Source of the DNA: Candidatus Latescibacterota bacterium | GTDB taxonomy: Bacteria > Latescibacterota > UBA2968 | Length of the DNA: 64,000 nt | Reading direction: 5' to 3' | Assembly: GCA_965204375.1 (NCBI GenBank) | Contig: OZ241986.1 | Coordinates: 4,610,898-4,674,897, forward strand | Shown: positions 1 through 64,000 of the stretch, one piece after another | How positions within the stretch are numbered: position 1 is the first letter of the stretch | How the letters are laid out: every line of letters begins with the position of its first letter | The notes under the pieces: model-generated | What the model was told of the DNA's origin: nothing | Databases searched by the model: none | The model's input: the letters and a program-made list of their open reading frames with translations, nothing else | Position numbers and translations under genes: made by a program

Positions 1-1439
1 CTCGTCGTCTGCTCCAAGCCCTCGGCGATGGTTTGCTCCAGACTCTTGTGGAGAATTTTGCACTCAATCACAATCTTGTGCGTGATCTCTCCCTGCGGCC
101 AGACAATCAGCAGGTCCGTGCGCCCACGGCCAAGACCATACTCCCGCTCAATGCGTCCGCCGCTGTTCACGATGCGCTGGAGAAATGCCTGCAACAGCAA
201 CTGCGGACCGGCCTCCTGATACTGAAACCTCGTCACCCAATGCTCTGAATGCTCGCGGAAGAAGGTCTGAAACGCGGTCATCAGCTTGACCACATTCAGG
301 CTGCCATCGGCATTGACGTACCAGGCGGTGTCTTGCTCAAATTCCCCTTGTACCACCCACGTCAGTTCACGCGGCACAACTTCGGCGTAGATGGGATTGG
401 CAATGCGGTACGGCAGATCCTGAGCCACTAAGCCGAGATCCCGCACATACTCGAGGTCGCGGTTGATGAAGCGGCGTTCCTCAGCCCCACTCAAGAGCGG
501 TTCAATCACGCGCTGCACGCGCTTCTCCTGCAACTTGTCGGCCAACTGATCCAGATGTGTTTCTCGGCGCAGGATGAGTTGCTCTTGCGCCTCGCGGATG
601 GCGTCGGCAGTGATCGAGATACCCCGGTCCTCTGCGGCATCGCCATAGAAGCAGGTTTCTTCCGCCAGTGCGTTGACCAGCCACGGCTGTCCCTGAGTCT
701 GTGTCCAGATCAGTTCTATTGCGTCGGGTGTGAACACCTGTCCTGTCTCATCCGTATGCTGGTTGAGCAGGGCGAGCACCTCGTCTCGCGAGAAATCGCC
801 CAGGCGCAGGGATCGCGCTTTGATATTAAACGCACTGCCACCGGCGATGATGGCATTGGCTGAACTGGAATGGATGCGGTAATCGCGCACATCGCGCACG
901 CCGCACAACACCACACTTTGCGGAAAACCCTTTGGGCGCAGATCGTAGCCCGCTCGCAATTGACGCAGCACGGACAGGAGCGCGTCGCCAATCAGAGAAT
1001 CAATCTCGTCAATGAGCAACACCAGAGGCTTGGGATCCGCCTCTGCCCAGCGGGTCAATGCCTCCTGTAGAGCAACACCCGGCCCAACCTCGGCGAGAAG
1101 ATCAGGCCACATCTTGCCCAAAAATTCGTCGCCGAGCGTCAAGCGTGCCCGAGACGCCAATCCGGCCAGAATAGTACGCGTCACCTGTTCCAAATCTTCG
1201 CGCAGAGCCTGTCCACCTTCGACGTTGACATACACACAGCGATAGTCGCTTTCGGCATTGAGCAAGTCGCGCAGAGCCAAAAGGGCAGAGGTCTTGCCTG
1301 TCTGCCGGGGCGCGTGCAGGACAAAATAGCGTTTGTCGCGGATGAACCTGCGAACTTCGTTGAGGTCGAGCCGCTGTAGGGGCGGGATGCAATAGTGGTC
1401 CGCAGCGACTACTGGCCCGGTCGTGTTGAAAAAACGCAT
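1..1439 (-). CDS. AAA-ATPase-like / PD-(D/E)XK nuclease family protein; the 3' end runs off the left edge of the window and it is absent from the supplied ORF track
   Basis: My own minus-strand translation from ATG (1439-1437) gives MRFFNTTGPVVAADHYCIPPLQRLDLNEVRRFIRDKRYFVLHAPRQTGKTSALL... and stays open to position 1 (479 codons). It has a Walker A-like HAPRQTGKTS, a Walker B-like LVLLIDEID and a C-terminal GRTDLLIVWP...IVIECK block resembling a D..ExK nuclease motif. The short overlapping track ORFs in 28-1392 look like shadows of this gene. Confidence 0.75.
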   Translation of the reverse strand, partial: MRFFNTTGPVVAADHYCIPPLQRLDLNEVRRFIRDKRYFVLHAPRQTGKTSALLALRDLLNAESDYRCVYVNVEGGQALREDLEQVTRTILAGLASRARLTLGDEFLGKMWPDLLAEVGPGVALQEALTRWAEADPKPLVLLIDEIDSLIGDALLSVLRQLRAGYDLRPKGFPQSVVLCGVRDVRDYRIHSSSANAIIAGGSAFNIKARSLRLGDFSRDEVLALLNQHTDETGQVFTPDAIELIWTQTQGQPWLVNALAEETCFYGDAAEDRGISITADAIREAQEQLILRRETHLDQLADKLQEKRVQRVIEPLLSGAEERRFINRDLEYVRDLGLVAQDLPYRIANPIYAEVVPRELTWVVQGEFEQDTAWYVNADGSLNVVKLMTAFQTFFREHSEHWVTRFQYQEAGPQLLLQAFLQRIVNSGGRIEREYGLGRGRTDLLIVWPQGEITHKIVIECKILHKSLEQTIAEGLEQTT

Positions 1440-1554
1440 CGCTGTGTCTCCCTGTCTAATGCATTAGTTATCCTGAATATATACAACATTGCGACAGAAA
1501 AACAAAAAAATCTAAAAAAGTAAACGACCAACCGCTCTGCGCGTGGCGGCACAC

Positions 1555-1596
1555 CCTTCACCCTTCTTACTTCACACTTCTCACTTCATTCTTGAC
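1555..1596 (-). repeat. Heptanucleotide tandem repeat, about 6 degenerate units of NCTTCNN on the plus strand (GAAGTGW-type on the minus strand)
   Basis: Read directly in period 7: ccttcac ccttctt acttcac acttctc acttcat tcttgac. It belongs to the same family as the arrays at 11882-11950 and 13201-13235. Confidence 0.8.
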
Positions 1597-1620
1597 AGTC
1601 TCAATCCACCGCCATATATA
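1592..1620 (+). promoter_or_regulatory. Sigma70-like promoter candidate: TTGACA, 17-nt spacer, TATATA
   Basis: TTGACA lies at 1592-1597, followed by a 17-nt spacer and TATATA at 1615-1620. The ATG of the downstream gene starts at 1627, 7 nt after the -10 element, with no Shine-Dalgarno in between. Confidence 0.4.
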
Positions 1621-1626
1621 GGTGTC

Positions 1627-3573
1627 ATGGCTGAAGTCGCTCGAGAACACGAACAAAAAGACGCCATCGCGCGCGCATTGACCTATAAGTCAATCATACT
1701 GGGGCTAATCCTCGTACTCGTAGCCGCGCTCGGTGGATTTTACGCACGGCACATCTTGCACACAACGCGGCTGGCGCAAAATCACTTGTCCCTCGCCGTG
1801 GTATTTCCCTTTGCAATAACAGTCGTCTTCTTGCGGCATTATCTCAAACTCAACCGGGGCGAACTGCTCGTCATCTTTTCAATGGGCCTGATCGCCTCAA
1901 CCCTGCCAACGTATTTCTTGAGCCGATTAATCGCCAGCTTTTGCGTACCGTATTACCTCGCCGACCCCACAAATCGATGGGGTGAATTTACACACGATTA
2001 CCTGCCATCCTGGGCCGTAATTGAACCCGGTCCGGCACTGACGTGGTTCTTCGAGGGCTTGCCGCGCGGCGCGCCTGTTCCATGGGAAGTGTGGATCGGA
2101 CCTCTGTTCTGGTGGTTGAGCCTGCTCGCGGCACTCTGCGCGGTCTTGTTGTGTACAGCGGTAATCTTGCGCAAGCAATGGATCGAATACGAGCGACTCG
2201 ACTACGCCCTCATGGAATTGCCCCTCGCAATGGTCGAAGAAGGCGATACCCCGTCCCGCCTGCCGCCATTTATGCGCTCGCCGCTCTTCTGGATGGGCTT
2301 TTCCTTTTCGATCTTCGGCATACTATGGAACATCGTATCCTATTTTAACCCCACATTCCCCGTATTTCCATGGCGGTTTGAAGCCATATCATTTGGACGA
2401 GATTTTCAGTCCATTCGCATGAACCTCTACTGGCCCATTGTGGGATTTGCCTACTTTATCAATTTAGACATCTCGTTTAGCATCTGCTTTTTCTACCTCC
2501 TCGCGGTCATAGAAGAGGGATTATTCAACCGATTTGGCGTCATAATTTCAGAAGCAAATTTTGCTGGCACCTCCTTTGTGCCTGTGGGCTGGCAAATGAT
2601 CGGCGTGTGGTTTACCGTAGTCGGCTGGGGGCTTTGGATTGCGCGATCGCACCTCCGCGATGTCTTTCGCAAAGCATTCAAAGGCGATGCAAAAGTCAAT
2701 GACTCAGACGAATTGCTCTCTTATCGGGGCGCTGTCTTCGGCCTATTGGCCGGGCTACTTTACATGGCCTGCTGGTTTTACGCCTCGGGCATGGGCCTGT
2801 GGGTAATCGCGGTATTTCTCGTCGTCATGATGGTCGTCTATATCGGAATCTCGCGCATCATCGCCGAAACCGGCGTCATCACCATCCGCGCAGTTATGGT
2901 ACCGCAAACATTTATCATGTTCACATTTGGCACCACGCGACTATCTGCACAAACCATGGTCGCACTCGGCATGTCTTATGGCTGGTGCGGCGACATGAAA
3001 ACAACACTCATGCCCGCCTTAACCCACTCTGTCCGCTTATTTGACACCATACAGCACCACAAGCGGCAACTCGTCTGGGCTATGTGCCTCGCAATGGGCG
3101 TGGGCATCGTCGCATCCTGTTTGTATATCATATCCATGGGATACGAAGGCGGCGCGGGCAATTACGGATCGCAAATCTCCGGAGGCTTAGCGCGCGGCCC
3201 CTGGGACTTTGTGGTTAAATACGCAAGAGATCCCGTCAATCCCGACTGGCGCAAAATGGCCTTCTTCACCAGCGGCATCGCCTTCGCTGCCCTCCTGTAC
3301 TTCTTGCGCTACCGCTACACCTGGTGGCCTCTGCACCCACTGGGACTGGCAACCGGACCTGCGTATCCCGTAACCCATGTAATCTTCCCAATATTTCTCG
3401 GCTGGTTGAGCAAACTCGCGATCTTGCGTTTTGGCGGCAGCAGAACCTATCGCAGTGCCCGCCCCTTCTTCCTGGGATTGATCATGGGATACTACGTGGG
3501 TGCAGGCATCTCGTTCTTTGTCGATATGATCTGGTTTTACGGGCAAGGTCACGGCGTCCCGTTTTCCGATTGA
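1627..3573 (+). CDS. Large polytopic membrane protein of unknown function (paralog A)
   Basis: Track ORF 1543..3573. I moved the start to ATG 1627 because from there the N-terminus (MAEVAREHEQKDAIARALTYKSIILG) has the same length as that of paralog 6237..8189 (MAIRETQTQTAPLQRAVTVRSIVIG). There are many hydrophobic segments. Shared blocks include WFFEGLP, ILRKQW.E.ERL, FRKA, WWPLHP.G and PFFLGL..GY. I recognise no characterised family. Confidence 0.8.
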   Translation: MAEVAREHEQKDAIARALTYKSIILGLILVLVAALGGFYARHILHTTRLAQNHLSLAVVFPFAITVVFLRHYLKLNRGELLVIFSMGLIASTLPTYFLSRLIASFCVPYYLADPTNRWGEFTHDYLPSWAVIEPGPALTWFFEGLPRGAPVPWEVWIGPLFWWLSLLAALCAVLLCTAVILRKQWIEYERLDYALMELPLAMVEEGDTPSRLPPFMRSPLFWMGFSFSIFGILWNIVSYFNPTFPVFPWRFEAISFGRDFQSIRMNLYWPIVGFAYFINLDISFSICFFYLLAVIEEGLFNRFGVIISEANFAGTSFVPVGWQMIGVWFTVVGWGLWIARSHLRDVFRKAFKGDAKVNDSDELLSYRGAVFGLLAGLLYMACWFYASGMGLWVIAVFLVVMMVVYIGISRIIAETGVITIRAVMVPQTFIMFTFGTTRLSAQTMVALGMSYGWCGDMKTTLMPALTHSVRLFDTIQHHKRQLVWAMCLAMGVGIVASCLYIISMGYEGGAGNYGSQISGGLARGPWDFVVKYARDPVNPDWRKMAFFTSGIAFAALLYFLRYRYTWWPLHPLGLATGPAYPVTHVIFPIFLGWLSKLAILRFGGSRTYRSARPFFLGLIMGYYVGAGISFFVDMIWFYGQGHGVPFSD

Positions 3574-3635
3574 GCAATCAGCGGTCAGCAAAACTCTTTG
3601 CAGCGCAGAACAATGCTCACCGGATACGTCGTGAG

Positions 3636-3905
3636 CTATGCACTCAGCGTTAGCTCCTGAAGATATAAATTCCGCGCACTATCAGTGAGTGACACAGCAT
3701 TGAGACCGCCGAAACGGATAACATATTTTGCCCTTTCGTCGCTCGCTAAAATAAAAAATTCAGGATGGCTTTTGACGATTTGGATGACCGTTTCAGGAGA
3801 TATTTTGAGATCTCTTGCAATGCCCCCTGGCGTACGCCAATCACCTCTGGAGTGATAGATCACTTTGACAATATCCTTTATCATTCCTTGTTCATTTTGA
3901 TCCAT
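3636..3905 (-). CDS. Small hypothetical protein (89 aa), possibly winged-helix-like
   Basis: Track ORF 3636..4049. I moved the start to ATG 3905 (MDQNEQGMIKDIV...), which is preceded by AAGGAG 7 nt upstream. The longer N-terminal extension has no ribosome-binding site and low-complexity hydrophobic content. Confidence 0.5.
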   Translation of the reverse strand: MDQNEQGMIKDIVKVIYHSRGDWRTPGGIARDLKISPETVIQIVKSHPEFFILASDERAKYVIRFGGLNAVSLTDSARNLYLQELTLSA

Positions 3906-4206
3906 TTTCTTTCTCCTTTGATTGTGGCCCTGGGACAATATCCGATACGATGTCGATAACAGCGTCTTTGAACATATCACTAAAAAGGCTCGAAAAAAGA
4001 TCAGGCACCTCATTATGCTTTCAATATGCAGTATCGCGCTGTTGTTCACAACTTGAATTTGTGGATCGTCTGTTGAAGAGGAGAGGGAGCAGAACAGGCG
4101 TTAGTGTATATTTTGAGCGATGAATCAGTGGTATGGTGAAAGATATGTTCTTTTTATTATGCCGCGATGACAACCCAAACCTCCTGGATTAAGTCAAAAA
4201 CAAACA

Positions 4207-4248
4207 AAAGCCCGTCAATCACCATAGATTGACGGGCTTTCTTATTTT
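4207..4248. terminator. Strong bidirectional intrinsic-terminator-like hairpin not attached to any annotated gene end
   Basis: A perfect 14-bp stem pairs aaagcccgtcaatc (4207-4220) with gattgacgggcttt (4227-4240), with loop accata. A T-rich tract (cttatttt) lies downstream and an A-rich tract upstream. Confidence 0.55.
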
Positions 4249-4300
4249 CCTCTCCTAATTTGGGTTGCATTCTGGTATCGCGGATTAGATATTACAAAAC

Positions 4301-6133
4301 ATGACATCAAAAGCAAACAACGCGACGGATCGAATCTCGCACTATTTTCCCTATATTGTGGGCGGAACTGCGATAGTGATCCGTTTTTTTTATCTCTGGT
4401 CATTCTGGGCCAATCATCCGTTCTCGCAGAAACTCATCTCCGATGCGCGGATATTCGACGACTGGGCACTGCGCATCGCCTCGGGGGACTGGCTGGGTAC
4501 CTCTGAAGTCTTCATTCTACCCCCTCTGTATCCATATCTCATAGGAATCGTCTATGCGGTCTTTGGACATGCGCCCAAACTGATAATAGGCTTACAGGCC
4601 ATCGCCGGATGTGCCAGTGCGATACTGGTCTATCGATTGGGCGCACGGCATTTTGGCGCTTATGCGGGATTATTTGCAGGATTGCTATTCGCGATCTACG
4701 GACCGCAACTATTTTACGAAGGCATGCTACTGGGCACATCGGGTGCCGTATTCCTCAGCCTGATAGGATTGACGCTAATCTCAGGTAATAATAAAACCCA
4801 CTGGCACCTGGGGCTGGCCGGATTGGTCTTTGGACTGGCAACACTCCTGCGCCCCAACATCTTATCCGCAATCCCCTTCTTACTCTTCGGCGCGTGGTGG
4901 GCCTACCACAAAGCAACACCGACAAAACGTTCAATACGACTGGCGAGTTACTTTTTAGGAGGCCTGATACTCCCACTCTTCCTGTGCGGACTGCGAAATG
5001 GCCTGATCGCAGACGACTGGGTACTGATGACCGCGCACGGCGGCATCAACTTTTACATGGGCAACCACCCGGATGCGCCAGGCTGGTTCTCCGCGCCTCC
5101 TAATGTGGATGCACAGATCACCCCAGATGGGGCACAGGGTAATTTGGAAGAACCGCGTCGCGTGGCCGAAAATGCTCTGGGACGGTCCTTGAAAGCATCT
5201 GAAGTCTCTTCCTTCTGGTTTAATAAGGGCCTCGCATTCTGGATAGATGATCCCGTAGGCGCGATAGCCATAACCTTGCGAAAAGTGCGCCTATTTGCAT
5301 CGGGATACGAAGTCCCGCTCAATTACAATTTTTATTACCAGAGAAAATTCTCCGCCCTCCTGCGCTTTCCAATCACAGAACTGTGGATACTACTTCCCCT
5401 ATCCATCGTGGGACTCATCGTCGCAGCCCGGCAATTTGATCGCCATGCCATCCTGTATCTGTGGCTCATAGGATACGCGGCAGGCGTATTGGCATTTCAC
5501 GTATCATCGCGCTATCGCATGCCCGCAATCCCCATCCTCATGATATTTGCAGGGTTGGGAATATGGACATTGATATCCTGTGTACAATCACAAAAATGGA
5601 AAAACCTGTGCATCGGTGTAGCTGCACTGATCATCCTGTGGACCGGCTACCGCATTGAACTAAACGCACAACTCGCCCAAAACAACTGGGCCATGGACCC
5701 CTTCAATCTGGGCACGGCTTATTTGTGGGCAAACGAAAATGAACGGGCGCGATTATATCTCGAAGAAGCAGAAAAATACGGCCAGGGCGGTGCCGTCTTG
5801 TATTACAATTTGGGATTGGCTTATGCACGCACCGAACAAACAGAAGCCGCCAAAAACGCGTACCTTCAGGCACTATCTCAGGATCCCAACCTGGTGCGCG
5901 CCTATGTCAACCTCGGCAACATCTTATTTCACGAAGGAAAATTTCACGAAGCCATAAATAACTATCGGGAAGCACTGAAACGCGCCCCCAATACCCACAA
6001 TGCGCGTGCGAACATGGGCTGGGCATATTGGTCTCTGGGAAGAATAGACGAAGCGCGCAGTGCCTGGCAGCAAGTCTTGCAAAGAGCACCCGATCACCCC
6101 TCGGCAAAAGCTGGGATAGCGCGCACGCGTTAA
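4301..6133 (+). CDS. GT-C fold ArnT/PMT-like (family 39-type) glycosyltransferase with C-terminal TPR repeats
   Basis: 610 aa. The N-terminal two thirds hold many TM segments in the pattern typical of dolichyl/undecaprenyl-phosphate-sugar dependent transferases (FYLWSFW, LPPLYPYLIG). The C-terminal region has clear TPR units (YYNLGLAYARTEQTEAAKNAYLQALSQDPNLVRAYVNLGNILFHEGKFHEAINNYREALKRAP). Confidence 0.8.
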   Translation: MTSKANNATDRISHYFPYIVGGTAIVIRFFYLWSFWANHPFSQKLISDARIFDDWALRIASGDWLGTSEVFILPPLYPYLIGIVYAVFGHAPKLIIGLQAIAGCASAILVYRLGARHFGAYAGLFAGLLFAIYGPQLFYEGMLLGTSGAVFLSLIGLTLISGNNKTHWHLGLAGLVFGLATLLRPNILSAIPFLLFGAWWAYHKATPTKRSIRLASYFLGGLILPLFLCGLRNGLIADDWVLMTAHGGINFYMGNHPDAPGWFSAPPNVDAQITPDGAQGNLEEPRRVAENALGRSLKASEVSSFWFNKGLAFWIDDPVGAIAITLRKVRLFASGYEVPLNYNFYYQRKFSALLRFPITELWILLPLSIVGLIVAARQFDRHAILYLWLIGYAAGVLAFHVSSRYRMPAIPILMIFAGLGIWTLISCVQSQKWKNLCIGVAALIILWTGYRIELNAQLAQNNWAMDPFNLGTAYLWANENERARLYLEEAEKYGQGGAVLYYNLGLAYARTEQTEAAKNAYLQALSQDPNLVRAYVNLGNILFHEGKFHEAINNYREALKRAPNTHNARANMGWAYWSLGRIDEARSAWQQVLQRAPDHPSAKAGIARTR

Positions 6134-6177
6134 ATTAAATAGACACCTGATATTGCCATACGTATATTGGCTCGATT

Positions 6178-6225
6178 CATCATCCGCGCTATCCGCGTAA
6201 TCCCCGTAATCCGCGATCCGATTCG
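6178..6225 (+). repeat. Short tandem repeat, about 4-5 units of a 9-mer (T)AATCCGCG
   Basis: Read directly: catccgcg ctatccgcg taatccccg taatccgcg atccgattcgg. It lies immediately upstream of the GGAG/ATG of paralog B. Confidence 0.7.
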
Positions 6226-6236
6226 GAGTATCATGA

Positions 6237-8189
6237 ATGGCCATTCGCGAAACACAAACACAGACAGCACCTCTCCAACGCGCCGTAACCGTGCGGTCAA
6301 TCGTGATAGGTGCCCTGTGCGCAGGCTTCCTCGGATGGGGTGGACATTTTACGCGCCACATTGCACACACCACAAAAATGGCGCAGGACCATTTGCCGTG
6401 GGGCGCAGTCGTACCGTTTTTGTTAATAGCGGTCGTATTGAATAAAGTACTGGAAAAAGTGCGCCCACAATGGGTCTTGCGCCCTTCGGAATTGCTGGTC
6501 ATCTTCAGCATGGGCCTGGTCGCATCGGCATTGCCCAGCTATTTCATGGGACACTTAATCGCCAACGTATCCGCGCCATTTTACTTTGCCAACACAGAGA
6601 ACCGATGGGCAGACGACATACATCCGTACTTAGCTGAATGGGCGGTCGTAACCGACGCAACAGCTGCGCGGTGGTTTTTTGAAGGACTGCCAGCCGGCGC
6701 AACCATCCCCTGGGAAATCTGGATAACGCCGATGATCTGGCGCCTGAGCCTCGTATTTATGATCGGCGTATTTGGATTCTGTGCGGTTTCAATCCTGCGC
6801 AAGCAATGGGTAGAACACGAGCGCCTCACCTTTCCATTGATGACATTGCCACTGGAACTCGTCAACAGAGAACCGCGAGGATTCTGGCCCGTGGGCATCA
6901 TGAATCGCCCCGTATTCTGGTGGGGATTCGCGCTCGCTTCATTTCCCATTTACTGGAACATGGTTGGATATTTCCAACCGCTTTTTCCGACCATTCCCCG
7001 AGACCTGGGATTGATGGAATTCGGTCAGTACTTCCCGCCGATTCACACGCGGTTTTATCCAGTAATCATTGGCGTATCGTATTTTATGGACCTGGATGTA
7101 TTGCTTAGCATCATCGTCTTTCACCTGTTATTGACCCTTGAAATGGGACTGTTCAACCGCCTGGGAATCGAAATAGGCCCAACCCATGTGTGGCCGGCAT
7201 CGCAATTTGAAAACTGGCAGGGATTTGGTGCCCTGTGCGTGCTGGTGCCGTGGAGCTTGTGGATGGCGCGAGAACATCTGAGAAATGTATTTCGCAAAGC
7301 CGTGCTCAATGCGCGGGAGGTTGAAGACTCCGGCGAATTATTGTCCTACCGCGCAGCACTCGGCGGATTTCTGGCGAGCGGGCTATTTATTTTGAGCTGG
7401 TGTGTGGCATCCGGCATGTCGATCTTTGTCGCCCTGACCTTTTTGAGCCTTGTCGGCATTATCTGGCTGGGAATCACGCGCGTCTGCGTGGAGGGCGGCA
7501 TGATCAGCAGCCGCATGATACAGGGACAATTTGTCGCCTATCACCTGCTCGGTCCCGTAAATATTTCCCCATCGGGAATGGCGGCATTTGCCCTCACCGA
7601 GACATGGCACCACGATATAAAAACCATATTGATGGCCAACCTGGCCAATGCCACGCGGCTTTACGACAGCATCCGACACGAAAGAATGCGCCTGGTCATC
7701 GCCCTGGGATTGGCCATGCTGGTGGTGATAACCACAAGTGCGTATTATCAAATATCATCGAGCTATGTGACCGGCGCATTTAATTACGGCGGCATTTACG
7801 GTCCCTATGTACAGAACACTTTTGATACCATAGCCGGTCATATTCGGGACCCCTTTGCTCTGAAACGCGAGCGCATGCTCATCGCGCTCATTGGAATGGC
7901 AACCACGGCATTGATGCTATCCTTGCGCTATATATGGCCCTGGTGGCCCTTGCATCCGATCGGGTTTGCCGCCGTAACAGCGTATCCCGTCAACCGCATT
8001 GTATTCTCGATCTTCTTTGCATGGTTTTCTAAATTTATCATATTGCGGGCGGGCGGCATTGATCTATACCGCAAAGCATCGCCGTTTTTCCTGGGACTTA
8101 TGGTGGGGTATTTCACGGGCGTATTTGTGTCGTTTCTGGTAGATTGTATCTGGTTCCCAGAGCAGGGACATTCGCTGGCACTGTATTAA
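6237..8189 (+). CDS. Large polytopic membrane protein of unknown function (paralog B)
   Basis: 650 aa, collinear with 1627..3573 over its full length (see shared blocks there). GGAG at 6225-6228 lies 8 nt before the ATG. Confidence 0.85.
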   Translation: MAIRETQTQTAPLQRAVTVRSIVIGALCAGFLGWGGHFTRHIAHTTKMAQDHLPWGAVVPFLLIAVVLNKVLEKVRPQWVLRPSELLVIFSMGLVASALPSYFMGHLIANVSAPFYFANTENRWADDIHPYLAEWAVVTDATAARWFFEGLPAGATIPWEIWITPMIWRLSLVFMIGVFGFCAVSILRKQWVEHERLTFPLMTLPLELVNREPRGFWPVGIMNRPVFWWGFALASFPIYWNMVGYFQPLFPTIPRDLGLMEFGQYFPPIHTRFYPVIIGVSYFMDLDVLLSIIVFHLLLTLEMGLFNRLGIEIGPTHVWPASQFENWQGFGALCVLVPWSLWMAREHLRNVFRKAVLNAREVEDSGELLSYRAALGGFLASGLFILSWCVASGMSIFVALTFLSLVGIIWLGITRVCVEGGMISSRMIQGQFVAYHLLGPVNISPSGMAAFALTETWHHDIKTILMANLANATRLYDSIRHERMRLVIALGLAMLVVITTSAYYQISSSYVTGAFNYGGIYGPYVQNTFDTIAGHIRDPFALKRERMLIALIGMATTALMLSLRYIWPWWPLHPIGFAAVTAYPVNRIVFSIFFAWFSKFIILRAGGIDLYRKASPFFLGLMVGYFTGVFVSFLVDCIWFPEQGHSLALY

Positions 8190-8205
8190 AAGAACGGAAA
8201 TCAAC

Positions 8206-17480: not shown

Positions 17481-17567
17481 GGCACGCTCGTCCTCGACGC
17501 GAAACTATTTTGTGGCGTGCGGCACTACGTGCCATTCTTTAGTACTAATACCATTGGAAACCCTGCT

Positions 17568-18494
17568 ATGAATAACGTGTGGGAAGTACCCGAGCCTCTT
17601 TCGACCTGCGAAGTCCAGCTCGACGACAATACCGTCACCACTCTGCGGCGGCATGGAAATCCCGAAGGCCCCCGACTCGTTCTGAGCCACGGCAATGGCC
17701 TCGCAATAGACCTCTATTACCCTTTCTGGTCACGGCTCGCCGATGATTTCGACCTCATCATCTTCGACCTCAGGAACCACGGCTGGAATACCGTTGGTTC
17801 ACGCGAAAAACACAATATCCCGACGCTGGTCCGCGACCAACTCTGTATTTTTGAATCCATTGACCGTCACTATGGGAATAAACCAAAAACCGGTATATTT
17901 CACTCTGCTTCCGCACTGATAACCCTCCTATCATTAACGGCTATGGCAGACCTGTGGTCGTCCGCCCAAAGCAGCCATTTATCGGCGATGATTTTATTTG
18001 ATCCCCCTTTGTGCAAGCCCGGCAATAGCCAGATAGAATTCGATAAGGCCATCGAACACGCAGCCGCAACTACCCGCCGCCGCGGGTATTTGTTCCAAAC
18101 AGAAGAGGATTTTGCAGAACTCCTCAGCTATCTGCCCGGCTTCTCACGCGTCGTTCCCGGGGTTCGGGAACTCATGGCGCGAACAACACTTCGAAAGTCT
18201 GCTTATGAACAGGGTTACGAGCTTCGGTGTCCTCGCGACTACGAGGCGCAGATCACTGATTATTTCAGGAGTTTTTCTGCATTGACGGATTTTGAAACAC
18301 TGTCTTGTCCCACAAAGGTCATCGGAGCCGACCCCACCTTGCCCTATGCATTTCTGCCGACCATTGACCTTGGTGACATTCTAACTGTAGATTACGATTT
18401 CGTACCAGAAGCAACACATTTTCTTCAATTGGAAAAACCAGCGAAATGCGTTGATATGGTCCGGGAATTTCTCGAGATTAATCGCCTGTTGTAA
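17568..18494 (+). CDS. Alpha/beta-fold hydrolase (possible thioesterase/acyl hydrolase partner of the PKS)
   Basis: Track ORF 17517..18494. The start is probably ATG 17568 (MNNVWEVPEPL). It has the oxyanion-type motif LVLSHGNG and a nucleophile-elbow-like FHSASA instead of a canonical GxSxG. It ends 26 nt before the PKS start. Confidence 0.65.
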   Translation: MNNVWEVPEPLSTCEVQLDDNTVTTLRRHGNPEGPRLVLSHGNGLAIDLYYPFWSRLADDFDLIIFDLRNHGWNTVGSREKHNIPTLVRDQLCIFESIDRHYGNKPKTGIFHSASALITLLSLTAMADLWSSAQSSHLSAMILFDPPLCKPGNSQIEFDKAIEHAAATTRRRGYLFQTEEDFAELLSYLPGFSRVVPGVRELMARTTLRKSAYEQGYELRCPRDYEAQITDYFRSFSALTDFETLSCPTKVIGADPTLPYAFLPTIDLGDILTVDYDFVPEATHFLQLEKPAKCVDMVREFLEINRLL

Positions 18495-18520
18495 AACCCG
18501 TGCGAACATGGAGGTGTCAC

Positions 18521-21500
18521 ATGAAGCCGGATAAATCAGACCAACCAATAGCGATCGTAGGTATGGCGTGTCGATTTCCCAACGCACCGAATATCTCTGC
18601 CTTCTGGCGTCTGCTCGAAGCCGGTCAGAACGCCGTGACGGAAGGTTCTCCAGGCTCTGGCGTCGGCCGCGTGGGTACGCTCTTCCCAGACGCTGAGGTG
18701 CAGAACGACGCCTGCCGTTTCGGTGCCTTCGTCGATGACATCGACCTGTTCGACGCCACCTTCTTCCGCATTTCGCCAGTCGAAGCGCAACTGCTGGATC
18801 CCCAGCAGCGGATGATGCTGGAGACGAGCTGGCAGGCGCTCGAGGACGCGGGGATAGATCCGGATCGGCTAAAGGGTAGCCGCACCGGTGTGTACGCGGG
18901 AATCAGCAACAACGATTATCGGGGCGTAATCTTGGGATCCAGCAGAACTGCCGAGCCTTCCGCCAGCCTCTTCTCTGTCGCGGGCACCTCTCTGAACACA
19001 GCCATAGGTCGAGTAGCCTTCGCACTGGGTCTTGGAGGACCGGCAATGGCGGTAGATACCGCCTGTTCGTCGTCGCTGGTTGCGACGAACCAGGCGGTTG
19101 CTGAATTGCAGCAGGGCAAAGCGGATCTGGCACTGGCGGGCGGGGTGCAGGCGATCCTTTCCGGGCGGCTAACCGAACTGCGGGGAAATGCCGGGATGTT
19201 GTCGCCAGACGGGCAATGCAAGGCGTTTGATGCGTCTGCGAATGGCTTCGTGCGAGGTGAAGGCTGCGGAATTGTGGTCCTCAAACGGCTGAGCGAAGCA
19301 GAGGCCGATGGCGATCACATCTGGGGCGTCATCCGAAGCACCGCGGTAAACCAAGATGGCGCGAGTACAGGCCTGACGGTACCAAACGGTCCGGCACAGG
19401 AGCGCGTGATCGAAGAGGCACTATCGCGGGCGGGAATTCTGCCATCGGAAGTCGATTATGTGGAGGCACACGGAACGGGCACAGAGGTGGGCGACCCCAT
19501 TGAGATAAACGCGACAGCAGCGGTGTACGGCAGGGGACGCGACGCGGACAACCCGATACTCGTCGGCTCGGTAAAAACAAATATCGGTCATCTGGAGCCA
19601 ACCGCGGGGGTTGCGGGCCTGATCAAGACCGTACTCTCGATGAAGCAGGGCGTGATCCCAAAGCATCTGCACTTCGAGAATCCCAATCCGAACATGGACT
19701 GGGATCGACTACCTCTGCGAGTGACTTCCGAGGCAATGGACTGGCCGCTCAACGCCGAACGACCACCGATTGCGGGAGTGAATTCGTTCGGATGGTCGGG
19801 CACAAACGCGCATGTCATAGTGGAGGGGTACGGAACACCAAAAAGCAGTGATGAAGAGTATTTACCCGTGGGATCCGCACGGCCTGTTGCCATTTCTCTA
19901 CCGAAGTCAGTGCTGCCGCCGGAGGAAGAAATCGGCGCGCGCAGGACGCGATTGCTGCCGCTATCGGGAAAATCCGATGAAGCGCTTCGAGACCTGGCGG
20001 GGCAGTATCTGAAACGCGGTTTTGCTTCCGAAGATGAAGCCAGGCTTGCCGACATGGCGTGGACAGCCGGCGTGGGACGAAGCCATTTCCCTCACCGCGC
20101 GGGCATCGTATTCAGCGATGGCGCATCGCTGCGCGAGAGCCTGAGTGCACTCGCAGAGATCAGCACGAGACCTGCACCGCAAACGCCCTCCAAAATCGCA
20201 TTTGTATATACCGGACAGGGTAGCCAGTGGATCGGCATGGGCGAAAACCTGTACCACACCGAACCAGTGGTGCGCGCAGTGCTGGACCAATGCGACGCCG
20301 TACTGCGGGAAGCGCGAGGCACCTCATTGCTCGATGTGATGTTCGGACGCGCAGGTGATTTATCCGACCAAGCGTGGACACAACCAGCTATTTTTGCCAT
20401 AGAATGCACGCTGACGGCGCTCTGGAAAAGTGTGGGTATTACACCCAGTGTGGTGCTCGGACACAGTCTTGGAGAACTGGCAGCGGCACAAGCCGCGGGT
20501 GTATTTAGCATAGAAGAAGGTGTGCGATTTGCCGCGGCGAGAGGTGAACTGACAGCGACACTGCCCGGTGGTGGGGCCATGGCGGCCATTTTTGCGGATG
20601 TGTCACAGGTAGAATCAGCCCTCAACGAACTCAACGCAGCTTCCACAGGCGTGGGACTGAGCATGGCGGCATACAACGGCGCGCATCAGGTGGTGAGCGG
20701 TCCCGAAGAAAAAGTCGAGGCGATCTCCGAGCACTTCCTCGCGCAGGACATTCGGGTCAGCCGCTTGCGCACCACGCACGCATTCCACAGTGCATTGGTA
20801 GAACCGATGCTGGACAAACTGGATGCCATAGTCTCAGAGATCGCGGTCGCATCCCCATCGCTCACCCTGGTGAGCAATGTGACGGGTCAGGTGCTGGAAA
20901 CGGGAAAACGTCAGGATAGTGCGTATTGGCGTCAGCACACGCGAAAGCCAGTGGCATTCGCGCCAAGCATCGAGACATTGGCTGGGCTGGGCGTCGATCT
21001 CGTCATTGAAGTCGGTCCGCACGCCGTGCTGAGTACAATGACGACCCTGTCGTGGCCAGACACGGCAGAGGGTCCTCCTGTTGCGCTACCGAGCTTATTG
21101 CGCCCCTCGTCCAAAGTGTCGCAAGCAGAAGCCGACCGCGCATTTACAGCGGCGGTTGCAAAAGCTTATGAAGCGGGTCTTTCCGTGTCCTTTGCCGGAC
21201 TGTTCGCAGGTGAAACCCGGCGCCGCATTTCGCTGCCGAGCTATCCTTTCCAGCGCGAACGCTACTGGGTCGAAGCGCCGAAACGACGGCGGCAGATCGC
21301 CGGCCATCCCCTCCTGGGCGAGAGGCATGAATCCGCCAGCGGCGAGATCGCGTTCGAGACCGAAGTACTCCCCTCGGATCCGACTTGGCTGAACGATCAC
21401 CGGGTATTCGGCCGTGTCATAGCCCCGGGCGCGCTCTATGGGGCGATGGCGATATCGGCATCCATGGCTGAGGAAAGCGGATCGATGGTCATCGAGGAAA

Positions 21501-24500
21501 TGCAACTGCACAACGCGCTGATCTTCCCGGAGGAGAGTGCGGATAACGATGAAGGCGGGGGCCGAGAAATGCAGGTTCTGCTCGAGGCTCCGGGGGAGGA
21601 GCCTTCGCGCCTCGTTCGAATATTCAGCAAAGGAGAGGCCGAGGAGGATTGGACGCTGCACGCGGAGTGTCGCGCGCCATCGGATACCAACGCGCAGCAA
21701 GCCTCTGAGCAGGTGAATCTGGAAAGCCTGAAGGCCGGTCTGTCGCCCGAGGACGTGCCGGCGTTTTACCGCGCCAAGGCGGGCGTCGGGATCGATCTCG
21801 GCCCATCGTTCCGCACGCTGAGGATGGTCTGGTCCCGGGCGGGCGAGGCGTTGGGAGAAGTGTGTTTCCCCGAGGCTCTCGGCGGGAACGATCTCGACGT
21901 ACACCCGCTCCTGCTCGACGGTTGCTTTCAGGTGATGGGAGCCGCGCGCAATCCGGGTGGAGCCGAAGACGGAATCACCTATCTGCCGTTCGGCTGGGAG
22001 CGGCTGTGGCTGCCGGATCGGCTACCGGATCGGTTTCTCTGCCACATGCGCATGCGGGAGGCTTCGAAGAATCGGGAACCGGATGCCGAAACCGGTGGGT
22101 CGCCGGAGGTCTTTGTAGGGGATTTCCTTCTCTACGACCAGAGTGGGGTCCTGATCGGCGAATTGAGCGGATTCATGGTGAAGCGTGCGACGCGGGCGGC
22201 GCTGCTCTCGGCAGTGGAAGGGGTTCAGGAACTGCTCTACGAGGTCATGTGGCGCGAAAGCACCCTTGCGCCGGGACTGCTGCCAGCGGATTTCCTCCCG
22301 AGTCCGGGAGAGGTTGCGGACCGGTGGGAGCTGTTCTCCGACTACCTGGCGGCGGAAGGAGTCGATGCCGGATTGAGGCCCGCCTGGTTGGCGGACCTCT
22401 CGTGCATGGCGCGGCATTTTGCGCTCTCTGCCCTGGAGAAACTCGGATGGGAGAGAAAGGCGGGCACCGCCGTGGACTCCGAAGATTTGCGGCAGCGCCT
22501 GGGGGTCCTGGATGAACACAGCCGTCTGTTCCGCCGGATGCTCGAGATATTGGCTCGCGCAGGCGTTCTGGAGGCGGCGGGCGAAGGTTTTGTCGTTGCC
22601 GTAGGGGCCGGAGAGCCGCTGCCAGAAGGAATTCCGGGCAATCCCGAGCAGTTCGCGGCACAAGTGAACGAGCGTTACTCGTATGCTTCAAGCGAGATCG
22701 GGATTTTTCGCAGAAGCGCGGGTGCCCTGGCGGAAGTGCTTCGCGGCGAAGAGGATCCGCTGTCGCTTCTCTTCGGCAGCGGAGAACCCAGCGCCGCGGA
22801 TCTCTATTTCAAGGCACCGATATATCGAGCGTCGAACCGGATGTTGGGAGACGCGGTGCGCACACTTGTAGCCGGGTTGCCCGAAGGACGGCGCTTGAGG
22901 GTGATTGAGGTCGGGGCGGGTACCGGATCGGCGACCGAATCCGTCCTGCCGGAGCTTCCCGAAGGGCGGTACGACTACATGTACACGGATATCTCGGCGG
23001 GTTTCTTCGCGCAGGCAGAGGGGTTGTTCGGCGATGAGTGTATCGAGTACCGGGTGCTGGACATCGAAAAAGACCCCGTAGAGCAGGGATTCGACCCCCA
23101 CGGTTATGACTTGTTGATTGCGTCCAATGTGCTGCACGCCACGCGGTACCTGGAGGAGACGCTAACGCACTGCCGGAGCCTTCTCGCGCCGTCGGGACAT
23201 CTCGTGGCACTCGAGAACCTTTGCGGCCAGGATTGGCTGGATATGACTTTCGGACAATTGGACGGCTGGTGGCGGTTCTCCGACGACTGCCGCCCCACCT
23301 ACGCCCTGGCGGGGCCAGACGTATGGCGACAGTCCCTCGGCAGCGTGGGTTTCGAAGGCGTGGAGATTCTGGGACTGGGCGGACCCGACGCCGCCGAGAT
23401 GCCGGATAGGGGCGTGATTCTGGCGCAGCTGCCCGAAGAGGTCGCCGAGCAGCGCGGAGTATGGGTTCTGGCGGCGGACCGCGGCGGCGCGGCGGCGGAG
23501 CTGGCCCTGGAGTTGGCGGCGCGCAACCAGACGGTTGTGCTGGCGAGCGATGCAGGTTCGACGGGAGAGGGTCCGGCGGATGAAAAAACTGCTGTCATCC
23601 ATACGTCCCTGGAGATGGAGCACCGAGAATCGTGGCAGTCGCTGCTCGAAGACCTGCCCGGGCATGCGGCACTCAGCGGTGTCGTGCATTTCGCGGCGCT
23701 CGACGGCCACGGCCCCGATACGACGACTGCTGAAATGGCGGAGAACGTGAAACGAGTGGGAGCAAGCGCATTGGCGCTGGCGCAGGGTCTGGCCGACGCC
23801 GATGTGACGCCCGAGAAGGGCTTGTGGTTTCTCACGCGGGGCGCGCAGGTGCTGGAGCGCGAACGCGCCGGAGAGCTTGTCGGCGCGACGCTATGGGGTT
23901 TCGGAAAGGTACTGGCCCGGGAAGCATCCCACATGCAGCCGAAGATGATCGATCTGGATCCCGAGCCTACGGCACCGCCGGTAGATCTCGCCAATGAACT
24001 GCTCTATCCCGATACGGAAGACCAAATCGTACACCGCGGCAGCCGACGCCGCGTAGCCCGCCTTGTCCGGACCGGCGAGGGGACGGATAGGATAAACTTG
24101 CCCGAAGAGCCGGGCTGGATGCTGGGGGTCGGCGAGGACGGCGCGATCGCTGACCTGCAGGTGGCGCCGACGCCGCTGGAGTCGAAAGAAGTTCGCGTGG
24201 CTGTCGAGGCCGCCGGATTGAACTTCTGGGATGTGTTCGCGGCACTCGGTTTGATTGACGAGAAATTCCTGGGCACGGAGTTTTGCGGCCATATCATCGA
24301 GGTCGGCTCCGAGGTGGCGAGCGTTGCGGTGGACGATCGCGTCGTGGGATTGGCATTCGGCACCTTCGGGCCGGAGGTGGTGACCCGGGCGGAACTCTTG
24401 GCACCCGCGCCACCGGATTTGTCCGCTACGGCGCTCGCCTCAATGCCGACGGTGTTCGTGTCAGTCGCGCTGTCTTACGAACTCGCGGGGCTGAAAGCCG

Positions 24501-27500
24501 GTGACCGCGTGCTGATTCACGCAGGCGCGGGCGGCGTGGGGCTTGCGGCCATCCAGTGGGCGCAGGCGGCGGGAGCGGAAGTGTTCGCGACGGCGAGCGC
24601 GCCGAAACAGGCGTATCTCCGCTCGCTCGGCGTAAAGCATGTGTTCGACAGCCGTCAGACGAAATTCGGGGAGGAAATCCTCAAGGCCACGGGGGGTGCA
24701 GGGGTCGATGTGGTATTGAACAGCCTGACGGCGGAAGGTTTCATCGACGCGAGTCTGGCGTGTCTGGCGCATGGTGGCCGGTTCGTGGAACTGGCGGCGC
24801 GGGACATTCTGAGCGAGGAAGAGATGGCGGCCGTACGGCCGGACGTGGCCTATTACATCGTGAATCTTCATGCCATGAAGGGGGATGACCCGGCGCGACC
24901 CGGCGCTTTGCTGAGAGATGTCATGAAACGGCTGGCAGCGGGAGAACTAACGCCGCTCATCCACACCAGATGGCCGCTTGCCGAAGCGAGACGGGCCATT
25001 GAGTTCATGCGCGACGGTAGGCACATCGGAAAAATCGCCTTTGCGAATTCGCCGCTCACCAGTGGGCGGTTGCGAGAGGATCGAACCTATCTGGTAACAG
25101 GTGGTCTGGGTGGGATCGGGTGCGTAATGGCCGACTATTTGGCGGATCGCGGCGCGGGTGCAATCGCGCTAAACGGGCGCCGGGCACCGAACCCTGAAGC
25201 CGAAGAGACGATCCGCAGGCTGCGGGAACGAGGCGTGACAGTGCAGGTAGAGATTGCAGATGTGACGGACGCCGATGCAATAGATGAGATGCTGGCGCGG
25301 ATGGATGAGACGCTACCGCCGCTGGGCGGCGTAATCCACAGCGTGGGGGTGTTGTCGGACGGTGCGCTCGGGAACCAGAGTTGGGAAAGATTCGAGCAGG
25401 TGCTGTGGCCGAAGGTGCTGGGCGCGTGGCATCTGCATCGCGCGACTGAGGACCGCGATCTGGATATGTTTGTCCTCTTCTCCAGCGTGGCCGGTGTGCT
25501 GGGCAATCCGGGCCAGTCGAACCACGCGGCGGCCAATGCGTTTCTGGATCAACTCGCCGCGCATCGCCGCGCACTCGGACTTCCGGGACAGACCATCGCC
25601 TGGGGCGCGTGGTCGGAACTCGGCGAAGCGGAAGAACAACGGGAACGGATTGCCGAACGGCTGGAAGCGCGAGGAACGGATTGGATAACTCCGCAGCAAG
25701 GTCTCAGGGCATTCGACCAACTGGTGCGCGAGGACGCCGCGACATCCGTCGTGCTGGCAGCCGATTGGTCGTCTTACGAGGAGGGCCTGGAATACCGGAT
25801 GCCCCTGCTGGAGGATCTGCTCTCCACCATTTCAGAAGACGAGGCCGACTCGCCTGCTCTGGCGGACGACCTGATGTCCCATCTGGCGGAAACGCCCGCG
25901 GCGGAGCGTGAGGCCCTGTTGGTATCGTTCCTGCAGCAGGAATTACAGGCGGTGCTGAGGTTGCCGACAGCACCCGAGCCCACGGTGGGATTTTTCGATC
26001 TGGGGATGGACTCGCTAATGGCCGTAGAATTGCGAAATCGGCTGAACCGCGCGTTTGCCGATGAGTACGTGGTCCCCAACACTGTGGTATTTGACTACCC
26101 GGACATCGCCCGTCTCGCCAACCATCTAATTGAGGAACTCGGCGAAGTCAGCACTGTGCCCGCCCCTCCACCCCAGGTGCAACCCGAGCCAGAGCCACAG
26201 ACGGAAGTACAGCGCGAGGACAACGGTATTGCGATTGTGGGCATGGCCTGCCGCTTCCCCGGCGCCCCGGATCTTTCCACCTTCTGGCAGCAGCTTGAAG
26301 CAGGTGCGGACGCCGTGACAGATGGACGCCGGGATTCCGGTTCATGGAACGCTCTTGCCAAAGACCTTCCTCCCGAATACGCCGCCTATCGCCGGGGCGG
26401 ATTTGTGGAGGAAATTGATCGATTTGACGCGAGATTCTTTCGGATTTCGCCGATTGAAGCGCGCATGATGGATCCGCGGCAGCGCATGATGCTGGAGACG
26501 ACCTGGCAAGCGCTCGAGGATGCGGGAATTGATCCAGACAAATTGAGGGGCAGCCGCACCGGGCTATACGCTGGCATCGCCACCAGCGAATACCGGGACC
26601 TGATGACAGCCAGCGACTACGGCATCAGTTATCTGAGCACTGCCGCGAGCATGACGGTCGGGCGAATTGCTTTCCTTCTTGGTCTGGAGGGACCGACGAT
26701 ACCGGTGGAACTCAACTGCGCGTCGTCACTGGTCGCAGTGCATCAGGCAGTGATGGGTTTGCGGGAGGGCGAAGTAGATATGGCCCTGGTTGGAGGGACA
26801 CACGCAGTTCTGTCACCTGAATTAACCAAAGAGATGGCGGAGTTGGGGATATTGTCGCGGGAAGGACAGTGCAAAACCTTCGATGCCTCTGCGGATGGCT
26901 TTGTGCGGGGCGAGGGCTGCGGGATGGTCGTCCTCAAGCGGCTGAACGAGGCAGAAGCAGATGGCGACCGCATCTGGGGCGTGATCCGCGGGTCTGCGGT
27001 CAACCAGAACGGGGCGAGCGCAGGACCCACCGTGCCAAACGGACCGGCGCAGGAGCGGGTAATTGAAGAGGCACTGTCGCGGGCGGGCGTTGCCCCATCA
27101 GAAGTAGATTATCTGGAAGCCCACGGGGGTGCGTCGGAGTTGGGCGACCCGATCGAAGTTCAGGCAGCGGCGGCTGTTTACGGCAAGAACCGCGAAGCAG
27201 ACCGCCCGCTTTTGATCGGCTCCGTGAAGACCAACATCGGTCACCTGGAGCCGGCTGCCGGGGTTGCGGCTCTGATCAAGGCAGTACTGGCGATGAAGCG
27301 AGGGGTGATTCCCAAAAACCTGAACTTCAAGAATCCGAGTCCGCATATAGACTGGGACCGGTTGCCGGTGCAGGTAGTATCAGCCCCGACGGACTGGCCG
27401 CGTCATCCCGATCGTCCGCCGCGGGCAGGGGTAAGCGCCTTCGGGATATCGGGCACGAATGCCCATGCTGTCGTAGAAGGGTATGACAGCCCGGATGCAA

Positions 27501-28579
27501 CGCCTGTGGGTGCCGCGCAACCCGTTTCTCTGTCGGTCGTGGATCTCATAGGCGAGGAAGAAGAATTCGCTCCGCGCCAGACGCGGCTCCTGCCCCTCTC
27601 GGGAAAATCCGATGAAGCGCTCCGAGATCTGACAGGACGCTATCTATCGTGGCTCGACGCGCTCGCATCCGAAGATGAGGCGACACTTGCCGACATGGCG
27701 TGGACAGCGGGTGTGGGGCGCAGCCATTTCGATCACCGCGTGGGCATCGTATTCCAGGATACCGAATCGCTGAGAGAGAGGTTACAGACACTCGCAGAGA
27801 TCGGTGAAAGACCTGAGCCACGTATGGCGACAAAGATCGCCTTCGCGTACACAGGACAGGACAGCCAGTGGATCGGCATGGGGAAAGACCTCTACGAAAG
27901 CGAGCCGGTAGTCCGCGCAGTTCTGGACCGTTGCGACGAAGTCCTTCGGGAAGAGCGGGACACCTCCTTGCTGGACGCGATGTTCGATCAGAACGGTGAT
28001 CTATCTGACCTGCCTGCCATCTATGCACTGGAATCCGCACTTACAGCACTGTGGTCAAGCGTGGGGATTCAGCCCAGCGTGGTGGTCGGACACGGTATAG
28101 GGGAAATTGCAGCGGCACAGGCAGCGGGCGTCTTTAGCCTGGAGGATGGCTTGCGGGTTGCAGCGGCACGGGACACGGACAGTCTGGAAGCCACCCTCAC
28201 AGACGTCACAATTGCATCGCCATCTTTGACCCTGGTGAGCAGTGTAACAGGAGAGATCGAGAGCCTTGACGCAGCATACTGGCATCGGCAAGCGCAGGCA
28301 CCAGTGGCATTCGACAAATGCGCGAAGAATCTGGCCGATCTGGGGATTGATGTACTCATCGAGATTGGCCCGAACGCAGTGCTGGATCCGATAGAGGGCG
28401 ACGCGAATCCACCCGTTGTGTTATCGAGTATAGGAGACAACGGTTTTGTAGAAGCAGTAGCAAAGGCTTATGAAGCGGGACTTTCGGTATCATTTCCCGG
28501 GCTATTTGCGGGAGAAACGCGCCGCCGCATCTCGCTGCCGAGCTATCCATTCCAGCACCAGCACTACTGGATTCAATAG
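18521..28579 (+). CDS. Type I polyketide synthase, KS-AT-DH-cMT-(structural KR)-ER-KR-ACP-KS-AT(degenerate)
   Basis: The ATG at 18521 is preceded by GGAGG (18510-18514); the track starts at GTG 18500. All domain signature motifs can be read in the translation; see the domain features below. Confidence 0.95.
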   Translation: MKPDKSDQPIAIVGMACRFPNAPNISAFWRLLEAGQNAVTEGSPGSGVGRVGTLFPDAEVQNDACRFGAFVDDIDLFDATFFRISPVEAQLLDPQQRMMLETSWQALEDAGIDPDRLKGSRTGVYAGISNNDYRGVILGSSRTAEPSASLFSVAGTSLNTAIGRVAFALGLGGPAMAVDTACSSSLVATNQAVAELQQGKADLALAGGVQAILSGRLTELRGNAGMLSPDGQCKAFDASANGFVRGEGCGIVVLKRLSEAEADGDHIWGVIRSTAVNQDGASTGLTVPNGPAQERVIEEALSRAGILPSEVDYVEAHGTGTEVGDPIEINATAAVYGRGRDADNPILVGSVKTNIGHLEPTAGVAGLIKTVLSMKQGVIPKHLHFENPNPNMDWDRLPLRVTSEAMDWPLNAERPPIAGVNSFGWSGTNAHVIVEGYGTPKSSDEEYLPVGSARPVAISLPKSVLPPEEEIGARRTRLLPLSGKSDEALRDLAGQYLKRGFASEDEARLADMAWTAGVGRSHFPHRAGIVFSDGASLRESLSALAEISTRPAPQTPSKIAFVYTGQGSQWIGMGENLYHTEPVVRAVLDQCDAVLREARGTSLLDVMFGRAGDLSDQAWTQPAIFAIECTLTALWKSVGITPSVVLGHSLGELAAAQAAGVFSIEEGVRFAAARGELTATLPGGGAMAAIFADVSQVESALNELNAASTGVGLSMAAYNGAHQVVSGPEEKVEAISEHFLAQDIRVSRLRTTHAFHSALVEPMLDKLDAIVSEIAVASPSLTLVSNVTGQVLETGKRQDSAYWRQHTRKPVAFAPSIETLAGLGVDLVIEVGPHAVLSTMTTLSWPDTAEGPPVALPSLLRPSSKVSQAEADRAFTAAVAKAYEAGLSVSFAGLFAGETRRRISLPSYPFQRERYWVEAPKRRRQIAGHPLLGERHESASGEIAFETEVLPSDPTWLNDHRVFGRVIAPGALYGAMAISASMAEESGSMVIEEMQLHNALIFPEESADNDEGGGREMQVLLEAPGEEPSRLVRIFSKGEAEEDWTLHAECRAPSDTNAQQASEQVNLESLKAGLSPEDVPAFYRAKAGVGIDLGPSFRTLRMVWSRAGEALGEVCFPEALGGNDLDVHPLLLDGCFQVMGAARNPGGAEDGITYLPFGWERLWLPDRLPDRFLCHMRMREASKNREPDAETGGSPEVFVGDFLLYDQSGVLIGELSGFMVKRATRAALLSAVEGVQELLYEVMWRESTLAPGLLPADFLPSPGEVADRWELFSDYLAAEGVDAGLRPAWLADLSCMARHFALSALEKLGWERKAGTAVDSEDLRQRLGVLDEHSRLFRRMLEILARAGVLEAAGEGFVVAVGAGEPLPEGIPGNPEQFAAQVNERYSYASSEIGIFRRSAGALAEVLRGEEDPLSLLFGSGEPSAADLYFKAPIYRASNRMLGDAVRTLVAGLPEGRRLRVIEVGAGTGSATESVLPELPEGRYDYMYTDISAGFFAQAEGLFGDECIEYRVLDIEKDPVEQGFDPHGYDLLIASNVLHATRYLEETLTHCRSLLAPSGHLVALENLCGQDWLDMTFGQLDGWWRFSDDCRPTYALAGPDVWRQSLGSVGFEGVEILGLGGPDAAEMPDRGVILAQLPEEVAEQRGVWVLAADRGGAAAELALELAARNQTVVLASDAGSTGEGPADEKTAVIHTSLEMEHRESWQSLLEDLPGHAALSGVVHFAALDGHGPDTTTAEMAENVKRVGASALALAQGLADADVTPEKGLWFLTRGAQVLERERAGELVGATLWGFGKVLAREASHMQPKMIDLDPEPTAPPVDLANELLYPDTEDQIVHRGSRRRVARLVRTGEGTDRINLPEEPGWMLGVGEDGAIADLQVAPTPLESKEVRVAVEAAGLNFWDVFAALGLIDEKFLGTEFCGHIIEVGSEVASVAVDDRVVGLAFGTFGPEVVTRAELLAPAPPDLSATALASMPTVFVSVALSYELAGLKAGDRVLIHAGAGGVGLAAIQWAQAAGAEVFATASAPKQAYLRSLGVKHVFDSRQTKFGEEILKATGGAGVDVVLNSLTAEGFIDASLACLAHGGRFVELAARDILSEEEMAAVRPDVAYYIVNLHAMKGDDPARPGALLRDVMKRLAAGELTPLIHTRWPLAEARRAIEFMRDGRHIGKIAFANSPLTSGRLREDRTYLVTGGLGGIGCVMADYLADRGAGAIALNGRRAPNPEAEETIRRLRERGVTVQVEIADVTDADAIDEMLARMDETLPPLGGVIHSVGVLSDGALGNQSWERFEQVLWPKVLGAWHLHRATEDRDLDMFVLFSSVAGVLGNPGQSNHAAANAFLDQLAAHRRALGLPGQTIAWGAWSELGEAEEQRERIAERLEARGTDWITPQQGLRAFDQLVREDAATSVVLAADWSSYEEGLEYRMPLLEDLLSTISEDEADSPALADDLMSHLAETPAAEREALLVSFLQQELQAVLRLPTAPEPTVGFFDLGMDSLMAVELRNRLNRAFADEYVVPNTVVFDYPDIARLANHLIEELGEVSTVPAPPPQVQPEPEPQTEVQREDNGIAIVGMACRFPGAPDLSTFWQQLEAGADAVTDGRRDSGSWNALAKDLPPEYAAYRRGGFVEEIDRFDARFFRISPIEARMMDPRQRMMLETTWQALEDAGIDPDKLRGSRTGLYAGIATSEYRDLMTASDYGISYLSTAASMTVGRIAFLLGLEGPTIPVELNCASSLVAVHQAVMGLREGEVDMALVGGTHAVLSPELTKEMAELGILSREGQCKTFDASADGFVRGEGCGMVVLKRLNEAEADGDRIWGVIRGSAVNQNGASAGPTVPNGPAQERVIEEALSRAGVAPSEVDYLEAHGGASELGDPIEVQAAAAVYGKNREADRPLLIGSVKTNIGHLEPAAGVAALIKAVLAMKRGVIPKNLNFKNPSPHIDWDRLPVQVVSAPTDWPRHPDRPPRAGVSAFGISGTNAHAVVEGYDSPDATPVGAAQPVSLSVVDLIGEEEEFAPRQTRLLPLSGKSDEALRDLTGRYLSWLDALASEDEATLADMAWTAGVGRSHFDHRVGIVFQDTESLRERLQTLAEIGERPEPRMATKIAFAYTGQDSQWIGMGKDLYESEPVVRAVLDRCDEVLREERDTSLLDAMFDQNGDLSDLPAIYALESALTALWSSVGIQPSVVVGHGIGEIAAAQAAGVFSLEDGLRVAAARDTDSLEATLTDVTIASPSLTLVSSVTGEIESLDAAYWHRQAQAPVAFDKCAKNLADLGIDVLIEIGPNAVLDPIEGDANPPVVLSSIGDNGFVEAVAKAYEAGLSVSFPGLFAGETRRRISLPSYPFQHQHYWIQ
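18545..19830 (+). other. PKS domain KS1 (ketosynthase)
   Basis: IAIVGMACRFP; active-site DTACSSSL (Cys codon 19064-19066); EAHGTGTEVGDPIE; KTNIGHLEPTAG; GTNAHVIVEGY. Confidence 0.9.
20195..21035 (+). other. PKS domain AT1 (acyltransferase, malonyl-type motifs)
   Basis: FVYTGQGSQWIGMG; GHSLGE (Ser codon 20465-20467); HAFHS (20777-20791), which is generally associated with malonyl-CoA selectivity. Confidence 0.9.
21305..22200 (+). other. PKS domain DH (dehydratase)
   Basis: HPLLGE; HxxxGxxxxP read as HRVFGRVIAP (His codon 21398-21400); a later LLDGCFQ (DxxxQ). Boundaries are approximate. Confidence 0.8.
22670..23370 (+). other. PKS domain cMT (SAM-dependent C-methyltransferase)
   Basis: Motif I VIEVGAGTGS (22901-22930); YDLLIASNVLHAT downstream. 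Boundaries are approximate. Confidence 0.8.
24130..25045 (+). other. PKS domain ER (enoylreductase, MDR type)
   Basis: VRVAVEAAGLNFWD; NADPH-binding LIHAGAGGVGLAAIQ (from 24518). Boundaries are approximate. Confidence 0.85.
25088..25640 (+). other. PKS domain KR (ketoreductase), with His at the position of the catalytic Tyr
   Basis: Rossmann motif YLVTGGLGGIG (from 25088). FSSVAGVLGNPGQSNHAAANAFLD occurs where typical KRs read ..GQ.NYAAAN. (CAC codon at 25523-25525). Confidence 0.8.
25900..26135 (+). other. PKS domain ACP1
   Basis: GFFDLGMDSLMAVELRNRL (Ser codon 26012-26014), followed by a Pro/Glu-rich linker PAPPPQVQPEPEPQ. Confidence 0.9.
26228..27485 (+). other. PKS domain KS2 (second ketosynthase, catalytic C-H-H retained, divergent active-site context)
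   Basis: IAIVGMACRFP; VELNCASSL (Cys codon 26717-26719) instead of DTACSSS; EAHGGASELGDPIE; KTNIGHLEPAAG; GTNAHAVVEGY. Confidence 0.85.
27836..28385 (+). other. PKS domain AT2, degenerate (AT0): nucleophile Ser replaced and about 90 residues deleted
   Basis: FAYTGQDSQ instead of GQGSQ. GHGIGE instead of GHSLGE (Gly codon 28094-28096). The segment holding the small subdomain and the HAFH motif is missing when aligned by eye to AT1. Confidence 0.8.
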
Positions 28580-28601
28580 CCAAAACGACCACAAAAAAAA
28601 T

Positions 28602-28630
28602 TTGACTTTACGCATGCCGATCACTATCTT
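28602..28630 (+). promoter_or_regulatory. Sigma70-like promoter candidate for the discrete ACP gene (TTGACT, 17-nt spacer, TATCTT)
   Basis: Hexamers read directly in the 92-nt gap between the PKS stop and the ACP start. Confidence 0.3.
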
Positions 28631-28671
28631 TTCGGTTCAAACTATCTTACTCTTACGAAAGGAGCGTAACA

Positions 28672-28911
28672 ATGGCTTCAACCGAAGAACGTATCAGAAA
28701 CCTCATCGCGGAAAATCTGGAAGTCGATGGGCAGCCAATTGCGTTACCCGATGATCTGAGCATCAGCCTTCTGGAGGCCGGAATTTCCTCCGTAGATCTC
28801 GTCGCGTTCGCGAAAATAGTCGAACAAGAATTTGACGTTAAATTGACTCTTGAAGATTGTACTAATCTCAACAGCGTACGGGAACTGGTCGCGCGGCTGG
28901 ACGCAGCCTGA
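28672..28911 (+). CDS. Discrete acyl carrier protein
   Basis: 79 aa. LEAGISSVDLVAFAKIVEQEF aligns by eye with the LGADSLDTVELVMALEEEF region of bacterial ACPs (candidate phosphopantetheine Ser codon 28789-28791). AAGGAG lies upstream of the ATG. Confidence 0.8.
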   Translation: MASTEERIRNLIAENLEVDGQPIALPDDLSISLLEAGISSVDLVAFAKIVEQEFDVKLTLEDCTNLNSVRELVARLDAA

Positions 28912-28953
28912 GGCTGAAATCCTCTCCAGCCGGAGAACGTACGCTTCTTACAG

Positions 28954-28985
28954 AACAGGCCCCGGATGGAAATTCGGGGCCTGTT
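28954..28985 (+). terminator. Terminator-like hairpin after the ACP gene
   Basis: A perfect 11-bp stem pairs aacaggccccg (28954-28964) with cggggcctgtt (28975-28985), with a 10-nt loop. Only a weak T tract follows (ggtttat). Confidence 0.5.
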
Positions 28986-29023
28986 GGTTTATGGGAATTC
29001 GATGAAGGTTCCGCTTATTCAAC

Positions 29024-29063
29024 CCTTCACACTTCACAGTACGGGCGAAAGATTTTCGCCCCT
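29024..29063. repeat. Composite intergenic element: two CTTCAC heptads plus a GGGCGAAA/TTTCGCCC hairpin
   Basis: Read directly: ccttcac acttcac agt ac GGGCGAAA gat TTTCGCCC ct. It is near-identical to 35747-35779. Confidence 0.85.
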
Positions 29064-29073
29064 TCTCTTCACA

Positions 29074-30807
29074 ATGAATACCAATAACCCCAGCGGTGAC
29101 ACAGGCATCCGCTACCAGCCCGACGAAAGGCCTCCGGCGACACTCGCCCTCGGCCTTGGCTTGCAACTCGCGGTTCTCAGCATAGCCGCCATCATATTGG
29201 TCCCCACAGTCGTGATGCGCGCCGCCGGTACGACGGAAGCTTATCTGTCATGGGCCGTGTCTGCCACGGTCGTGGTCGGCGGGGTGGCCACAATTCTGCA
29301 ATCGATCCGCATCGGCCGGATCGGCATGGGCTACCTTCTCATTATGGGTCCGTCCGGAGCCTTCATCGCGGTCTGCATCACGGCGACCACCGAAGGCGGT
29401 CCGGCAATGCTCGCCACCCTGGTCGTCATCTCATCCTTCGTCCCGCTTGTGCTTTCCCATCGGCTTTCGCTATTCCAGCGACTCTTGACGCCGACTGTGG
29501 CGGGAACAGTAATCATGCTGATACCGATTACGATAATGCCGCCCATCTTCAATCTGCTATCGGTGCCCGGCGCACCAGCACTCGCTGCGCCGCTGAGTGC
29601 GCTTGCAACAATCATCATTATCAGCGGCATCGCGCTAAAGGCGGCCGGGGTGTTGCGCCTCTGGGCACCGGTTATCGGTGTTGCCGCTGGCTCGATAATT
29701 GGCGGCTTTTTCGGTCTATACGAGGTGGATCGCATTGCCGAGGCTTCGTGGATCGGCCTGCCGCCGAACGAATGGCCGGGCTTCGACCTCGACTTCGGGC
29801 CAACTTTCTGGGCACTTCTTCCCGCATTCTTACTCGTAGCCATAATCAGTACCATCCGAACGATCAGCAGTTCCGTCGCCATCCAACGCATATCGTGGCG
29901 TCAGAGCCGGGCAGTGGATTTCCAGGCGGTGGAAGGTGCGATAACCGTGGATGGGATGAGCAACTTGATTTCCGGTCTCGCAGGGACAATACCCAACACA
30001 GCCAACACGCTGGGCGTGTCGATGGCCGAACTCACCGGGGTCGGTGCCCGCAACGTCGGGATTGCCACCGGAGCAGTGTTTATTGCTATGGCATTTCTTC
30101 CGAAAGTACTCGCCCTGATTCTGGCGATACCAGGCCCCGTCATCGCAGCTTACTTCGCCATAATGCTGGCGACGCTCTTCGTAGTCGGCATTAAAATAGT
30201 CTTTCAGGATGGAATCGACTATCGCAATGGCATGATCGTCGGCATCGCATTCCTGGTCGGGGTTGGCTTCCAGAGCGGTCTGATATTTTCCGAGCATATC
30301 TCGGAATTTGCAGGCGGTCTTTTGCGGAATGGGATGAACGCTGGCGGTTTTACAGCCATCATCTTGACGCTATTTGTGGAACTAACAGAGCCTCGCCGCA
30401 GTCGGATAGAGATGACATTCGATTTTTCCGCCCTGCCAAAAATCAGGGACTTTCTCGGCGCGTTCGCATCTCGCAACGGCTGGGACACTGCAATGGCGAA
30501 CCGCCTGGACGCCGTCGCTGAGGAGACATTGCTAACACTCATCCCACAAGATGAAGAGAACCATGACCGACGGCACTTGCGCCTTATTGCGTACAAAGAA
30601 GAAGGCGACGCGGTTCTCGAGATCGTTGTCTCATCGGGAGAGGAGAACATTCAGGATCGGATCGCGCTGCTCGGCGAACAGACGGATGAAGCACCCATCG
30701 AGCGGGAAGTTTCACTTCGGCTATTGCGACATCTCGCGTCCTCTGTTCGCCACCAGCAATATCACGACACGGATATCGTAACCGTGCGCGTGAAAGCACA
30801 CGTCTAA
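29074..30807 (+). CDS. NCS2 (xanthine/uracil-type) family permease fused to a C-terminal cytoplasmic domain resembling an RsbW/SpoIIAB-like (HATPase-type) regulatory fold
   Basis: The track ORF starts at 28966, inside the terminator hairpin. I placed the start at ATG 29074 (MNTNNPSGDTGIRYQPDERPPATLALGLGLQL). Membrane blocks GLQLAVLSIAAIILVPTVV, GMGYLLIMGPSGAFIAV and TPTVAGTVIMLIPI resemble NCS2 signatures. The last ~135 aa (IEMTFDFSALPKIRDFLGAFASRNGWD...AVAEETLLTLI...LEIVVSSGEEN) are soluble. Confidence 0.7.
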   Translation: MNTNNPSGDTGIRYQPDERPPATLALGLGLQLAVLSIAAIILVPTVVMRAAGTTEAYLSWAVSATVVVGGVATILQSIRIGRIGMGYLLIMGPSGAFIAVCITATTEGGPAMLATLVVISSFVPLVLSHRLSLFQRLLTPTVAGTVIMLIPITIMPPIFNLLSVPGAPALAAPLSALATIIIISGIALKAAGVLRLWAPVIGVAAGSIIGGFFGLYEVDRIAEASWIGLPPNEWPGFDLDFGPTFWALLPAFLLVAIISTIRTISSSVAIQRISWRQSRAVDFQAVEGAITVDGMSNLISGLAGTIPNTANTLGVSMAELTGVGARNVGIATGAVFIAMAFLPKVLALILAIPGPVIAAYFAIMLATLFVVGIKIVFQDGIDYRNGMIVGIAFLVGVGFQSGLIFSEHISEFAGGLLRNGMNAGGFTAIILTLFVELTEPRRSRIEMTFDFSALPKIRDFLGAFASRNGWDTAMANRLDAVAEETLLTLIPQDEENHDRRHLRLIAYKEEGDAVLEIVVSSGEENIQDRIALLGEQTDEAPIEREVSLRLLRHLASSVRHQQYHDTDIVTVRVKAHV

Positions 30808-30824
30808 ACCCAAAGAGGAATACT

Positions 30825-33800
30825 ATGCGTATCGCGACGATATTTTTCAGTTTAATAGTCGCAGCATTTGAAATACACGCCAGCGAGATGGACCTCCCGC
30901 CCCGCGGAGAAGGATCCATAGCGTTTGAGATCGATGTGTGCAGTTTTCGATATCGGGGTCGCGAGGGATTCGAAGAGGTGACCCTGAGGTTCCCCGTAGC
31001 GCAATTTGCATTTTTGCGTCAAAACTCGGGGATTTATCTCGCGCGGTACAAGCCCTCGCTGCGGGTCCTGAACGATGACGGAGAAGTTGTGCAACAGGTG
31101 GAGGCAGAAAGCAGACTGACAGCCGAATCGCTGGAAGCCACCGTCGATACAGACCGCATGGTATATGACATGGTCCAGGTGCGCCTGCCTACAGGTCGCT
31201 ATCGCGGGGAACTGACCCTCAGCGACTTGCAGGCCGACCGGGCGGGATTGGCGGTATTTTCTCTCGATGTGCCCGCTTACGATCCCGGGAAAATAGGCAT
31301 GAGCGATCTGTACCTGTCTTCCGGATTCAATCCACAGGGTGCTGGAGAGAGCCTTGAGATGTTTCGAAAAAACGGGCGCTTGATCCTGCCCAACCCGGCG
31401 CGACAATATCGGCGAGGGACACCGCTCTACCTGTATTTTGAGGTGTATTATCTGGGCTATCAGAGCCACAGGGTTGAGATGCAGATAGAAGACCGATACG
31501 GACATCGCCTCTGGCGCGACCAGCGGTCATTTCCCGGGTATCGGGGTGAAGTCAAATTCGCCGAGGGTATTCCCACTCGTGAACTGCTGCCGGGAACATA
31601 CACGTTGCGGGTTCAGGTCACGACCGGGAGGGATACACTCGTATCGGCCCGAAAATTTGAAATAATGGGCGACGCGCTTGTTCCGGCTACTGGCTCTGAC
31701 GACCAGCGCGCAAAAACAGCACAACACTTATTAAAACGATTCGGTGGACCCAAGGCCGAAGCCATATATACTGGCCTGGGACGCGCAGACCGCGCGGCAT
31801 TTCTCTACGGATTCTGGATGGATCGCAATCCAATCGTGGCGCGGTCGTATTACAACCCACTCCTCGGTTTTGGTGCGCCTCCCAACCTGAACGGGGCGAT
31901 AATCACGGCCATGGGCAGGCGCAAAGAAATGGCAAAGCATCTCGACCCTCGCTATGCGGCTCGCCAAGTGCCGCCAGATACGGCACAGGCAAGAGATGCC
32001 CTATGGGTGCTCGAGGTGCTTCTCGATGAAGATGGGAACGATTTGATGGGACAGGCCGCCCGGGGGTATGCCTATTTGTTTGCGAGCAACTTACCCTATG
32101 CGGAACGGACATTTAACTCCGCATTGAACGCAGGTGGGGTATTGCCCGAAGTGTACAACGGTGTGGGGATCTCACACATGGGACGCAAGCGGTGGGACAA
32201 AGCCGTGACGGCTTATGGTCAGGCACTCGCCCTTCGCCCCGACTGGAAAACCGCGCAAGTCAACCGCGCGCTGGCTCGCTTACTCGGGGGCAAACAGCGG
32301 GCAGAAGACGCCTTGAAAGAGGCCATCGAAGCCTATCCGCATCACCCTGAGTTGCTGTATTTGCTCGGGCGGGTATTTGAACGCGAAGGCAAGATCGAAG
32401 CTGCCGAGAAAGCCTATACCCGACAAATTGTGGTAAACCCAATGCACGCGCGTGCGCGATTCGACCTGGGGCGAATATGGTTGAAGCAGGGACAACGCGC
32501 AAGGGCGACTCACGTGTGGCGCGAACTGATGGAAACGCGGCCCGAACTGCGCGAGGAATGCCTTCCCCTGCTCCTGGGTGTGTATCAACTGATGGGACAA
32601 ACAGGAGAAGCGCAAAAGGTGATGGCCGAGTATTTGCGCACCGTAGATGACGACACGCGCGGACTACTGCAAGACATCCGCCTTATTGCGACCCTGAAAG
32701 AAACCGCTACTTACGAGGCATTGCCGCCCGAGCAGCAGCCGGACTTTGTGCGGATGTTCTGGCAGCGCCGCGACCCCACGCCAGCCACGCCGGGCAACGA
32801 GCGGCTGGTAGAGCACTATCGGCGGGTACTCTATGCGATGCAGCATTTTTCAACCGGGCGCAAGCCGTGGGACAGGCGCGGGGAAATTTATATTCGCTAT
32901 GGAGAACCCGCGCACAAAAGCCGTTCGGGCAATGTGCGCTATGAGACGGATCCCGATGTCGTGCGGGTCAAGGAGCGGCTGTGGTTGGGCATTCCAGTAG
33001 ATGGTCGCAAGGAGATAATCGCGCGGATGGGCAGGTTGCGGACATCCCTGCAAGATGTGGCGATCCAGGATGAATACGGACTTGAGGTCACTGTAAACGA
33101 TTTTGAGGCAATAGACTTTGAATTGAACCCCAACCGCTCCCGTTTTGGTGCCACATCTTATAATCAGGTAAGTACTGACCGCTACCAGCCCACAGTGGAA
33201 CTCAGCGGCTATGATCGGGGTGCGAGCGATAAGACGGTGCGGGGCTATCCGCTCTATCCCATCGACAGCGGTACGCGCTGGGAATACTGGATTTATCCGG
33301 ATGTCGCCGGAGGAATTGAAGTGGTATTCACGGCTTTAGATCGAAAAGGGAACTACATCTATCCCGATATCCCGCAGGGCCGCAGCGAATCGCACTTCAA
33401 CATGGCGCTGTGGACAGACCGACGGCCAGACCGGCAGGTGGCATCGGCTATTCAAGCGCAGGCAGACCTCATGCCGCCCTTTGAAGATGTATTGAATTTC
33501 CATTTCGACGCAGTCGATTTCCAGGGGAAAAACGAGTACAGCCGCATGGAAGTGTATTACGGCGTACCCCTGGCAAATTTGCCAGACAGCGTTCAGGCGA
33601 CCGGCATTTTGGAACGGGGCATTGCGTTATTTGACAGCACCTGGAAACCCGTCTATCGAAAAATGGCACCCCTGCCTTTCGCGGTAGATGCGACGGATTC
33701 GCTGGGAGCAGGCGATCTCGCCGTTGATCAAATCGCCCTCAATCTGCCGCCGGGCGACTATCACCTGGGGGTGGAGGTACGCAGCCTGAAAGGCAACCTG

Positions 33801-34295
33801 CGAGGCGCTTATACCCGGTCGCTGACAGTGGAGCCATATACAGGTCCTTCGCTGATGCTTTCCGACATTGAGATGGCTGGTCTGGTGGTGGAAGACCCTT
33901 CCACAAAAGTAAAAGGTGGACACAAAGTCGTGCCTATGCCATCCAAAACCTATTTGCCGGGACAACCCGTGACAATTTATTACGAAGTCTATGGGTTGAC
34001 ACACGACGAATTGGGTCAAACGCGCTACCAGATGGATTACCAAATATCACCCCGCAAAGGCAAACCCCTGGCCGTGACGATTTTGCGCGCGGTCGGAAAA
34101 CTCCTGGGTATTGAACAAAAGAAAGTGGTAACGATTTCTTACGAACAGACAGGCACGCAGAAAACAGAGCACAATTATCTGGAAATTGACGTGAAGGGAT
34201 CAGAGGCTGGGCGCTATGAATTAGAGGTGGCAGTGACGGATTTGCATACAAAAGAAAAGGTCGCTAAAGACGTGATATTTTTTATTGCCAGGTAA
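30825..34295 (+). CDS. Secreted TPR-repeat protein with a GWxTD-like domain (1156 aa; paralog of 8206..10782)
   Basis: Signal peptide MRIATIFFSLIVAAFEIHA/SE, followed by TPR units. The central block is FWQRRDPTPATPGNERLVEHYRRVLYAMQHF...KPWDRRGEIYIRYGEPA. The C-terminal modules (PGDYHLGVEVRS, PVTIYYEVYGL...TRYQMDY) are collinear with the paralog. Confidence 0.8.
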   Translation: MRIATIFFSLIVAAFEIHASEMDLPPRGEGSIAFEIDVCSFRYRGREGFEEVTLRFPVAQFAFLRQNSGIYLARYKPSLRVLNDDGEVVQQVEAESRLTAESLEATVDTDRMVYDMVQVRLPTGRYRGELTLSDLQADRAGLAVFSLDVPAYDPGKIGMSDLYLSSGFNPQGAGESLEMFRKNGRLILPNPARQYRRGTPLYLYFEVYYLGYQSHRVEMQIEDRYGHRLWRDQRSFPGYRGEVKFAEGIPTRELLPGTYTLRVQVTTGRDTLVSARKFEIMGDALVPATGSDDQRAKTAQHLLKRFGGPKAEAIYTGLGRADRAAFLYGFWMDRNPIVARSYYNPLLGFGAPPNLNGAIITAMGRRKEMAKHLDPRYAARQVPPDTAQARDALWVLEVLLDEDGNDLMGQAARGYAYLFASNLPYAERTFNSALNAGGVLPEVYNGVGISHMGRKRWDKAVTAYGQALALRPDWKTAQVNRALARLLGGKQRAEDALKEAIEAYPHHPELLYLLGRVFEREGKIEAAEKAYTRQIVVNPMHARARFDLGRIWLKQGQRARATHVWRELMETRPELREECLPLLLGVYQLMGQTGEAQKVMAEYLRTVDDDTRGLLQDIRLIATLKETATYEALPPEQQPDFVRMFWQRRDPTPATPGNERLVEHYRRVLYAMQHFSTGRKPWDRRGEIYIRYGEPAHKSRSGNVRYETDPDVVRVKERLWLGIPVDGRKEIIARMGRLRTSLQDVAIQDEYGLEVTVNDFEAIDFELNPNRSRFGATSYNQVSTDRYQPTVELSGYDRGASDKTVRGYPLYPIDSGTRWEYWIYPDVAGGIEVVFTALDRKGNYIYPDIPQGRSESHFNMALWTDRRPDRQVASAIQAQADLMPPFEDVLNFHFDAVDFQGKNEYSRMEVYYGVPLANLPDSVQATGILERGIALFDSTWKPVYRKMAPLPFAVDATDSLGAGDLAVDQIALNLPPGDYHLGVEVRSLKGNLRGAYTRSLTVEPYTGPSLMLSDIEMAGLVVEDPSTKVKGGHKVVPMPSKTYLPGQPVTIYYEVYGLTHDELGQTRYQMDYQISPRKGKPLAVTILRAVGKLLGIEQKKVVTISYEQTGTQKTEHNYLEIDVKGSEAGRYELEVAVTDLHTKEKVAKDVIFFIAR

Positions 34296-34296
34296 A

Positions 34297-35739
34297 TCAC
34301 GCACCGCCATAAGCCCTCGCAAAATAGGTCTGAAACCCTTCGGGACCGGGCCAGCCATCAAAAAGACGGCAATTCTCGGGCACCTCACCCTCTGCGCCAT
34401 TTTTGAGCCAGTCGATCAATAGGGGATCAGCACCCCGGCGCTCGAGTTCGGAAAGACCCGCGGCATGCAGATTCTGGACGTGGTCGGGATGTTCCGCCGC
34501 CGTGTTGTCCAGCGACCCATAAGGCGTGAGCATGCAATCTTCTGCCTCGGGTTGCCATTCCAGGTACCCATCCTGGTCGAACACAGTGAAAAATCCGCGC
34601 TGTTTTGCCCATCCCCGGGCAGTGCCCGCAAGCGCGAGCTGCCGCATCCCTGCACTGCCTTCCCGTGCGGCGGTGAGGATGTCCTGGCTGTCTATATCCC
34701 CCGGAATTGGCGCACCAGCCAGGTTGGCAACAGTAGCGAAAAAATCCTGGGGTTGAAAAATCGCTGAATTGCGTCCCGCGTCGCCCTCGGGAGCTTTGAT
34801 AATGAGCGGAATGTGAATCTCCTGCTCGTACACAGGCGCGTACTTGCCAAAGCGCCCGCGCTCACCCACATTGGTACCGTGATCGCCAACGACAATAATA
34901 GCGGTATTTTTGCTCAAGCCTGTGGCATCGAAAGCCTCGAGAAATCGCCCGAAGCAGTGATCCATCCACGTAACCTTGGCGGCATAACTCGCTTTGAGGC
35001 GCGCCCTGGCTTCATCGGGCAAATTGGGATTGTTGCGTCCTCCGCCCTGAAAAGCGCGGGGATCAAGCCGCCCATCGTAACCGGGAGTTTTGTCGTATTT
35101 CAGCATAAAAGCCGGAGGCACATCCCACGGTTCGTGGGGATCAAAGCAGTCCATCCACAGAAAGAAATTTTCCCGCCGCGCATTATCCCGCAAGAATTGA
35201 GCTGCGGTATTGAACAACTTCGCACAATTCCAGTCGTCCAAGTTTGTGCGTCCCCGGTTGGTGCGGGCATAGGTATAGTTGTGTTTTGTCAGATCCGCGC
35301 CTTCACCCAGAACATCGAATAGAGGATCTCTGCACCAGTTGCTGGGCCACTGCGCTTCATCGTCCATCCAGGCGCGGTCAACTTCTGCCCCACGAATAAA
35401 CGTCCACGTGTGAAAGGGATAATCAAATGCGTGCCCACCATTGACGAGATGCGGCGTATCGTGAATGAGTTGTGTCGCGTATCCCGCTTCGCCCAGCACA
35501 GAGGGAAGAGAACGCGTGTCAAAAGGCAGAGGTTTCCAGGTGTGGAAGGGACTGCCGTATTTTCCGGTCATAACATCCGTGCGATAGGGAATGGTGGGAA
35601 AGCTGGCGGCAAAAGCGCGGTCAAAACACCACGACTGCGCGGATAGACGGTCGAGATTGGGCGTTTCGATCCAGTCATTTCCGTTCGCACCAATATAGTC
35701 GTAGCGCATCGTATCAATGATAATGAGGACAATATTCAT
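34297..35739 (-). CDS. Sulfatase-fold (alkaline phosphatase superfamily) hydrolase with Thr at the nucleophile position
   Basis: Start at ATG 35739 (MNIVLIIIDTMRYDY), with GGGAG upstream. The motif FPTIPYRTDVMTG aligns with (C/S)xPxRxxxxTG but has Thr first. Paralog of 40135..41583. Confidence 0.8.
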   Translation of the reverse strand: MNIVLIIIDTMRYDYIGANGNDWIETPNLDRLSAQSWCFDRAFAASFPTIPYRTDVMTGKYGSPFHTWKPLPFDTRSLPSVLGEAGYATQLIHDTPHLVNGGHAFDYPFHTWTFIRGAEVDRAWMDDEAQWPSNWCRDPLFDVLGEGADLTKHNYTYARTNRGRTNLDDWNCAKLFNTAAQFLRDNARRENFFLWMDCFDPHEPWDVPPAFMLKYDKTPGYDGRLDPRAFQGGGRNNPNLPDEARARLKASYAAKVTWMDHCFGRFLEAFDATGLSKNTAIIVVGDHGTNVGERGRFGKYAPVYEQEIHIPLIIKAPEGDAGRNSAIFQPQDFFATVANLAGAPIPGDIDSQDILTAAREGSAGMRQLALAGTARGWAKQRGFFTVFDQDGYLEWQPEAEDCMLTPYGSLDNTAAEHPDHVQNLHAAGLSELERRGADPLLIDWLKNGAEGEVPENCRLFDGWPGPEGFQTYFARAYGGA

Positions 35740-35746
35740 AGAATCT

Positions 35747-35847
35747 CCCTTCACAACGGGCGAAAGGTTTTTCGCCCCTACCATTTATCTGTGTGTATCT
35801 GCGTAAAACGCTCAAATTACTCGCGTTTTTTCTGCGGATCACACTTC
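35747..35847 (-). repeat. Composite intergenic element: CTTCACA unit, GGGCGAAA/TTTCGCCC hairpin, 10-mer pair TATCTGYGTR and the 17-mer TCTGCGGATCACACTTC
   Basis: The hairpin pairs 35758-35765 with 35770-77. tatctgtgtg tatctgcgta follows. The 17-mer at 35831-35847 is identical to 10867-10883 and contains the TGA stop (35841-35839) of 35839..36615. Confidence 0.85.
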
Positions 35848-36615
35848 CTGCACCACCGGCGGGCGTCTTCCCGCAGATGGCGGCGTTAAGATGCGCCGCT
35901 GTTGATCTGATGGATTGGTATAATCATCCGCATTGTAAAACTTATTGGAATACGCCAGATGGCCCGGCGCGTATTTATACAGAAATGCGCGGCGTTCATG
36001 TTGTGCTCTCCACGGCATCGTGCCGTGCATCAGCGCCTCTGTAAAAATCAGCGCATCGCCTGCTTCCACTGCGGGTTGAACCATATAGTCGGGAACGCGT
36101 TCAAAACCTCGCACTTCGGGTGGCACATTTTGACCAAAATTGGTCTTATGGCTTCCGGGAATACAGGTAAAGCCACCATCTCCCGCCTTTGCATCTGCCA
36201 AAAAGAACGTCACCACACTCAACCCATTCAACATCTCACCTTCCAGATACAGGTACTTGCGTTGGCTGCCCGTATGCCCACCGGGCGCACCGTGCAGGCG
36301 GCCACATGCAGCCCCCGGCCTCATAAAGATGCAATAGTCGTGATCGAGGCGAAAACCTGGACCGAGCAATTCAATTAAATACGGCAAAATGCGCGGGTGA
36401 TCAATCAGAGCCTGTGTTTCTGGCGACCACGCAGACACGCGCCCCACTTGTCGGCGCCCTGCTCGCCCCTTTGAGTCCTTGCCCGGGTCGTCGTAATCGC
36501 GGATGAATGTCGCATCAGCGACTTCATTGAGCCGTTTGACTTCCTGGGGCGTCAACACATTTTTAATGACCAGATATCCCTCGAGGTCAAACATAAACCT
36601 TTCTTCTGGTGTCAT
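35839..36615 (-). CDS. Phytanoyl-CoA dioxygenase (PhyH) family Fe(II)/2-oxoglutarate-dependent oxygenase
   Basis: 258 aa. It has MTPEERFMFDLEGYLVIKNVLTPQEVKRLNE and GDALIFTEALMHGT, which are typical of PhyH-family proteins. Confidence 0.75.
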   Translation of the reverse strand: MTPEERFMFDLEGYLVIKNVLTPQEVKRLNEVADATFIRDYDDPGKDSKGRAGRRQVGRVSAWSPETQALIDHPRILPYLIELLGPGFRLDHDYCIFMRPGAACGRLHGAPGGHTGSQRKYLYLEGEMLNGLSVVTFFLADAKAGDGGFTCIPGSHKTNFGQNVPPEVRGFERVPDYMVQPAVEAGDALIFTEALMHGTMPWRAQHERRAFLYKYAPGHLAYSNKFYNADDYTNPSDQQRRILTPPSAGRRPPVVQEV

Positions 36616-36629
36616 TTCGCCCTCCTCTT

Positions 36630-37775
36630 TTAAATATAATTCGTCGAACCATCGGGCGCTTTGGTACTCCCCCGTTCCCAGTGGACGTATTCACCCGCTC
36701 TGATGACCTCTTCATTCACTTCCACACCCAAACCGGGACGATCTGGCCTCAATTCCAGATATCCATCCATGGGCCAATAGGGTTCATCCAGCCAGTTCAG
36801 GGCATTGTTTTCATCGGGCAGGTGATATTCCAGAATTTTGAAATTGGGCGTGGCAGCGGCAAATTGGACATTGACCGCTGTAGCCAATGGTCCCATCGGA
36901 TTGTGCGGTGCCACCGTCACATAATGCGCCTGTGCAATCGCAGCGATCTTCCGCATCTCCAATAACCCACCACAGATACAAATATCTGGCTGAATAATAT
37001 CTGCGCCATCTTTCGACATCAAATCCAAAAATTCAAACTTCGTGTACAGAGATTCACCCGTTGCCAGCGGAACTTGCATTTGTGAACGCAAGCGCGCCCA
37101 CGCATCGCTGTTCTCGGGCCTCAACGGTTCTTCGTAAAAAAGCGGATCGTAAGGGGCAAGGGCGTTGGCCAGTTGCAAGGCGCGAATTGGCTCAAAAATT
37201 TTGGCGTGAGGATCAAATGCAAACTCCCAGTTGTCATCAGAATACTTTCGCAATGCCTCAAAATAATCGGCGGCAGCCGCACAGACCCGACCCCATCGGT
37301 CCGCACTGGGATCCAGGCGAAACGGACTGGTCTTAAATGCCGTAATACCGTGCTCTTCATTTAGCTGGCGCGCAACTCTTGCTGCTTCCCTGCCGTCTTT
37401 TCCACCGACACTCCGATAAACCTGAATGCGATCGCGCACAGCACCGCCCAACATCATATAAACCGGCAAACCCGCAGCTTTACCACTGATATCCCACAGG
37501 GCGTGGTCCAGGCCCGACATAGCGGAAAGGCCTATTGCTCCTGGGGGAAATCTGAACTGCTGAAACAGCTTGAGCATGATATATTCAATCCGCCGCGGGT
37601 CTTCGCCTTTAACCAGCTCAAAAATATAATCCATCGTTGGGCCAATTGCCAGATCGGGACCGGGGCTATAGCACTCTCCCCATCCGTAAATGCCCTCATC
37701 GGTTTCGACCTTCACCAGCGCACGGGATCGCTGCCCCATGCTCGCCATAAACGTCTTGATCGCTGTGATCTTCAT
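36630..37775 (-). CDS. Enolase-superfamily enzyme (mandelate racemase / muconate lactonizing family, sugar-acid dehydratase-like)
   Basis: Start at ATG 37775 (MKITAIKTFMASMGQRSRALVKVETDEGIYGWGEC). It also has DHALWDISGKAAGLPVYMMLGG and the IIQPDICICGGL region. Confidence 0.85.
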   Translation of the reverse strand: MKITAIKTFMASMGQRSRALVKVETDEGIYGWGECYSPGPDLAIGPTMDYIFELVKGEDPRRIEYIMLKLFQQFRFPPGAIGLSAMSGLDHALWDISGKAAGLPVYMMLGGAVRDRIQVYRSVGGKDGREAARVARQLNEEHGITAFKTSPFRLDPSADRWGRVCAAAADYFEALRKYSDDNWEFAFDPHAKIFEPIRALQLANALAPYDPLFYEEPLRPENSDAWARLRSQMQVPLATGESLYTKFEFLDLMSKDGADIIQPDICICGGLLEMRKIAAIAQAHYVTVAPHNPMGPLATAVNVQFAAATPNFKILEYHLPDENNALNWLDEPYWPMDGYLELRPDRPGLGVEVNEEVIRAGEYVHWERGSTKAPDGSTNYI

Positions 37776-37777
37776 AT

Positions 37778-38650
37778 CTATCCCCCCACTTTGCACGCCA
37801 CGCGATAAACATCCGTTCTCGCTGTAAAAAATAACGTCTTTCGATCTTCGCCGCCCCAGTTCAAATTGGCAGCGGGAAGAGGCAGTCTAATTTTCCCAAG
37901 AAGGTCACCCGCGGGATTAAACACCCACACAGCCCCAGGCCCCGTGCAATAAATATTCCCATTGCGGTCCAGCTTCATGCCATCGGGTGCTCCATCTTCA
38001 TCGCCTTTTAGTTCCGCCAATACCCTGCCATTTGCGAGAGACCCATCATCCTGCACATCAAATGCGCGAATATGGCCCCGATGCGTGTCATCGACGTACA
38101 GGGTCTTTTCATCGGCTGTTATCGCCAACCCATTGGGGCGTTCAAAATCATCAACCAAAAGAATGGGTTCTGATTCGCCTACAGGCAGGCGATACACCCC
38201 CAGGAATGACAATTCCTGTTCTCCCGGCACACCATGCCTGCCCGACAGACCATAAGGAGGATCCGTAAAAATGATGTCCCCATTCTGACAGACAACCAGA
38301 TCGTTGGGCGAATTGAGCTTTTTGCCCTGATAGGAATCCACCACCGTCTTCAACTCGCCATCTGCCTCAATACTCACCCGCCGTCCAGAGTGTTCGCACG
38401 AAAGAAGCCGCCCCTGTCCATCCAGAGTCAATCCATTTGAATGATAACTCGGTTGGCGATATGCGACCACACCCCCTTCTGGCGTCCACTTAAAAATGGT
38501 ATTTGCCGGAATATCCGAAAAAAACAAACACACCTGTGCGGGGTCCCAGACCGGACCTTCGGTGAACTGAAACCCATCTGCAACCAATTCGGGTTCTGCC
38601 GCGGGATCGACCAGATCGGCCATCTCATCCCGAATAACTTCAATACCCAT
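37778..38650 (-). CDS. SMP-30 / gluconolactonase / LRE-like family protein
   Basis: 290 aa. It has FTEGPVWDP, NSPNDLVV, IFTDPPYG, PNGLAIT and APDGMKLD, which are typical of six-bladed lactonases. Confidence 0.85.
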   Translation of the reverse strand: MGIEVIRDEMADLVDPAAEPELVADGFQFTEGPVWDPAQVCLFFSDIPANTIFKWTPEGGVVAYRQPSYHSNGLTLDGQGRLLSCEHSGRRVSIEADGELKTVVDSYQGKKLNSPNDLVVCQNGDIIFTDPPYGLSGRHGVPGEQELSFLGVYRLPVGESEPILLVDDFERPNGLAITADEKTLYVDDTHRGHIRAFDVQDDGSLANGRVLAELKGDEDGAPDGMKLDRNGNIYCTGPGAVWVFNPAGDLLGKIRLPLPAANLNWGGEDRKTLFFTARTDVYRVACKVGG

Positions 38651-38770
38651 TGTATTAACCTTTCCCGAAGAGTAAAAAAAGCATTGTGAACCATTTTATC
38701 GCCTTATATTAAAGGCAACGAACCAATTTAAAAGCATTTATACACATCGGCAACCGTTAAAGGAGGGGTT

Positions 38771-40003
38771 ATGGAGCGCGTAATCAGCCTGCTGGGTCTG
38801 GTCGTCATGATGGGCCTGGCCTGGGCTATGAGTGAACACAAAAAGCAGGTGAGCCTTCGCGTGGTATGGGGCGGGCTATTATTGCAACTTGTCCTTGCGT
38901 TGTTCATTTTGAAAACGTCAATAGGTGCTGCCATATTTCAAAGCATCGGAGATTTTTTCACCGCCACATTGGGCTTTGTCGATGCGGGCACAAGTCTGGT
39001 ATTTGGAGAAGAATACGTCCACCACTTCTTTGCCTTCAAAGTATTGCCCACCATCATCTTCTTTTCCTCCTTGATGTCCATCCTCTATTATCTCGGCATC
39101 ATTCAAAAAGTCGTTGAAGCATTTGCCTATGTCATGCAACGCACACTGGGAACATCCGGATCGGAAACACTCTCTGCAGCAGCCAATATTTTTGTGGGGC
39201 AAACCGAAGCTCCGCTGATGGTACGTCCATACATAAGCAGCATGACAAAATCGGAACTCATGGCATTGATGGTCGGGGGCTTTGCCACCATTGCCGGGGG
39301 CGTCCTGGTCGCCTATGTCGGCATGGGCATTGACGCGGGACATCTCGTAGCCGCATCGGTCATCTCCGCACCTGCAGCATTGCTAATTTCCAAACTGATG
39401 ATTCCCGAAACCGAGCAATCCGTGACCCTGGGGCACGTTGAATTAGCTGTGGAAGAAAAACACGCCAATGTTGTGGATGCAGCAACCAAAGGAGCATTAG
39501 ACGGCATGAAACTAACCCTCAATGTCGTCGCAATGCTCATCGCTTTCCTTGCCCTTGTCGCACTGGTCGATGCAGCTCTGGGTCTGGTTGGTGAGTGGAC
39601 TGGCGCGCTCCTTGGATATAACTGGCACTGGTCCCTTGCCGCACTTTTCGGTTATGTCTTTGCACCATTCGCCTATCTGCTGGGCATCCCCTGGGCCGAT
39701 TGCTTTTATGCCGGTGAATTACTGGGTAAGAAGATGGTGCTCAACGAATTTATCGCCTATGCACAAATGATGGAATGGTCCCAGCCCGATTCCGGCGTGG
39801 TCTTGAGCGAACGGAGTACCTTGATCCTGACGTATGCATTGTGCGGCTTTGCCAACTTTGGCAGCGTGGGCATTCAAATCGGCGGTATCGGTGGCATTGC
39901 CCCAGAACGCCGCACAGAATTAGCCATCCTCGGCATACGCGCCATGATCGGCGGCACACTTGCAATGATGATGACCGCCTGTGTTGCTGGCATTTTGATC
40001 TAA
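38771..40003 (+). CDS. nupC: NupC/CNT family concentrative nucleoside transporter
   Basis: 410 aa. It has MERVISLLGLVVMMGLAWAMSEHKK, FVFGE-like VFGEEY, AAANIFVGQTEAPL and NEFIAY, which are typical CNT blocks. AGGAGG lies upstream. Confidence 0.9.
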   Translation: MERVISLLGLVVMMGLAWAMSEHKKQVSLRVVWGGLLLQLVLALFILKTSIGAAIFQSIGDFFTATLGFVDAGTSLVFGEEYVHHFFAFKVLPTIIFFSSLMSILYYLGIIQKVVEAFAYVMQRTLGTSGSETLSAAANIFVGQTEAPLMVRPYISSMTKSELMALMVGGFATIAGGVLVAYVGMGIDAGHLVAASVISAPAALLISKLMIPETEQSVTLGHVELAVEEKHANVVDAATKGALDGMKLTLNVVAMLIAFLALVALVDAALGLVGEWTGALLGYNWHWSLAALFGYVFAPFAYLLGIPWADCFYAGELLGKKMVLNEFIAYAQMMEWSQPDSGVVLSERSTLILTYALCGFANFGSVGIQIGGIGGIAPERRTELAILGIRAMIGGTLAMMMTACVAGILI

Positions 40004-40134
40004 AAAAACGCTGTTGGTTGACTTTTATGGTTGGGTATAGTAACTTCGAACATAACCGGCAGTTCCGACGAAGCGACGACTTAGAAACTGATGGTCGTCC
40101 AAGGGGCGATCATAGAGAGGGTAATAGGTAAAAA

Positions 40135-41583
40135 ATGAAAAATATTGTTTTACTTATCACCGATACCTTTCGGTATGACAATCTCGGCGAGCGGGCGAGA
40201 CGTCCGATTCGCACGCCAATGCTCGATAAATTTGAGACAGAACGAGCGACTGCTGTTGACAAATTCTATATGAGTAGTTTCCCGACGGTACCGCACCGCA
40301 CAGATATTATGACGGGAACAGTCGGGTGGCCCCACTACCCGTGGCAGCCAATTGATCTGAGCGGACGGAACATCACCGCGCAACTTCTGAGTGAGCAGGG
40401 ATACGCAACGCAGCTCATCTGTGACACCCCGCACCTGTTTAACACACGGTTCCAGCACTGTTTCGATGCCGCTTTCCAGCATCGTGGACAGGAAGGAGAC
40501 AAACCGCTTCTCCACCTCAACGATGAAATAAAAATCGTTATGCCGAATGAAAAGACGCGACCGCATCCATCATACCGCGGACACACCCTACCGAACACGC
40601 ACCGCTGGACGAACCGCTACTACCAGTACGAGGCGGAAACGTTCTCCAGTAGGACTTCCGAGACTACAATTCGATGGTTGGAGGAAAACCACAGCTCGGG
40701 TCCCTTTTTCCTCTGGGTTGACTTCTTCGATCCACACGAACCGTGGGATCCACCTGAATACCTCGTCAAACGATACGATCCAGATTATACCGGTCCACCG
40801 ATGATACATCCGAACTACGGTCTGTCGTCCCTCTTTACAGATGCGGAATTGCACAACCTCTGGGCACACTACGCAGGAGAGGCAGAACTCATTGACCGAC
40901 ACATCGGACGGATTCTGCAGAAAGTGGAAGATCTGGAGTTATGGGATGATACCCTCGTCGTTGTGCTTTCAGACCACGGCATGTCCATCGGTGAACACAG
41001 TAGAACGGGTAAATCCAACATCGATCCAAACGATTCACGCTACTGGCCCACGTATCCAGAGATTAACCATGAGATGTTCCTGATTGCTGGTGGAGATGTT
41101 CCGTGCGGGCAACGCCTCGATCTTATCGCGCAACCGATGGATATTATGCCGACACTCTGTGAATTGGCTGGTGTTACCTTGGATCCACCCAAACCATTTG
41201 AGGGACATTCCTTCACACAGGCTCTCCTTAACGGTGATACACAACACAGGGAATACGCCGTAACAGGTTGCCATATCGGCGCACCGGACGGGAGTGTACC
41301 ACGTCGAGCAACAACGCCGTTCCTCGTCACCGAACGCTGGGGATACGCACCTGTCGGTGAATACGGTAGACCGGAACTGTTCGACCTACCCGCAGACCCC
41401 ATAGCGGAGAACAACATCGCTGCGGATAACATGGAACTCGTCAAGGAATTGCATGAACTCTTTATGGCGCATCTCACGGAGCATAATGCGCCTGAGAAGT
41501 TCCTTGATCTCTGGAAGGAAGAACCCTCCGGCGACGGACGCGGCAAATGGTCGATCGACTATCCTGACGAGTCAGATGAATAG
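40135..41583 (+). CDS. Sulfatase-fold (alkaline phosphatase superfamily) hydrolase with Thr at the nucleophile position
   Basis: 482 aa. It has MKNIVLLITDTFRYDN. SSFPTVPHRTDIMTG aligns to (C/S)xPxRxxxxTG with Thr first. Paralog of 34297..35739 (shared GYATQLI.DTPHL, FF.PHEPWD.P and SDHG blocks). Confidence 0.8.
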   Translation: MKNIVLLITDTFRYDNLGERARRPIRTPMLDKFETERATAVDKFYMSSFPTVPHRTDIMTGTVGWPHYPWQPIDLSGRNITAQLLSEQGYATQLICDTPHLFNTRFQHCFDAAFQHRGQEGDKPLLHLNDEIKIVMPNEKTRPHPSYRGHTLPNTHRWTNRYYQYEAETFSSRTSETTIRWLEENHSSGPFFLWVDFFDPHEPWDPPEYLVKRYDPDYTGPPMIHPNYGLSSLFTDAELHNLWAHYAGEAELIDRHIGRILQKVEDLELWDDTLVVVLSDHGMSIGEHSRTGKSNIDPNDSRYWPTYPEINHEMFLIAGGDVPCGQRLDLIAQPMDIMPTLCELAGVTLDPPKPFEGHSFTQALLNGDTQHREYAVTGCHIGAPDGSVPRRATTPFLVTERWGYAPVGEYGRPELFDLPADPIAENNIAADNMELVKELHELFMAHLTEHNAPEKFLDLWKEEPSGDGRGKWSIDYPDESDE

Positions 41584-41595
41584 AAATTGGTAAAA

Positions 41596-41625
41596 GGCGG
41601 GACACCGAAGTGTTCCGCCCTTTTT
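41596..41625 (+). terminator. Intrinsic terminator after 40135..41583
   Basis: A 9-bp stem pairs ggcgggaca with tgttccgcc (one G-T pair), with loop ccgaag, followed by cttttt. Confidence 0.65.
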
Positions 41626-41754
41626 GTATTCATTCTTTATCCATGCACCAACGCTCAAATCTCAAAAAGCTTCGGATGCTCCCCACCTCAGAAAGGGATG
41701 ATCTGGTTTCCAAATTTCCTTTTGCTTTTCATTCCTAAATGAAGTACTGAAAAC

Positions 41755-43044
41755 CTAAATATTATCAGGTACATCAAGCACGGCATCAAGCTGATCCATC
41801 ACTTTGTGAAACGCTTCGACGTAACAGGACATCAACTCGAAATCGTTGGGTGGGTTGACATCGAAGATATAACAGTGAGAATCAATGAATTCAACAGTTC
41901 GAGGATAATCCTTTGTCTTATATTCAACCGTCGACTGATTACATCGCCACGGACAGCCTATCCCGTAACCGATCCGATTCTGGAAAATCTTTTGAGACGG
42001 CACGGGGAGCCGTTGCCACTGTCCGGTCGGCACCCCCTCAGCGCGTAGTGCCGCTTGCACCTTCTCACGCAAGGTTCGTGCGGGAATATCCAACCCCAAT
42101 GCCTCTGGATCGAAACCGATAACATAGTTGTAATACACCGGTTCACACGCTTCTGGCGTAACAGGCGTTTCAATGCCGTCAATTTCATCCAGATGTTCGG
42201 TAAGATAGTGGCAATTCCTGATCCGCAGCGCGTTGTTCACATCAAGCCGTTTGAGCTGGCTACGGATGAACGCTTGACTGAACATATCCCCACGATACAT
42301 CCACCCAAGCCCGTAAGCATTGTACTCCTGTTCCTCGCGTTCCCTACCCGGCACGACGATTTCCCCGAAATACTGCAATAACGCTGCGCGTTTGTAGATT
42401 TGCTCATCATCCGTTGTGAACAAACCGCCTTGACACCCACTACTCAGCGTCTTTGAGGCTTGCGTGCTGTAACCCGCCGCATCGCCAAATGACCCACAAA
42501 GCTTGCCGTTATAATATGCCCCGTGTGCCTGAGCGACATCCTCAATAACTTTCAGGTCATGCTTCTTCGCAATCGCTAAAATCGGATCCATATCGGCGGG
42601 CATACCGTGGATATGAACCGGCATAATCGCACGTGTTCGCTCCGTGATTTTCGCTTCGATGTCGTTTGGGTCAATACAGTAGGTTATTGGGTCAATGTCA
42701 ACAAAGACGGGAATAGCGTTGTGATGGAGAACAGCCGCTGCCGTTGCCCAGAAAGTGAAGGCAGGGATAATGACCTCGTCACCCGGCTCAATGCCAACAC
42801 CTGCGACACACAGATGCAACGCAGCGGTTCCGCTGTTGACTGGGATGCAATACTGGACACCCATATATTCCGCCCATTCCTTCGCGAGACCTTCGGATTG
42901 GATCCGTTGCTGTTCCGTAATTTTTTCGGAGGCCATAACCTCGGCAATCGCGTCTTTGTCGGATGGGGTAACCTGTGGCCACGGCTGAATTAATCCATCA
43001 GGGACAGTCCCTTTACCACCATATATAGCGAGTTTTGCTGCCAT
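41755..43044 (-). CDS. DegT/DnrJ/EryC1/StrS family PLP-dependent aminotransferase
   Basis: 429 aa. It has IPVNSGTAALHLCVAGVGIEPGDEVIIPAFTFWATAAAV, a DVAQAHGA-type block and STQASKTLSSG (candidate PLP Lys). Confidence 0.85.
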   Translation of the reverse strand: MAAKLAIYGGKGTVPDGLIQPWPQVTPSDKDAIAEVMASEKITEQQRIQSEGLAKEWAEYMGVQYCIPVNSGTAALHLCVAGVGIEPGDEVIIPAFTFWATAAAVLHHNAIPVFVDIDPITYCIDPNDIEAKITERTRAIMPVHIHGMPADMDPILAIAKKHDLKVIEDVAQAHGAYYNGKLCGSFGDAAGYSTQASKTLSSGCQGGLFTTDDEQIYKRAALLQYFGEIVVPGREREEQEYNAYGLGWMYRGDMFSQAFIRSQLKRLDVNNALRIRNCHYLTEHLDEIDGIETPVTPEACEPVYYNYVIGFDPEALGLDIPARTLREKVQAALRAEGVPTGQWQRLPVPSQKIFQNRIGYGIGCPWRCNQSTVEYKTKDYPRTVEFIDSHCYIFDVNPPNDFELMSCYVEAFHKVMDQLDAVLDVPDNI

Positions 43045-43118
43045 GAGCGACCTCCTTATGCTCCTTTAGACCGCATAGAAATGGGGACGAGAACAAAAGA
43101 TACCGAATTAATTTACGG

Positions 43119-43293
43119 GCATTTACAGACATCAACAACCGTTAAAGAAGGGTCTATGGAGCGCGTAATCAGCCTGCTGGGTCTGGTGGTCATGATGGGT
43201 TTGGCCTAGGCTATGAGTGAGCATAAAAAGCAGGTGAGCCTTCGCGTGGTATGGAGCGGGCTGTTGTTGCAGTTTGTCCTTGCGGTATTCATT
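43119..43293 (+). pseudogene. Duplicated, inactivated 5' fragment of the nucleoside transporter gene (nupC')
   Basis: About 175 bp aligns by eye at roughly 90 percent identity with 38733-38908, including the upstream leader. The Shine-Dalgarno is degraded (aggagg to agaagg), codon 18 is TGG to TAG (43207-43209), and homology stops abruptly after ..ttcatt. Confidence 0.85.
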
Positions 43294-43428
43294 CCCGCAG
43301 ACAATATGCACCCCCCTCAATACACAGAAAGGCGTGCAAAGACAAAGAAATCGTGTTTGCGACGCATAAGTCCCACCTGATTGGCGGATATGATCGAGCA
43401 GCGGCTTATGAACCATAACCCCGAGGAT

Positions 43429-43488
43429 ATGGCGTTATTGGATACCAATATCCTGATTTATGGAGAATTTTGCAATGAACTGTTTTGA
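43429..43488 (+). pseudogene. Possible relic of a PIN-domain (VapC-like) toxin N-terminus
   Basis: A 19-codon ORF reads MALLDTNILIYGEFCNELF. LLDTNILIY is the classic PIN N-terminal acidic motif, but the ORF stops after 19 codons. Confidence 0.35.
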
Positions 43489-43723
43489 GTTGGATCAAGC
43501 ACAGCAACGGTTCCCTGAACTCGTGGAGCGAGCCAGACGCGGCGAGGATGTCATTATTACGGAACGCAATCAACCTGTGGTCAAATTTGTGGCTGTTGAG
43601 CAGGATGCAACTGCACCCGCAGTTCCAACGAAGCGACGGCGGCGGCCTGGAACTGCCAAAGGGCTTGTTCATATAAGCGATGATTTCGACGAACCGCTCG
43701 AAGATTTTCGGGAATATATGTAA
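43475..43723 (+). CDS. Phd/YefM-like type II antitoxin
   Basis: Track ORF 43460..43723. MNCFELDQAQQRFPELVERARRGEDVIITERNQPVVKFVAVE follows the Phd/YefM N-terminal pattern. Its stop overlaps the ATG of a PIN-like ORF by 1 nt. Confidence 0.6.
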   Translation: MNCFELDQAQQRFPELVERARRGEDVIITERNQPVVKFVAVEQDATAPAVPTKRRRRPGTAKGLVHISDDFDEPLEDFREYM

Positions 43724-43830
43724 TGCGCCTTTTACTCGATACGCACAGTTTTTTATGGTATATAGAAGACGATGAATTCAACAACTTTTTTACTCCAGTA
43801 ATATGCCTGTCTTGCGTATTATCTGCGTGA
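43723..43830 (+). pseudogene. Truncated PIN-domain (VapC-like) toxin
   Basis: My own translation gives MRLLLDTHSFLWYIEDDEFNNFFTPVICLSCVLSA then stop (35 codons). The first 17 residues match the common PIN toxin N-terminus, and the rest of the ~130-aa domain is absent. Confidence 0.55.
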
Positions 43831-43936
43831 TTTCTAAATAAAAAACGCTTGATTTTCGGGCGGGTTTTGGATAATCTTTGACTATATCATACAGCGATAT
43901 TCAGGCATTCAAAAACGTACCAAAAAAGGGATTGGC

Positions 43937-44209
43937 ATGGCAACGCTGGAAGAAATCAAAGACGAAATCGGAAAATTACAGGATGAACAAGTCAAACATG
44001 GCAATAGGCTGACAGAAGTAGAAACGCTGATAAGACCGATTTCTGGACAGTTAAACAGGATAGATGAGCGTCTGGCGTCAATCGAAAAAAGCCATTCTGA
44101 ATATAAAGGAATGGTCTTAGGCGTGAGATGGATTGTTGGTCTCTGTTTTATTGTTCTGACAGCATGTGGCGGTATTGCAGGTGCAGTAGTTAGTCACTTA
44201 TTACAATAA
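43937..44209 (+). CDS. Small coiled-coil protein with a C-terminal TM anchor (XhlA-like architecture)
   Basis: 90 aa with an N-terminal heptad-rich segment (LEEIKDEIGKLQDEQVKHGNRLTEVE...RLASIEK) and one C-terminal TM segment (WIVGLCFIVLTACGGIAGAVV). A strong terminator follows. Confidence 0.5.
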   Translation: MATLEEIKDEIGKLQDEQVKHGNRLTEVETLIRPISGQLNRIDERLASIEKSHSEYKGMVLGVRWIVGLCFIVLTACGGIAGAVVSHLLQ

Positions 44210-44267
44210 TTTATAGAACTGCTACAATCACTTCTTTAAAAGTGTCTATATCATATTGCAAACTGAT

Positions 44268-44305
44268 AAGAGCCGTGCTTACGCAAGCACGGCTCTTATT
44301 TTATT
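44268..44305 (+). terminator. Intrinsic terminator
   Basis: A perfect 13-bp stem pairs aagagccgtgctt with aagcacggctctt, with loop acgc, followed by attttatt. Confidence 0.75.
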
Positions 44306-44382
44306 AGTGACCACAGACCTTCCTTCGATGTTCTTTTAAGGTCAGAAAAAGTAATGTCCGCCAGAAGGTTGGGATATATAAA

Positions 44383-45678
44383 TCACCCATGCGCCCCCTT
44401 CACGCCAATCGGCCAATTAGGGGAGTCTATGCGCGCATCTTTCATATAGTTCTCAATTTCGGCGATCACATCCGGATGATCTGCTGCGACATCGTTTTCC
44501 TCGCCAATATCCCTGTCCAAATCGTATAACTCAAGCGGTTCGTCGAGCAACCGGGGCGACGGATTGCGCACGGCCTTCCAATTTTTCCAGCGCACAGCCT
44601 GTTTGAAACCCCCGCCAAAGCGCTCCCAGTACAAAAAGCGTTCTCCAATATCCTGTGATTCACCCAAAAGCGTCGGCAATATGCTCACGCCATCCATATT
44701 ATCTGGCGCGTCTGTGCCGATCACGTCTGCAACCGTAGGCATAAAATCGGTATAATACCACACCTGATCGCTCACAACACCTGCCGGAATACGAGCCGGC
44801 CAATGCACAATCATCGGCGTGCGCAAACCGCCTTCATACATCGTCCCTTTTTGCCCGCGCAAAGCACCACAACTGCCAAACGGTTCCCACCGGCGTGCGG
44901 CTCCATGGTCAGAACCAAAAAACAAAAGCGTATTATCCTTTATCCCCAGTTCGCGCAACAAATCCGCAATCTGTCCAACCTGTGTATCAATTTTTGTAAT
45001 CATCGCCGCATAAACTTTCTCATCATCCGTCCAGGGCTTATCATCCCAGGCACTCGCATCGGGGATTTCATATCTCCCGTGCGGCAATGTCCACGGCAAG
45101 TACAAAAAAAACGGACCATCGCTATTGTTGCGAATAAAGTCACAGGCAAAGTCAAAAATCATATCGTGAGAATAGTCGTTCTCCTGGCCATCCAGATTGC
45201 CTTTGAGAACAACCTTCTCTTCATTGTGCCACAAAAAAGGCGGATAATACGAATGCGCATTGCGCTGGTTGAGATAGCCAAACCATTCATCAAATCCCTT
45301 ACGGGTGGGAATACCCGTCGTATCGGGTTCACCCAATCCCCATTTGCCGGTTATCCCAGTGGTATATCCCGCCTCCTTGAGCATCTCGGCAACCGTAAAA
45401 TCCTCCGGCTCAAGCGGCACCCGTTTCTGATCTCCCACACCACCCACAATGCCCATATTGTCGCGCACCCTCGTGTGCCCACTGTGCAAACCCGTCATCA
45501 AAACCGAGCGAGATGGCGCACAGATAGAAGACCCGGTATAACACTGCGTGAACCGCATAGATTCCGACGCAAGCTGATCCAAGCGAGGGGTGGGAATAAC
45601 CTTTTGCCCATAACAACCCAGATCGCCATAGCCAATATCATCGCAGAGGATGAAGATAATGTTGGGCAATGACATCAT
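44383..45678 (-). CDS. Cys-type (formylglycine-dependent) arylsulfatase family protein
   Basis: 431 aa. It has LPNIIFILCDDIGYGDLGCYG and the canonical CAPSRSVLMTG motif. Confidence 0.9.
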   Translation of the reverse strand: MMSLPNIIFILCDDIGYGDLGCYGQKVIPTPRLDQLASESMRFTQCYTGSSICAPSRSVLMTGLHSGHTRVRDNMGIVGGVGDQKRVPLEPEDFTVAEMLKEAGYTTGITGKWGLGEPDTTGIPTRKGFDEWFGYLNQRNAHSYYPPFLWHNEEKVVLKGNLDGQENDYSHDMIFDFACDFIRNNSDGPFFLYLPWTLPHGRYEIPDASAWDDKPWTDDEKVYAAMITKIDTQVGQIADLLRELGIKDNTLLFFGSDHGAARRWEPFGSCGALRGQKGTMYEGGLRTPMIVHWPARIPAGVVSDQVWYYTDFMPTVADVIGTDAPDNMDGVSILPTLLGESQDIGERFLYWERFGGGFKQAVRWKNWKAVRNPSPRLLDEPLELYDLDRDIGEENDVAADHPDVIAEIENYMKDARIDSPNWPIGVKGAHG

Positions 45679-45693
45679 ATATTTTCCGATATC

Positions 45694-47604
45694 TTACTCT
45701 TTTACCAACGCCAATTTTTGAGCATAAACAGCCCGATCCTTTAACAGACGAACCGCCTCCTGAAACTGCTTGTCACCCTTTAGAGCCGCTAAAATTTTGC
45801 CATTAGTGCCCCACACGCGACTGGCCAATGCCCGTTCAATCTCCAGCCGGATATACGGCTCGGCTTTGTCATAATCGACTTCGCGCTCGCGCTCTGCAAC
45901 CTGTGACAATTGAGTGAGTGAGGTCGTAGCACTGTCTGTCAATACATCGTTCTCTTTAAGTGTTTCTTTGATCTCCTGCACCTTAATCTCTGTATCCGTT
46001 TGATATGAAAAACCACCGGAATTAGTTGAATCTGCCATGAAAGTCCAAAATTGATCGACAATATCTTCAGGCAATGTGTAGTCTTCAAATCGACTGGGGA
46101 ACGATTGCGTCGTTGCAAAATCAACCGCAAAATCAAAAATCAGGCCTGCGCGCAATAACGCCAGCACCAGCCGCGGCCTGCGCTCTTGTTGCACCACCAC
46201 ATCGGGTTTAATCCCACCGCCACCATAAACTTTGCGCTTATTCACGCGCGTTGTAAATACCTTTTCAGGATCGATATCTTCGGGTCCGTTATGCTCGCTG
46301 GAAGCCAAACCCAACAACCCTTCCAACCGCATTCCAAGAACCTCTTCTGCCAGGTAATTTTCCAGACCAAATCTTTCCTCCAGTTCTATAATAACATCTT
46401 CTCGCCGTTCAGCCTGACCAATAATGCCAAAGAGTTCATAGGCCGAGACCTTGATAGAATTTCCCACTGTAATCTCAATGGGACCGCCGCGATATCGACG
46501 CTTTTCAGCATTGTGAATGCTGCGCCCGCTCGGCGTATAATAGGCTGCTGTCGTCAACTTCAAAGCTTTATCGCCCTGACGACCCAATTGGCGCACGGTT
46601 TGTACAGAGCCTTTCCCAAATGTTTGCGTGCCCACAATCAAACCCCGATCCCAATCCTGAACTGCCCCTGCGACAATTTCTGATGCACTGGCACTGCGCT
46701 CGTCAACCAGGATCACAAGTGGAATATCGGCGGGTAATATGGGGTCGTACCGCGTTTTGTGACTGCGACTCTGTTCTGCAAGGCGACCTCTGGTTGACAC
46801 CACCAGATGATTGGATGGCAAAAACTTATCGACCACATCAACCGCTGCGTTGAGCAAACCGCCCGGATTGCCGCGCAGGTCCAGGATAATCCCCGTAGCA
46901 CCATTGTTGAGCGATTGGATCAATGCCCGTTGCAACTCCCTACCCGTGCGTTCAGTAAATCGAGAAGAACTGAGCCAGGACATGGAAATATACCCGATAT
47001 CGGGATCGACTTCGCCCGGAATTTGGACACTTGAAATGTCAATGCGCGCCCGAATAATTGGCTGATCAAATGGTTTCTCAAGGCCTGGTCGTTCAATCTT
47101 AATAGTCACGCCAGCACCTGGATCACCCCGCAAGGTACCGACAATTTCGCGCAGATCCTTGTCAAAAGTCGGATCTCCGTCAATGGCGATGATGCGATCT
47201 CCTACAACAAGCTTCGAGGTGTCCGCAGGCGTGCCTTCAATAACATTCATCACAACTGGAGGGCCTTCTTCCTTCCCCCGCTTGCTGATCATAATGCCCA
47301 GCCCACCAAATTTGCCCTGCGTTTCAATCTGGAGTTGTTTGAGGTCTCTGCTATCAAAAAAGGTGGTATAGGGATCCAGATCCCACAACATGCCGGAAAT
47401 GGCAGCCTTGCTTAAATCCTCTGCCTTTAGCTCATCGACATACTCGTTGAAGAGTAGCTGGTAGGCTTCGTTAATCGCCTCAAAGCCGCGCCCCAACTGT
47501 TTATAAGTGTCTTCGCCGGTCACCAACCGGGAATCAAGCACGAGATAAACACACAAAACACCAATTAAAGTTGTAAAAATGGCGAATCTTCTTCGGACAA
47601 ACAT
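45694..47604 (-). CDS. S41 family C-terminal processing peptidase with a PDZ domain
   Basis: Start at ATG 47604 (MFVRRRFAIFTTLIG), with GGAGG 6 nt upstream. The PDZ region reads VIEGTPADTSKLVVGDRIIAIDG. It also has ILDLRGNPGGLL, DERSASASEIVAGA and TFGKGSVQ. Confidence 0.9.
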   Translation of the reverse strand: MFVRRRFAIFTTLIGVLCVYLVLDSRLVTGEDTYKQLGRGFEAINEAYQLLFNEYVDELKAEDLSKAAISGMLWDLDPYTTFFDSRDLKQLQIETQGKFGGLGIMISKRGKEEGPPVVMNVIEGTPADTSKLVVGDRIIAIDGDPTFDKDLREIVGTLRGDPGAGVTIKIERPGLEKPFDQPIIRARIDISSVQIPGEVDPDIGYISMSWLSSSRFTERTGRELQRALIQSLNNGATGIILDLRGNPGGLLNAAVDVVDKFLPSNHLVVSTRGRLAEQSRSHKTRYDPILPADIPLVILVDERSASASEIVAGAVQDWDRGLIVGTQTFGKGSVQTVRQLGRQGDKALKLTTAAYYTPSGRSIHNAEKRRYRGGPIEITVGNSIKVSAYELFGIIGQAERREDVIIELEERFGLENYLAEEVLGMRLEGLLGLASSEHNGPEDIDPEKVFTTRVNKRKVYGGGGIKPDVVVQQERRPRLVLALLRAGLIFDFAVDFATTQSFPSRFEDYTLPEDIVDQFWTFMADSTNSGGFSYQTDTEIKVQEIKETLKENDVLTDSATTSLTQLSQVAEREREVDYDKAEPYIRLEIERALASRVWGTNGKILAALKGDKQFQEAVRLLKDRAVYAQKLALVKE

Positions 47605-47673
47605 GGGGCGCCTCCATGCGGTGTACAACTGCATCAGCAGTTCATTTTTGATAAACGGCAAGTTCAATCGCGA

Positions 47674-48303
47674 TTATTTCGTCCCCGACATTCGATCGAT
47701 AATCACCTTTTTAACATCTTCAAACACATCGCTTATGGGCTGAAAGCCATCAACCCTGAAAATGCGATCGGGTTCCAATTTGCATTCCGCGGCAAAACCC
47801 TGTCGAACCCTTTTGAAAAATGCTTCATCTTCCTTCTCAATGCGATCTGCCCCGGTTCCCCAACCGCGTTTTCGCGCAGTTTGTAAATCGACATCTAACC
47901 AGATCGTGACAGCTGGCATCAAACCACCCGTAGCCACATTTTGAATCATTCTCAGATCATTGAGATTCAAACCACGACCATAGCCCTGATAAGCCAGTGT
48001 GGAATCGACATACCGATCCGAAATCACCACTTTGCCTGCATCCAGCGATGGCCGAATCAATTCGTTGACATGCTGTGCGCGATCTGCTGCAAATAAAAAC
48101 ATCTCGGCAGTTGCATCAATCTCGCCCTGTGGTTTCCAGTCGAGTACCAGGTGGCGAATCTCTCCTCCAAGTTCTGTGCTGCCCGGCTCATAAGTAAACA
48201 CAACTTCGTGATCGCTACTCCGCAGATGATCAACCAACAATCTGGCCAGGGTACTCGTCCCACTTTTATCAATGCCTTCAAATGAAATAAAAAAACCCGA
48301 CAT
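47674..48303 (-). CDS. tmk: Thymidylate kinase
   Basis: 209 aa. It has FISFEGIDKSGTST, YEPGSTELGGEIR and DRYVDSTLAYQGYGRGL. Confidence 0.9.
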   Translation of the reverse strand: MSGFFISFEGIDKSGTSTLARLLVDHLRSSDHEVVFTYEPGSTELGGEIRHLVLDWKPQGEIDATAEMFLFAADRAQHVNELIRPSLDAGKVVISDRYVDSTLAYQGYGRGLNLNDLRMIQNVATGGLMPAVTIWLDVDLQTARKRGWGTGADRIEKEDEAFFKRVRQGFAAECKLEPDRIFRVDGFQPISDVFEDVKKVIIDRMSGTK

Positions 48304-48386
48304 TTGTTCCCAGTTTTTCTACAAAGAAAAAAAGAACCCGGCGATATGCCCCCGGGTTTTATCATCCAGTATTGGACAATCGGGCT

Positions 48387-48980
48387 CTATGATTTTGTCA
48401 GCTTTCGAAAGTGAATTACCCGCTCCATCGCAGTAAAATTTCCCAACAGAGCAATTGCCCAGACCACAACGATCAGACCAATATCCCCAATCAAAGGCAC
48501 GATCACCCCGCCAGCGCCGATGGCAATAACGCGTTCGGGCCGCTGCATAAATCCAACTTTGCACTCTGCCCCAAGACCCTCAATGCGCGCGCGCACATAA
48601 CTCACCATCAGAGATCCTGCCAGTGCAAAAAAGACTGCCGAGCTTGTCCAGAGATCATCAGCCCGTATAAAACTGATCGCAATGCCAAACCAGATGAAAA
48701 TTTCGGAATATCGATCAACAGTGGAATCGAGAAGCGCACCAAATTTGGACTCTGTCTTGCCTTTGCGCGCCACCTGCCCGTCGAGGAAATCAAAAACGCC
48801 CGCAACAAGCACCGTCAACCCGGCCCACATATACAATCCAAAGCCAAAGAGCACTGCGGCACCTATATTGAAAACAAACCCGATCATGGTCAACAAATCG
48901 GGCGTAAAGCGCTTTTCTACGAGAAATTCTGTAGATGGTGCCAAAATCTCGGCGACATCATCTTTAACTTTTTCAATCAC
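48387..48980 (-). CDS. CDP-alcohol phosphatidyltransferase family protein
   Basis: The signature D(x)2DG(x)2AR(x)8G(x)3D(x)3D reads as DFLDGQVARKGKTESKFGALLDSTVD. The track ORF extends to 49067. GTG 48980 gives a typical N-terminal length, but the start is uncertain. Confidence 0.75.
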   Translation of the reverse strand: MIEKVKDDVAEILAPSTEFLVEKRFTPDLLTMIGFVFNIGAAVLFGFGLYMWAGLTVLVAGVFDFLDGQVARKGKTESKFGALLDSTVDRYSEIFIWFGIAISFIRADDLWTSSAVFFALAGSLMVSYVRARIEGLGAECKVGFMQRPERVIAIGAGGVIVPLIGDIGLIVVVWAIALLGNFTAMERVIHFRKLTKS

Positions 48981-49144
48981 TGTAAACCCACAGAGAGTGA
49001 AGTTTCTGTTTGAATTTTCTAATGCTATAACAAATCCAAATATAGGCCAATTCTGTAGGTGTTGCAAGCGAAATATCCCTTCAAAACAGATGAAAAAACA
49101 ACCTGAACAGCCTGCTTTTCAGCGGTGGAAAACCCGAGAGATAA

Positions 49145-49251
49145 TGTGGAAAAGTGTGTGGATAACTTTTGACAAGTCGCGTAAATTTAGTACTTTTATT
49201 CAATAAAATCAACTACTTAAATTGTTGATAATATTATCCACTTTTCCACAC
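49145..49251. promoter_or_regulatory. Cluster of DnaA-box-like 9-mers in the promoter region of the CDP-alcohol transferase / tmk / protease operon
   Basis: TGTGGAAAA 49145-49153; TGTGGATAA 49157-49165 (a perfect complement of TTATCCACA); TTATCCACT 49234-49242; TTTCCACAC 49243-49251. Confidence 0.45.
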
Positions 49252-49293
49252 TCAATGCGATACGCCTTTGATTGCCTATCTCTCCACATCTGT

Positions 49294-49983
49294 CTATCGA
49301 AACACATCTATGCGCTTGATCACCACGGGTTTTAGAGGTCGATCCCCCGGCGCGGTTTCGACCATTGCAATACGATCAACCACATCCATTCCCTTTGTCA
49401 CTTCTCCAAAAGCAGTATATTGATTGTCCAAATTGGGTGAAGACCCATGCATAATAAAAAATTGTGACCCGGCACCAGCCGACACATCTGAAATGCGTGC
49501 CATAGAAAGAATACCCGGTACATGTTTTATGTCATTAAATTCATGAGGGATATGCACGAGCGGTCCCCCCATTCCATCATCAGACGGATCATCGTCCTTT
49601 GAATTGGGATCGCCCCCTTGAATCATGAAATTTTTAATTACGCGATGAAACTTGGTATTATCGTAAAATCCGCTTTCTGCTCTGGTGATAAAAGCCAAAC
49701 AATGAACAGGTGCTTTTTCGGGATGGAACTTCAATTCGATATCGCCCATATTTGTCGCGATACGCGCCTTCACGCCCCGAATCTGATTTACCAGAAATAG
49801 CATTCGGCCGCCGATTTCGCCCGCTCGCTTAATCTGATTTTGCGCCTTGTTCAAGGAGCTTTTCAACGATCGATTCTCATTGTTCAACTTCTCATTGGCT
49901 TGTTTTAAATCTTCCATTCCGCTACCTCCACAGCTCGCTATCGAAAGACATAATCCCAAAAAAACAAATCGTTTCATAGACAT
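49294..49983 (-). CDS. Cyclophilin-type peptidyl-prolyl cis-trans isomerase, lipoprotein
   Basis: Lipobox LSIASC follows MSMKRFVFLGLC, then a coiled-coil linker. The cyclophilin core reads GDIELKFHPEKAP, FHRVIKNFMIQGGDP and GSQFFI. Confidence 0.85.
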   Translation of the reverse strand: MSMKRFVFLGLCLSIASCGGSGMEDLKQANEKLNNENRSLKSSLNKAQNQIKRAGEIGGRMLFLVNQIRGVKARIATNMGDIELKFHPEKAPVHCLAFITRAESGFYDNTKFHRVIKNFMIQGGDPNSKDDDPSDDGMGGPLVHIPHEFNDIKHVPGILSMARISDVSAGAGSQFFIMHGSSPNLDNQYTAFGEVTKGMDVVDRIAMVETAPGDRPLKPVVIKRIDVFR

Positions 49984-50170
49984 TTCTCCTTACAAAAATA
50001 ATACCCCCCAAATCTCCCTTGACAGTGGTTCTTCTCCACGCTTTATTGTTCGCGCTATGATGATACAGGCGCAACACAACGCCGGTCAATCTCATTGCGC
50101 CTATCCGCGGGGCTGAAACACCGCCGCGCAGAACAACATAAACCTCCACATTCCCAAGGACAACATCATT

Positions 50171-51031
50171 ATGCGACTCGTTACATTTACGCACCAGGGA
50201 CAGTGTCGGCTCGGTGCCCGATCAGGCAATTCAATCATTGACCTCAGTGCTGCCGATCCCTCAATTCCATCCACCATGAAAGAATTTCTCGAAGCGGGCA
50301 ATAATGCCATTTCCAGGGCTCAAGCAGCGATTGATAGAGGAACGCCTGCTATTTCTGAAACCGATGTCACCATTCAGGCGCCCATCGACAATCCAGAAAA
50401 AATCATTTGCATAGGTCTCAACTACGCCGATCATGCCGCCGAGAGCGGTATGCCCATTCCCGACGAACCCATTGTCTTTTCCAAATATGCATCATCCATT
50501 ATTGGCCCCGATGAGAATATCGTGGCTCCCAGCGCGAGTTCCCAGGTTGACTACGAAGTCGAGCTTGTCGTCGTTATTGGCAAACGCGGTCGCAACATCT
50601 CGGAAGAAAATGCCCTCGACCACGTTGCAGGCTACATGGTTGGACACGACGTGAGTGCTCGTGATTACCAACTCGAAAAGCCAGGTGCACAATGGATGAT
50701 GGGCAAGACCTTTGACACATTTGCTCCAATAGGACCTGACCTGGTCACAACCGCCGATGTGCCCGATCCTCACAACCTGGGCATTCGTTGCATTCTCAAT
50801 GGCGAAACAGTACAGGATTCCAATACTTCTCAACTGATTTTCGGCGTACCCAAACTCATTGCTTATCTCGCACATGTATTCACGCTCGCCCCCGGAGATT
50901 TGATTTTTACCGGCACACCTCCCGGTGTGGGTATGGGACGCGAGCCACAACTCTGGCTCAAACACGGCGACCATGTGGTATGTGAAATTGATGGGTTAGG
51001 ACGACTCGAAAATCCAGTTATTGCAGATTGA
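50171..51031 (+). CDS. Fumarylacetoacetate hydrolase (FAH) family protein
   Basis: 286 aa. It has KIICIGLNYADHAAESG, EPIVFSK, DYEVELVVVIGK and GDLIFTGTPPGVG. Confidence 0.85.
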   Translation: MRLVTFTHQGQCRLGARSGNSIIDLSAADPSIPSTMKEFLEAGNNAISRAQAAIDRGTPAISETDVTIQAPIDNPEKIICIGLNYADHAAESGMPIPDEPIVFSKYASSIIGPDENIVAPSASSQVDYEVELVVVIGKRGRNISEENALDHVAGYMVGHDVSARDYQLEKPGAQWMMGKTFDTFAPIGPDLVTTADVPDPHNLGIRCILNGETVQDSNTSQLIFGVPKLIAYLAHVFTLAPGDLIFTGTPPGVGMGREPQLWLKHGDHVVCEIDGLGRLENPVIAD

Positions 51032-51071
51032 GATATCCCAGGGTAGGGGACCCGGTGTTTGGGGAAGAATA

Positions 51072-51422
51072 TTAAACGGAGGGCAAACGGCTCCGCAATT
51101 CTGCCAATTCGCGTTCGAGATGATCTAATCTGAGTGAAACTTCACGCTCGTGCAAGAACCGATCGGCGGTACCCATACCATCGTGTATGATCGAAAGCCT
51201 GCGCTTGAGCTGTTCGCAGATGTGGCCAATTTCTGATATATCGGCCTCGACCTGAGTCTGGCGTGTGCTTATTTTGCGAATCTCATCCTGTACATTCTGG
51301 ATGTCAGATCGAATATCTACAAATTGCTTGGCGACCATTTGAGCGAAATTTTCTTGCGAAGACTCAATAGCATCGCGAACGGCTTCTCGAATAAGGTCGA
51401 GTTCGCCAGCATCAAGGGCCAT
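51072..51422 (-). CDS. Hypothetical coiled-coil protein
   Basis: Track ORF 51072..51467. The start is probably ATG 51422 (MALDAGELDLIREAV). It is helical and heptad-rich with no recognisable family. Confidence 0.45.
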   Translation of the reverse strand: MALDAGELDLIREAVRDAIESSQENFAQMVAKQFVDIRSDIQNVQDEIRKISTRQTQVEADISEIGHICEQLKRRLSIIHDGMGTADRFLHEREVSLRLDHLERELAELRSRLPSV

Positions 51423-51504
51423 GGGCGAATTCCTGAAAAAGGCAGACGGAGTCCGAAAAAATAGCAATACTTAAACGAAAAAAAGGAGGAGAAGGTGGGG
51501 AAAT

Positions 51505-51713
51505 GGGGAGGATAAGCCTGACGATCTGGGGAGAAAGGGGAATCAGAGCAAGATCGGTTTATCCTCCCCACCCAATAAAGAGAGACTTGAATCCAGGAGA
51601 ATTAGGGATTAAACTGAATCTCGTTTCTCTTTATTTTTCAGGACTTTAAGTCCTTCACACACACAAACAAGTGTGTGTGTGTTGCGTTCTGTATGGGGAG
51701 ATCCAGAACGCAA
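51505..51713. other. Densely structured intergenic region (five consecutive hairpins); candidate non-coding RNA, strand unknown
   Basis: Stems read directly: ggggaggataa 51505-15 with ttatcctcccc 51559-69 (inner cgatct/agatcg); aataaagaga 51574-83 with tctctttatt 51626-35; aggact/agtcct 51640-54; cacacacaca 51656-65 with tgtgtgtgtg 51672-81; ttgcgttctg 51682-91 with cagaacgcaa 51704-13. Confidence 0.3.
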
Positions 51714-51867
51714 TTACCCAAATATACACTCTCAAGTTTGTGTTGTCAAGAGTAAATATTTTCATTTAACCTGCCTGTTTATCAAGGATTTAGCTTGCCA
51801 CGCGGCACTTTTCAATTCATATTAGGACATCAAATTTTTAAACGCGACTGACCATTGGGAGACGTGC

Positions 51868-52371
51868 ATGAGGTTTGGTGAAATCATTAAACGAGCCCGT
51901 AATGGGCGATTTAGCCAGCAGGCTTTGGGCGAAACTATTGGGGTGTGGGGCACTTATATCTATCAAATAGAAAAAGGCGAACGCATACCATCCGACGACG
52001 TGTGTGCGTATCTTGCAAAAGCACTCGACCTCGACCCTCAAAGGCTTCTTTTTTTAGCATATAAAGAACGCGCACAAAAAACGCCCGAAGGCCGAAGACT
52101 TTTTTCTCAGATGGAAAAGCTGATGACAGACCCGGTCATCAGCCAGATAATTGTAAACTCCAAAATGCTCGATGCAGGTATTGTCAAAGCACTTCAGAGT
52201 CCCGATATTCGCAAGGTGCTCAAGAACAAACAGTGGTGCGAAGCCCTGAACGCGAGTGCTTCAACTACAGACCGGGATATTCCCGAACTCATTAAGATCG
52301 TCACCCAGATTCCCCCCCAACAATGGCAAGCATTGCTCAGTACAGCAAAAGCTTTTGCTGGCATAACCTGA
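51868..52371 (+). CDS. XRE-family helix-turn-helix transcriptional regulator
   Basis: 167 aa. FGEIIKRARNGRFSQQALGETIGVWGTYIYQIEKGERIPSDD is a typical Cro/C1 HTH. The C-terminal ~100 aa are unassigned. Confidence 0.75.
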   Translation: MRFGEIIKRARNGRFSQQALGETIGVWGTYIYQIEKGERIPSDDVCAYLAKALDLDPQRLLFLAYKERAQKTPEGRRLFSQMEKLMTDPVISQIIVNSKMLDAGIVKALQSPDIRKVLKNKQWCEALNASASTTDRDIPELIKIVTQIPPQQWQALLSTAKAFAGIT

Positions 52372-52402
52372 TCTGTATTAATAAATCGCATTAAAATGAG
52401 AG

Positions 52403-52440
52403 AAAGCCCGCTTCTCGCGTTGAGAGACGGGCTTTTTGCT
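52403..52440 (+). terminator. Intrinsic terminator after the XRE gene
   Basis: An aaagcccg ... cgggcttt stem is followed by ttg/ctgggg, with T-rich gctttttgct. Confidence 0.65.
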
Positions 52441-52500
52441 GGGGGGTATGACCTGTAATAGTAAAGAATTCGTTAATTTAATCTTTTATTTGCTAACTAA

Positions 52501-52516
52501 TGTTCCACGTGGAACG
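52501..52516. promoter_or_regulatory. parS-like centromere site (TGTTCCACGTGGAACG)
   Basis: It matches the 16-bp parS consensus TGTTNCACGTGAAACA at 14 of 16 positions. The inner 14 bp form a perfect palindrome. Confidence 0.6.
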
Positions 52517-52659
52517 GGGTATGAAGGCGAGTGAGCGGGGTATAGATGGCCTCTCTCAGGCCAGTTTATTCGAGCATGACTGGTCGGTGAATGAGCCTGA
52601 GGAACAGCTCATTGTACATCATCCTCAGACCAGTTCAGCGATGTAATATTCGGACCAAT

Positions 52660-53298
52660 TCAACATCTTTTAAGAAAGACAAAGGAGCGCTCTCGTCGTG
52701 AAAACGGTAATCTCAAAGAGGTTTCAGCGGCATAAATGTGGTCTGGAACACCGGTTGTAAACTCACGGAGAGAACCTGGACCTTTCATTGCAATAAGTAC
52801 ACCGGGGGGGGCGAGAAGAGGTTCAACCCAATTCCAGAGTTGAGGAAGCCGTGCAACTGCGCGCGCTGTACCAATTAGAAATTTACCCGAGAACGAGGAA
52901 TCCCCAACAAGTGTCTCAGCGCGACTTCTAATAGCGAAGGTGTCTTGAAGGTCAAGCGCTGTGATAGTTTCCTTGAGAAAAAGGGTTTTCATGCGGGCGG
53001 GTTCGAGGAGATAAACTTCGAGGTCGGACCTCATAATCTTGATCACAATACCCGGCAGACCAGCTCCGGAACCCAAATCAAGGAGAGGGCCATCTATTGG
53101 AAGGTGCGGTACCAGCGAAAGACAATCGAGAATATGACGTTCCCATATAAAATTGCGGTCATTGCGGGAGACCAATCGAACGCGAGCCGACCAATCGGTA
53201 AGCAAATCGACGTATTGAACGAGCAACGCGACCTGTTCATGGGAAAGTGAAAGATCAAAGGACTTCTCCGCAAGCTCAATTGCTTCATCGGGTTGCAT
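52660..53298 (-). CDS. rsmG: 16S rRNA (guanine527-N7)-methyltransferase RsmG (GidB)
   Basis: 212 aa. It has W..RVRLVS, ERHILDCLSL and the SAM motif LLDLGSGAGLPGIVIKI. Confidence 0.85.
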   Translation of the reverse strand: MQPDEAIELAEKSFDLSLSHEQVALLVQYVDLLTDWSARVRLVSRNDRNFIWERHILDCLSLVPHLPIDGPLLDLGSGAGLPGIVIKIMRSDLEVYLLEPARMKTLFLKETITALDLQDTFAIRSRAETLVGDSSFSGKFLIGTARAVARLPQLWNWVEPLLAPPGVLIAMKGPGSLREFTTGVPDHIYAAETSLRLPFSRRERSFVFLKRC

Positions 53299-53377
53299 TG
53301 TATACCTTTAGAAGAGGGAGTAAGAAGTAATACGCAAGAGGTGAGTACACAGCCCAACGCACCAGCCCCTCTTTACA

Positions 53378-53393
53378 TGTTTCACGTGAAACA
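53378..53393. promoter_or_regulatory. parS centromere site (TGTTTCACGTGAAACA), perfect consensus palindrome
   Basis: A perfect 16-bp palindrome, read directly, in the rsmG-mnmE intergenic region. Confidence 0.8.
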
Positions 53394-53428
53394 GGGTACA
53401 ACTGGTCGCTGTCCAGACCAATTCAACA

Positions 53429-54775
53429 CTATTTGCCTATGCAAAAGGTTTTGAAGATTCGATCGAGAACATCATCCGGGGTAGTCTCCCCAATAATCGC
53501 GGCAAGCGCGTCCAGTGCAACGCGGAGATCCATGGCAATAATTTCCCCCGGATTGCCGAATTCAAGGCTTTGCAGTGCCTGGGAGAGTCCCGTTGAAGCC
53601 TGTTGAAGTGCGAGAACATGCCGTTCTTTAGTAACGATTTCTTCGGGCAGGTCGCTCTTTCCCAGGAGAGTCTCACGAAGGCGATCCCGCAAAGAGGAGA
53701 CACCATCGCCTGTTTTGGCTGAAAGAACGATCTGGGGATGGAGAGACTGAATGCTTTGCCAACCGGTATGAATATTCAAATCGCTCTTATTGAGAACGAG
53801 AAACGCGTGATCATAACGACTGATGTGGTCCAGATCCGCGCAAGACGGGGGAAGCGATCCATCCACAATATAGAGAACAATGGTTGCGCGTTCTATGAAT
53901 CGTTGAGACCGACGCGTACCCTCTCTTTCCACCGGGTCGTCAGTATCGCGAATACCAGCAGTGTCAACCAGTGTAACAGTAATTCCATCGAGATCAATTT
54001 GCTCTTCAATCGTGTCTCGCGTTGTACCGGGAATATCTGTAACAATCGCACGGTCTTCTTCAAGGAGCCGGTTAAGAAGGCTGGATTTTCCCACATTGGG
54101 TTGACCGGCAAGGGTGATGACAGCACCTTCACGAATAATTTTTCCACGGTCATACGAAAGAATGAGATCTTCAATATGCTCTAAAGCCTGCGAGAGCGGT
54201 GGCTTAATCATCTCGAAATCTATCTCTACATCCTCGGAAAAGTCTAAATTAGCTTCAAGAAGCATGGCTGCCTGACGAATAGACTCTGCCATTTTTACGA
54301 AACGGCGATGAAGCCCACCGCGGAGTTGAAAAAAAGCAGATTGGAGGCTTAGATCGGATTTCGCGGTGATCATATCAGAAACTGCTTCGGCCTGTGAGAG
54401 GTCCATTTTACCGTTGAGAAAAGCTCGTCTGGTAAATTCTCCAGGTCCAGCCGGTCGAGCACCTTCTCGAAAAACGGCTTCCATAATCCGTCTGAGGAGA
54501 AATGGTCCCCCGTGGCAGTTAAATTCAACTGTATCTTCACCGGTAAAGGAATTGGGAGCACGCATGACCGAGATCAGGACCTTGTCAAAATCTCGGCCAT
54601 GAATGTAGAGATGTCCAAAAGAAAGTTGGCGAGAAGGAAGGCGGCTGAGGGGGGTTTTGCTTCTGAAGAAACGTTCTCCAATTGAGATGGCATCGGATCC
54701 GCTGAGTCTAATGATGCCAATTGCACCTTCACCTGGCGCAGTGGCGATTGCCGCGATGGTGTCATTGTCGGACAT
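53429..54775 (-). CDS. mnmE: tRNA uridine-5-carboxymethylaminomethyl modification GTPase MnmE (TrmE)
   Basis: 448 aa. It has DTIAAIATAPGEGAIGIIRLSG, the G-domain motifs GQPNVGKSSLLN and DTAG, and the C-terminal FCIGK. Confidence 0.95.
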   Translation of the reverse strand: MSDNDTIAAIATAPGEGAIGIIRLSGSDAISIGERFFRSKTPLSRLPSRQLSFGHLYIHGRDFDKVLISVMRAPNSFTGEDTVEFNCHGGPFLLRRIMEAVFREGARPAGPGEFTRRAFLNGKMDLSQAEAVSDMITAKSDLSLQSAFFQLRGGLHRRFVKMAESIRQAAMLLEANLDFSEDVEIDFEMIKPPLSQALEHIEDLILSYDRGKIIREGAVITLAGQPNVGKSSLLNRLLEEDRAIVTDIPGTTRDTIEEQIDLDGITVTLVDTAGIRDTDDPVEREGTRRSQRFIERATIVLYIVDGSLPPSCADLDHISRYDHAFLVLNKSDLNIHTGWQSIQSLHPQIVLSAKTGDGVSSLRDRLRETLLGKSDLPEEIVTKERHVLALQQASTGLSQALQSLEFGNPGEIIAMDLRVALDALAAIIGETTPDDVLDRIFKTFCIGK

Positions 54776-54788
54776 AGAAATAAACCAA

Positions 54789-56492
54789 TCAGGACGTGCC
54801 CAACATCGATTTGGTTTTTTCCATGATGATCTGCTGGGCGAGGGTCAACACATTGTAGAGTGTATAGTAAAAGACGAGGCCAGAAGACATACCCCAAAAA
54901 ATATAGGTGAGAAAGACCGGCATGAGATAAACGAGAATAGCCTGTTTGGGATCCTTCATCATCATCTTTTGCTGAATAAACATCGACACGCCCATTAGAA
55001 GGGGCAAGAGGTGCAGGTCAAAACCACCAATGGGGATGGTGTCTGGTTGGGAAAGGTCGGTGATCCAAAAGGCGAACCCTGCTTGTCTCAGTTCAATAGT
55101 ACCGCGGAACAAAGAAAAGAGAGAAAATAGTATGGGCATCTGCAAGAGCATCGGTAGGCACCCACCGAGGGGATTGATTTTCTCCTCCCGGTAGAGCCTC
55201 ATCATGGCCTCGTTCATTTTCTTTTGATCGCTGGAATAACGCTCGCGGAGTTCGGCAATTTTGGGTTGGAGAGTCTGCATCTTGGCAGTAGATTCAAGAC
55301 TCTTGTGCGTGAGTGGGAAGACAACGACTTTGACGAGAATAGAAAAAAGAATTATGACCACGCCGTAATTTGGAACCAGAGCGTGCATGGCGAGGAAGGC
55401 TTTGAGAATTAAAATTGTAACTGGCTTGAGAATGGAGCGAACAAAATAAGGACCGTAATCGACAAAGTCATCGAGGTCCAATTCTCGTTCAAGCCCATCG
55501 AGGTCGCGGTTTTGTGCACGCAAAATGTCATAAGAAATTGGACCAATGTATGCGGAGTAATTGATAATATTAAGTCCAGAATCAGCATACAGATCAAAAG
55601 CAAAATCGCGATAAGAAAAGCCAAAGGGATCAGTCTTATTATCACCGTATAGCGCGAGGTCATAACGACCTTCGTGGGGGATAACCGCGGCGAGAAAGTA
55701 TTTATTTCTTACGCCAATCCAGGTCAGTTGGCCGCTCGGGGGTGTCTCTTTCTCCTGAAGGCGGTCCGTATCCCATGTTTCAACTTCCCCTCCCATGTAG
55801 GTGACGATTTGTTCGTAAACACCTTCGTAAAAACTCTCTGAAGTCCCGCGCTTATTTTCTGTGTCAGCAAGACTTCCATCCCATGATATCGCCAATTTAT
55901 CATCTCGAGTAAGACCCTCTGCTATGACGGAAACGTGAATGCGGTATCGATTGCCCTGAAATCGGAAACGTTTCTCGACCAGTCCACGCGGAGATTGAGC
56001 GCGAAATACGATCAGGTCTTGTGTATCACCATAAATTTCGAGACGGTCTCGATCAGGAGTAAATTCGAGACCATTGAGAGATTCACGCCCAACAGTAGCA
56101 CCGAGTCCAGCACCGTTGGATGGGATCAATTCCAGCCAATTGCCATTGAGATCAAAATAGCTCTTGAGTTGCCAACTGGTAATTACGCCACCGCGCGTGG
56201 ATATGACAGCGCGGTAGAGTTCCGCATCTATGACAATATCACGAGCCTGGAAGGTCGATGTGGTGGCTGGACTTTTATCCTGTACAGGAGGTTGTTGGGT
56301 TTTGGGTTGTTGTGTGGGTTGAGGTTCGGGATGTGTATCAGTAATCTGCGGTGGATCAATCTGTCGAGGGGCGGTTTTTTTTACAGGATCTGGCGACTGA
56401 GGTTCGTCACCTTGAAAGAATTGCATGTAATACGGCATCAGTATCAATATCAGGCCGATTAACGCAAACGCAATTACTGTACGTCTATCCAT
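54789..56492 (-). CDS. yidC: Membrane protein insertase YidC
   Basis: 567 aa with an N-terminal TM, a large periplasmic domain and a C-terminal 5-TM core (GVVIILFSILVKVVVFPLT, MMRLYREEKINPLGGCLPMLLQMPI). Confidence 0.9.
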   Translation of the reverse strand: MDRRTVIAFALIGLILILMPYYMQFFQGDEPQSPDPVKKTAPRQIDPPQITDTHPEPQPTQQPKTQQPPVQDKSPATTSTFQARDIVIDAELYRAVISTRGGVITSWQLKSYFDLNGNWLELIPSNGAGLGATVGRESLNGLEFTPDRDRLEIYGDTQDLIVFRAQSPRGLVEKRFRFQGNRYRIHVSVIAEGLTRDDKLAISWDGSLADTENKRGTSESFYEGVYEQIVTYMGGEVETWDTDRLQEKETPPSGQLTWIGVRNKYFLAAVIPHEGRYDLALYGDNKTDPFGFSYRDFAFDLYADSGLNIINYSAYIGPISYDILRAQNRDLDGLERELDLDDFVDYGPYFVRSILKPVTILILKAFLAMHALVPNYGVVIILFSILVKVVVFPLTHKSLESTAKMQTLQPKIAELRERYSSDQKKMNEAMMRLYREEKINPLGGCLPMLLQMPILFSLFSLFRGTIELRQAGFAFWITDLSQPDTIPIGGFDLHLLPLLMGVSMFIQQKMMMKDPKQAILVYLMPVFLTYIFWGMSSGLVFYYTLYNVLTLAQQIIMEKTKSMLGTS

Positions 56493-56545
56493 AAATTCAG
56501 TCTTTCTGCACAGAAAATAATAAAGGAAGGGATTGCAAAAACGGA

Positions 56546-56875
56546 TCAGGAGTCGATAAGACCGAGCTTTTGAAATGCGAGGTGTAGTTCAAGGCGGAGT
56601 TCAGTATAAGAGACACCGCAGGCGTGATCTCCTATGGAGATAAGTAGCAGACGGTGAGGATGGCCTAAAGGTATTAGTTCGGAACATACTGCACGTACTT
56701 GCCGGCGGATGCGATTGCGCCGAACGGCGTTTCCAAATTTTTTCCGAATTGAAATGAGCGTTAGATCCATCTCGGAAGTACCAATCCGAACATGAACCCA
56801 ACGCCCACGAAAGATCTGGCCGTGCTGTCGAATTTTCGCAATCTCGCTTCGAATGCGTAGGTTGGGTGTTCCCAT
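56546..56875 (-). CDS. rnpA: Ribonuclease P protein component
   Basis: Start at ATG 56875 (MGTPNLRIRS). The basic motif FGNAVRRNRIRRQVRAV (RNR motif) is present. The position directly downstream of rpmH is typical. Confidence 0.8.
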   Translation of the reverse strand: MGTPNLRIRSEIAKIRQHGQIFRGRWVHVRIGTSEMDLTLISIRKKFGNAVRRNRIRRQVRAVCSELIPLGHPHRLLLISIGDHACGVSYTELRLELHLAFQKLGLIDS

Positions 56876-56889
56876 AACACACCTACATA

Positions 56890-57024
56890 TCAATGCGATA
56901 GCTGCTTGCGACCCTTTCGGCGCCGTCGATTCAGCACATGGCGACCACCAGGAGAACTCATGCGAGCGCGAAAACCATGTTTATTTTTGCGCTTGCGATT
57001 ATGTGGTTGAAACGTGCGTTTCAT
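56890..57024 (-). CDS. rpmH: 50S ribosomal protein L34 (too short to appear in the ORF track)
   Basis: My own translation gives [44 protein letters not shown] (44 aa), with GAGGTGG upstream of the ATG at 57024. Confidence 0.9.
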
Positions 57025-57151
57025 CAAACCACCTCGTATCTACAAAAATTTCAATTATCTATATCGACAAAGATTTTGGAATATAGAGGTGCATACGTCC
57101 TTTGTCAAGCTATTTCCCTTTGACTGGAGGGTCCTGTGACTATACTACTAT

Positions 57152-57325
57152 ATATGGTGTACATTTTTTTTGTACACCATATCTTGACTATTTACTATTA
57201 TTTTACTATTTTTCAAATGTTTACTAATATTTTCCTTTGATAAAACCCTCTTGACATCGCTTATTTCATTGCTTAGTTTTCGATTAGCTTTCAGAATCTT
57301 TTGAAATCCACTTTTGAAGTGGATT
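57152..57325. promoter_or_regulatory. AT-rich rpmH-dnaA intergenic region with palindromes and DnaA-box-like inverted repeat; possible upstream half of a bipartite origin and the dnaA promoter region
   Basis: A 12-bp palindrome pairs atatggtgtaca with tgtacaccatat around T7 (57152-57182). TTTACTA occurs at 57191, 57202 and 57220. The inverted repeat aatccactt/aagtggatt lies at 57305-57325. Confidence 0.4.
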
Positions 57326-57550
57326 CCCCCACCGTGGTCTGCTGTTAAAAATAACCGAAGTATTTCGATTTCAAAGTTTCAGAATACTTTCAATTTTCCT
57401 TCCTCCAATTGAGAGTCCCCCATTTCCTGAAGCGAAATCAGGCCTCCCTGATATTCGGATTTCTCAGACAACGGTTTCCAGCACGTAAAGTATCCTATTG
57501 ATATTCCCTTAGTTGGCGCGTGTTCGCCAGCCATAGACGGATATTGCCCT

Positions 57551-58933
57551 ATGGATGAACGCTCTTCTGACTTATGGAACCGGTGTCTCTACACCATCCA
57601 GGAAAAAATACAGGATCAGAGTTTTGAAACCTGGTTCGCTCCAATCAAGGCGCGGCAGTTTACCTCCGAAGAAATTATTCTGGTGGTACCCGAGAGGATT
57701 TATGCCGATTGGTTAGAACAAAATTACATCGGGTTGATCAAAACGACCATCCAGGAAGTTTTCACATGGAATCCACGCATAACTTTTGCCGTTGGCGATA
57801 CTCATCAACAAATGCCATCTCATGTGACGGATGCTCCCAGATCCATGCAGGGACCACCTCTCGATTCTGTATCTACTGCCCCATCTTTCCATCCTGAACC
57901 TGTCCAACCAGTATTTCCCCTCAATCCACGCTACAGGTTTGATAATTTTGTTGTCGGTGAAAGCAATGAGGTGTCGTTTTCTGCGGCAAAAGCTACTGCA
58001 GAGTCGCCTGGACAAACGGCTTTTAATCCCCTTGTCCTTTATGGCGGCGTTGGATTGGGAAAAACCCACCTGCTCCAAGCCATTGGAGCACACTGTATCG
58101 AAATGGGGACAGCTCAACGAGTCGTTTATGTTACTGCACAACAGTTTCTCACAGATTATTTAGAAGGAATCAATCGCGGAACAATCTCTAATTTCCATCA
58201 AACCTATCGCCAGGCGGATGTGTTGCTGGTGGATGACATTCAGTATTATGTGAAGACCGAAGGCTGCCAAAGAGAGTTTATCCATACATTTAATGCCCTA
58301 TTTCAAGCAGATAAGCAGATTATCATCAGTTCTGATCGCCCACCATCTCACCTCAAGGGATTTGAAGACCGATTGATTTCTCGGTTCCAGTGGGGTTTGG
58401 TTACAAATATCGAAGCGCCAGATTTGCCCACGCGCGTGGCAATTTTAATGCAAAAAGCAGAAGAGATGGATGTTTTATTGTCCCACGAAATTGCCAGTTT
58501 CTTAGCTGAACAGATCGATACCAATATACGCGAACTTGAAGGCGCATTAAAACGCCTGATCGCTTATACCAAATTACAACGCCATCCACTCACGATTGAA
58601 ACAGCGCGAAAGACTCTGCTAAGCCCGCCTCAAAAGACCAAACCGACTATTACTATTGAAAGCATTCAAAAAGCAGCAGCCCACTTTTTTGAAATACCTT
58701 TAGATAAACTGGTTGGTTCAACGCGGAAGCAGGATGTGACAACAGCCCGTCATGTGAGTATGTATTTGAGCAAATCTCTTACAGGTGCTCCTCTCAAGAC
58801 TATTGGTTTGCAATTTGGAAACCGCGATCACAGCACAGTTATTCACGCATGCCGGAGAGTAGAAGACAAAATATCAGCGGATCCAGAATTTGAACATCTC
58901 GTCAGTGAACTGCAAGATCATATCGTAAGTTAA
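57551..58933 (+). CDS. dnaA: Chromosomal replication initiator protein DnaA
   Basis: 460 aa. It has FDNFVVGESNEVSF, the Walker A motif GGVGLGKTHLLQAIG, LLVDDIQY and the C-terminal DNA-binding block RHVSMYLSKSLTGAPLKTIGLQFGNRDHSTVIHA. Confidence 0.95.
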   Translation: MDERSSDLWNRCLYTIQEKIQDQSFETWFAPIKARQFTSEEIILVVPERIYADWLEQNYIGLIKTTIQEVFTWNPRITFAVGDTHQQMPSHVTDAPRSMQGPPLDSVSTAPSFHPEPVQPVFPLNPRYRFDNFVVGESNEVSFSAAKATAESPGQTAFNPLVLYGGVGLGKTHLLQAIGAHCIEMGTAQRVVYVTAQQFLTDYLEGINRGTISNFHQTYRQADVLLVDDIQYYVKTEGCQREFIHTFNALFQADKQIIISSDRPPSHLKGFEDRLISRFQWGLVTNIEAPDLPTRVAILMQKAEEMDVLLSHEIASFLAEQIDTNIRELEGALKRLIAYTKLQRHPLTIETARKTLLSPPQKTKPTITIESIQKAAAHFFEIPLDKLVGSTRKQDVTTARHVSMYLSKSLTGAPLKTIGLQFGNRDHSTVIHACRRVEDKISADPEFEHLVSELQDHIVS

Positions 58934-58982
58934 GGCGTCAACGCCCAGTAATGACATAAACAGATAGATCTTACAATATATG

Positions 58983-59024
58983 CCCCAGATTCTCATAGAA
59001 GTCGAAGTCTGGGGTTTATTTTTA
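58983..59024 (+). terminator. Terminator-like hairpin after dnaA
   Basis: A ccccaga ... tctgggg stem is followed by tttattttta. Confidence 0.45.
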
Positions 59025-59134
59025 TCGATTATATTCCTGTTTTAGATGTCCAGGGGGTCATTTACTCACATTATCTGTTTATATTATTGATAAAATCAAA
59101 ATATGTACTTGATATACGATAATAATAATAACAC

Positions 59135-59520
59135 TGTGGATTCTGTGGAAAATGCGTCAATAAAAGGAAAACTCGCTTAAAAATAGTGGGTTAAGAATGT
59201 TTCTGCCAATATGACATTGTGAATTTCTATGTGCAGAACATGTGGAAATCTATGTGGTTTTCCACAATTTGGAATGTGGATTTCTTTTTCACACAAAAAA
59301 TCCACAATCTATCCAGATTTTTTTCCACATCCAAAATCTTGTGCACAGATCTGTGCACATAAAGCGTTTCTCTTTAAAAATCAATAACTTTTTATTTTTA
59401 TCATTTGCGGATTGCAAATTGAGTTATCCACATCGGGCAAATCTATTGTTGATAGGTATCATACATGTAAGAGGAATTTATCTTTTTCGTTGAGGATATA
59501 TTTATATTATTCTGTCTCAT
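59135..59520. other. Probable chromosomal replication origin (oriC): DnaA-box cluster plus AT-rich stretches
   Basis: DnaA-box-like 9-mers: TGTGGATTC 59135; TGTGGAAAA 59144; TGTGGAAAT 59241; TGTGGTTTT 59253 overlapping TTTTCCACA 59258; TGTGGATTT 59275; AAATCCACA 59298; TTTTCCACA 59321; perfect TTATCCACA 59424-59432. AT-rich tracts lie at 59370-59400 and 59480-59515. The region sits immediately downstream of dnaA. Confidence 0.75.
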
Positions 59521-59562
59521 CAGGTGTAAGCTATCTTACCATGGATATATTGTAAATAGGAG

Positions 59563-60189
59563 ATGGTCGGGGTGCTGACTTATGATTCTCAAAAAGCGAT
59601 GCGCGTATTGTGCAAAAATGATCGCACACTCGGTCAATTAATCGAGCAGGCAGGACCAATAACCATTGATTTGCCCAAACGATTGAACCCTTTTGATGCG
59701 CTTTTGCGGTCGATTATCTATCAACAACTCTCAGGAAAAGCGGCTGCCACGATTCACAAACGGGTGCGTGCCCTGTTTTCTGGAGGAAATATCAACCCGG
59801 ATGACGTGCTTGCCATAGATGATCAGATGCTTCGCAATGCGGGAATGTCCCGGGCAAAAATAGCCGCAGCAAATGATCTCGCGCAAAAAACCATAGATGG
59901 CCTGATTCCCCCGGGTTCACGCCTTCGCGAAATGTCGGACGCCGATATTGTAGAAAATCTCACACAAGTGCGGGGCGTTGGGGAGTGGACTGTTCAAATG
60001 CTTCTGATGTTTCAACTCGGTAGGCCAGATGTGCTCCCGACAAAGGATTTGGGGGTGCGCAAGGGATTTATGCTTACTTATGGATTGGACGAGTTGCCAG
60101 CAGAAAAAGAAATGATGGTCTATTGCGAGCGGTGGAGACCTTATCGCTCAGTGGGAAGCTGGTACATGTGGCGGGCACTTGAATTGTGA
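59563..60189 (+). CDS. HhH-GPD family DNA glycosylase (AlkA-like DNA-3-methyladenine glycosylase II)
   Basis: 208 aa. It has LLRSIIYQQLSGKAAATI, and a helix-hairpin-helix plus Asp loop LTQVRGVGEWTVQMLLMF...PTKDLGVRKG. Confidence 0.8.
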   Translation: MVGVLTYDSQKAMRVLCKNDRTLGQLIEQAGPITIDLPKRLNPFDALLRSIIYQQLSGKAAATIHKRVRALFSGGNINPDDVLAIDDQMLRNAGMSRAKIAAANDLAQKTIDGLIPPGSRLREMSDADIVENLTQVRGVGEWTVQMLLMFQLGRPDVLPTKDLGVRKGFMLTYGLDELPAEKEMMVYCERWRPYRSVGSWYMWRALEL

Positions 60190-60221
60190 GGATAAACTTT
60201 CATGTATAAATGGAGCGGATT

Positions 60222-61580
60222 ATGCCAAACCTACTCGTTTTATTGAGTGATCAGTTGCGCCGACAGGCTCTTGGAATTCACGGCGACCCGGATGCACGCA
60301 CACCACACCTGGACGCCTTTGCACAACAGGGTGTTCGATTTGACAATGCGTGTTCCACGTATCCGATCTGCGTGCCTTTTCGGTTTACACTTATGACCGG
60401 CGAATATGCCCATGTCCGCAAAATACCGGGCATTGAATACGCAATGTCCACAGAAGAGCGGACACTGGCCGATGAGTTTAATGAGGCGGGGTATGAAACC
60501 ATTTATGTGGGCAAATGGCATCTCGATGGCGGGCACGGGCGGTTGGGATCTGCTGTGCAGGTCAACCGCACGCGGGTACCGCGTTCTCGTCAAGGTCGCT
60601 GGCAAAAGTGGTACGGGTTTGAGCTTCGCAATGATCCTTTTGATACCTGTTATTTTGAAGATGACGATCCCACGCCGAAAAAAATTGAAGGGTATCAGAC
60701 CGATGGTTTGTTTCAAATTGGGATGGATTATATAAAAGATCGGGTAGATGACCGTCCTTTTTGCATGGTCATTTCTGTGGAACCGCCTCACGATCCTTTT
60801 GTGGCTCCTGACGATGTGCAATCCGCCTGGGAAGCGAGAGATATTGTATTGCCCGAAAATTTCGATGTGGCGGATCCCACACAGCGCGAAACTTTTATTC
60901 TCAATCGCAAGCGCTACAATGCCATGGTTGAGAATCTGGATGCAAATGTCGGAAAGATGATGGCTTTTCTCAAGGCGGAGGGATTATTGGATGATACTGT
61001 CGTGGTCTTTTTATCTGACCATGGCGAGTTGGCGGGCGCACACGGTCTGCGTGCCAAGCAATGGCCCTACGAAGAGTCTGTGGGCATTCCTCTCATGGTG
61101 TGGGATTCTCGTGTGGGAGAACGCGCGGGAACGGTGATCAAAGATCCGACATGCACCGAGGATTTGTTTCCAACACTGCTGGGATTGGTGGGGATAGCGC
61201 CCAAAAACGAGGTGCCGGGGACGAATCTGACGCCGCTCGTTCACGGAGATGTAGATGCGCTGGATCGCGAGGGTGTTTTGCTCGAGTTTGTTGCGGAACT
61301 GCGAGAAAGACCACCATTTTTTGATGAGGTCTGGCGGGGATTTCGCGCGCGGGATTACAAATATACCGTGAAGGGCAATAACATGGGCGGCAGGCCCTGG
61401 CAATTTTTTGATCTGAAAAACGATCCCGGAGAAATGAATAATCTGGTGGATGATCCCAATTACCGCGACCAGGTCGCCCACCATCATCGCTTGCTGTGCG
61501 AGCGGATGATTGAGACGGAGGATCACTTTGTCATGCTCCCGGCGTTTGACAGTGAAGGTGTAAATGTCTGGGAAGAATAA
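60222..61580 (+). CDS. Cys-type sulfatase family protein
   Basis: Start at ATG 60222 (MPNLLVLLSDQ), with GGAG 7 nt upstream. It has the canonical CVPFRFTLMTG motif and LSDHGE. Confidence 0.85.
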   Translation: MPNLLVLLSDQLRRQALGIHGDPDARTPHLDAFAQQGVRFDNACSTYPICVPFRFTLMTGEYAHVRKIPGIEYAMSTEERTLADEFNEAGYETIYVGKWHLDGGHGRLGSAVQVNRTRVPRSRQGRWQKWYGFELRNDPFDTCYFEDDDPTPKKIEGYQTDGLFQIGMDYIKDRVDDRPFCMVISVEPPHDPFVAPDDVQSAWEARDIVLPENFDVADPTQRETFILNRKRYNAMVENLDANVGKMMAFLKAEGLLDDTVVVFLSDHGELAGAHGLRAKQWPYEESVGIPLMVWDSRVGERAGTVIKDPTCTEDLFPTLLGLVGIAPKNEVPGTNLTPLVHGDVDALDREGVLLEFVAELRERPPFFDEVWRGFRARDYKYTVKGNNMGGRPWQFFDLKNDPGEMNNLVDDPNYRDQVAHHHRLLCERMIETEDHFVMLPAFDSEGVNVWEE

Positions 61581-61582
61581 CT

Positions 61583-62671
61583 TCAGGGTTTCCAGATGGT
61601 TGCGCCGATATAGCGTTCGCCTTCTGGGGTATCGTTGTAATAATAGGCTGTTACAAGTGAGCTGTCGGGTCTCAAGACGGTGCGGGGATATCCGATATCC
61701 GCATTGCCCCCATCGTCGCGCAGAACAATTTCCTCGCTCCAGGTGGTTCCGGTCGTATCACTGATCTTGGCGCGGATGCCATAAGGTTCTGCGCGATAAC
61801 CGTAGGTTAGAACGATCCGCCCATCCTTCAGTAGCGTCAAGGTGGGCGGGTTCCCCCCCTGCCCAGAAGCGGGTACAGGCCGACCGATATGTGTCCATGT
61901 CAGTCCATCGTCTTCGGATAAATACGTATCAATCCAGTGTTTCGACGCTGTAAATTCTCCGCGCTCTGTGCAGCGCACAGCGACGAGAATGCGGTCTTCA
62001 CTGAGACGCAGACTCGCGGGCATGATCTGAAAACCCGCAGGCTCTTCACTCAGCCACGATAGAAATCCAAACTTGCGTCCGCCATCATAAGACCGCGCAG
62101 CAAATACGCGGCCTTCCAACCCATTGCGCTTATTCGCCGTTAGAAATAGCGTACATTGATCCGCGCTATCCACCAGATAATCCGTTCGCGCAGCAATCCC
62201 GGGTTGCCCCCACATTGGGAGCCAGAAAGGCCCTTTCCACGACTGGCATCGGTCCTGCGAATAGTACCAGAAGGAACAGACTCCCGGCCCCAGGCCCGTT
62301 CTGGCACACATCAATGCGAAGTCGGGATGCGAAAAATCCACATTGCCCGGACAATCTGTCGGTCCGTGTTTACCGCCCAGAACTTCACCTACGCGCAATC
62401 CCTCATTCATGTGTTCGTCGGCAGACAATCCGCGATTTTCCGGCGTTTTGCACGGCATGGGTGTCACCTTCCAGGTTTCGCCGCCATCCACACTTCGCGC
62501 CTGCATGTTTACAAATGGACGGTCTTTGTCTCGCGCGTGAAAACCGCCCTGGGGATCTGTATATCCCAGCGTAAATCCCAGCGCGATCTCGTCACCCCAC
62601 GACCACACCCCATAATTTGCGGGCCAACCCGCAAACCGTCCCTCTTTGCGGTACACTGTTACGTGTTTCAT
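61583..62671 (-). CDS. BNR/Asp-box repeat (sialidase-like) beta-propeller protein
   Basis: 362 aa with repeated SxDxGxTW-type Asp boxes: SVDGGETW, SYDGGRKF, SEDDGLTW and SDTTGTTW. Confidence 0.75.
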   Translation of the reverse strand: MKHVTVYRKEGRFAGWPANYGVWSWGDEIALGFTLGYTDPQGGFHARDKDRPFVNMQARSVDGGETWKVTPMPCKTPENRGLSADEHMNEGLRVGEVLGGKHGPTDCPGNVDFSHPDFALMCARTGLGPGVCSFWYYSQDRCQSWKGPFWLPMWGQPGIAARTDYLVDSADQCTLFLTANKRNGLEGRVFAARSYDGGRKFGFLSWLSEEPAGFQIMPASLRLSEDRILVAVRCTERGEFTASKHWIDTYLSEDDGLTWTHIGRPVPASGQGGNPPTLTLLKDGRIVLTYGYRAEPYGIRAKISDTTGTTWSEEIVLRDDGGNADIGYPRTVLRPDSSLVTAYYYNDTPEGERYIGATIWKP

Positions 62672-63675
62672 AATTTGACCGTGCCATCTTCCAGCATACT
62701 CAACAGTGCGGAATCATCCACATTTAGAGGTAATTCAACTCTGCCCCGACGGCGACTCGATTCATAAGTTGCAAAAATCAATTCTGTTGCTTGCAGTGCT
62801 TTACGCCCCGAAAGTTCGGGTTCGCGGCCATTTTTCACGGCATCGACGAGATCCAGCACTGAAACGGTTGTCGCATCGCGCTGACTCACCATGCCGCTGA
62901 GATCCACATCTATCTCCTGGGTACCCGATACAACGCGGAGAGGGGGCGCATCGCGGCCTCCAATTTCAATGAGCCCTTCGCTTCCAATCAATCGATTCGC
63001 AATGCCCAGCATCCTGGTTCCACCTGTTACCAACAATCCCTCGCGCCCATTTTGATACCTAATCCACGAAACTCCGCTGCCTTCCACGGGGGTCCCAAAT
63101 ACCTCGCGCCCACCTTCTGCATCGATTTGCCCGATTACCCACTCGGCGGGTTCATCGTCATTGTAAAAGAAGAACATATCAAACCAGTGCGTGCCCCAAT
63201 CGAACATGTTTGGACAATTGCCCTCAAAACGCAGCACTTCACCAATGGCGCCAGATTTTGCAATCTCCTTTGCCTTTATAAATTGCCCGGCAAACCGCCT
63301 CTGATGACAAAATGTAATGACCACGTCGTTATCCACGCATGCCTGATAGAGCGATTTTGCTTCTCCCCAGGTCGGTGCCATGGGCTTTTCTGCGTGAATC
63401 GCCTGTATTCCACTGCCCGCTGCATCTACAATCATATCGTGATGCAGTCCGGTCCAGGTGCATACGCTAACAAAGTCCAGATCTTCTTTTTCCAGCATGT
63501 CTCGGTAGTCTTCGTAGCCATTTTCAACACCAAATTCTTCCATATACGCCAAACGCGGCGCATCAAACGGATCGGCACACGCTACGAGAGCCACGTCGTC
63601 TGACGCGGTCCATCCGCGCGCGTGCGCTTTTCCGCGACCACCACAACCGATAACACCAGCTTTAAAATTTGCCAT
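62668..63675 (-). CDS. Gfo/Idh/MocA family NAD(P)-dependent oxidoreductase
   Basis: 335 aa with an N-terminal Rossmann motif FKAGVIGCGGRGKAHARGW and the EKP motif (HAEKPMA). There is a 4-nt overlap with the downstream gene. Confidence 0.85.
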   Translation of the reverse strand: MANFKAGVIGCGGRGKAHARGWTASDDVALVACADPFDAPRLAYMEEFGVENGYEDYRDMLEKEDLDFVSVCTWTGLHHDMIVDAAGSGIQAIHAEKPMAPTWGEAKSLYQACVDNDVVITFCHQRRFAGQFIKAKEIAKSGAIGEVLRFEGNCPNMFDWGTHWFDMFFFYNDDEPAEWVIGQIDAEGGREVFGTPVEGSGVSWIRYQNGREGLLVTGGTRMLGIANRLIGSEGLIEIGGRDAPPLRVVSGTQEIDVDLSGMVSQRDATTVSVLDLVDAVKNGREPELSGRKALQATELIFATYESSRRRGRVELPLNVDDSALLSMLEDGTVKL

Positions 63676-63705
63676 TTTTTTCTCCTGATAGACGTTAGAC
63701 CGTAC

Positions 63706-64000
63706 CTACATTGTGTAAATCGATGTTGCATCCACCACATATCCCTGTTGATTATCTACCACATTTAACAGGGGTTCTCCGGCACAGAATCGCCGGACAT
63801 TTTCTACGATTAATGCCTTTCTGCGCTTGTCAATCTCGGGCGAAACGCCCGCCACATGTGGCGTCAATATCACATTTTCCATGGACCACAGGGCGTGGTC
63901 TTGCGGCAACGGCTCCTCTTCATATACATCGAGGCCAGCACCGCCGATCTGTCCGGATTGCAATGCGCTGGTCAGTGCGTGCAATTGGACCACTTTGCCG
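63706..64000 (-). CDS. D-isomer-specific 2-hydroxyacid dehydrogenase family protein; the 5' end lies beyond the right edge of the window
   Basis: The C-terminal region reads GAGLDVYEEEPLP...NVILTPHVAG. The reading frame is open to position 64000. Confidence 0.8.
   Translation of the reverse strand, partial: GKVVQLHALTSALQSGQIGGAGLDVYEEEPLPQDHALWSMENVILTPHVAGVSPEIDKRRKALIVENVRRFCAGEPLLNVVDNQQGYVVDATSIYTM

Follow-up and report, generated by a model that had tools for sequence, protein, structure and literature searches.

The locus described here comes from a Candidatus Latescibacterota MAG of 6.3 Mb and lies near one end of the window, by which we mean the whole stretch of 64,000 nucleotides that was analysed. 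Genes were called with our own greedy ORF filter and no trained gene finder. All five ORFs of the gene set proposed in the initial annotation of this DNA were found where it had placed them, and the features of the region are as follows:

1627..3573, + strand: paralog A, polytopic membrane protein with DUF6785 and DUF6784, 648 aa from ATG 1627, assigned to the OPT/YSL fold
3574..4300, no strand: insertion between A and the GT-C gene, 727 nt, with dispersed genome repeats and a hairpin at 4207-4240
3636..4049, - strand: small accessory ORF within the insertion, outside the conserved cassette
4301..6133, + strand: predicted GT-C glycosyltransferase, 610 aa, PMT_2 (ArnT-PMT-like), with a C-terminal TPR domain
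6237..8189, + strand: paralog B, polytopic membrane protein with DUF6785 and DUF6784, 650 aa, OPT/YSL-fold model
8206..10782, + strand: TPR/GWxTD protein, 858 aa, putatively secreted, starting 16 nt past B

The ORF of paralog A is open from a GTG at 1543 (1543-3573, + strand), and the alignment of A with B begins at ATG 1627. The two proteins share 43% identity from end to end (E 4e-175) and are indeed paralogs, as had been proposed. In most relatives only ~8-15 nt separate the stop codon of A from the start of the GT-C gene, versus the 727-nt insertion found here. Fragments of this insertion match 23 other sites in the genome at 68-94% identity, and its hairpin is strong and resembles a bidirectional terminator. 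The small divergent ORF encodes 137 aa when read from a GTG, or 89 aa when read from ATG 3905, which is preceded by an AAAGGAG Shine-Dalgarno motif and is the more likely start. The ORF is present at this site in three of ~20 related loci (L011, L017, L018), and a single paralog, with 84% DNA identity, lies at another place in the genome. It had earlier been labelled as wHTH-like, and it matched no family in Pfam, NCBIfam or PHROG.

The GT-C protein matched PMT_2 at residues 74-219 (37.8-38.6 bits against a cut-off of 26.1) and TPR families at ~465-607, in agreement with the earlier description of a GT-C enzyme with TPR. PMT_2 was also matched by 11 of 11 GT-C orthologs and paralogs (best 2.1e-14), three of which matched Glyco_transf_22 as well. 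The first extracytoplasmic loop contains two conserved Asp residues, D48, which is invariant, and D63, which is at least 90% conserved, among homologs down to 29% identity; by analogy, either residue may have a catalytic role. As judged from its sequence, the GT-C/TPR protein is a real glycosyltransferase of the ArnT/PMT type. Its membrane domain retrieved nothing from the PDB, whether queried by sequence or by profile, the full-length GT-C and GWxTD queries returned TPR matches only, and the score against NCBIfam LA_3751/LA_3752 (35.9 bits) was far under the cut-off of 200 bits. By analogy, the TPR domain would be periplasmic. Crude hydropathy did not settle the membrane side of this domain.

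The protein encoded downstream of B had been described as exported and TPR/GWxTD-like, which agrees with its match to TIGR04514 (61.6 bits against a cut-off of 28, residues 351-436), its matches to TPR families and its single hydrophobic segment, which is N-terminal and resembles a signal peptide. The Pfam model GWxTD_dom scored 17, below its cut-off of 26.9. The protein is one of ~32 paralogs in this genome, and our literature search found no paper on GWxTD.

The two membrane paralogs had been considered members of no nameable family. Our HMM search placed both in Pfam DUF6785 (PF20581; A, 373.5 bits, E 1.9e-111; B, 351.6 bits, E 8e-105; gathering score 25) and DUF6784 (PF20580; A, 83.2 bits, E 1.6e-23; B, 81.1 bits, E 7.5e-23; gathering score 26.4). 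Both models were matched end to end, as in plain members of the family, and the one further Pfam match, to PrgI at 13.7 bits, was noise. All retrieved homologs of A and B carry the same two domains and all are annotated as hypothetical; public data hold 4267 clusters of DUF6785/DUF6784 proteins at 50% identity. The family is without a described function, and no paper on DUF6785 or DUF6784 was found in our literature search.

To obtain a structural model of paralog B we used AlphaFold (AF2). The single-sequence run was unusable (pLDDT 41) and was replaced by a run based on an alignment of 44 sequences, which gave a model with pLDDT of 89.3 and pTM of 0.89. A Foldseek search of the PDB with this model returned the barley Yellow Stripe 1 transporter HvYS1 (7wsr_A/7wst_A, E 1.3e-7/2e-7, probability 1.00, TMq 0.64, TMt 0.68), aligned over ~670 columns at 12% identity. 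The next match had a TM of 0.13 and nothing beyond HvYS1 exceeded TM 0.15; neither flippases nor polymerases were among the best 50 matches. Paralog B is also the best match in the genome to the Pfam OPT model (PF03169; 20.3 bits, E 3.4e-4), below the cut-off of 25.8, and PDB searches at sequence and profile level, with B and with the DUF6785 alignment, gave no match. The HMM matches and the model of B together show A and B as members of DUF6785/DUF6784 with an OPT/Yellow-Stripe fold. We take them to be inner-membrane secondary transporters and, by inference as to direction and substrate, most likely importers of small organic solutes. The known substrates of OPT/YSL proteins are oligopeptides and metal-chelator complexes, and not sugars.

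The joint occurrence of the membrane protein, GT-C and GWxTD genes turned out to be conserved. The gene order of the window is retained in ~15 congeners, and orthologs of paralog A stand 5ʹ of the GT-C gene with 87-98% identity in congeners and 67% in another genus. Beyond the congeners, GWxTD, GT-C and DUF6785 genes recur in this order even where the GT-C ortholog is no more than 43-46% identical, in other genera, in a second family and on contigs from metagenomes; all such loci come from the family f1, the neighbouring family f4 or unassigned metagenome contigs. In L084 the stop and start codons overlap (GWxTD end 8886, GT-C start 8883), in L075 the adjacent DUF6785 gene is down to 33% identity, and in L020, L022 and L029 the GWxTD gene is on the opposite side. 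GT-C orthologs (44-47%, 74%) were also found with no adjacent DUF6785 gene (L071/L090, L076-L078 = L085-L087, L117, L122). None of ~80 GT-C paralogs at ~30% identity has an adjacent DUF6785 gene, so the link between GT-C and DUF6785 is specific to this ortholog group. A second and looser co-occurrence of the three families was seen at 5.80 Mb of the same genome (G000).

In several relatives the orthologous genes are accompanied by a trio of genes encoding a receptor-like protein, a surface protein of ~770 aa and a PorV-like barrel. The receptor-like proteins have Pfam matches to CarboxypepD_reg and Plug only; the ~770-aa proteins are without a Pfam family and, by sequence inspection, appear to end in a T9SS-like C-terminal domain. 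The receptor gene is beside orthologous genes in L024, L025/L088, L027/L089/L118, L039 and L114, and in three loci the trio directly adjoins GWxTD, GT-C and DUF6785. In L025/L088 the order is Aʹ (67%), GWxTDʹ, GT-C (61%), B (74%), receptor, surface protein, PorV-like barrel and the GWxTD ortholog (60%). L114 has GWxTD, GT-C and DUF6785 followed by the trio, L024 has B (79%) and then the trio, and in L027/L089/L118 the trio is followed, further on, by GWxTD, GT-C and B. The trio does not adjoin the cassette in the genome of the window or in its genus.

The DUF6785 family is widespread, being present in 107 of the 121 genomes of the phylum, with 15-68 first-look candidates in each genome of the class and up to ~50-70 per genome in Latescibacterota. 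The genome studied here has 47 intact or near-intact copies, more than its ~24 MFS_1, 6 SSF or 22 ABC permease domains. Genes within ±3 of these copies were compared with expectation in a permutation test. Surface protein genes (10 observed versus 1.0 expected), PorV-like genes (10 versus 1.25), receptor genes (7 versus 1.6) and GWxTD genes (8 versus 1.7) were all significantly enriched (p ≤ 0.001), and same-strand abutments of DUF6785 and GWxTD genes numbered 5 versus 0.6 expected, with gaps of 9-38 nt. The genome holds 18 trios, and DUF6785 follows 8 of them within 0-2 genes. GT-C was absent within three genes of 44 of the 47 copies.

We had also expected an enrichment of catabolic enzymes beside DUF6785, which we dropped as main evidence because the permutation was non-significant: sulfatase genes were near DUF6785 copies 12 times versus 8.0 expected (p 0.09), and GFO and enolase genes showed no significant excess. 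The weakness of this signal is due to the size of these families in this genome (178 sulfatase-like, 99 GFO-like and 47 enolase-superfamily genes). The nearest paralogs of A and B adjoin genes for sulfatases, enolase-superfamily proteins and Gfo/Idh/MocA oxidoreductases, and the sole transporter in a 22-kb cluster for sugar-acid catabolism of a marine relative is encoded by a DUF6785 gene. When the 117 remaining DUF6785 neighbours were sorted by Pfam family, they comprised 8 PhyH dioxygenases, 3-4 TPR proteins and otherwise scattered families, and no peptidase signal.

The reading that we favour, and hold to be somewhat better than even, is that the cassette represents a pared-down, lineage-specific version of an uptake locus that spans the envelope in this Latescibacterota family, and that it encodes a pair of OPT-fold importers and a dedicated periplasmic GT-C enzyme. 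A DUF6785 gene typically lies downstream of an operon whose products are a barrel like that of TonB-dependent receptors, the ~770-aa surface protein with its T9SS-type CTD and a PorV-like barrel, and the gene for the secreted TPR-GWxTD protein often stands before or after it. In sister genera the A, GT-C, B and GWxTD orthologs are contiguous with the receptor trio; in the genus of the window (g1) the trio would have been lost, and B and the GWxTD gene are now direct neighbours. The GT-C enzyme would take a polyprenyl-phosphate sugar produced elsewhere in the genome and would modify, on the periplasmic side, either one of the exported proteins of the locus or the nearby envelope; its acceptor could, at a guess, be the GWxTD protein or the surface protein. 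It would be a conserved accessory of one orthologous locus rather than the centre of glycan assembly, and the transporters would not be its flippase or polymerase. Several observations count against this reading: the OPT score of B is under its cut-off, identity to HvYS1 is 12%, the known OPT substrates are peptides and metal chelates, the catabolic neighbours are not significantly enriched, the trio is missing beside the cassette of the window, and some GT-C orthologs have no DUF6785 gene next to them. We know of no citable precedent for a GT-C enzyme with a role in an uptake locus.

Alternatively, and with perhaps one chance in a few, the genes are not linked in function: the GT-C gene would have been inherited inside an ancestral uptake locus of one Latescibacterota family, and the transporters, the GWxTD protein and the GT-C enzyme would serve unrelated processes. 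The confinement of the triad to f1, the neighbouring f4 and unassigned metagenome contigs is consistent with this, as are the GT-C orthologs that stand alone (L085, L086, L090, L117, L122) and the readiness with which the cluster is rearranged, as seen in the flipped GWxTD gene of L020, L022 and L029, the insertion between A and GT-C and the loss of the trio in g1. However, the adjacency persists at 43-46% identity of GT-C and 33% identity of DUF6785 (L075), the intergenic gaps are very short or overlapping, and synteny of unrelated genes rarely outlasts such divergence amid local rearrangement of this kind.

A bolder version of the favoured uptake reading, which we regard as rather unlikely, is that GWxTD, GT-C(TPR) and DUF6785 form the functional unit of an undescribed envelope machine. 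The TonB-dependent barrel, the CTD-bearing surface protein, which a PorV-like barrel would hold, and the GWxTD protein would capture a substrate, the OPT-fold protein would move the product across the inner membrane, and a dedicated GT-C would glycosylate, in the periplasm, an exported component or the substrate. Such a machine, if real, would be the first case in which a glycosyltransferase forms part of a locus for nutrient uptake, and would give a first clue to the function of three unstudied families at once.

The initial annotation had interpreted the cassette as a glycoconjugate or protein-glycosylation system in which GT-C would be the catalytic core, served by the DUF6785 proteins as a flippase, a polymerase or a scaffold for the acceptor, and in which the TPR-GWxTD protein would be a periplasmic partner or substrate. 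Its observation of a linked GT-C, membrane protein and GWxTD gene stands. The preservation of the gene order to 43-46% GT-C identity, at times with overlapping codons (L084), the specificity of the DUF6785 adjacency to this GT-C ortholog group and the looser second co-occurrence of the three families all speak for the glycosylation system. The role it gave to the paralogs is not supported. At the level of fold, the model of B maps to HvYS1 and so to a transporter family unrelated to glycosylation, and neither A nor B had a Pfam match at E ≤ 0.1 to flippase or polymerase families (Wzx/MOP, Wzy/O-antigen ligase-like, GtrA). The 47 copies are enriched beside the operon of receptor, surface protein and PorV-like barrel, that is, beside outer-membrane genes of the uptake type; in addition, 44 of these copies lack a nearby GT-C and the nearest paralogs of A and B are in catabolic contexts. 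B orthologs without GT-C (L024, L028, L039) still carry the receptor trio or a GWxTD gene. Neither a GT2 polyprenyl-phosphate glycosyltransferase nor a GtrA-type flippase was found in positions 1-17400 of the window, and the sole GtrA match above cut-off in the genome (G000:C1:2576658) is ~2 Mb from the cassette. The cassette is not a new glycan assembly pathway, and we consider the glycosylation system as initially proposed improbable.

The least probable reading, to which we give very little credence, is export, in which an Oar-type TonB-dependent barrel, a CTD cargo and a PorV-like shuttle would work with an OPT-fold exporter of a small molecule or peptide while GT-C decorates or anchors the cargo: the CarboxypepD_reg and Plug receptors and the ~770-aa proteins with a T9SS-like CTD followed by PorV-like barrels would suit it, but the characterised OPT/YSL members are, to our knowledge, all importers, the many degradative enzymes of the genome fit uptake, and DUF6785 genes also occur within purely cytoplasmic catabolic clusters.

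If DUF6785 proteins act as the inner-membrane part of uptake modules with a TonB-dependent receptor, the main import route of Latescibacterota is missing from reconstructions of their metabolism, and the same gap may apply to those of other uncultured degraders. The published analysis of Latescibacteria includes conventional transporters only (PMC4454575). The conserved GT-C and GWxTD partners provide testable hypotheses for three families without a function.

Among known systems, the GT-C enzyme resembles ArnT/PMT-type glycosyltransferases in its PMT_2 domain, the conserved Asp of the first loop and, as the eukaryotic TMTC O-mannosyltransferases are also TPR-bearing GT-C enzymes, its C-terminal TPR. 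It differs from the solved GT-C enzymes in that no sequence similarity to them was detectable and in its position in a transporter/GWxTD cluster. The three-component systems of periplasmic glycosylation consist of a polyprenyl-phosphate GT2, a GtrA-type flippase and a GT-C enzyme (PMC11127046). The likeness to them is that the GT-C enzyme described here would be expected to need a lipid-linked sugar on the periplasmic face, in a genome that has a GtrA-family gene; in contrast to them, the cassette is without GT2 or GtrA and the adjoining polytopic proteins are modelled as OPT-fold and not GtrA/SMR-like.

With the SusC/SusD-type PULs and other lipoprotein-assisted TonB-dependent uptake loci of Bacteroidota, the trio-bearing loci share co-directional genes for a CarboxypepD_reg+Plug barrel, a surface protein and an inner-membrane transporter, as well as degradative enzymes (sulfatases, oxidoreductases). 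However, they have no SusD homolog, and the ~770-aa protein, the PorV-like barrel and the GWxTD protein are found instead; the inner-membrane transporter is predicted to be OPT-fold rather than MFS/SSS, one orthologous locus includes GT-C, and the window is without the trio. Finally, paralogs A and B resemble HvYS1 of the OPT/YSL superfamily (PDB 7wsr/7wst, PMC9691689) in their ~650 aa size and, according to the model of B, in the overall polytopic fold over nearly the whole protein, whereas they are bacterial, belong to a set of 47 copies and are found in TonB-receptor and catabolic loci.

The five genes first noticed in the cassette were all confirmed by ORF listing and translation:

1627-3573, + strand, membrane protein A (ORF open from 1543)
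3636-4049, - strand, small ORF
4301-6133, + strand, GT-C glycosyltransferase, 610 aa (PMT_2 with C-terminal TPR repeats)
6237-8189, + strand, membrane protein B
8206-10782, + strand, TPR/GWxTD protein, 858 aa (start 16 nt past B)

A and B were 43% identical along the whole of both proteins (E 4e-175). The initial annotation placed them in no nameable family; however, both matched Pfam DUF6785 (A, E 2e-111; B, 8e-105) as well as DUF6784. No link of either protein to a flippase or a polymerase was found. In the 858-aa protein, a GWxTD domain (TIGR04514, 61.6 bits vs a cut-off of 28) was detected along with TPR repeats and a single hydrophobic segment at the N-terminus, and the small ORF had no family match in Pfam, NCBIfam or PHROG.

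Sequence and profile searches of the PDB, with B and with the DUF6785 alignment, gave no match. The model of B reached a pLDDT of 41 from the single sequence, and of 89.3 (pTM 0.89) from a 44-sequence alignment. In a Foldseek search of the PDB, the latter matched barley Yellow Stripe 1 (7wsr and 7wst; PMC9691689) with E about 1e-7, probability 1.00 and TM of 0.64/0.68 over about 670 columns; all remaining matches had TM <= 0.15. With the Pfam OPT HMM, the top match in the whole genome was B itself, at 20.3 bits under the cut-off of 25.8, and no canonical OPT gene scored above it. On the basis of the model, A and B are predicted to be OPT/YSL-fold secondary transporters.

The assembly (6.34 Mb, a single contig) contained 47 DUF6785 copies, all above cut-off in the whole-genome HMM search and identical in number by phmmer; all but one were free of stop codons. 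A and B thus belong to a massively expanded family; for other transporter families, the counts in this genome are about 24 (MFS_1 genes), 6 (SSF genes) and 22 (ABC-permease domains). When 121 genomes of the phylum were sampled, DUF6785 was found in 107, with 15-68 first-look candidates per genome within the class, and it forms 4267 clusters at 50% identity in public data (E <= 0.001). All retrieved homologs were annotated as hypothetical, and the searched literature contained no mention of the family.

To describe the surroundings of the 47 copies, genes were called with a greedy longest-ORF filter (5107 genes), the three neighbours on each side of every copy were clustered, and representatives of recurrent clusters were compared with Pfam. 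The recurrent clusters were a sulfatase, a Gfo/Idh/MocA (GFO) oxidoreductase, a PorV/FadL-like barrel of ~330 aa, a ~770-aa protein of no Pfam family whose C-terminal domain appeared by eye to be of the T9SS type (the surface protein), a TonB-receptor-like protein of ~1000 aa (CarboxypepD_reg and Plug), FG-GAP/ASPIC, an enolase-superfamily enzyme and an RGL11-like protein. PhyH dioxygenases predominated among the leftover neighbours (8/117), the others being scattered. HMMs built from the clusters detected 18 trios of receptor, surface-protein and PorV-like genes, in that order, in the genome; a DUF6785 gene followed 0-2 genes after eight of them, and a GWxTD gene immediately after four.

Gene families within three genes on either side of DUF6785 copies (permutation test; observed, expected, p)
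Surface protein: 10, 1.0, <= 0.001
PorV-like: 10, 1.25, <= 0.001
Receptor: 7, 1.6, <= 0.001
GWxTD: 8, 1.7, <= 0.001
ASPIC: 4, 0.4, <= 0.001
GT-C: 3, 0.3, 0.006
Sulfatase: 12, 8.0, 0.09
GFO: 7, 4.9, 0.22
Enolase: 4, 2.4, 0.22

The last three enrichments were not significant because these families are so large (about 178 sulfatase-like, 99 Gfo/Idh/MocA-like and 47 enolase-superfamily genes genome-wide). DUF6785 and GWxTD genes abutted on the same strand five times vs 0.6 expected, with gaps of 9-38 nt. From the permutation and abutment results, the statistically solid partners of DUF6785 are therefore an outer-membrane uptake-type module and GWxTD proteins. The nearest paralogs of A and B adjoin sulfatase, enolase-superfamily, GFO and other catabolic genes, and a 22-kb sugar-acid catabolic cluster of a marine relative encodes no transporter other than a DUF6785 protein.

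The order A, GT-C, B, GWxTD was retained in about 15 congeners (B 91-98% identical), in most of which the A stop lies 8-15 nt from the GT-C start. In farther congeners (L020, L022 and L029; B 89-90%) the GWxTD gene was on the opposite side and strand. The relatives are all named Candidatus Latescibacterota, with a few labelled Gemmatimonadetes. GT-C orthologs (44-93% identity) occurred in genera g1 (that of the window), g3, g4 and g5 and in family f4:

L084 (g3, GT-C 46%): GWxTD, GT-C, DUF6785, with overlapping stop/start codons
L088, the same as L025 (g5, GT-C 61%): A' (67%), a second GWxTD gene (GWxTD'), GT-C, B (74%), receptor, surface protein, PorV-like, ortholog (60%) of the window's GWxTD gene
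L089, the same as L027 (f4, GT-C 54%): surface protein, PorV-like, then farther on GWxTD, GT-C, B
L087 (g4): receptor, surface protein, PorV-like, GT-C, without a DUF6785 gene
L085, L086, L090: GT-C ortholog without partners

A metagenome scan with the GT-C alignment added 11 orthologs (43-69% identity), with a GWxTD gene 5' of GT-C in six (L112, L114, L115, L116, L118, L120) and a DUF6785 gene 3' of it in four (L113, L114, L118, L119); L114 reads GWxTD, GT-C, DUF6785, receptor, surface protein, PorV-like. B orthologs without GT-C (L024, L028, L039) still had a GWxTD gene or the trio. Most simply, the window's cassette would be what is left of a larger locus that had the trio between B and the GWxTD gene.

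The proposed conservation of the neighbourhood thus held for one clade, that of the GT-C orthologs, but not for GT-C paralogs of ~30% identity, to which DUF6785 was adjacent in 0/69 metagenomic and 0/12 genomic cases (in 2/12 genomic cases it lay 3-6 kb away). A looser second co-occurrence (G000:C1:5799699-5807897, in the window's own genome) comprises GWxTD (-), a 672-aa GT-C paralog (+; its phmmer match to the GT-C of the cassette has E 2e-44), a 538-aa gene and DUF6785 (-). In Latescibacteria bacterium UBA6620 (L039:9977-11785) the B ortholog, flanked by a sulfatase on one side and a receptor trio on the other, is in three ORF pieces, which reflects either a frameshift in a pseudogene or a misassembly. 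Another Latescibacteria MAG (L051:6386-13996) has a DUF6785 gene, next a gene for a small TPR protein and then one for a Peptidase_M28+FtsX protein of 1532 aa.

The A/GT-C gap in the window is a 727-nt insert (3574-4300), a mosaic of genome repeats. It includes a ~170-nt dispersed repeat (~3981-4150; at least 15 other genomic sites, 68-82% identity) and a ~50-nt hairpin element (4194-4248; 4-5 sites, 87-93% identity) with a strong bidirectional hairpin at 4207-4240; the repeats may form a family of MITE-like or small-RNA type. The small divergent gene, present at the same site in only three relatives and inside this repeat-bearing insert, is hence an accessory insertion. The insertion probably uncouples A transcriptionally from the rest of the cassette.

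PMT_2 was matched above cut-off by the 610-aa protein and by 11/11 aligned GT-C homologs, three of which also matched an Alg9-like GT-C family. D48 of the first loop was invariant and D63 nearly so, as would be expected, by analogy, of an active GT-C. No solved related structure was detectable by sequence search of the PDB. The lipid-linked donor on which GT-C enzymes depend is synthesised by a GT2, and a GtrA-type protein flips it (PMC11127046). The cassette encodes neither of the two, and one GtrA-family gene is located about 2 Mb from it.

Elsewhere in the window, an alpha/beta hydrolase gene (17517-18494) lies 5' of a type I polyketide synthase (18500-28579, +; 3359 aa, KS-AT-DH-MT-ER-KR-ACP plus a second KS-AT). 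A xanthine/uracil-permease-family gene (28966-30807) directly precedes a second TPR and GWxTD-like protein (30825-34295, +; 1156 aa, weak sub-threshold Y_Y_Y match), which is paralogous to the 858-aa protein of 8206-10782 (phmmer E 6e-108). A catabolic stretch (34297-47667) encodes three sulfatases, a PhyH dioxygenase, an enolase-superfamily enzyme, an SGL gluconolactonase, a CNT nucleoside transporter, a DegT aminotransferase and an S41 peptidase. The minus-strand genes at 11929-17394 encode a BamB-like PQQ beta-propeller, a eukaryote-like protein of 413 aa that consists almost wholly of ankyrin repeats, a type typical of symbionts, and a 959-aa protein bearing a spermine/spermidine-synthase domain.

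In the best-supported reading, two OPT-fold inner-membrane proteins would act as importers within a trimmed TonB-dependent-type uptake locus, their substrate and direction of transport being inferred. The GWxTD protein that accompanies them is a regular partner of such loci in this genome, and the locus-specific GT-C probably glycosylates an exported component, the acceptor we infer. The main rival is that GT-C is a mere passenger inherited with the locus. For this, orthologs stand without partners in some relatives; against it, GWxTD or DUF6785 genes flank GT-C in others. The flippase, polymerase or scaffold roles first suggested for A and B do not hold, given the OPT/YSL fold and the uptake-type and GWxTD partners of the family, and a flippase/polymerase model is less likely; an export model is also less likely.

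New here are the size of the DUF6785 expansion, the significant association of the family with receptor, surface-protein, PorV-like and GWxTD modules, and the conserved GT-C partner in one orthologous locus. A and B themselves do not stand out within their family, which is catalogued but unstudied and represents a very distant branch of the OPT/YSL superfamily.

Follow-up and report, generated by a model that had tools for sequence, protein, structure and literature searches.

A locus of very probable sup type, with a terminal KS-AT0 didomain, in Candidatus Latescibacterota

Identity of the locus

The 64,000-nucleotide stretch of Candidatus Latescibacterota DNA analysed here (the window) contains a compact polyketide synthase (PKS) locus which, judged by its domains and gene content, is very probably a member of the sup (sponge symbiont ubiquitous PKS) cassette in a Latescibacterota symbiont. 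Its genes follow the order hydrolase-PKS-ACP-permease (Table 1), and the assignment to sup, taken together with the mode of action proposed below, is in our judgement quite likely the best explanation of the locus as a whole.

Table 1. Genes and PKS domains of the locus, in window positions (residues of PKS domains count from the GTG at 18500; subtracting 7 gives the numbering from Met)
Feature	Position	Strand	Size or residues	Evidence and remarks
alpha/beta-fold hydrolase (SupD-like)	17568..18494	+	308 aa	Pfam Abhydrolase_6
SupA-like type I PKS	18521..28579	+	3352 aa	KS-AT-DH-cMT-ER-KR-ACP-KS-AT0
KS1	18542..19678	+	residues 15-393	Pfam; canonical DTACSSS, HGTGT, NIGH
AT1	20201..21106	+	residues 568-869	Pfam; GQGSQW, GHSLGE, Arg, HAFHS
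DH	21305..22204	+	residues 936-1235	Pfam; HxxxGxxxxP
C-methyltransferase core (cMT)	22883..23260	+	residues 1462-1587	Pfam; SAM motif EVGAGTGS
ER	24182..25036	+	residues 1895-2179	Pfam; HAGAGGVG
KR	25085..25618	+	residues 2196-2373	Pfam; NADPH motif, Ser, Lys and Asn kept
in-cis ACP	25931..26128	+	residues 2478-2543	Pfam PP-binding; GMDSL, Ser codon 26012-26014
KS2	26216..27340	+		Pfam, two stretches; Cys codon 26717-26719, His codons 27122-27124 and 27242-27244
AT0, remnant acyltransferase	27833..28399	+		Pfam, two stretches; nucleophile Ser to Gly, codon 28094-28096; post-AT linker up to the stop
free-standing ACP (SupB-like)	28672..28911	+	79 aa	Pfam PP-binding
NCS2/xanthine-uracil-type permease (SupE-like)	28966..30807	+	613 aa	Xan_ur_permease/NCS2

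PKS surveys of high-microbial-abundance sponges are dominated by Sup PKSs. These enzymes are the foremost candidate producers of the mid-chain methyl-branched fatty acids that serve as lipid markers of sponge symbionts. The sup cluster of sponge symbionts (SupA-SupE) has reportedly been known since 2007, from work by Fieseler et al. in 2007 and Hochmuth et al. in 2010. It comprises a mono-modular, sponge-specific and ubiquitous PKS and is found in MAGs of several phyla (PMC4245539, PMC3908369, PMC9426513); mid-chain methyl-branched fatty acids (MBFAs) are its proposed product (PMC4245539), and SupE is listed as a permease (PMC3908369). The window agrees with sup in having one reducing, C-methylating module, whose order KS-AT-DH-MT-ER-KR-ACP is borne out by Pfam and by the catalytic motifs, in the neighbouring genes for a free ACP, a hydrolase and a permease, in the association of such loci with sponges and many phyla, and in the methyl-branched fatty acids proposed as product. 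The PKS also carries an extra C-terminal KS-AT without an ACP of its own, which we take to be a feature of the published SupA as well. It differs from sup in its gene order, in the lack of a neighbouring Sfp-type PPTase within the 64 kb, and in its host phylum, Latescibacterota being listed for swf-like and not for SUP-like clusters (PMC9426513). All close relatives of the PKS are proteins of uncultured MAGs or metagenomes, many with sponge-series names, and no protein named SupA or SupD was present among the best 120 of 7990 homologues or the best 120 of 2692 homologues. The cassette is ordinary for the sponge-symbiont habitat, hundreds of bacterial species associated with sponges having it in common.

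The original prediction had likened the first module both to Sup PKSs of sponge symbionts and to enzymes of the mycocerosic acid synthase (MAS) type, and this likeness holds. MAS and MAS-like enzymes of Mycobacterium also consist of a single KS-AT-DH-ER-KR-ACP module and make methyl-branched fatty acyl chains, but their branches derive from methylmalonyl-CoA and they possess no cMT, no second KS-AT and no partner ACP; in the window a malonyl-type AT and a SAM methyltransferase are found instead of a methylmalonyl AT without MT. The swf cluster (SwfA-C) is likewise a sponge-specific, mono-modular PKS/FAS system distributed across symbiont phyla, but SwfA has the order KS-AT-DH-ER-KR-ACP with neither an MT nor a second KS, and its partners, the reductase/sulfotransferase SwfB and the radical SAM protein SwfC (PMC3908369), have no counterparts in the window.

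The reducing, C-methylating module

The PKS is encoded by one uninterrupted reading frame of 3353 codons including the stop, with a GGAGG before the ATG; it starts 26 nt after the stop of the hydrolase gene and ends 92 nt before the ATG of the free-standing ACP gene, so that the ORF and both spacings of the original prediction were reproduced. The predicted domain order, including the malonyl-type AT1 with its GHSLGE and HAFHS motifs, was likewise recovered by Pfam and by inspection of the motifs. In intact ORFs of the family, the KS1 cysteine and first histidine are present in 59/59 and the second histidine in 58/59, and AT1 is predicted from its motifs to be active and malonyl-type.

The KR deviates from the expected active site. 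Its catalytic tyrosine is replaced by histidine (codon 25523-25525), and the same histidine occurs in all family members; the closest solved relative of the KR region is MAS (E = 1.2e-50). The KR of this PKS family may use an unprecedented His-for-Tyr active site. If the substitution abolished reduction by the KR, the mechanism proposed below would fail, and the invariant exchange is something that anyone reconstituting the enzyme should know.

The terminal KS-AT0 didomain

The original prediction described a second KS-AT without an ACP in cis and with a dead AT, and both features are confirmed. In KS2 the cysteine lies within ELNCASS and the two histidines within EAHGGAS and NIGHLE, the motifs around the cysteine (C-A-S-S) and the first histidine (H-G-G-A-S) being off canon. 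These residues are nevertheless almost invariant: in full-length ORFs the cysteine is found in 59/59, the first histidine in 58/59 and the second in 59/59, and among the 118 metagenomic homologues (query of the homologue search: the C-terminal 859 aa of the PKS) the corresponding counts are 117, 114 and 117. Ratios of dN/dS for KS2 (0.10-0.19) are close to those for KS1 (0.09-0.14) and indicate that KS2 is under purifying selection. In trans-AT PKSs, KS0 domains that only transfer chains typically lack the HGTGT histidine, and loading KSQ domains lack the cysteine. As the window PKS and 97-99% of its relatives keep the cysteine and both histidines, KS2 does not carry the signature of a non-elongating KS0, a loading KSQ or a chain-length factor.

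AT0, by contrast with AT1, is clearly dead. The nucleophile serine is replaced by glycine in GHGIGE (a second motif reads GQDSQW), and the small subdomain is gone, with roughly 80-110 residues missing, including the histidine of HAFH. Among the 118 homologues the nucleophile position is glycine in 100 and serine in only three, all of which are matches to KS1-AT1. AT0 falls short of AT1 by about 80 residues, is the least conserved domain (0.475, compared with 0.65 for AT1) and has dN/dS ratios of 0.19-0.32. In its structural model it nevertheless has a confident fold within the KS-AT didomain, which superposes on the CurL KS-AT didomain with a TM score of 0.81; the C-terminal LPSYPF segment aligns with the post-KS flanking subdomain of the trans-AT PKS 7zma. 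KSs of trans-AT PKSs similarly carry an AT reduced to a scaffold; however, AT0 keeps most of the large subdomain, and a working AT1 is part of the same polypeptide and not a separate enzyme. We infer from these conservation patterns that KS2 is selected for catalysis and that AT0 serves only as scaffold.

It could be argued that KS2-AT0 is the decaying, functionless remnant of a second module that has been lost, and that the free ACP and hydrolase serve other purposes. The loss of AT activity, the evolution of AT0 as the fastest of all domains and the deviating motifs flanking the KS2 active-site residues would all agree with such decay. We consider it very improbable, however, because the KS2 triad persists in members from about ten phyla, because KS2 evolves as slowly as KS1, and because of the age of the duplication. 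KS1 and KS2 form separate groups, and their identity within one protein (0.563) equals that between proteins (0.561), which indicates an old and retained duplication; it is older than the spread of the family, and the second copy was never lost in 59 intact ORFs.

The two KS-AT segments of the window PKS share 62% of their amino acids and about 69% of their nucleotides, a similarity through which two PKS genes might have been joined into a chimeric 10-kb ORF during assembly. This can practically be dismissed: the ORF is equally continuous in 58 other assemblies, among them records labelled as assembled chromosomes, near-identical colinear copies exist in related MAGs (see below), and KS2-AT0 has family-specific substitutions that are never seen in KS1-AT1.

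Homologues of the PKS end 10-30 residues past the post-AT motif. Two long C-terminal tails (P0012, P0108) were considered as possible Rosetta-stone fusions joining the free ACP to AT0, but were rejected because they look like out-of-frame read-through.

Proposed mechanism and alternatives

In the mechanism that we propose, KS1 would be primed with a fatty acyl chain and the in-cis ACP would receive malonate from AT1; one condensation, SAM-dependent alpha-methylation and full reduction by KR, DH and ER would then yield a 2-methylacyl-ACP. KS2 would accept the 2-methylacyl chain and condense it with malonate on the free-standing ACP, which, because AT0 is dead, would need to obtain its malonate from AT1 in trans or from FabD. 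Once on the free ACP, the branched chain would either undergo further elongation by the cell's type II fatty-acid synthase or be released directly; on both routes the off-loading would fall to the conserved hydrolase, while AT0 would persist solely to support KS2 structurally. Mid-chain methyl-branched fatty acids, the products proposed for sup in the literature, would be expected. The central step, a real condensation by KS2 onto the discrete ACP, is held tentatively, and we place it just short of an even chance on the grounds of motif conservation and selection. A KS-AT that acts as the last condensing unit and couples a long acyl chain to an extender held on a carrier is also known from the mycolic acid condensase Pks13, which is the second-best NCBIfam match for KS2-AT0 (582 compared with 2100 bits, far under the family cut-off); Pks13, however, has an active AT, ACPs of its own and a TE.

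The free ACP has its attachment serine in G-I-S-S-V-D and reaches at most 30 bits with the NCBIfam AcpP models, whose cut-offs are 66-106, which sets it apart from housekeeping AcpP; an ACP-like ORF is found in 60 of the 80 compared sequences (79 loci and the window). For the hydrolase, the non-canonical nucleophile elbow noted earlier is real: it reads F-H-S-A-S where G-x-S-x-G is expected. A putative triad consists of this serine, the aspartate of LFDPP and the histidine of THFLQ, with all three positions conserved in 60 loci, and the protein is conserved from the ATG of 17568 onwards. A sequence search of the PDB gave nothing significant for it (best E = 0.005), and no NCBIfam match exceeded its cut-off. 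Its AF2 model (pLDDT 85) has the CurM thioesterase 3qit as top fold match, amid many generic alpha/beta hydrolases, and the match to this PKS thioesterase is no better than those to generic esterases and lactonases. At its C terminus the permease is extended by about 140 aa that match no family, and a look-up of its exact sequence returned no record.

A further possibility, which we regard as rather unlikely though conceivable, is that KS2-AT0 and the free ACP constitute a dedicated hand-off device linking the type I module to the type II fatty-acid synthase. One methyl branch, derived from SAM, would be introduced by the module; KS2 would then catalyse the single condensation of which FabF/FabB are incapable when the chain is alpha-branched, and would leave the product on an AcpP-like carrier for ordinary elongation to resume. 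Such a device, if true, would account for mid-chain branching.

Alternatively, the module might iterate like mycocerosic acid synthase and build a multi-methyl chain, to which KS2 would finally add, on the free ACP, one unit that stays unreduced; the hydrolase would then free a beta-keto acid, from which decarboxylation could give a methyl ketone. The resemblance of the single, fully reducing module to MAS, which is also the best solved relative of the KR region, speaks for this, as do the condensation-competent motifs of KS2, the absence of reductive domains after it and the conservation of the hydrolase. Yet AT1 is malonyl-type and the branch would come from the cMT, unlike in MAS, the sequence carries no sign of iteration, and the literature connects sup with mid-chain-branched acids that bear one methyl group, in keeping with a single round (PMC4245539). 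We therefore judge iteration to be unlikely. The original prediction had combined iterative, MAS-like building with a final KS2 condensation onto the discrete ACP and release by the hydrolase; the latter part is the reading preferred here, while the former lacks sequence support.

The didomain and the free ACP might also act before the module, as a priming device that passes a starter unit from the free ACP via KS2 to KS1 and the in-cis ACP of a partner subunit. Free-standing ACPs with an Sfp-type PPTase of their own often carry starter units, and no other loading function is obvious in the cassette. However, the cassette encodes no acyl-ACP ligase or FAAL, KS2 directly follows the in-cis ACP, and it retains, in addition to the cysteine, both histidines for decarboxylative condensation, unlike KS0 and KSQ domains; priming is thus improbable, and a condensation by KS2 after the module remains the preferred reading.

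Distribution, gene order and transfer of the cassette

Relatives of the PKS were found in 213 species-representative genomes from about ten phyla, at 45-95% identity. In 59 fetched loci (58 others and the window) it forms one intact ORF of 3150-3560 aa that ends just past the same dead AT. The architecture had been thought unusual and undescribed, but a terminal KS-AT0 together with a free-standing ACP is normal throughout the family (59/59 intact ORFs, 115/118 metagenomic homologues). It is thus common and, as sup, already described, though not characterised, its product being a proposal in the literature consulted.

In the 63 evaluable loci, a hydrolase gene is found near the PKS in 54, an ACP gene in 50, a permease gene in 45 and an Sfp-type PPTase gene in 29, whereas in about 11% of loci the PKS has no accessory gene within 10 kb. 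The commonest order, PKS-ACP-PPTase-hydrolase-permease, fits the letters supA to supE, the roles of SupB-D being those that we presume. As predicted, the window contains neither a TE domain, according to Pfam domain scans, nor a PPTase: tblastn with the PPTase of the family as query gave no match in the 64 kb, and Pfam scans detected none in the other ORFs of at least 150 aa. PPTase genes were also absent from the fetched flanks (about 10 kb) of nine Latescibacterota loci. A neighbouring PPTase gene is not universal in the family, and that of the window is presumably encoded elsewhere.

The same gene set in the same order, at 94-95% nucleotide identity over 13.4 kb, was recovered from four Latescibacterota MAGs, and a block that includes the permease gene has 84% nucleotide identity to a Rhodothermales MAG. 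These comparisons delimit a mobile unit of 13.2 kb (17556-30795) with the four genes hydrolase-PKS-ACP-permease, and indicate that the cassette moves between phyla. Its limits had been drawn correctly in the original prediction. Because near-identical cassettes are already present in public MAGs, the window adds little to the sup question; its practical yield is a sharply delimited unit suited to co-expression with an Sfp-type PPTase.

Several neighbouring genes were considered as members of the cluster and rejected. The downstream TPR/GWxTD gene (30825-34295) and the upstream ankyrin and spermine-synthase-like genes are missing from close relatives, and a PhyH-like dioxygenase gene (35839-36615), a candidate tailoring enzyme, lies beyond the transferred block, in conserved flanking chromosome. 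A promoter of its own had also been suggested for the ACP gene. The promoter-like hexamers exist (28602-28630, 9/12 matches), but six such sites before the gene, compared with 4.5 expected in shuffled sequence, are not above chance, and a separate promoter was therefore rejected.

Gene content of the cassette and its distribution

The ORF map and Pfam scans reproduced exactly the genes and domains of the original prediction, namely an alpha/beta-fold hydrolase, a PKS encoded by a single ORF, a free-standing ACP and an Xan_ur_permease/NCS2 protein (Table). In the PKS, KS-AT-DH-methyltransferase-ER-KR-ACP is followed by a second KS and AT and then the stop codon; we refer to the two pairs as KS1-AT1 and KS2-AT0. 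As also predicted, Pfam detected no thioesterase (TE) domain in the PKS, and no phosphopantetheinyl transferase (PPTase) gene was found in the 64-kb window. The Ser/Asp/His arrangement of the hydrolase, with the elbow F-H-S-A-S, is conserved among orthologues. Sequence searches with this protein gave no significant match in the PDB and nothing above cut-off in NCBIfam; for its predicted fold the top match was the CurM off-loading thioesterase, with generic esterases and lactonases scoring almost as well. The free ACP is too divergent in sequence for a housekeeping AcpP: its best AcpP score in NCBIfam was 30 bits, where the cut-offs start at 66. The C-terminal extension of the permease has no Pfam or NCBIfam match.

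Features of the window
Feature	Position	Strand	Remarks
DUF6785 + DUF6784 gene	1543-3573		paralogue
PMT_2/TPR glycosyltransferase-like gene	4301-6133		separates the paralogues
DUF6785 + DUF6784 gene	6237-8189		paralogue
Ankyrin-repeat gene	13213-14454	-	Pfam; block 13164-17365
Spermine-synthase-like gene	14515-17394	-	959 aa; Pfam; block 13164-17365
Alpha/beta-fold hydrolase	17568-18494		conservation across 60 orthologues starts at ATG 17568
PKS	18521-28579		3352 aa; ATG preceded by GGAGG
KR domain of PKS	25085-25618		His codon 25523-25525
Free-standing ACP (PP-binding)	28672-28911		79 aa; Pfam
Permease	28966-30807		613 aa; Pfam
Permease extension	30400-30807		~140 aa
TPR/GWxTD gene	30825-34295	+	1156 aa; Pfam; block 30802-34295
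Sulfatase genes (four)	34297-35784, 40135-41583, 44383-45678, 60210-61580
rsmG	52660-53298	-
mnmE	53429-54775	-
yidC	54789-56492	-
dnaA	57551-58933	+

Scanning a single genome per species revealed 213 relatives. The 78 loci fetched belong to Latescibacterota, Rhodothermales, Binatia/Deltaproteobacteria, Dehalococcoidia/Chloroflexota, Gammaproteobacteria, Bryobacterales/Acidobacteriota, Longimicrobiales/Gemmatimonadota, Actinomycetes and others; the window itself is from a Candidatus Latescibacterota lineage and shares 94-95% amino-acid identity with L002, L010 and L017. An uninterrupted PKS ORF of 3150-3560 aa stopping right after AT0 is present in 59 sequences (58 fetched loci and the window), so an assembly chimera can be excluded.

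In the 63 loci with sufficient flanking sequence, tblastn with the accessory proteins of the window and the PPTase of a related contig detected the hydrolase in 54, the ACP in 50, the permease in 45 and an Sfp-type PPTase in 29; a profile search found an ACP-like ORF in 60 of 80 sequences (79 loci and the window). The order found most often, in 16 loci, is PKS-ACP-PPTase-hydrolase-permease. The order in the window, hydrolase-PKS-ACP-permease, is rearranged and lacks the PPTase; it is common to nine Latescibacterota loci and recurs in two Rhodothermales loci, there with a downstream PPTase and a second permease. Two permease types accompany the cassettes in different phyla (39-44% versus 57-96% identity to that of the window), and the permease gene of most Chloroflexota loci is on the opposite strand.

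The locus as a probable member of the sup family

The sponge symbiont ubiquitous PKS (sup) family has been known since 2007. Its founding description reportedly gives SupA as KS-AT-DH-MT-ER-KR-ACP-KS-AT, SupB as an ACP, SupC as a PPTase and SupD as a hydrolase. Sup is a mono-modular, sponge-specific PKS that dominates KS amplicon libraries and whose proposed products are mid-chain-branched fatty acids (PMC4245539; PMC3908369); SupE is a permease (PMC3908369), and sup is present in MAGs of several phyla (PMC9426513). The lettering from A to E appears to match the commonest gene order. Since the domain and gene content of the locus and the commonest gene order among its relatives fit this description, we filed it as a sup cassette by its description, with no Sfp-type PPTase gene next to the cassette in the window's lineage. 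The kinship with Sup-type PKSs had been foreseen correctly, but the design is not unusual or undescribed, as had been thought: with 59 intact ORFs and 213 relatives, the KS-AT0 end is the norm of the family, and the cassette is most probably a new member of a family whose chemistry is at the stage of a proposal.

A conserved KS2 next to a degenerate AT0

KS1-AT1 and KS2-AT0 of the window are 62% identical. In AT0, GHSLGE is replaced by GHGIGE and GQGSQW by GQDSQW, and a deletion of ~80-110 residues has removed the small subdomain together with the HAFH histidine. KS2 retains the Cys and both His in altered contexts (ELNCASS, EAHGGAS). Thousands of proteins matched in a search with the last 859 residues of the PKS and share its KR-ACP-KS-AT end; identity among the matches listed was 50-73%, and many of these come from MAGs named in sponge-microbiome series. 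Of 118 such homologues, 117 have the KS2 Cys, 114 its first His and 117 the second His; at the AT0 nucleophile position 100 have Gly and only three Ser, these three being in fact KS1-AT1 matches, and the proteins end 10-30 residues past the post-AT YPF motif. In six Gammaproteobacteria loci (L024, L035, L050, L056, L057, L065), with a PKS of ~3200 aa, the AT0 match stops ~200 codons earlier, so the AT remnant has been cut down further in this lineage.

Conservation of PKS domains (identity, mean pairwise among 30 non-redundant family members; dN/dS, between close relatives)
Domain	Identity	dN/dS
KS1	0.74	0.09-0.14
AT1	0.65	0.13-0.19
DH	0.59
MT	0.73
ER	0.74
KR	0.79
ACP (in PKS)	0.80
KS2	0.65	0.10-0.19
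AT0	0.475	0.19-0.32

KS1 and KS2 sequences cluster apart from each other, and their identity is 0.563 within one protein and 0.561 between proteins, indicating that the duplication is old and that no gene conversion took place. The AlphaFold model of the ACP-KS2-AT0 piece (pLDDT 88.8) superposes on KS-AT didomains (CurL, TM 0.81); alignments to solved KS-AT structures stop shortly past the AT0 nucleophile position and restart at the LPSYPF tail. Domain identities, dN/dS, KS grouping and model together indicate that KS2 has probably been retained as a working enzyme, whereas the role left to AT0 is only that of a structural partner of KS2. That KS2-AT0 is a dead relic is unlikely, as the selection data speak against it.

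The HGTGT His is lost in KS0 domains that only transfer chains, and the Cys in loading KSQ or CLF domains. Because KS2 keeps all three residues, the simplest reading is that it would perform a true decarboxylative condensation. Of the carriers, only the free ACP has no KS of its own. Most likely, KS1 would carry a fatty acyl primer that undergoes a single malonyl extension, SAM-derived alpha-methylation and full reduction; the 2-methylacyl chain would move to KS2, which would condense it with a malonyl unit that AT1 (in trans) or FabD has loaded onto the free ACP. From there the type II FAS might lengthen the chain, so that the branch ends up in mid-chain, or the hydrolase might release the chain directly; all these steps are inferred. 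A final condensation by KS2 had been proposed originally and, with its catalytic residues kept and a low dN/dS, holds as the probable role. Less likely readings are that the module acts iteratively like mycocerosic acid synthase (MAS), as originally suggested, with release of a beta-keto acid, or that KS2 and the free ACP act in priming.

A histidine in the KR active site

At the position of the catalytic Tyr (YxxxN) the KR has a His (SNHAAAN), which in the alignment faces the Tyr of the KR of M. tuberculosis MAS. This His is found in 59 of 59 full-length family members and 59 of 60 metagenomic fragments; to our knowledge, every characterised PKS or FAS KR has the Tyr. The KR retains its NADPH motif and the Ser, Lys and Asn, the motifs of the DH and ER are conserved as well, and few PKS domains vary as little as the KR; it is therefore probably active with an unusual acid.

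Mobility and genomic surroundings

The sup cassette is mobile. Window positions 17556-30795 share 84.4% nucleotide identity over 13.3 kb with a Rhodothermales MAG (L008, 1504-14834), whereas the cassettes of the Latescibacterota loci L004 and L007 reach only 77-79%, despite 88-93% identity of their chromosomal flanks. By synonymous divergence (dS) per domain, the PKS gene is closer to the Rhodothermales copy over its 5' 7 kb but not over KS2-AT0; it is thus a mosaic. Together with the G+C content of the cassette (0.57-0.64, flanks 0.50-0.53), this points to transfer across phyla and allelic replacement.

The cassette is hugged by two blocks (13164-17365 and 30802-34295) that the closest relatives (L002, L003, L010, L017) lack; in these, the flanking genes directly adjoin the cassette. 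Sulfatases with ankyrin and TPR proteins are gene content usually tied to sponge symbionts; the window has four sulfatase genes. Two DUF6785/DUF6784 paralogues lie further upstream. The genes at 52660-58933 form a replication-origin neighbourhood, and the G+C content falls to 0.42-0.45 at about 56-60 kb, which places the cassette ~26 kb from the likely oriC.

Follow-up and report, generated by a model that had tools for sequence, protein, structure and literature searches.

A duplicated KS-AT didomain with a conserved, apparently non-catalytic acyltransferase at the end of a Sup-type polyketide synthase from a Latescibacterota bacterium

The last two domains of a type I polyketide synthase (PKS) of a Candidatus Latescibacterota bacterium, KS2 and AT2, descend, as judged from alignment and phylogeny, from one duplication of the gene's own KS1-AT1 didomain that predates the spread of the family across bacterial phyla. 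AT2 is predicted to be unable to act as an acyltransferase, because both its nucleophile and its specificity/His region are gone. We consider it rather likely that KS2, the pseudo-AT scaffold and a discrete ACP loaded in trans form a split, AT-less module with which this Sup-type PKS ends. The window analysed is a stretch of 64,000 nucleotides (contig OZ241986.1, positions 4,610,898 to 4,674,897), and the coordinates in Table 1 are counted from its first letter.

Table 1. Features of the PKS locus, in order along the window.
Feature	Position	Strand	Basis
alpha/beta-hydrolase gene, 325 aa	17517..18494	+	Pfam Abhydrolase_6, E = 4e-9
Sup-type type I PKS, KS1-AT1-DH-cMT-ER-KR-ACP-KS2-AT2(dead)	18500..28579	+	Pfam
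KS1 (DTACSSS, HGTGT, NIGH)	18542..19678	+	Pfam; Cys/His/His triad in 98/98 family members
AT1, intact malonyl-type acyltransferase (GQGSQ, GHSLGE, HAFHS)	20201..21106	+	Pfam; self-alignment; family motifs
in-line ACP, module 1	25931..26128	+	Pfam PP-binding, aa 2478-2543
KS2, triad in altered context (ELNCASS, HGGAS, KTNIGH)	26222..27484	+	self-alignment; family motifs
KS-AT linker domain, second didomain	27485..27829	+	Pfam CurL-like_PKS_C / RhiE-like_linker, aa 3030-3099
AT2 pseudo-domain	27830..28399	+	self-alignment, CurL alignment, AF2 model, Foldseek
post-AT linker (...AGLSVSFPGLFAGETRRRISLPSYPFQ)	28400..28576	+	self-alignment; CurL alignment
free-standing ACP gene, 79 aa	28672..28911	+	Pfam PP-binding, E = 2e-11
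NCS2/xanthine-uracil-type permease, likely start 29074	28966..30807	+	Pfam Xan_ur_permease

The PKS ORF encodes 3359 aa with the Pfam domain order KS-AT-DH-cMT-ER-KR-ACP-KS-AT, and its true start is likely the ATG at 18521, which matches the orthologues opening with MKPDKS... The Sup (“sponge symbiont ubiquitous”) PKS, SupA, was described by Fieseler et al. (2007, AEM 73:2144), as cited in PMC3908369, PMC4245539 and PMC9426513. Sup-type PKS genes dominate KS surveys of sponge metagenomes, and methyl-branched fatty acids have been proposed as their product (PMC4245539, PMC3908369). Like SupA, the gene described here is a small type I PKS with a single fully reducing C-methylating module (KS-AT-DH-MT-ER-KR-ACP), and is found in sponge-symbiont genomes independent of bacterial taxonomy. 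A permease named SupE (ABE03914) is cited for the sup cluster (PMC3908369), and the Xan_ur_permease gene adjacent to the present PKS is a candidate counterpart. A homologue of it also adjoins the PKS in locus L080, and a permease is a frequent neighbour of these genes. KS1 carries DPQQR and HGTGT, the primer motifs behind the dominance of supA in sponge KS amplicons. Since we saw no essential difference from SupA, we treat the gene as a member of the Sup-type family, an assignment made from described architecture and occurrence. A cluster look-up and a search for permease homologues returned no sequence named SupA or SupE, the names given being only “SDR family oxidoreductase” or “hypothetical”. 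Likewise, the C-terminal KS-AT of Sup PKSs was not described in any text returned by our full-text literature search, the reach of which ended short of the original SupA paper and Siegl 2011.

In sponge-symbiont MAGs of many phyla we found more than 100 orthologues of about 3330-3460 aa (3.3-3.5 kaa) with an identical Pfam set, and 98 of them were parsed for the residue counts given below. The 78 loci taken from MAGs belong to Latescibacterota, Rhodothermales, Binatia, Chloroflexota, Bryobacterales, Gammaproteobacteria, Longimicrobiales and others. Sequencing runs that contain the region are labelled as sponge or coral metagenome, and this occurrence in sponge symbionts across phyla agrees with the distribution of Sup genes in PMC9426513.

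The two acyltransferases of the enzyme differ in what they have kept. AT1 has the motifs GHSxGE and xAFHS in 98/98 family members. In AT2 the nucleophile motif reads GHGIGE (nt 28088-28105), with the Gly codon GGT at 28094-28096 replacing Ser, and GQDSQ (nt 27854-27868) takes the place of GQGSQ, both as the initial annotation had reported; its estimate of about 90 missing residues including the specificity motif corresponds to a single 88-residue gap, equivalent to AT1 aa 683-770 with THAFHS included, besides which there are smaller gaps. Deleted at about nt 28172-28177 are the small subdomain and the catalytic His. In a genome scan the match of Pfam Acyl_transf_1 to AT2 was restricted to profile positions 2-117, and in an alignment to the CurL KS-AT, CurL residues 707-795 were left without a counterpart. 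An AF2 model of the linker and AT2, built from 31 more diverse sequences (pLDDT 83.9, pTM 0.87), keeps the linker domain (pLDDT about 80-90) and the large AT subdomain and shows a short helix and a loop where the small subdomain would be; it was used instead of a model of the whole KS2-AT2 didomain from 14 sequences, which was unusable (pLDDT 42.6). Foldseek placed the linker-AT2 model on the KS-AT didomains 4MZ0, 2HG4 and 8EE0 (TMq 0.81-0.85) with about 100 target residues unmatched. The ferredoxin-like small subdomain is thus absent by CurL alignment, model and Foldseek, and the large alpha/beta-hydrolase subdomain and the KS-AT linker domain are present by AF2 and Foldseek. The same condition holds throughout the family, where the nucleophile Ser is found in only 5/98, His and Arg are variable, and the region of the specificity/His motif (HAFH/YASH) is deleted in 98/98.

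With its nucleophile and specificity/His region gone, AT2 would leave any acceptor ACP to be loaded in trans, and the initial annotation had reasoned in the same way. A candidate acceptor which it did not mention does exist by sequence, namely a conserved free-standing ACP gene that starts 92 nt downstream of the PKS. A homologue lies directly downstream of the PKS in 44/59 eligible loci, and none was found within the short available flank in the other 15/59; the attachment Ser is kept in 48/49. In a few loci (L024, L042, L070, L081) the gene is upstream, as in L024 and L042, or on the other strand, a variable position that fits co-function and is silent on the order of action. A metatranscriptome contig (27234-28712) bridges AT2 and the discrete ACP gene. 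We propose this ACP as the partner of KS2. In other phyla an Abhydrolase_6 gene (about 300 aa) and a PP-binding gene accompany the PKS in shuffled order, and the alpha/beta-hydrolase upstream of the present PKS probably serves the locus in release or editing. The C-terminal KS with a dead AT and the discrete ACP are said to appear already in the architecture originally drawn by Fieseler and colleagues in 2007. AT1 is the sole complete AT of the 6.34-Mb genome apart from a 305-aa stand-alone FabD-like gene 1.6 Mb away.

In the split module that we favor, KS2, the AT2 scaffold and the discrete ACP would work together without an acyltransferase or reducing domains of their own. KS2 would take over the chain that the in-line ACP carries, reduced and alpha-methylated. 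The discrete ACP would be charged with malonate in trans by AT1 or the cellular FabD, and KS2 would then condense the received chain with this malonate. The hydrolase might finally release the product from the discrete ACP, or the product might pass to fatty-acid synthesis.

The residues of KS2 bear on this proposal in both directions. KS2 retains Cys-His-His in an altered context (ELNCASS, nt 26708-26728; HGGASE, nt 27122-27139), as was initially stated, and the triad as well as the Lys of KTNIGH is invariant in 98/98, with a dN/dS of 0.09-0.18. The canonical HGTGT is, however, changed to HG[GAS][GA]S in 97/98; with the first Thr missing, KS2 is a putative rather than an established condensing enzyme, which weighs against a split module. 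This change, the lack of an AT or reducing domains in the module, and the recurrence of the altered motif in unrelated multimodular PKSs with terminal KS-dead-AT units would all suit a non-elongating KS that serves transfer or gatekeeping, as KS0 does in trans-AT PKSs. In this reading KS2 would receive the finished chain on its Cys and pass it unchanged to the discrete ACP, and from there it would go to the hydrolase or a fatty-acid synthase. The His of HGTGT is typically missing from the KS0 domains of trans-AT PKSs, whereas in KS2 this His is kept in all 98 sequences and both His are invariant, as malonyl decarboxylation requires; we thus hold a gatekeeper role to be unlikely.

Still less probable is that KS2-AT2 is purely architectural, for instance a C-terminal dimerisation or docking platform, and that the discrete ACP acts elsewhere, such as in delivery of a starter acyl to KS1. 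A non-catalytic AT2 and the upstream ACP gene of loci such as L024 and L042 would both be in keeping with such a role, but the strict retention of the triad and the Lys together with the low dN/dS is unexpected for a structural KS, and Pfam annotation of the neighbours here and in loci of other phyla gave no acyl-ACP ligase or FAAL gene beside the PKS, which speaks against starter delivery.

The initial annotation had read the second didomain as a duplication followed by neofunctionalisation or decay, and decay would imply a recent, lineage-specific duplication of which the last didomain is being lost by pseudogenisation. The Ser to Gly change, the GQDSQ motif and the large deletion are what decay would produce, yet we find it very improbable given that AT2 is in a matching state in all 98 orthologues from many phyla, that the frame stays open in all orthologues, and that its dN/dS (0.12-0.36) is far below 1 and indicates purifying selection. 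The AT2 scaffold equals AT1 in conservation, with a within-copy identity of 0.61-0.78 for the parts of AT2 against 0.66-0.79 for those of AT1, reaching 0.78 family-wide in the post-AT linker of copy 2, and in alignment A1 the AT2 frame G-x-x-x-G-E-x-AAA is invariant while the catalytic positions vary. Because the remnant, consisting of the linker domain, the large subdomain and the post-AT linker, is under purifying selection, we read it as a pseudo-enzyme scaffold and not as a decaying remnant.

The age of the duplication likewise disagrees with a lineage-specific event. In a local self-alignment, aa 12-925 match aa 2572-3359 with 507 identities in 783 aligned positions (65%), and in a tree with 26 other KS-AT didomains each copy is monophyletic and the two form sister clades with a support of 1.0, with no pairs nested within single genomes, which points to a single ancient duplication and bears out the initial view of the C-terminal KS-AT as an internal duplicate of module 1. 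The claim that the copies are often near-identical in DNA was overstated, as the pairs cited for it reach 81% (19950-20090 and 27590-27730) and 83% (21160-21270 and 28462-28570), and the codon-aligned copies as a whole only 68%, with 48% at third positions. The identity between the two copies of one protein, 0.61, equals the all-against-all value, which indicates that there was no gene conversion; together with the third-position identity this rules out a recent duplication or conversion. As for an assembly artefact, in which a repeat was collapsed or expanded, nothing speaks for it beyond the two similar regions, and it can practically be dismissed, since the overall DNA identity is low, the longest exact word common to both copies is 23 nt, and independent assemblies agree. 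Two samples (X1, X3) yielded Logan contigs that cover 25408-29200 at even depth without a single difference, contigs from another study (including a metatranscriptome) span AT2, the stop codon and the start of the ACP gene without an ORF indel, and the same architecture is seen in more than 100 independent assemblies, closed chromosomes among them.

Terminal KS-dead-AT units were also found in larger PKSs from the same search (P0037, P0038, P0052, P0055 and P0072). At or near their end stands a KS with HG[GIS][GS][ST], then an AT that lacks GHSxG and HAFH, and after it YPFQ; downstream of P0052 there are genes for PP-binding and Abhydrolase_6 proteins. These units belong to multimodular lines and lie apart from the sister pair of Sup copies 1 and 2 in the tree, so they do not stem from the Sup duplication. 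The N-terminal ACP of P0037 was considered as a fused counterpart of the discrete ACP and rejected: its score on the discrete-ACP profile is 1.9 bits, and it is of the ordinary in-line PKS type. It is conceivable, although we would not yet put much weight on it, that a KS with HGxGS, an AT without the small subdomain, a discrete ACP and an alpha/beta hydrolase make up a distinct cassette for chain hand-off or termination, with more than one origin among sponge-symbiont cis-AT PKSs, and that in Sup enzymes this cassette couples one methyl-branching round to a free ACP. Such a cassette could, for example, feed fatty-acid synthesis towards mid-chain-branched fatty acids, and would explain the role of the very abundant Sup PKSs. 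The strict conservation of KS2 residues, the constrained pseudo-AT and the companion ACP and hydrolase give a concrete and testable model of chain exit. In practice, classic amplicon surveys would detect KS1 only, because KS2 has no HGTGT primer site and the majority of members also have no DPQQR site in it, and automated annotation will include a second, non-functional “AT” in its count.

Among known systems, the KS-linker units of trans-AT PKSs (“AT docking” or vestigial-AT; PDB 7ZMA, 4NA1, 4TKT) share with KS2-AT2 a KS followed by a non-catalytic KS-AT remnant and an ACP served in trans, and the match of 7ZMA to the query extends over KS2, the linker and the post-AT linker. In trans-AT PKSs, however, nothing of the AT fold remains behind the KS and a dedicated trans-AT is encoded, whereas here the large AT subdomain is kept, the didomain duplicates the gene's own cis-AT, and the locus holds no dedicated trans-AT gene. 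We know of no described AT that is without only its ferredoxin-like subdomain, and none was found in the literature searched. Mammalian FAS and highly reducing PKSs contain truncated dead domains, psi-KR and psi-ME, which are under selection as structural parts of the megasynthase. AT2 resembles these in being a dead, truncated copy selected for structure, and differs from them in the type of domain.

Self-alignment of the PKS ORF pairs its C-terminal KS-AT didomain (KS2-AT2) with the first one (KS1-AT1), amino acids 12-925 and 2572-3359 sharing 507 identities over 783 aligned positions (65%). The motifs and coordinates quoted in the initial annotation all proved right when checked on the window DNA, and the loss of about 90 AT2 residues described there corresponds to a single 88-residue gap opposite amino acids 683-770 of AT1, THAFHS included. 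Its description of the copies as often near-identical at the DNA level was overstated, as codon-aligned identity is 68% and drops to 48% at third positions; the two stretches it gave as examples are indeed similar, but at 81% and 83% DNA identity, and the longest exact word common to both copies is 23 nt. An assembly artefact, which had also been considered, was not borne out, because an assembler cannot collapse or expand regions that share only 68% identity. The suggested coverage check was made on Logan contigs of two sequencing samples (X1 and X3), which tile 25408-29200 with even depth (about 30-36 and 45-58) and zero differences. A close relative (roughly 95% identity) is represented in one DNA run and one metatranscriptome run of a further study; the respective contigs, 27469-28699 and 27234-28712, stay collinear from AT2 over the stop codon into the beginning of the ACP gene and differ in length in the intergenic spacer only.

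Features of the PKS locus and diagnostic motifs of KS2-AT2
Feature	Position	Strand	Remarks
Alpha/beta hydrolase	17517-18494		upstream of PKS
PKS ORF	18500-28579	+	10 kb; Pfam: KS-AT-DH-methyltransferase-ER-KR-ACP-KS-AT
ELNCASS (KS2)	26708-26728		
HGGASE (KS2)	27122-27139		
GQDSQ (AT2)	27854-27868		
GHGIGE (AT2)	28088-28105		Gly codon GGT 28094-28096
Discrete ACP ORF, 79 aa	28672-28911		downstream of PKS; PP-binding/ACP domain, Pfam E = 2e-11
NCS2-type permease	listed ORF start 28966		after discrete ACP gene

The listed PKS start is probably too early, orthologues beginning with the Met encoded at 18521 (MKPDKS...), and so is that of the permease, whose homologues (about 577 aa, 94% query coverage) fit a start at 29074. 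At its C terminus (~135 residues, 30400-30807) the permease weakly matches an RsbA-type anti-sigma factor model of NCBIfam (E = 0.009, far below cut-off), and Pfam PF13581 is present in two permease homologues. The genome, one contig of 6.34 Mb, is that of a sponge- or coral-associated symbiont, judging by the nearby ankyrin, TPR and sulfatase genes and by the closest relatives, which are Candidatus Latescibacterota MAGs at 94% identity. G+C per 2 kb is 0.57-0.64 in the PKS (18000-28000), above the ~0.50-0.56 of the flanks, which would agree with the locus having spread horizontally. The catalytic Tyr of PKS and FAS ketoreductases lies in the context GQxNYAAAN; in the KR motif of this protein, GNPGQSNHAAAN (25508-25543), a His codon (25523-25525) takes its place, and this is no local mutation, as 109 of 110 family members carry GNPGQ[AS]NH[AS][AS]AN.

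Used as a query, the C-terminal 800 residues retrieved over 100 proteins, 3330-3460 aa long, that carry an identical set of Pfam domains and share 62-94% identity in this region. Scanning one genome per species yielded 78 PKS loci in MAGs labelled Latescibacterota, Rhodothermales, Binatia/Deltaproteobacteria, Chloroflexota/Dehalococcoidia, Bryobacterales, Gammaproteobacteria, Longimicrobiales and others, many with bin names from sponge projects. Both didomains could be parsed in 98 family members. All 98 keep Cys, HGTGT and N-x-GH in KS1, the KS2 triad (Cys, mostly in ELNCASS, and the His residues of HG[GAS][GA]S and KTNIGH), and GHSxGE with xAFHS in AT1. In AT2 the nucleophile Ser survives in 5/98 and is otherwise Gly or Asp, the preceding His is often Gln or Arg, the conserved Arg is often lost, and the HAFH region is absent throughout, with 0 to 19 residues remaining at the deletion site depending on lineage. 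The state of KS2-AT2 is therefore a family trait and no local accident. At the sites of the classic degenerate KS primers, which are aimed at DPQQR and HGTGT, KS2 has MDPRQR (26459-26476) and HGGAS (27122-27136); since HGTGT is missing from KS2 in 97 of the 98 members, amplicon-based surveys of PKS diversity in sponges would have picked up KS1 only.

In a maximum-likelihood tree of KS-AT didomains, the KS1-AT1 sequences of the family (copy 1) and the KS2-AT2 sequences (copy 2) form clades with supports of 1.0 and 0.90, united with support 1.0 to the exclusion of 18 didomains of other PKSs from the same homologue search. A second tree with 8 further didomains, including terminal KS-dead-AT units of larger PKSs, recovered the same sister relationship (0.997, 1.0 and 1.0). 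In the KS, copies 1 and 2 of one protein are just as alike (identity 0.61) as copies taken from different proteins; they have thus escaped homogenisation, and there was one ancient duplication and no concerted evolution. Compared with loci L003-L009 of the scan, divergence along 18500-28579 is a mosaic: relative to L003-L005, the segment from AT1 to ER has dS values that exceed 1 or are saturated, and the one from ACP to AT2 has values of only 0.3-0.45; relative to L007 the pattern is the opposite. KS1 itself occurs in two types (DTACSSS, 46; DAACASS, 52), neither of which tracks C-terminal similarity. This suggests recombination between sup (“sponge symbiont ubiquitous”) alleles of different lineages.

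AT2 is non-catalytic and structurally constrained, and the proposal that it is decaying did not hold up. Its surviving parts are about as conserved family-wide as the corresponding stretches of the functional AT1, with identities in copies 2 and 1 of 0.74 and 0.79 for the N-terminal part of the large subdomain, 0.61 and 0.67 for its C-terminal part, and 0.78 and 0.66 for the post-AT linker. In comparisons with 9 close orthologues, the two AT2 parts have dN/dS values of 0.12-0.30 and 0.19-0.36 and KS2 has 0.09-0.18, within the range of AT1, DH, MT and ER. In 14 aligned, diverse sequences of copy 2, G-x-x-x-G-E-x-A-A-A is kept as an invariant frame and the catalytic positions within it vary, a pattern that a pseudo-enzyme retained for its shape would show. 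When aligned to the CurL KS-AT didomain (4MZ0), query residues 15-666 and 670-799 match CurL 38-706 and 796-936, leaving CurL 707-795 without a counterpart. Counted from the nucleophile, the missing AT1 segment presumably equals about residues 119-208 of E. coli FabD, which we take to be the ferredoxin-like small subdomain with catalytic His201. AlphaFold gave a pLDDT of only 42.6 for the whole didomain from a shallow alignment; for the linker and AT2 (amino acids 3026-3352), 31 diverse sequences gave 83.9 (pTM 0.87). This structural model, which the initial annotation had proposed, retains the strand-elbow-helix around GHGIGE and predicts a short helix and loop in place of the small subdomain. 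Foldseek matched it to KS-AT didomains (4MZ0, 2HG4, 8EE0 and others; query-normalised TM 0.81-0.85) over ~430-440 columns for 327 query residues, so that ~100 target residues are unmatched. The best sequence match of the whole region, the trans-AT PKS bimodule 7ZMA, is confined to KS2, the linker domain and the post-AT linker.

A discrete ACP and a hydrolase co-occur with the PKS. The ACP gene starts 92 nt past the PKS stop codon, and in a profile search of the 78 loci, 44 of the 59 whose PKS ends as here and has at least 450 nt of flank have a homologue directly after the PKS in the same orientation; a few others have it before the PKS or on the other strand. The attachment Ser in G-[IV]-S-S-[VM]-D is kept in 48/49. 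This ACP family is distinct from in-line PKS ACPs and matches housekeeping AcpP models only below cut-offs. The neighbourhoods of three distant orthologues all contain a PKS, a PP-binding protein (73-81 aa) and Abhydrolase_6 (~300 aa) in differing order and orientation, with a permease in one. Besides AT1 and the half-length AT2, the genome holds only one further AT match, a stand-alone gene of 305 aa that is presumably FabD. We propose that module 1 would build a reduced, alpha-methylated acyl chain on the in-line ACP, from which KS2 would pick it up; AT1 or FabD would malonylate the discrete ACP in trans, and KS2 would condense the two. The product could be released by the hydrolase, or the acyl-ACP might pass into fatty-acid synthesis, a route that would fit the proposal that Sup enzymes make methyl-branched fatty acids (PMC4245539). 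The changed HGTGT motif could instead mean that KS2 does not elongate, which we consider unlikely: both His residues are retained, and these argue for elongation over mere transfer. A purely structural role of KS2-AT2 is more improbable still.

A terminal KS followed by a dead AT was reportedly already drawn in the Sup architecture by Fieseler et al. in 2007. The present PKS resembles Sup PKSs in its domain set, its confinement to sponge symbionts whatever the phylum, a KS1 bearing DPQQR/HGTGT and a permease alongside that may correspond to SupE (PMC3908369, PMC4245539, PMC9426513), and on these four features it is assigned to Sup as a probable member. Larger multimodular PKSs from the homologue search (P0037, P0038, P0052, P0055 and P0072; locus L083, 17814-19030) likewise end in a KS with HG[GIS][GS][ST] and an AT without GHSxG and HAFH; these units fall outside the Sup copy-1/copy-2 pair in the tree, and behind P0052 come genes for an 82-aa PP-binding protein and an Abhydrolase_6 protein. 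What may be added here to the known Sup picture are the family-wide statistics, the evidence of selection and the assignment of the deletion to the small subdomain, as well as the observation that other multimodular PKSs terminate in similar KS(HGxGS)-dead-AT units, in one case again with a discrete ACP and a hydrolase behind it.
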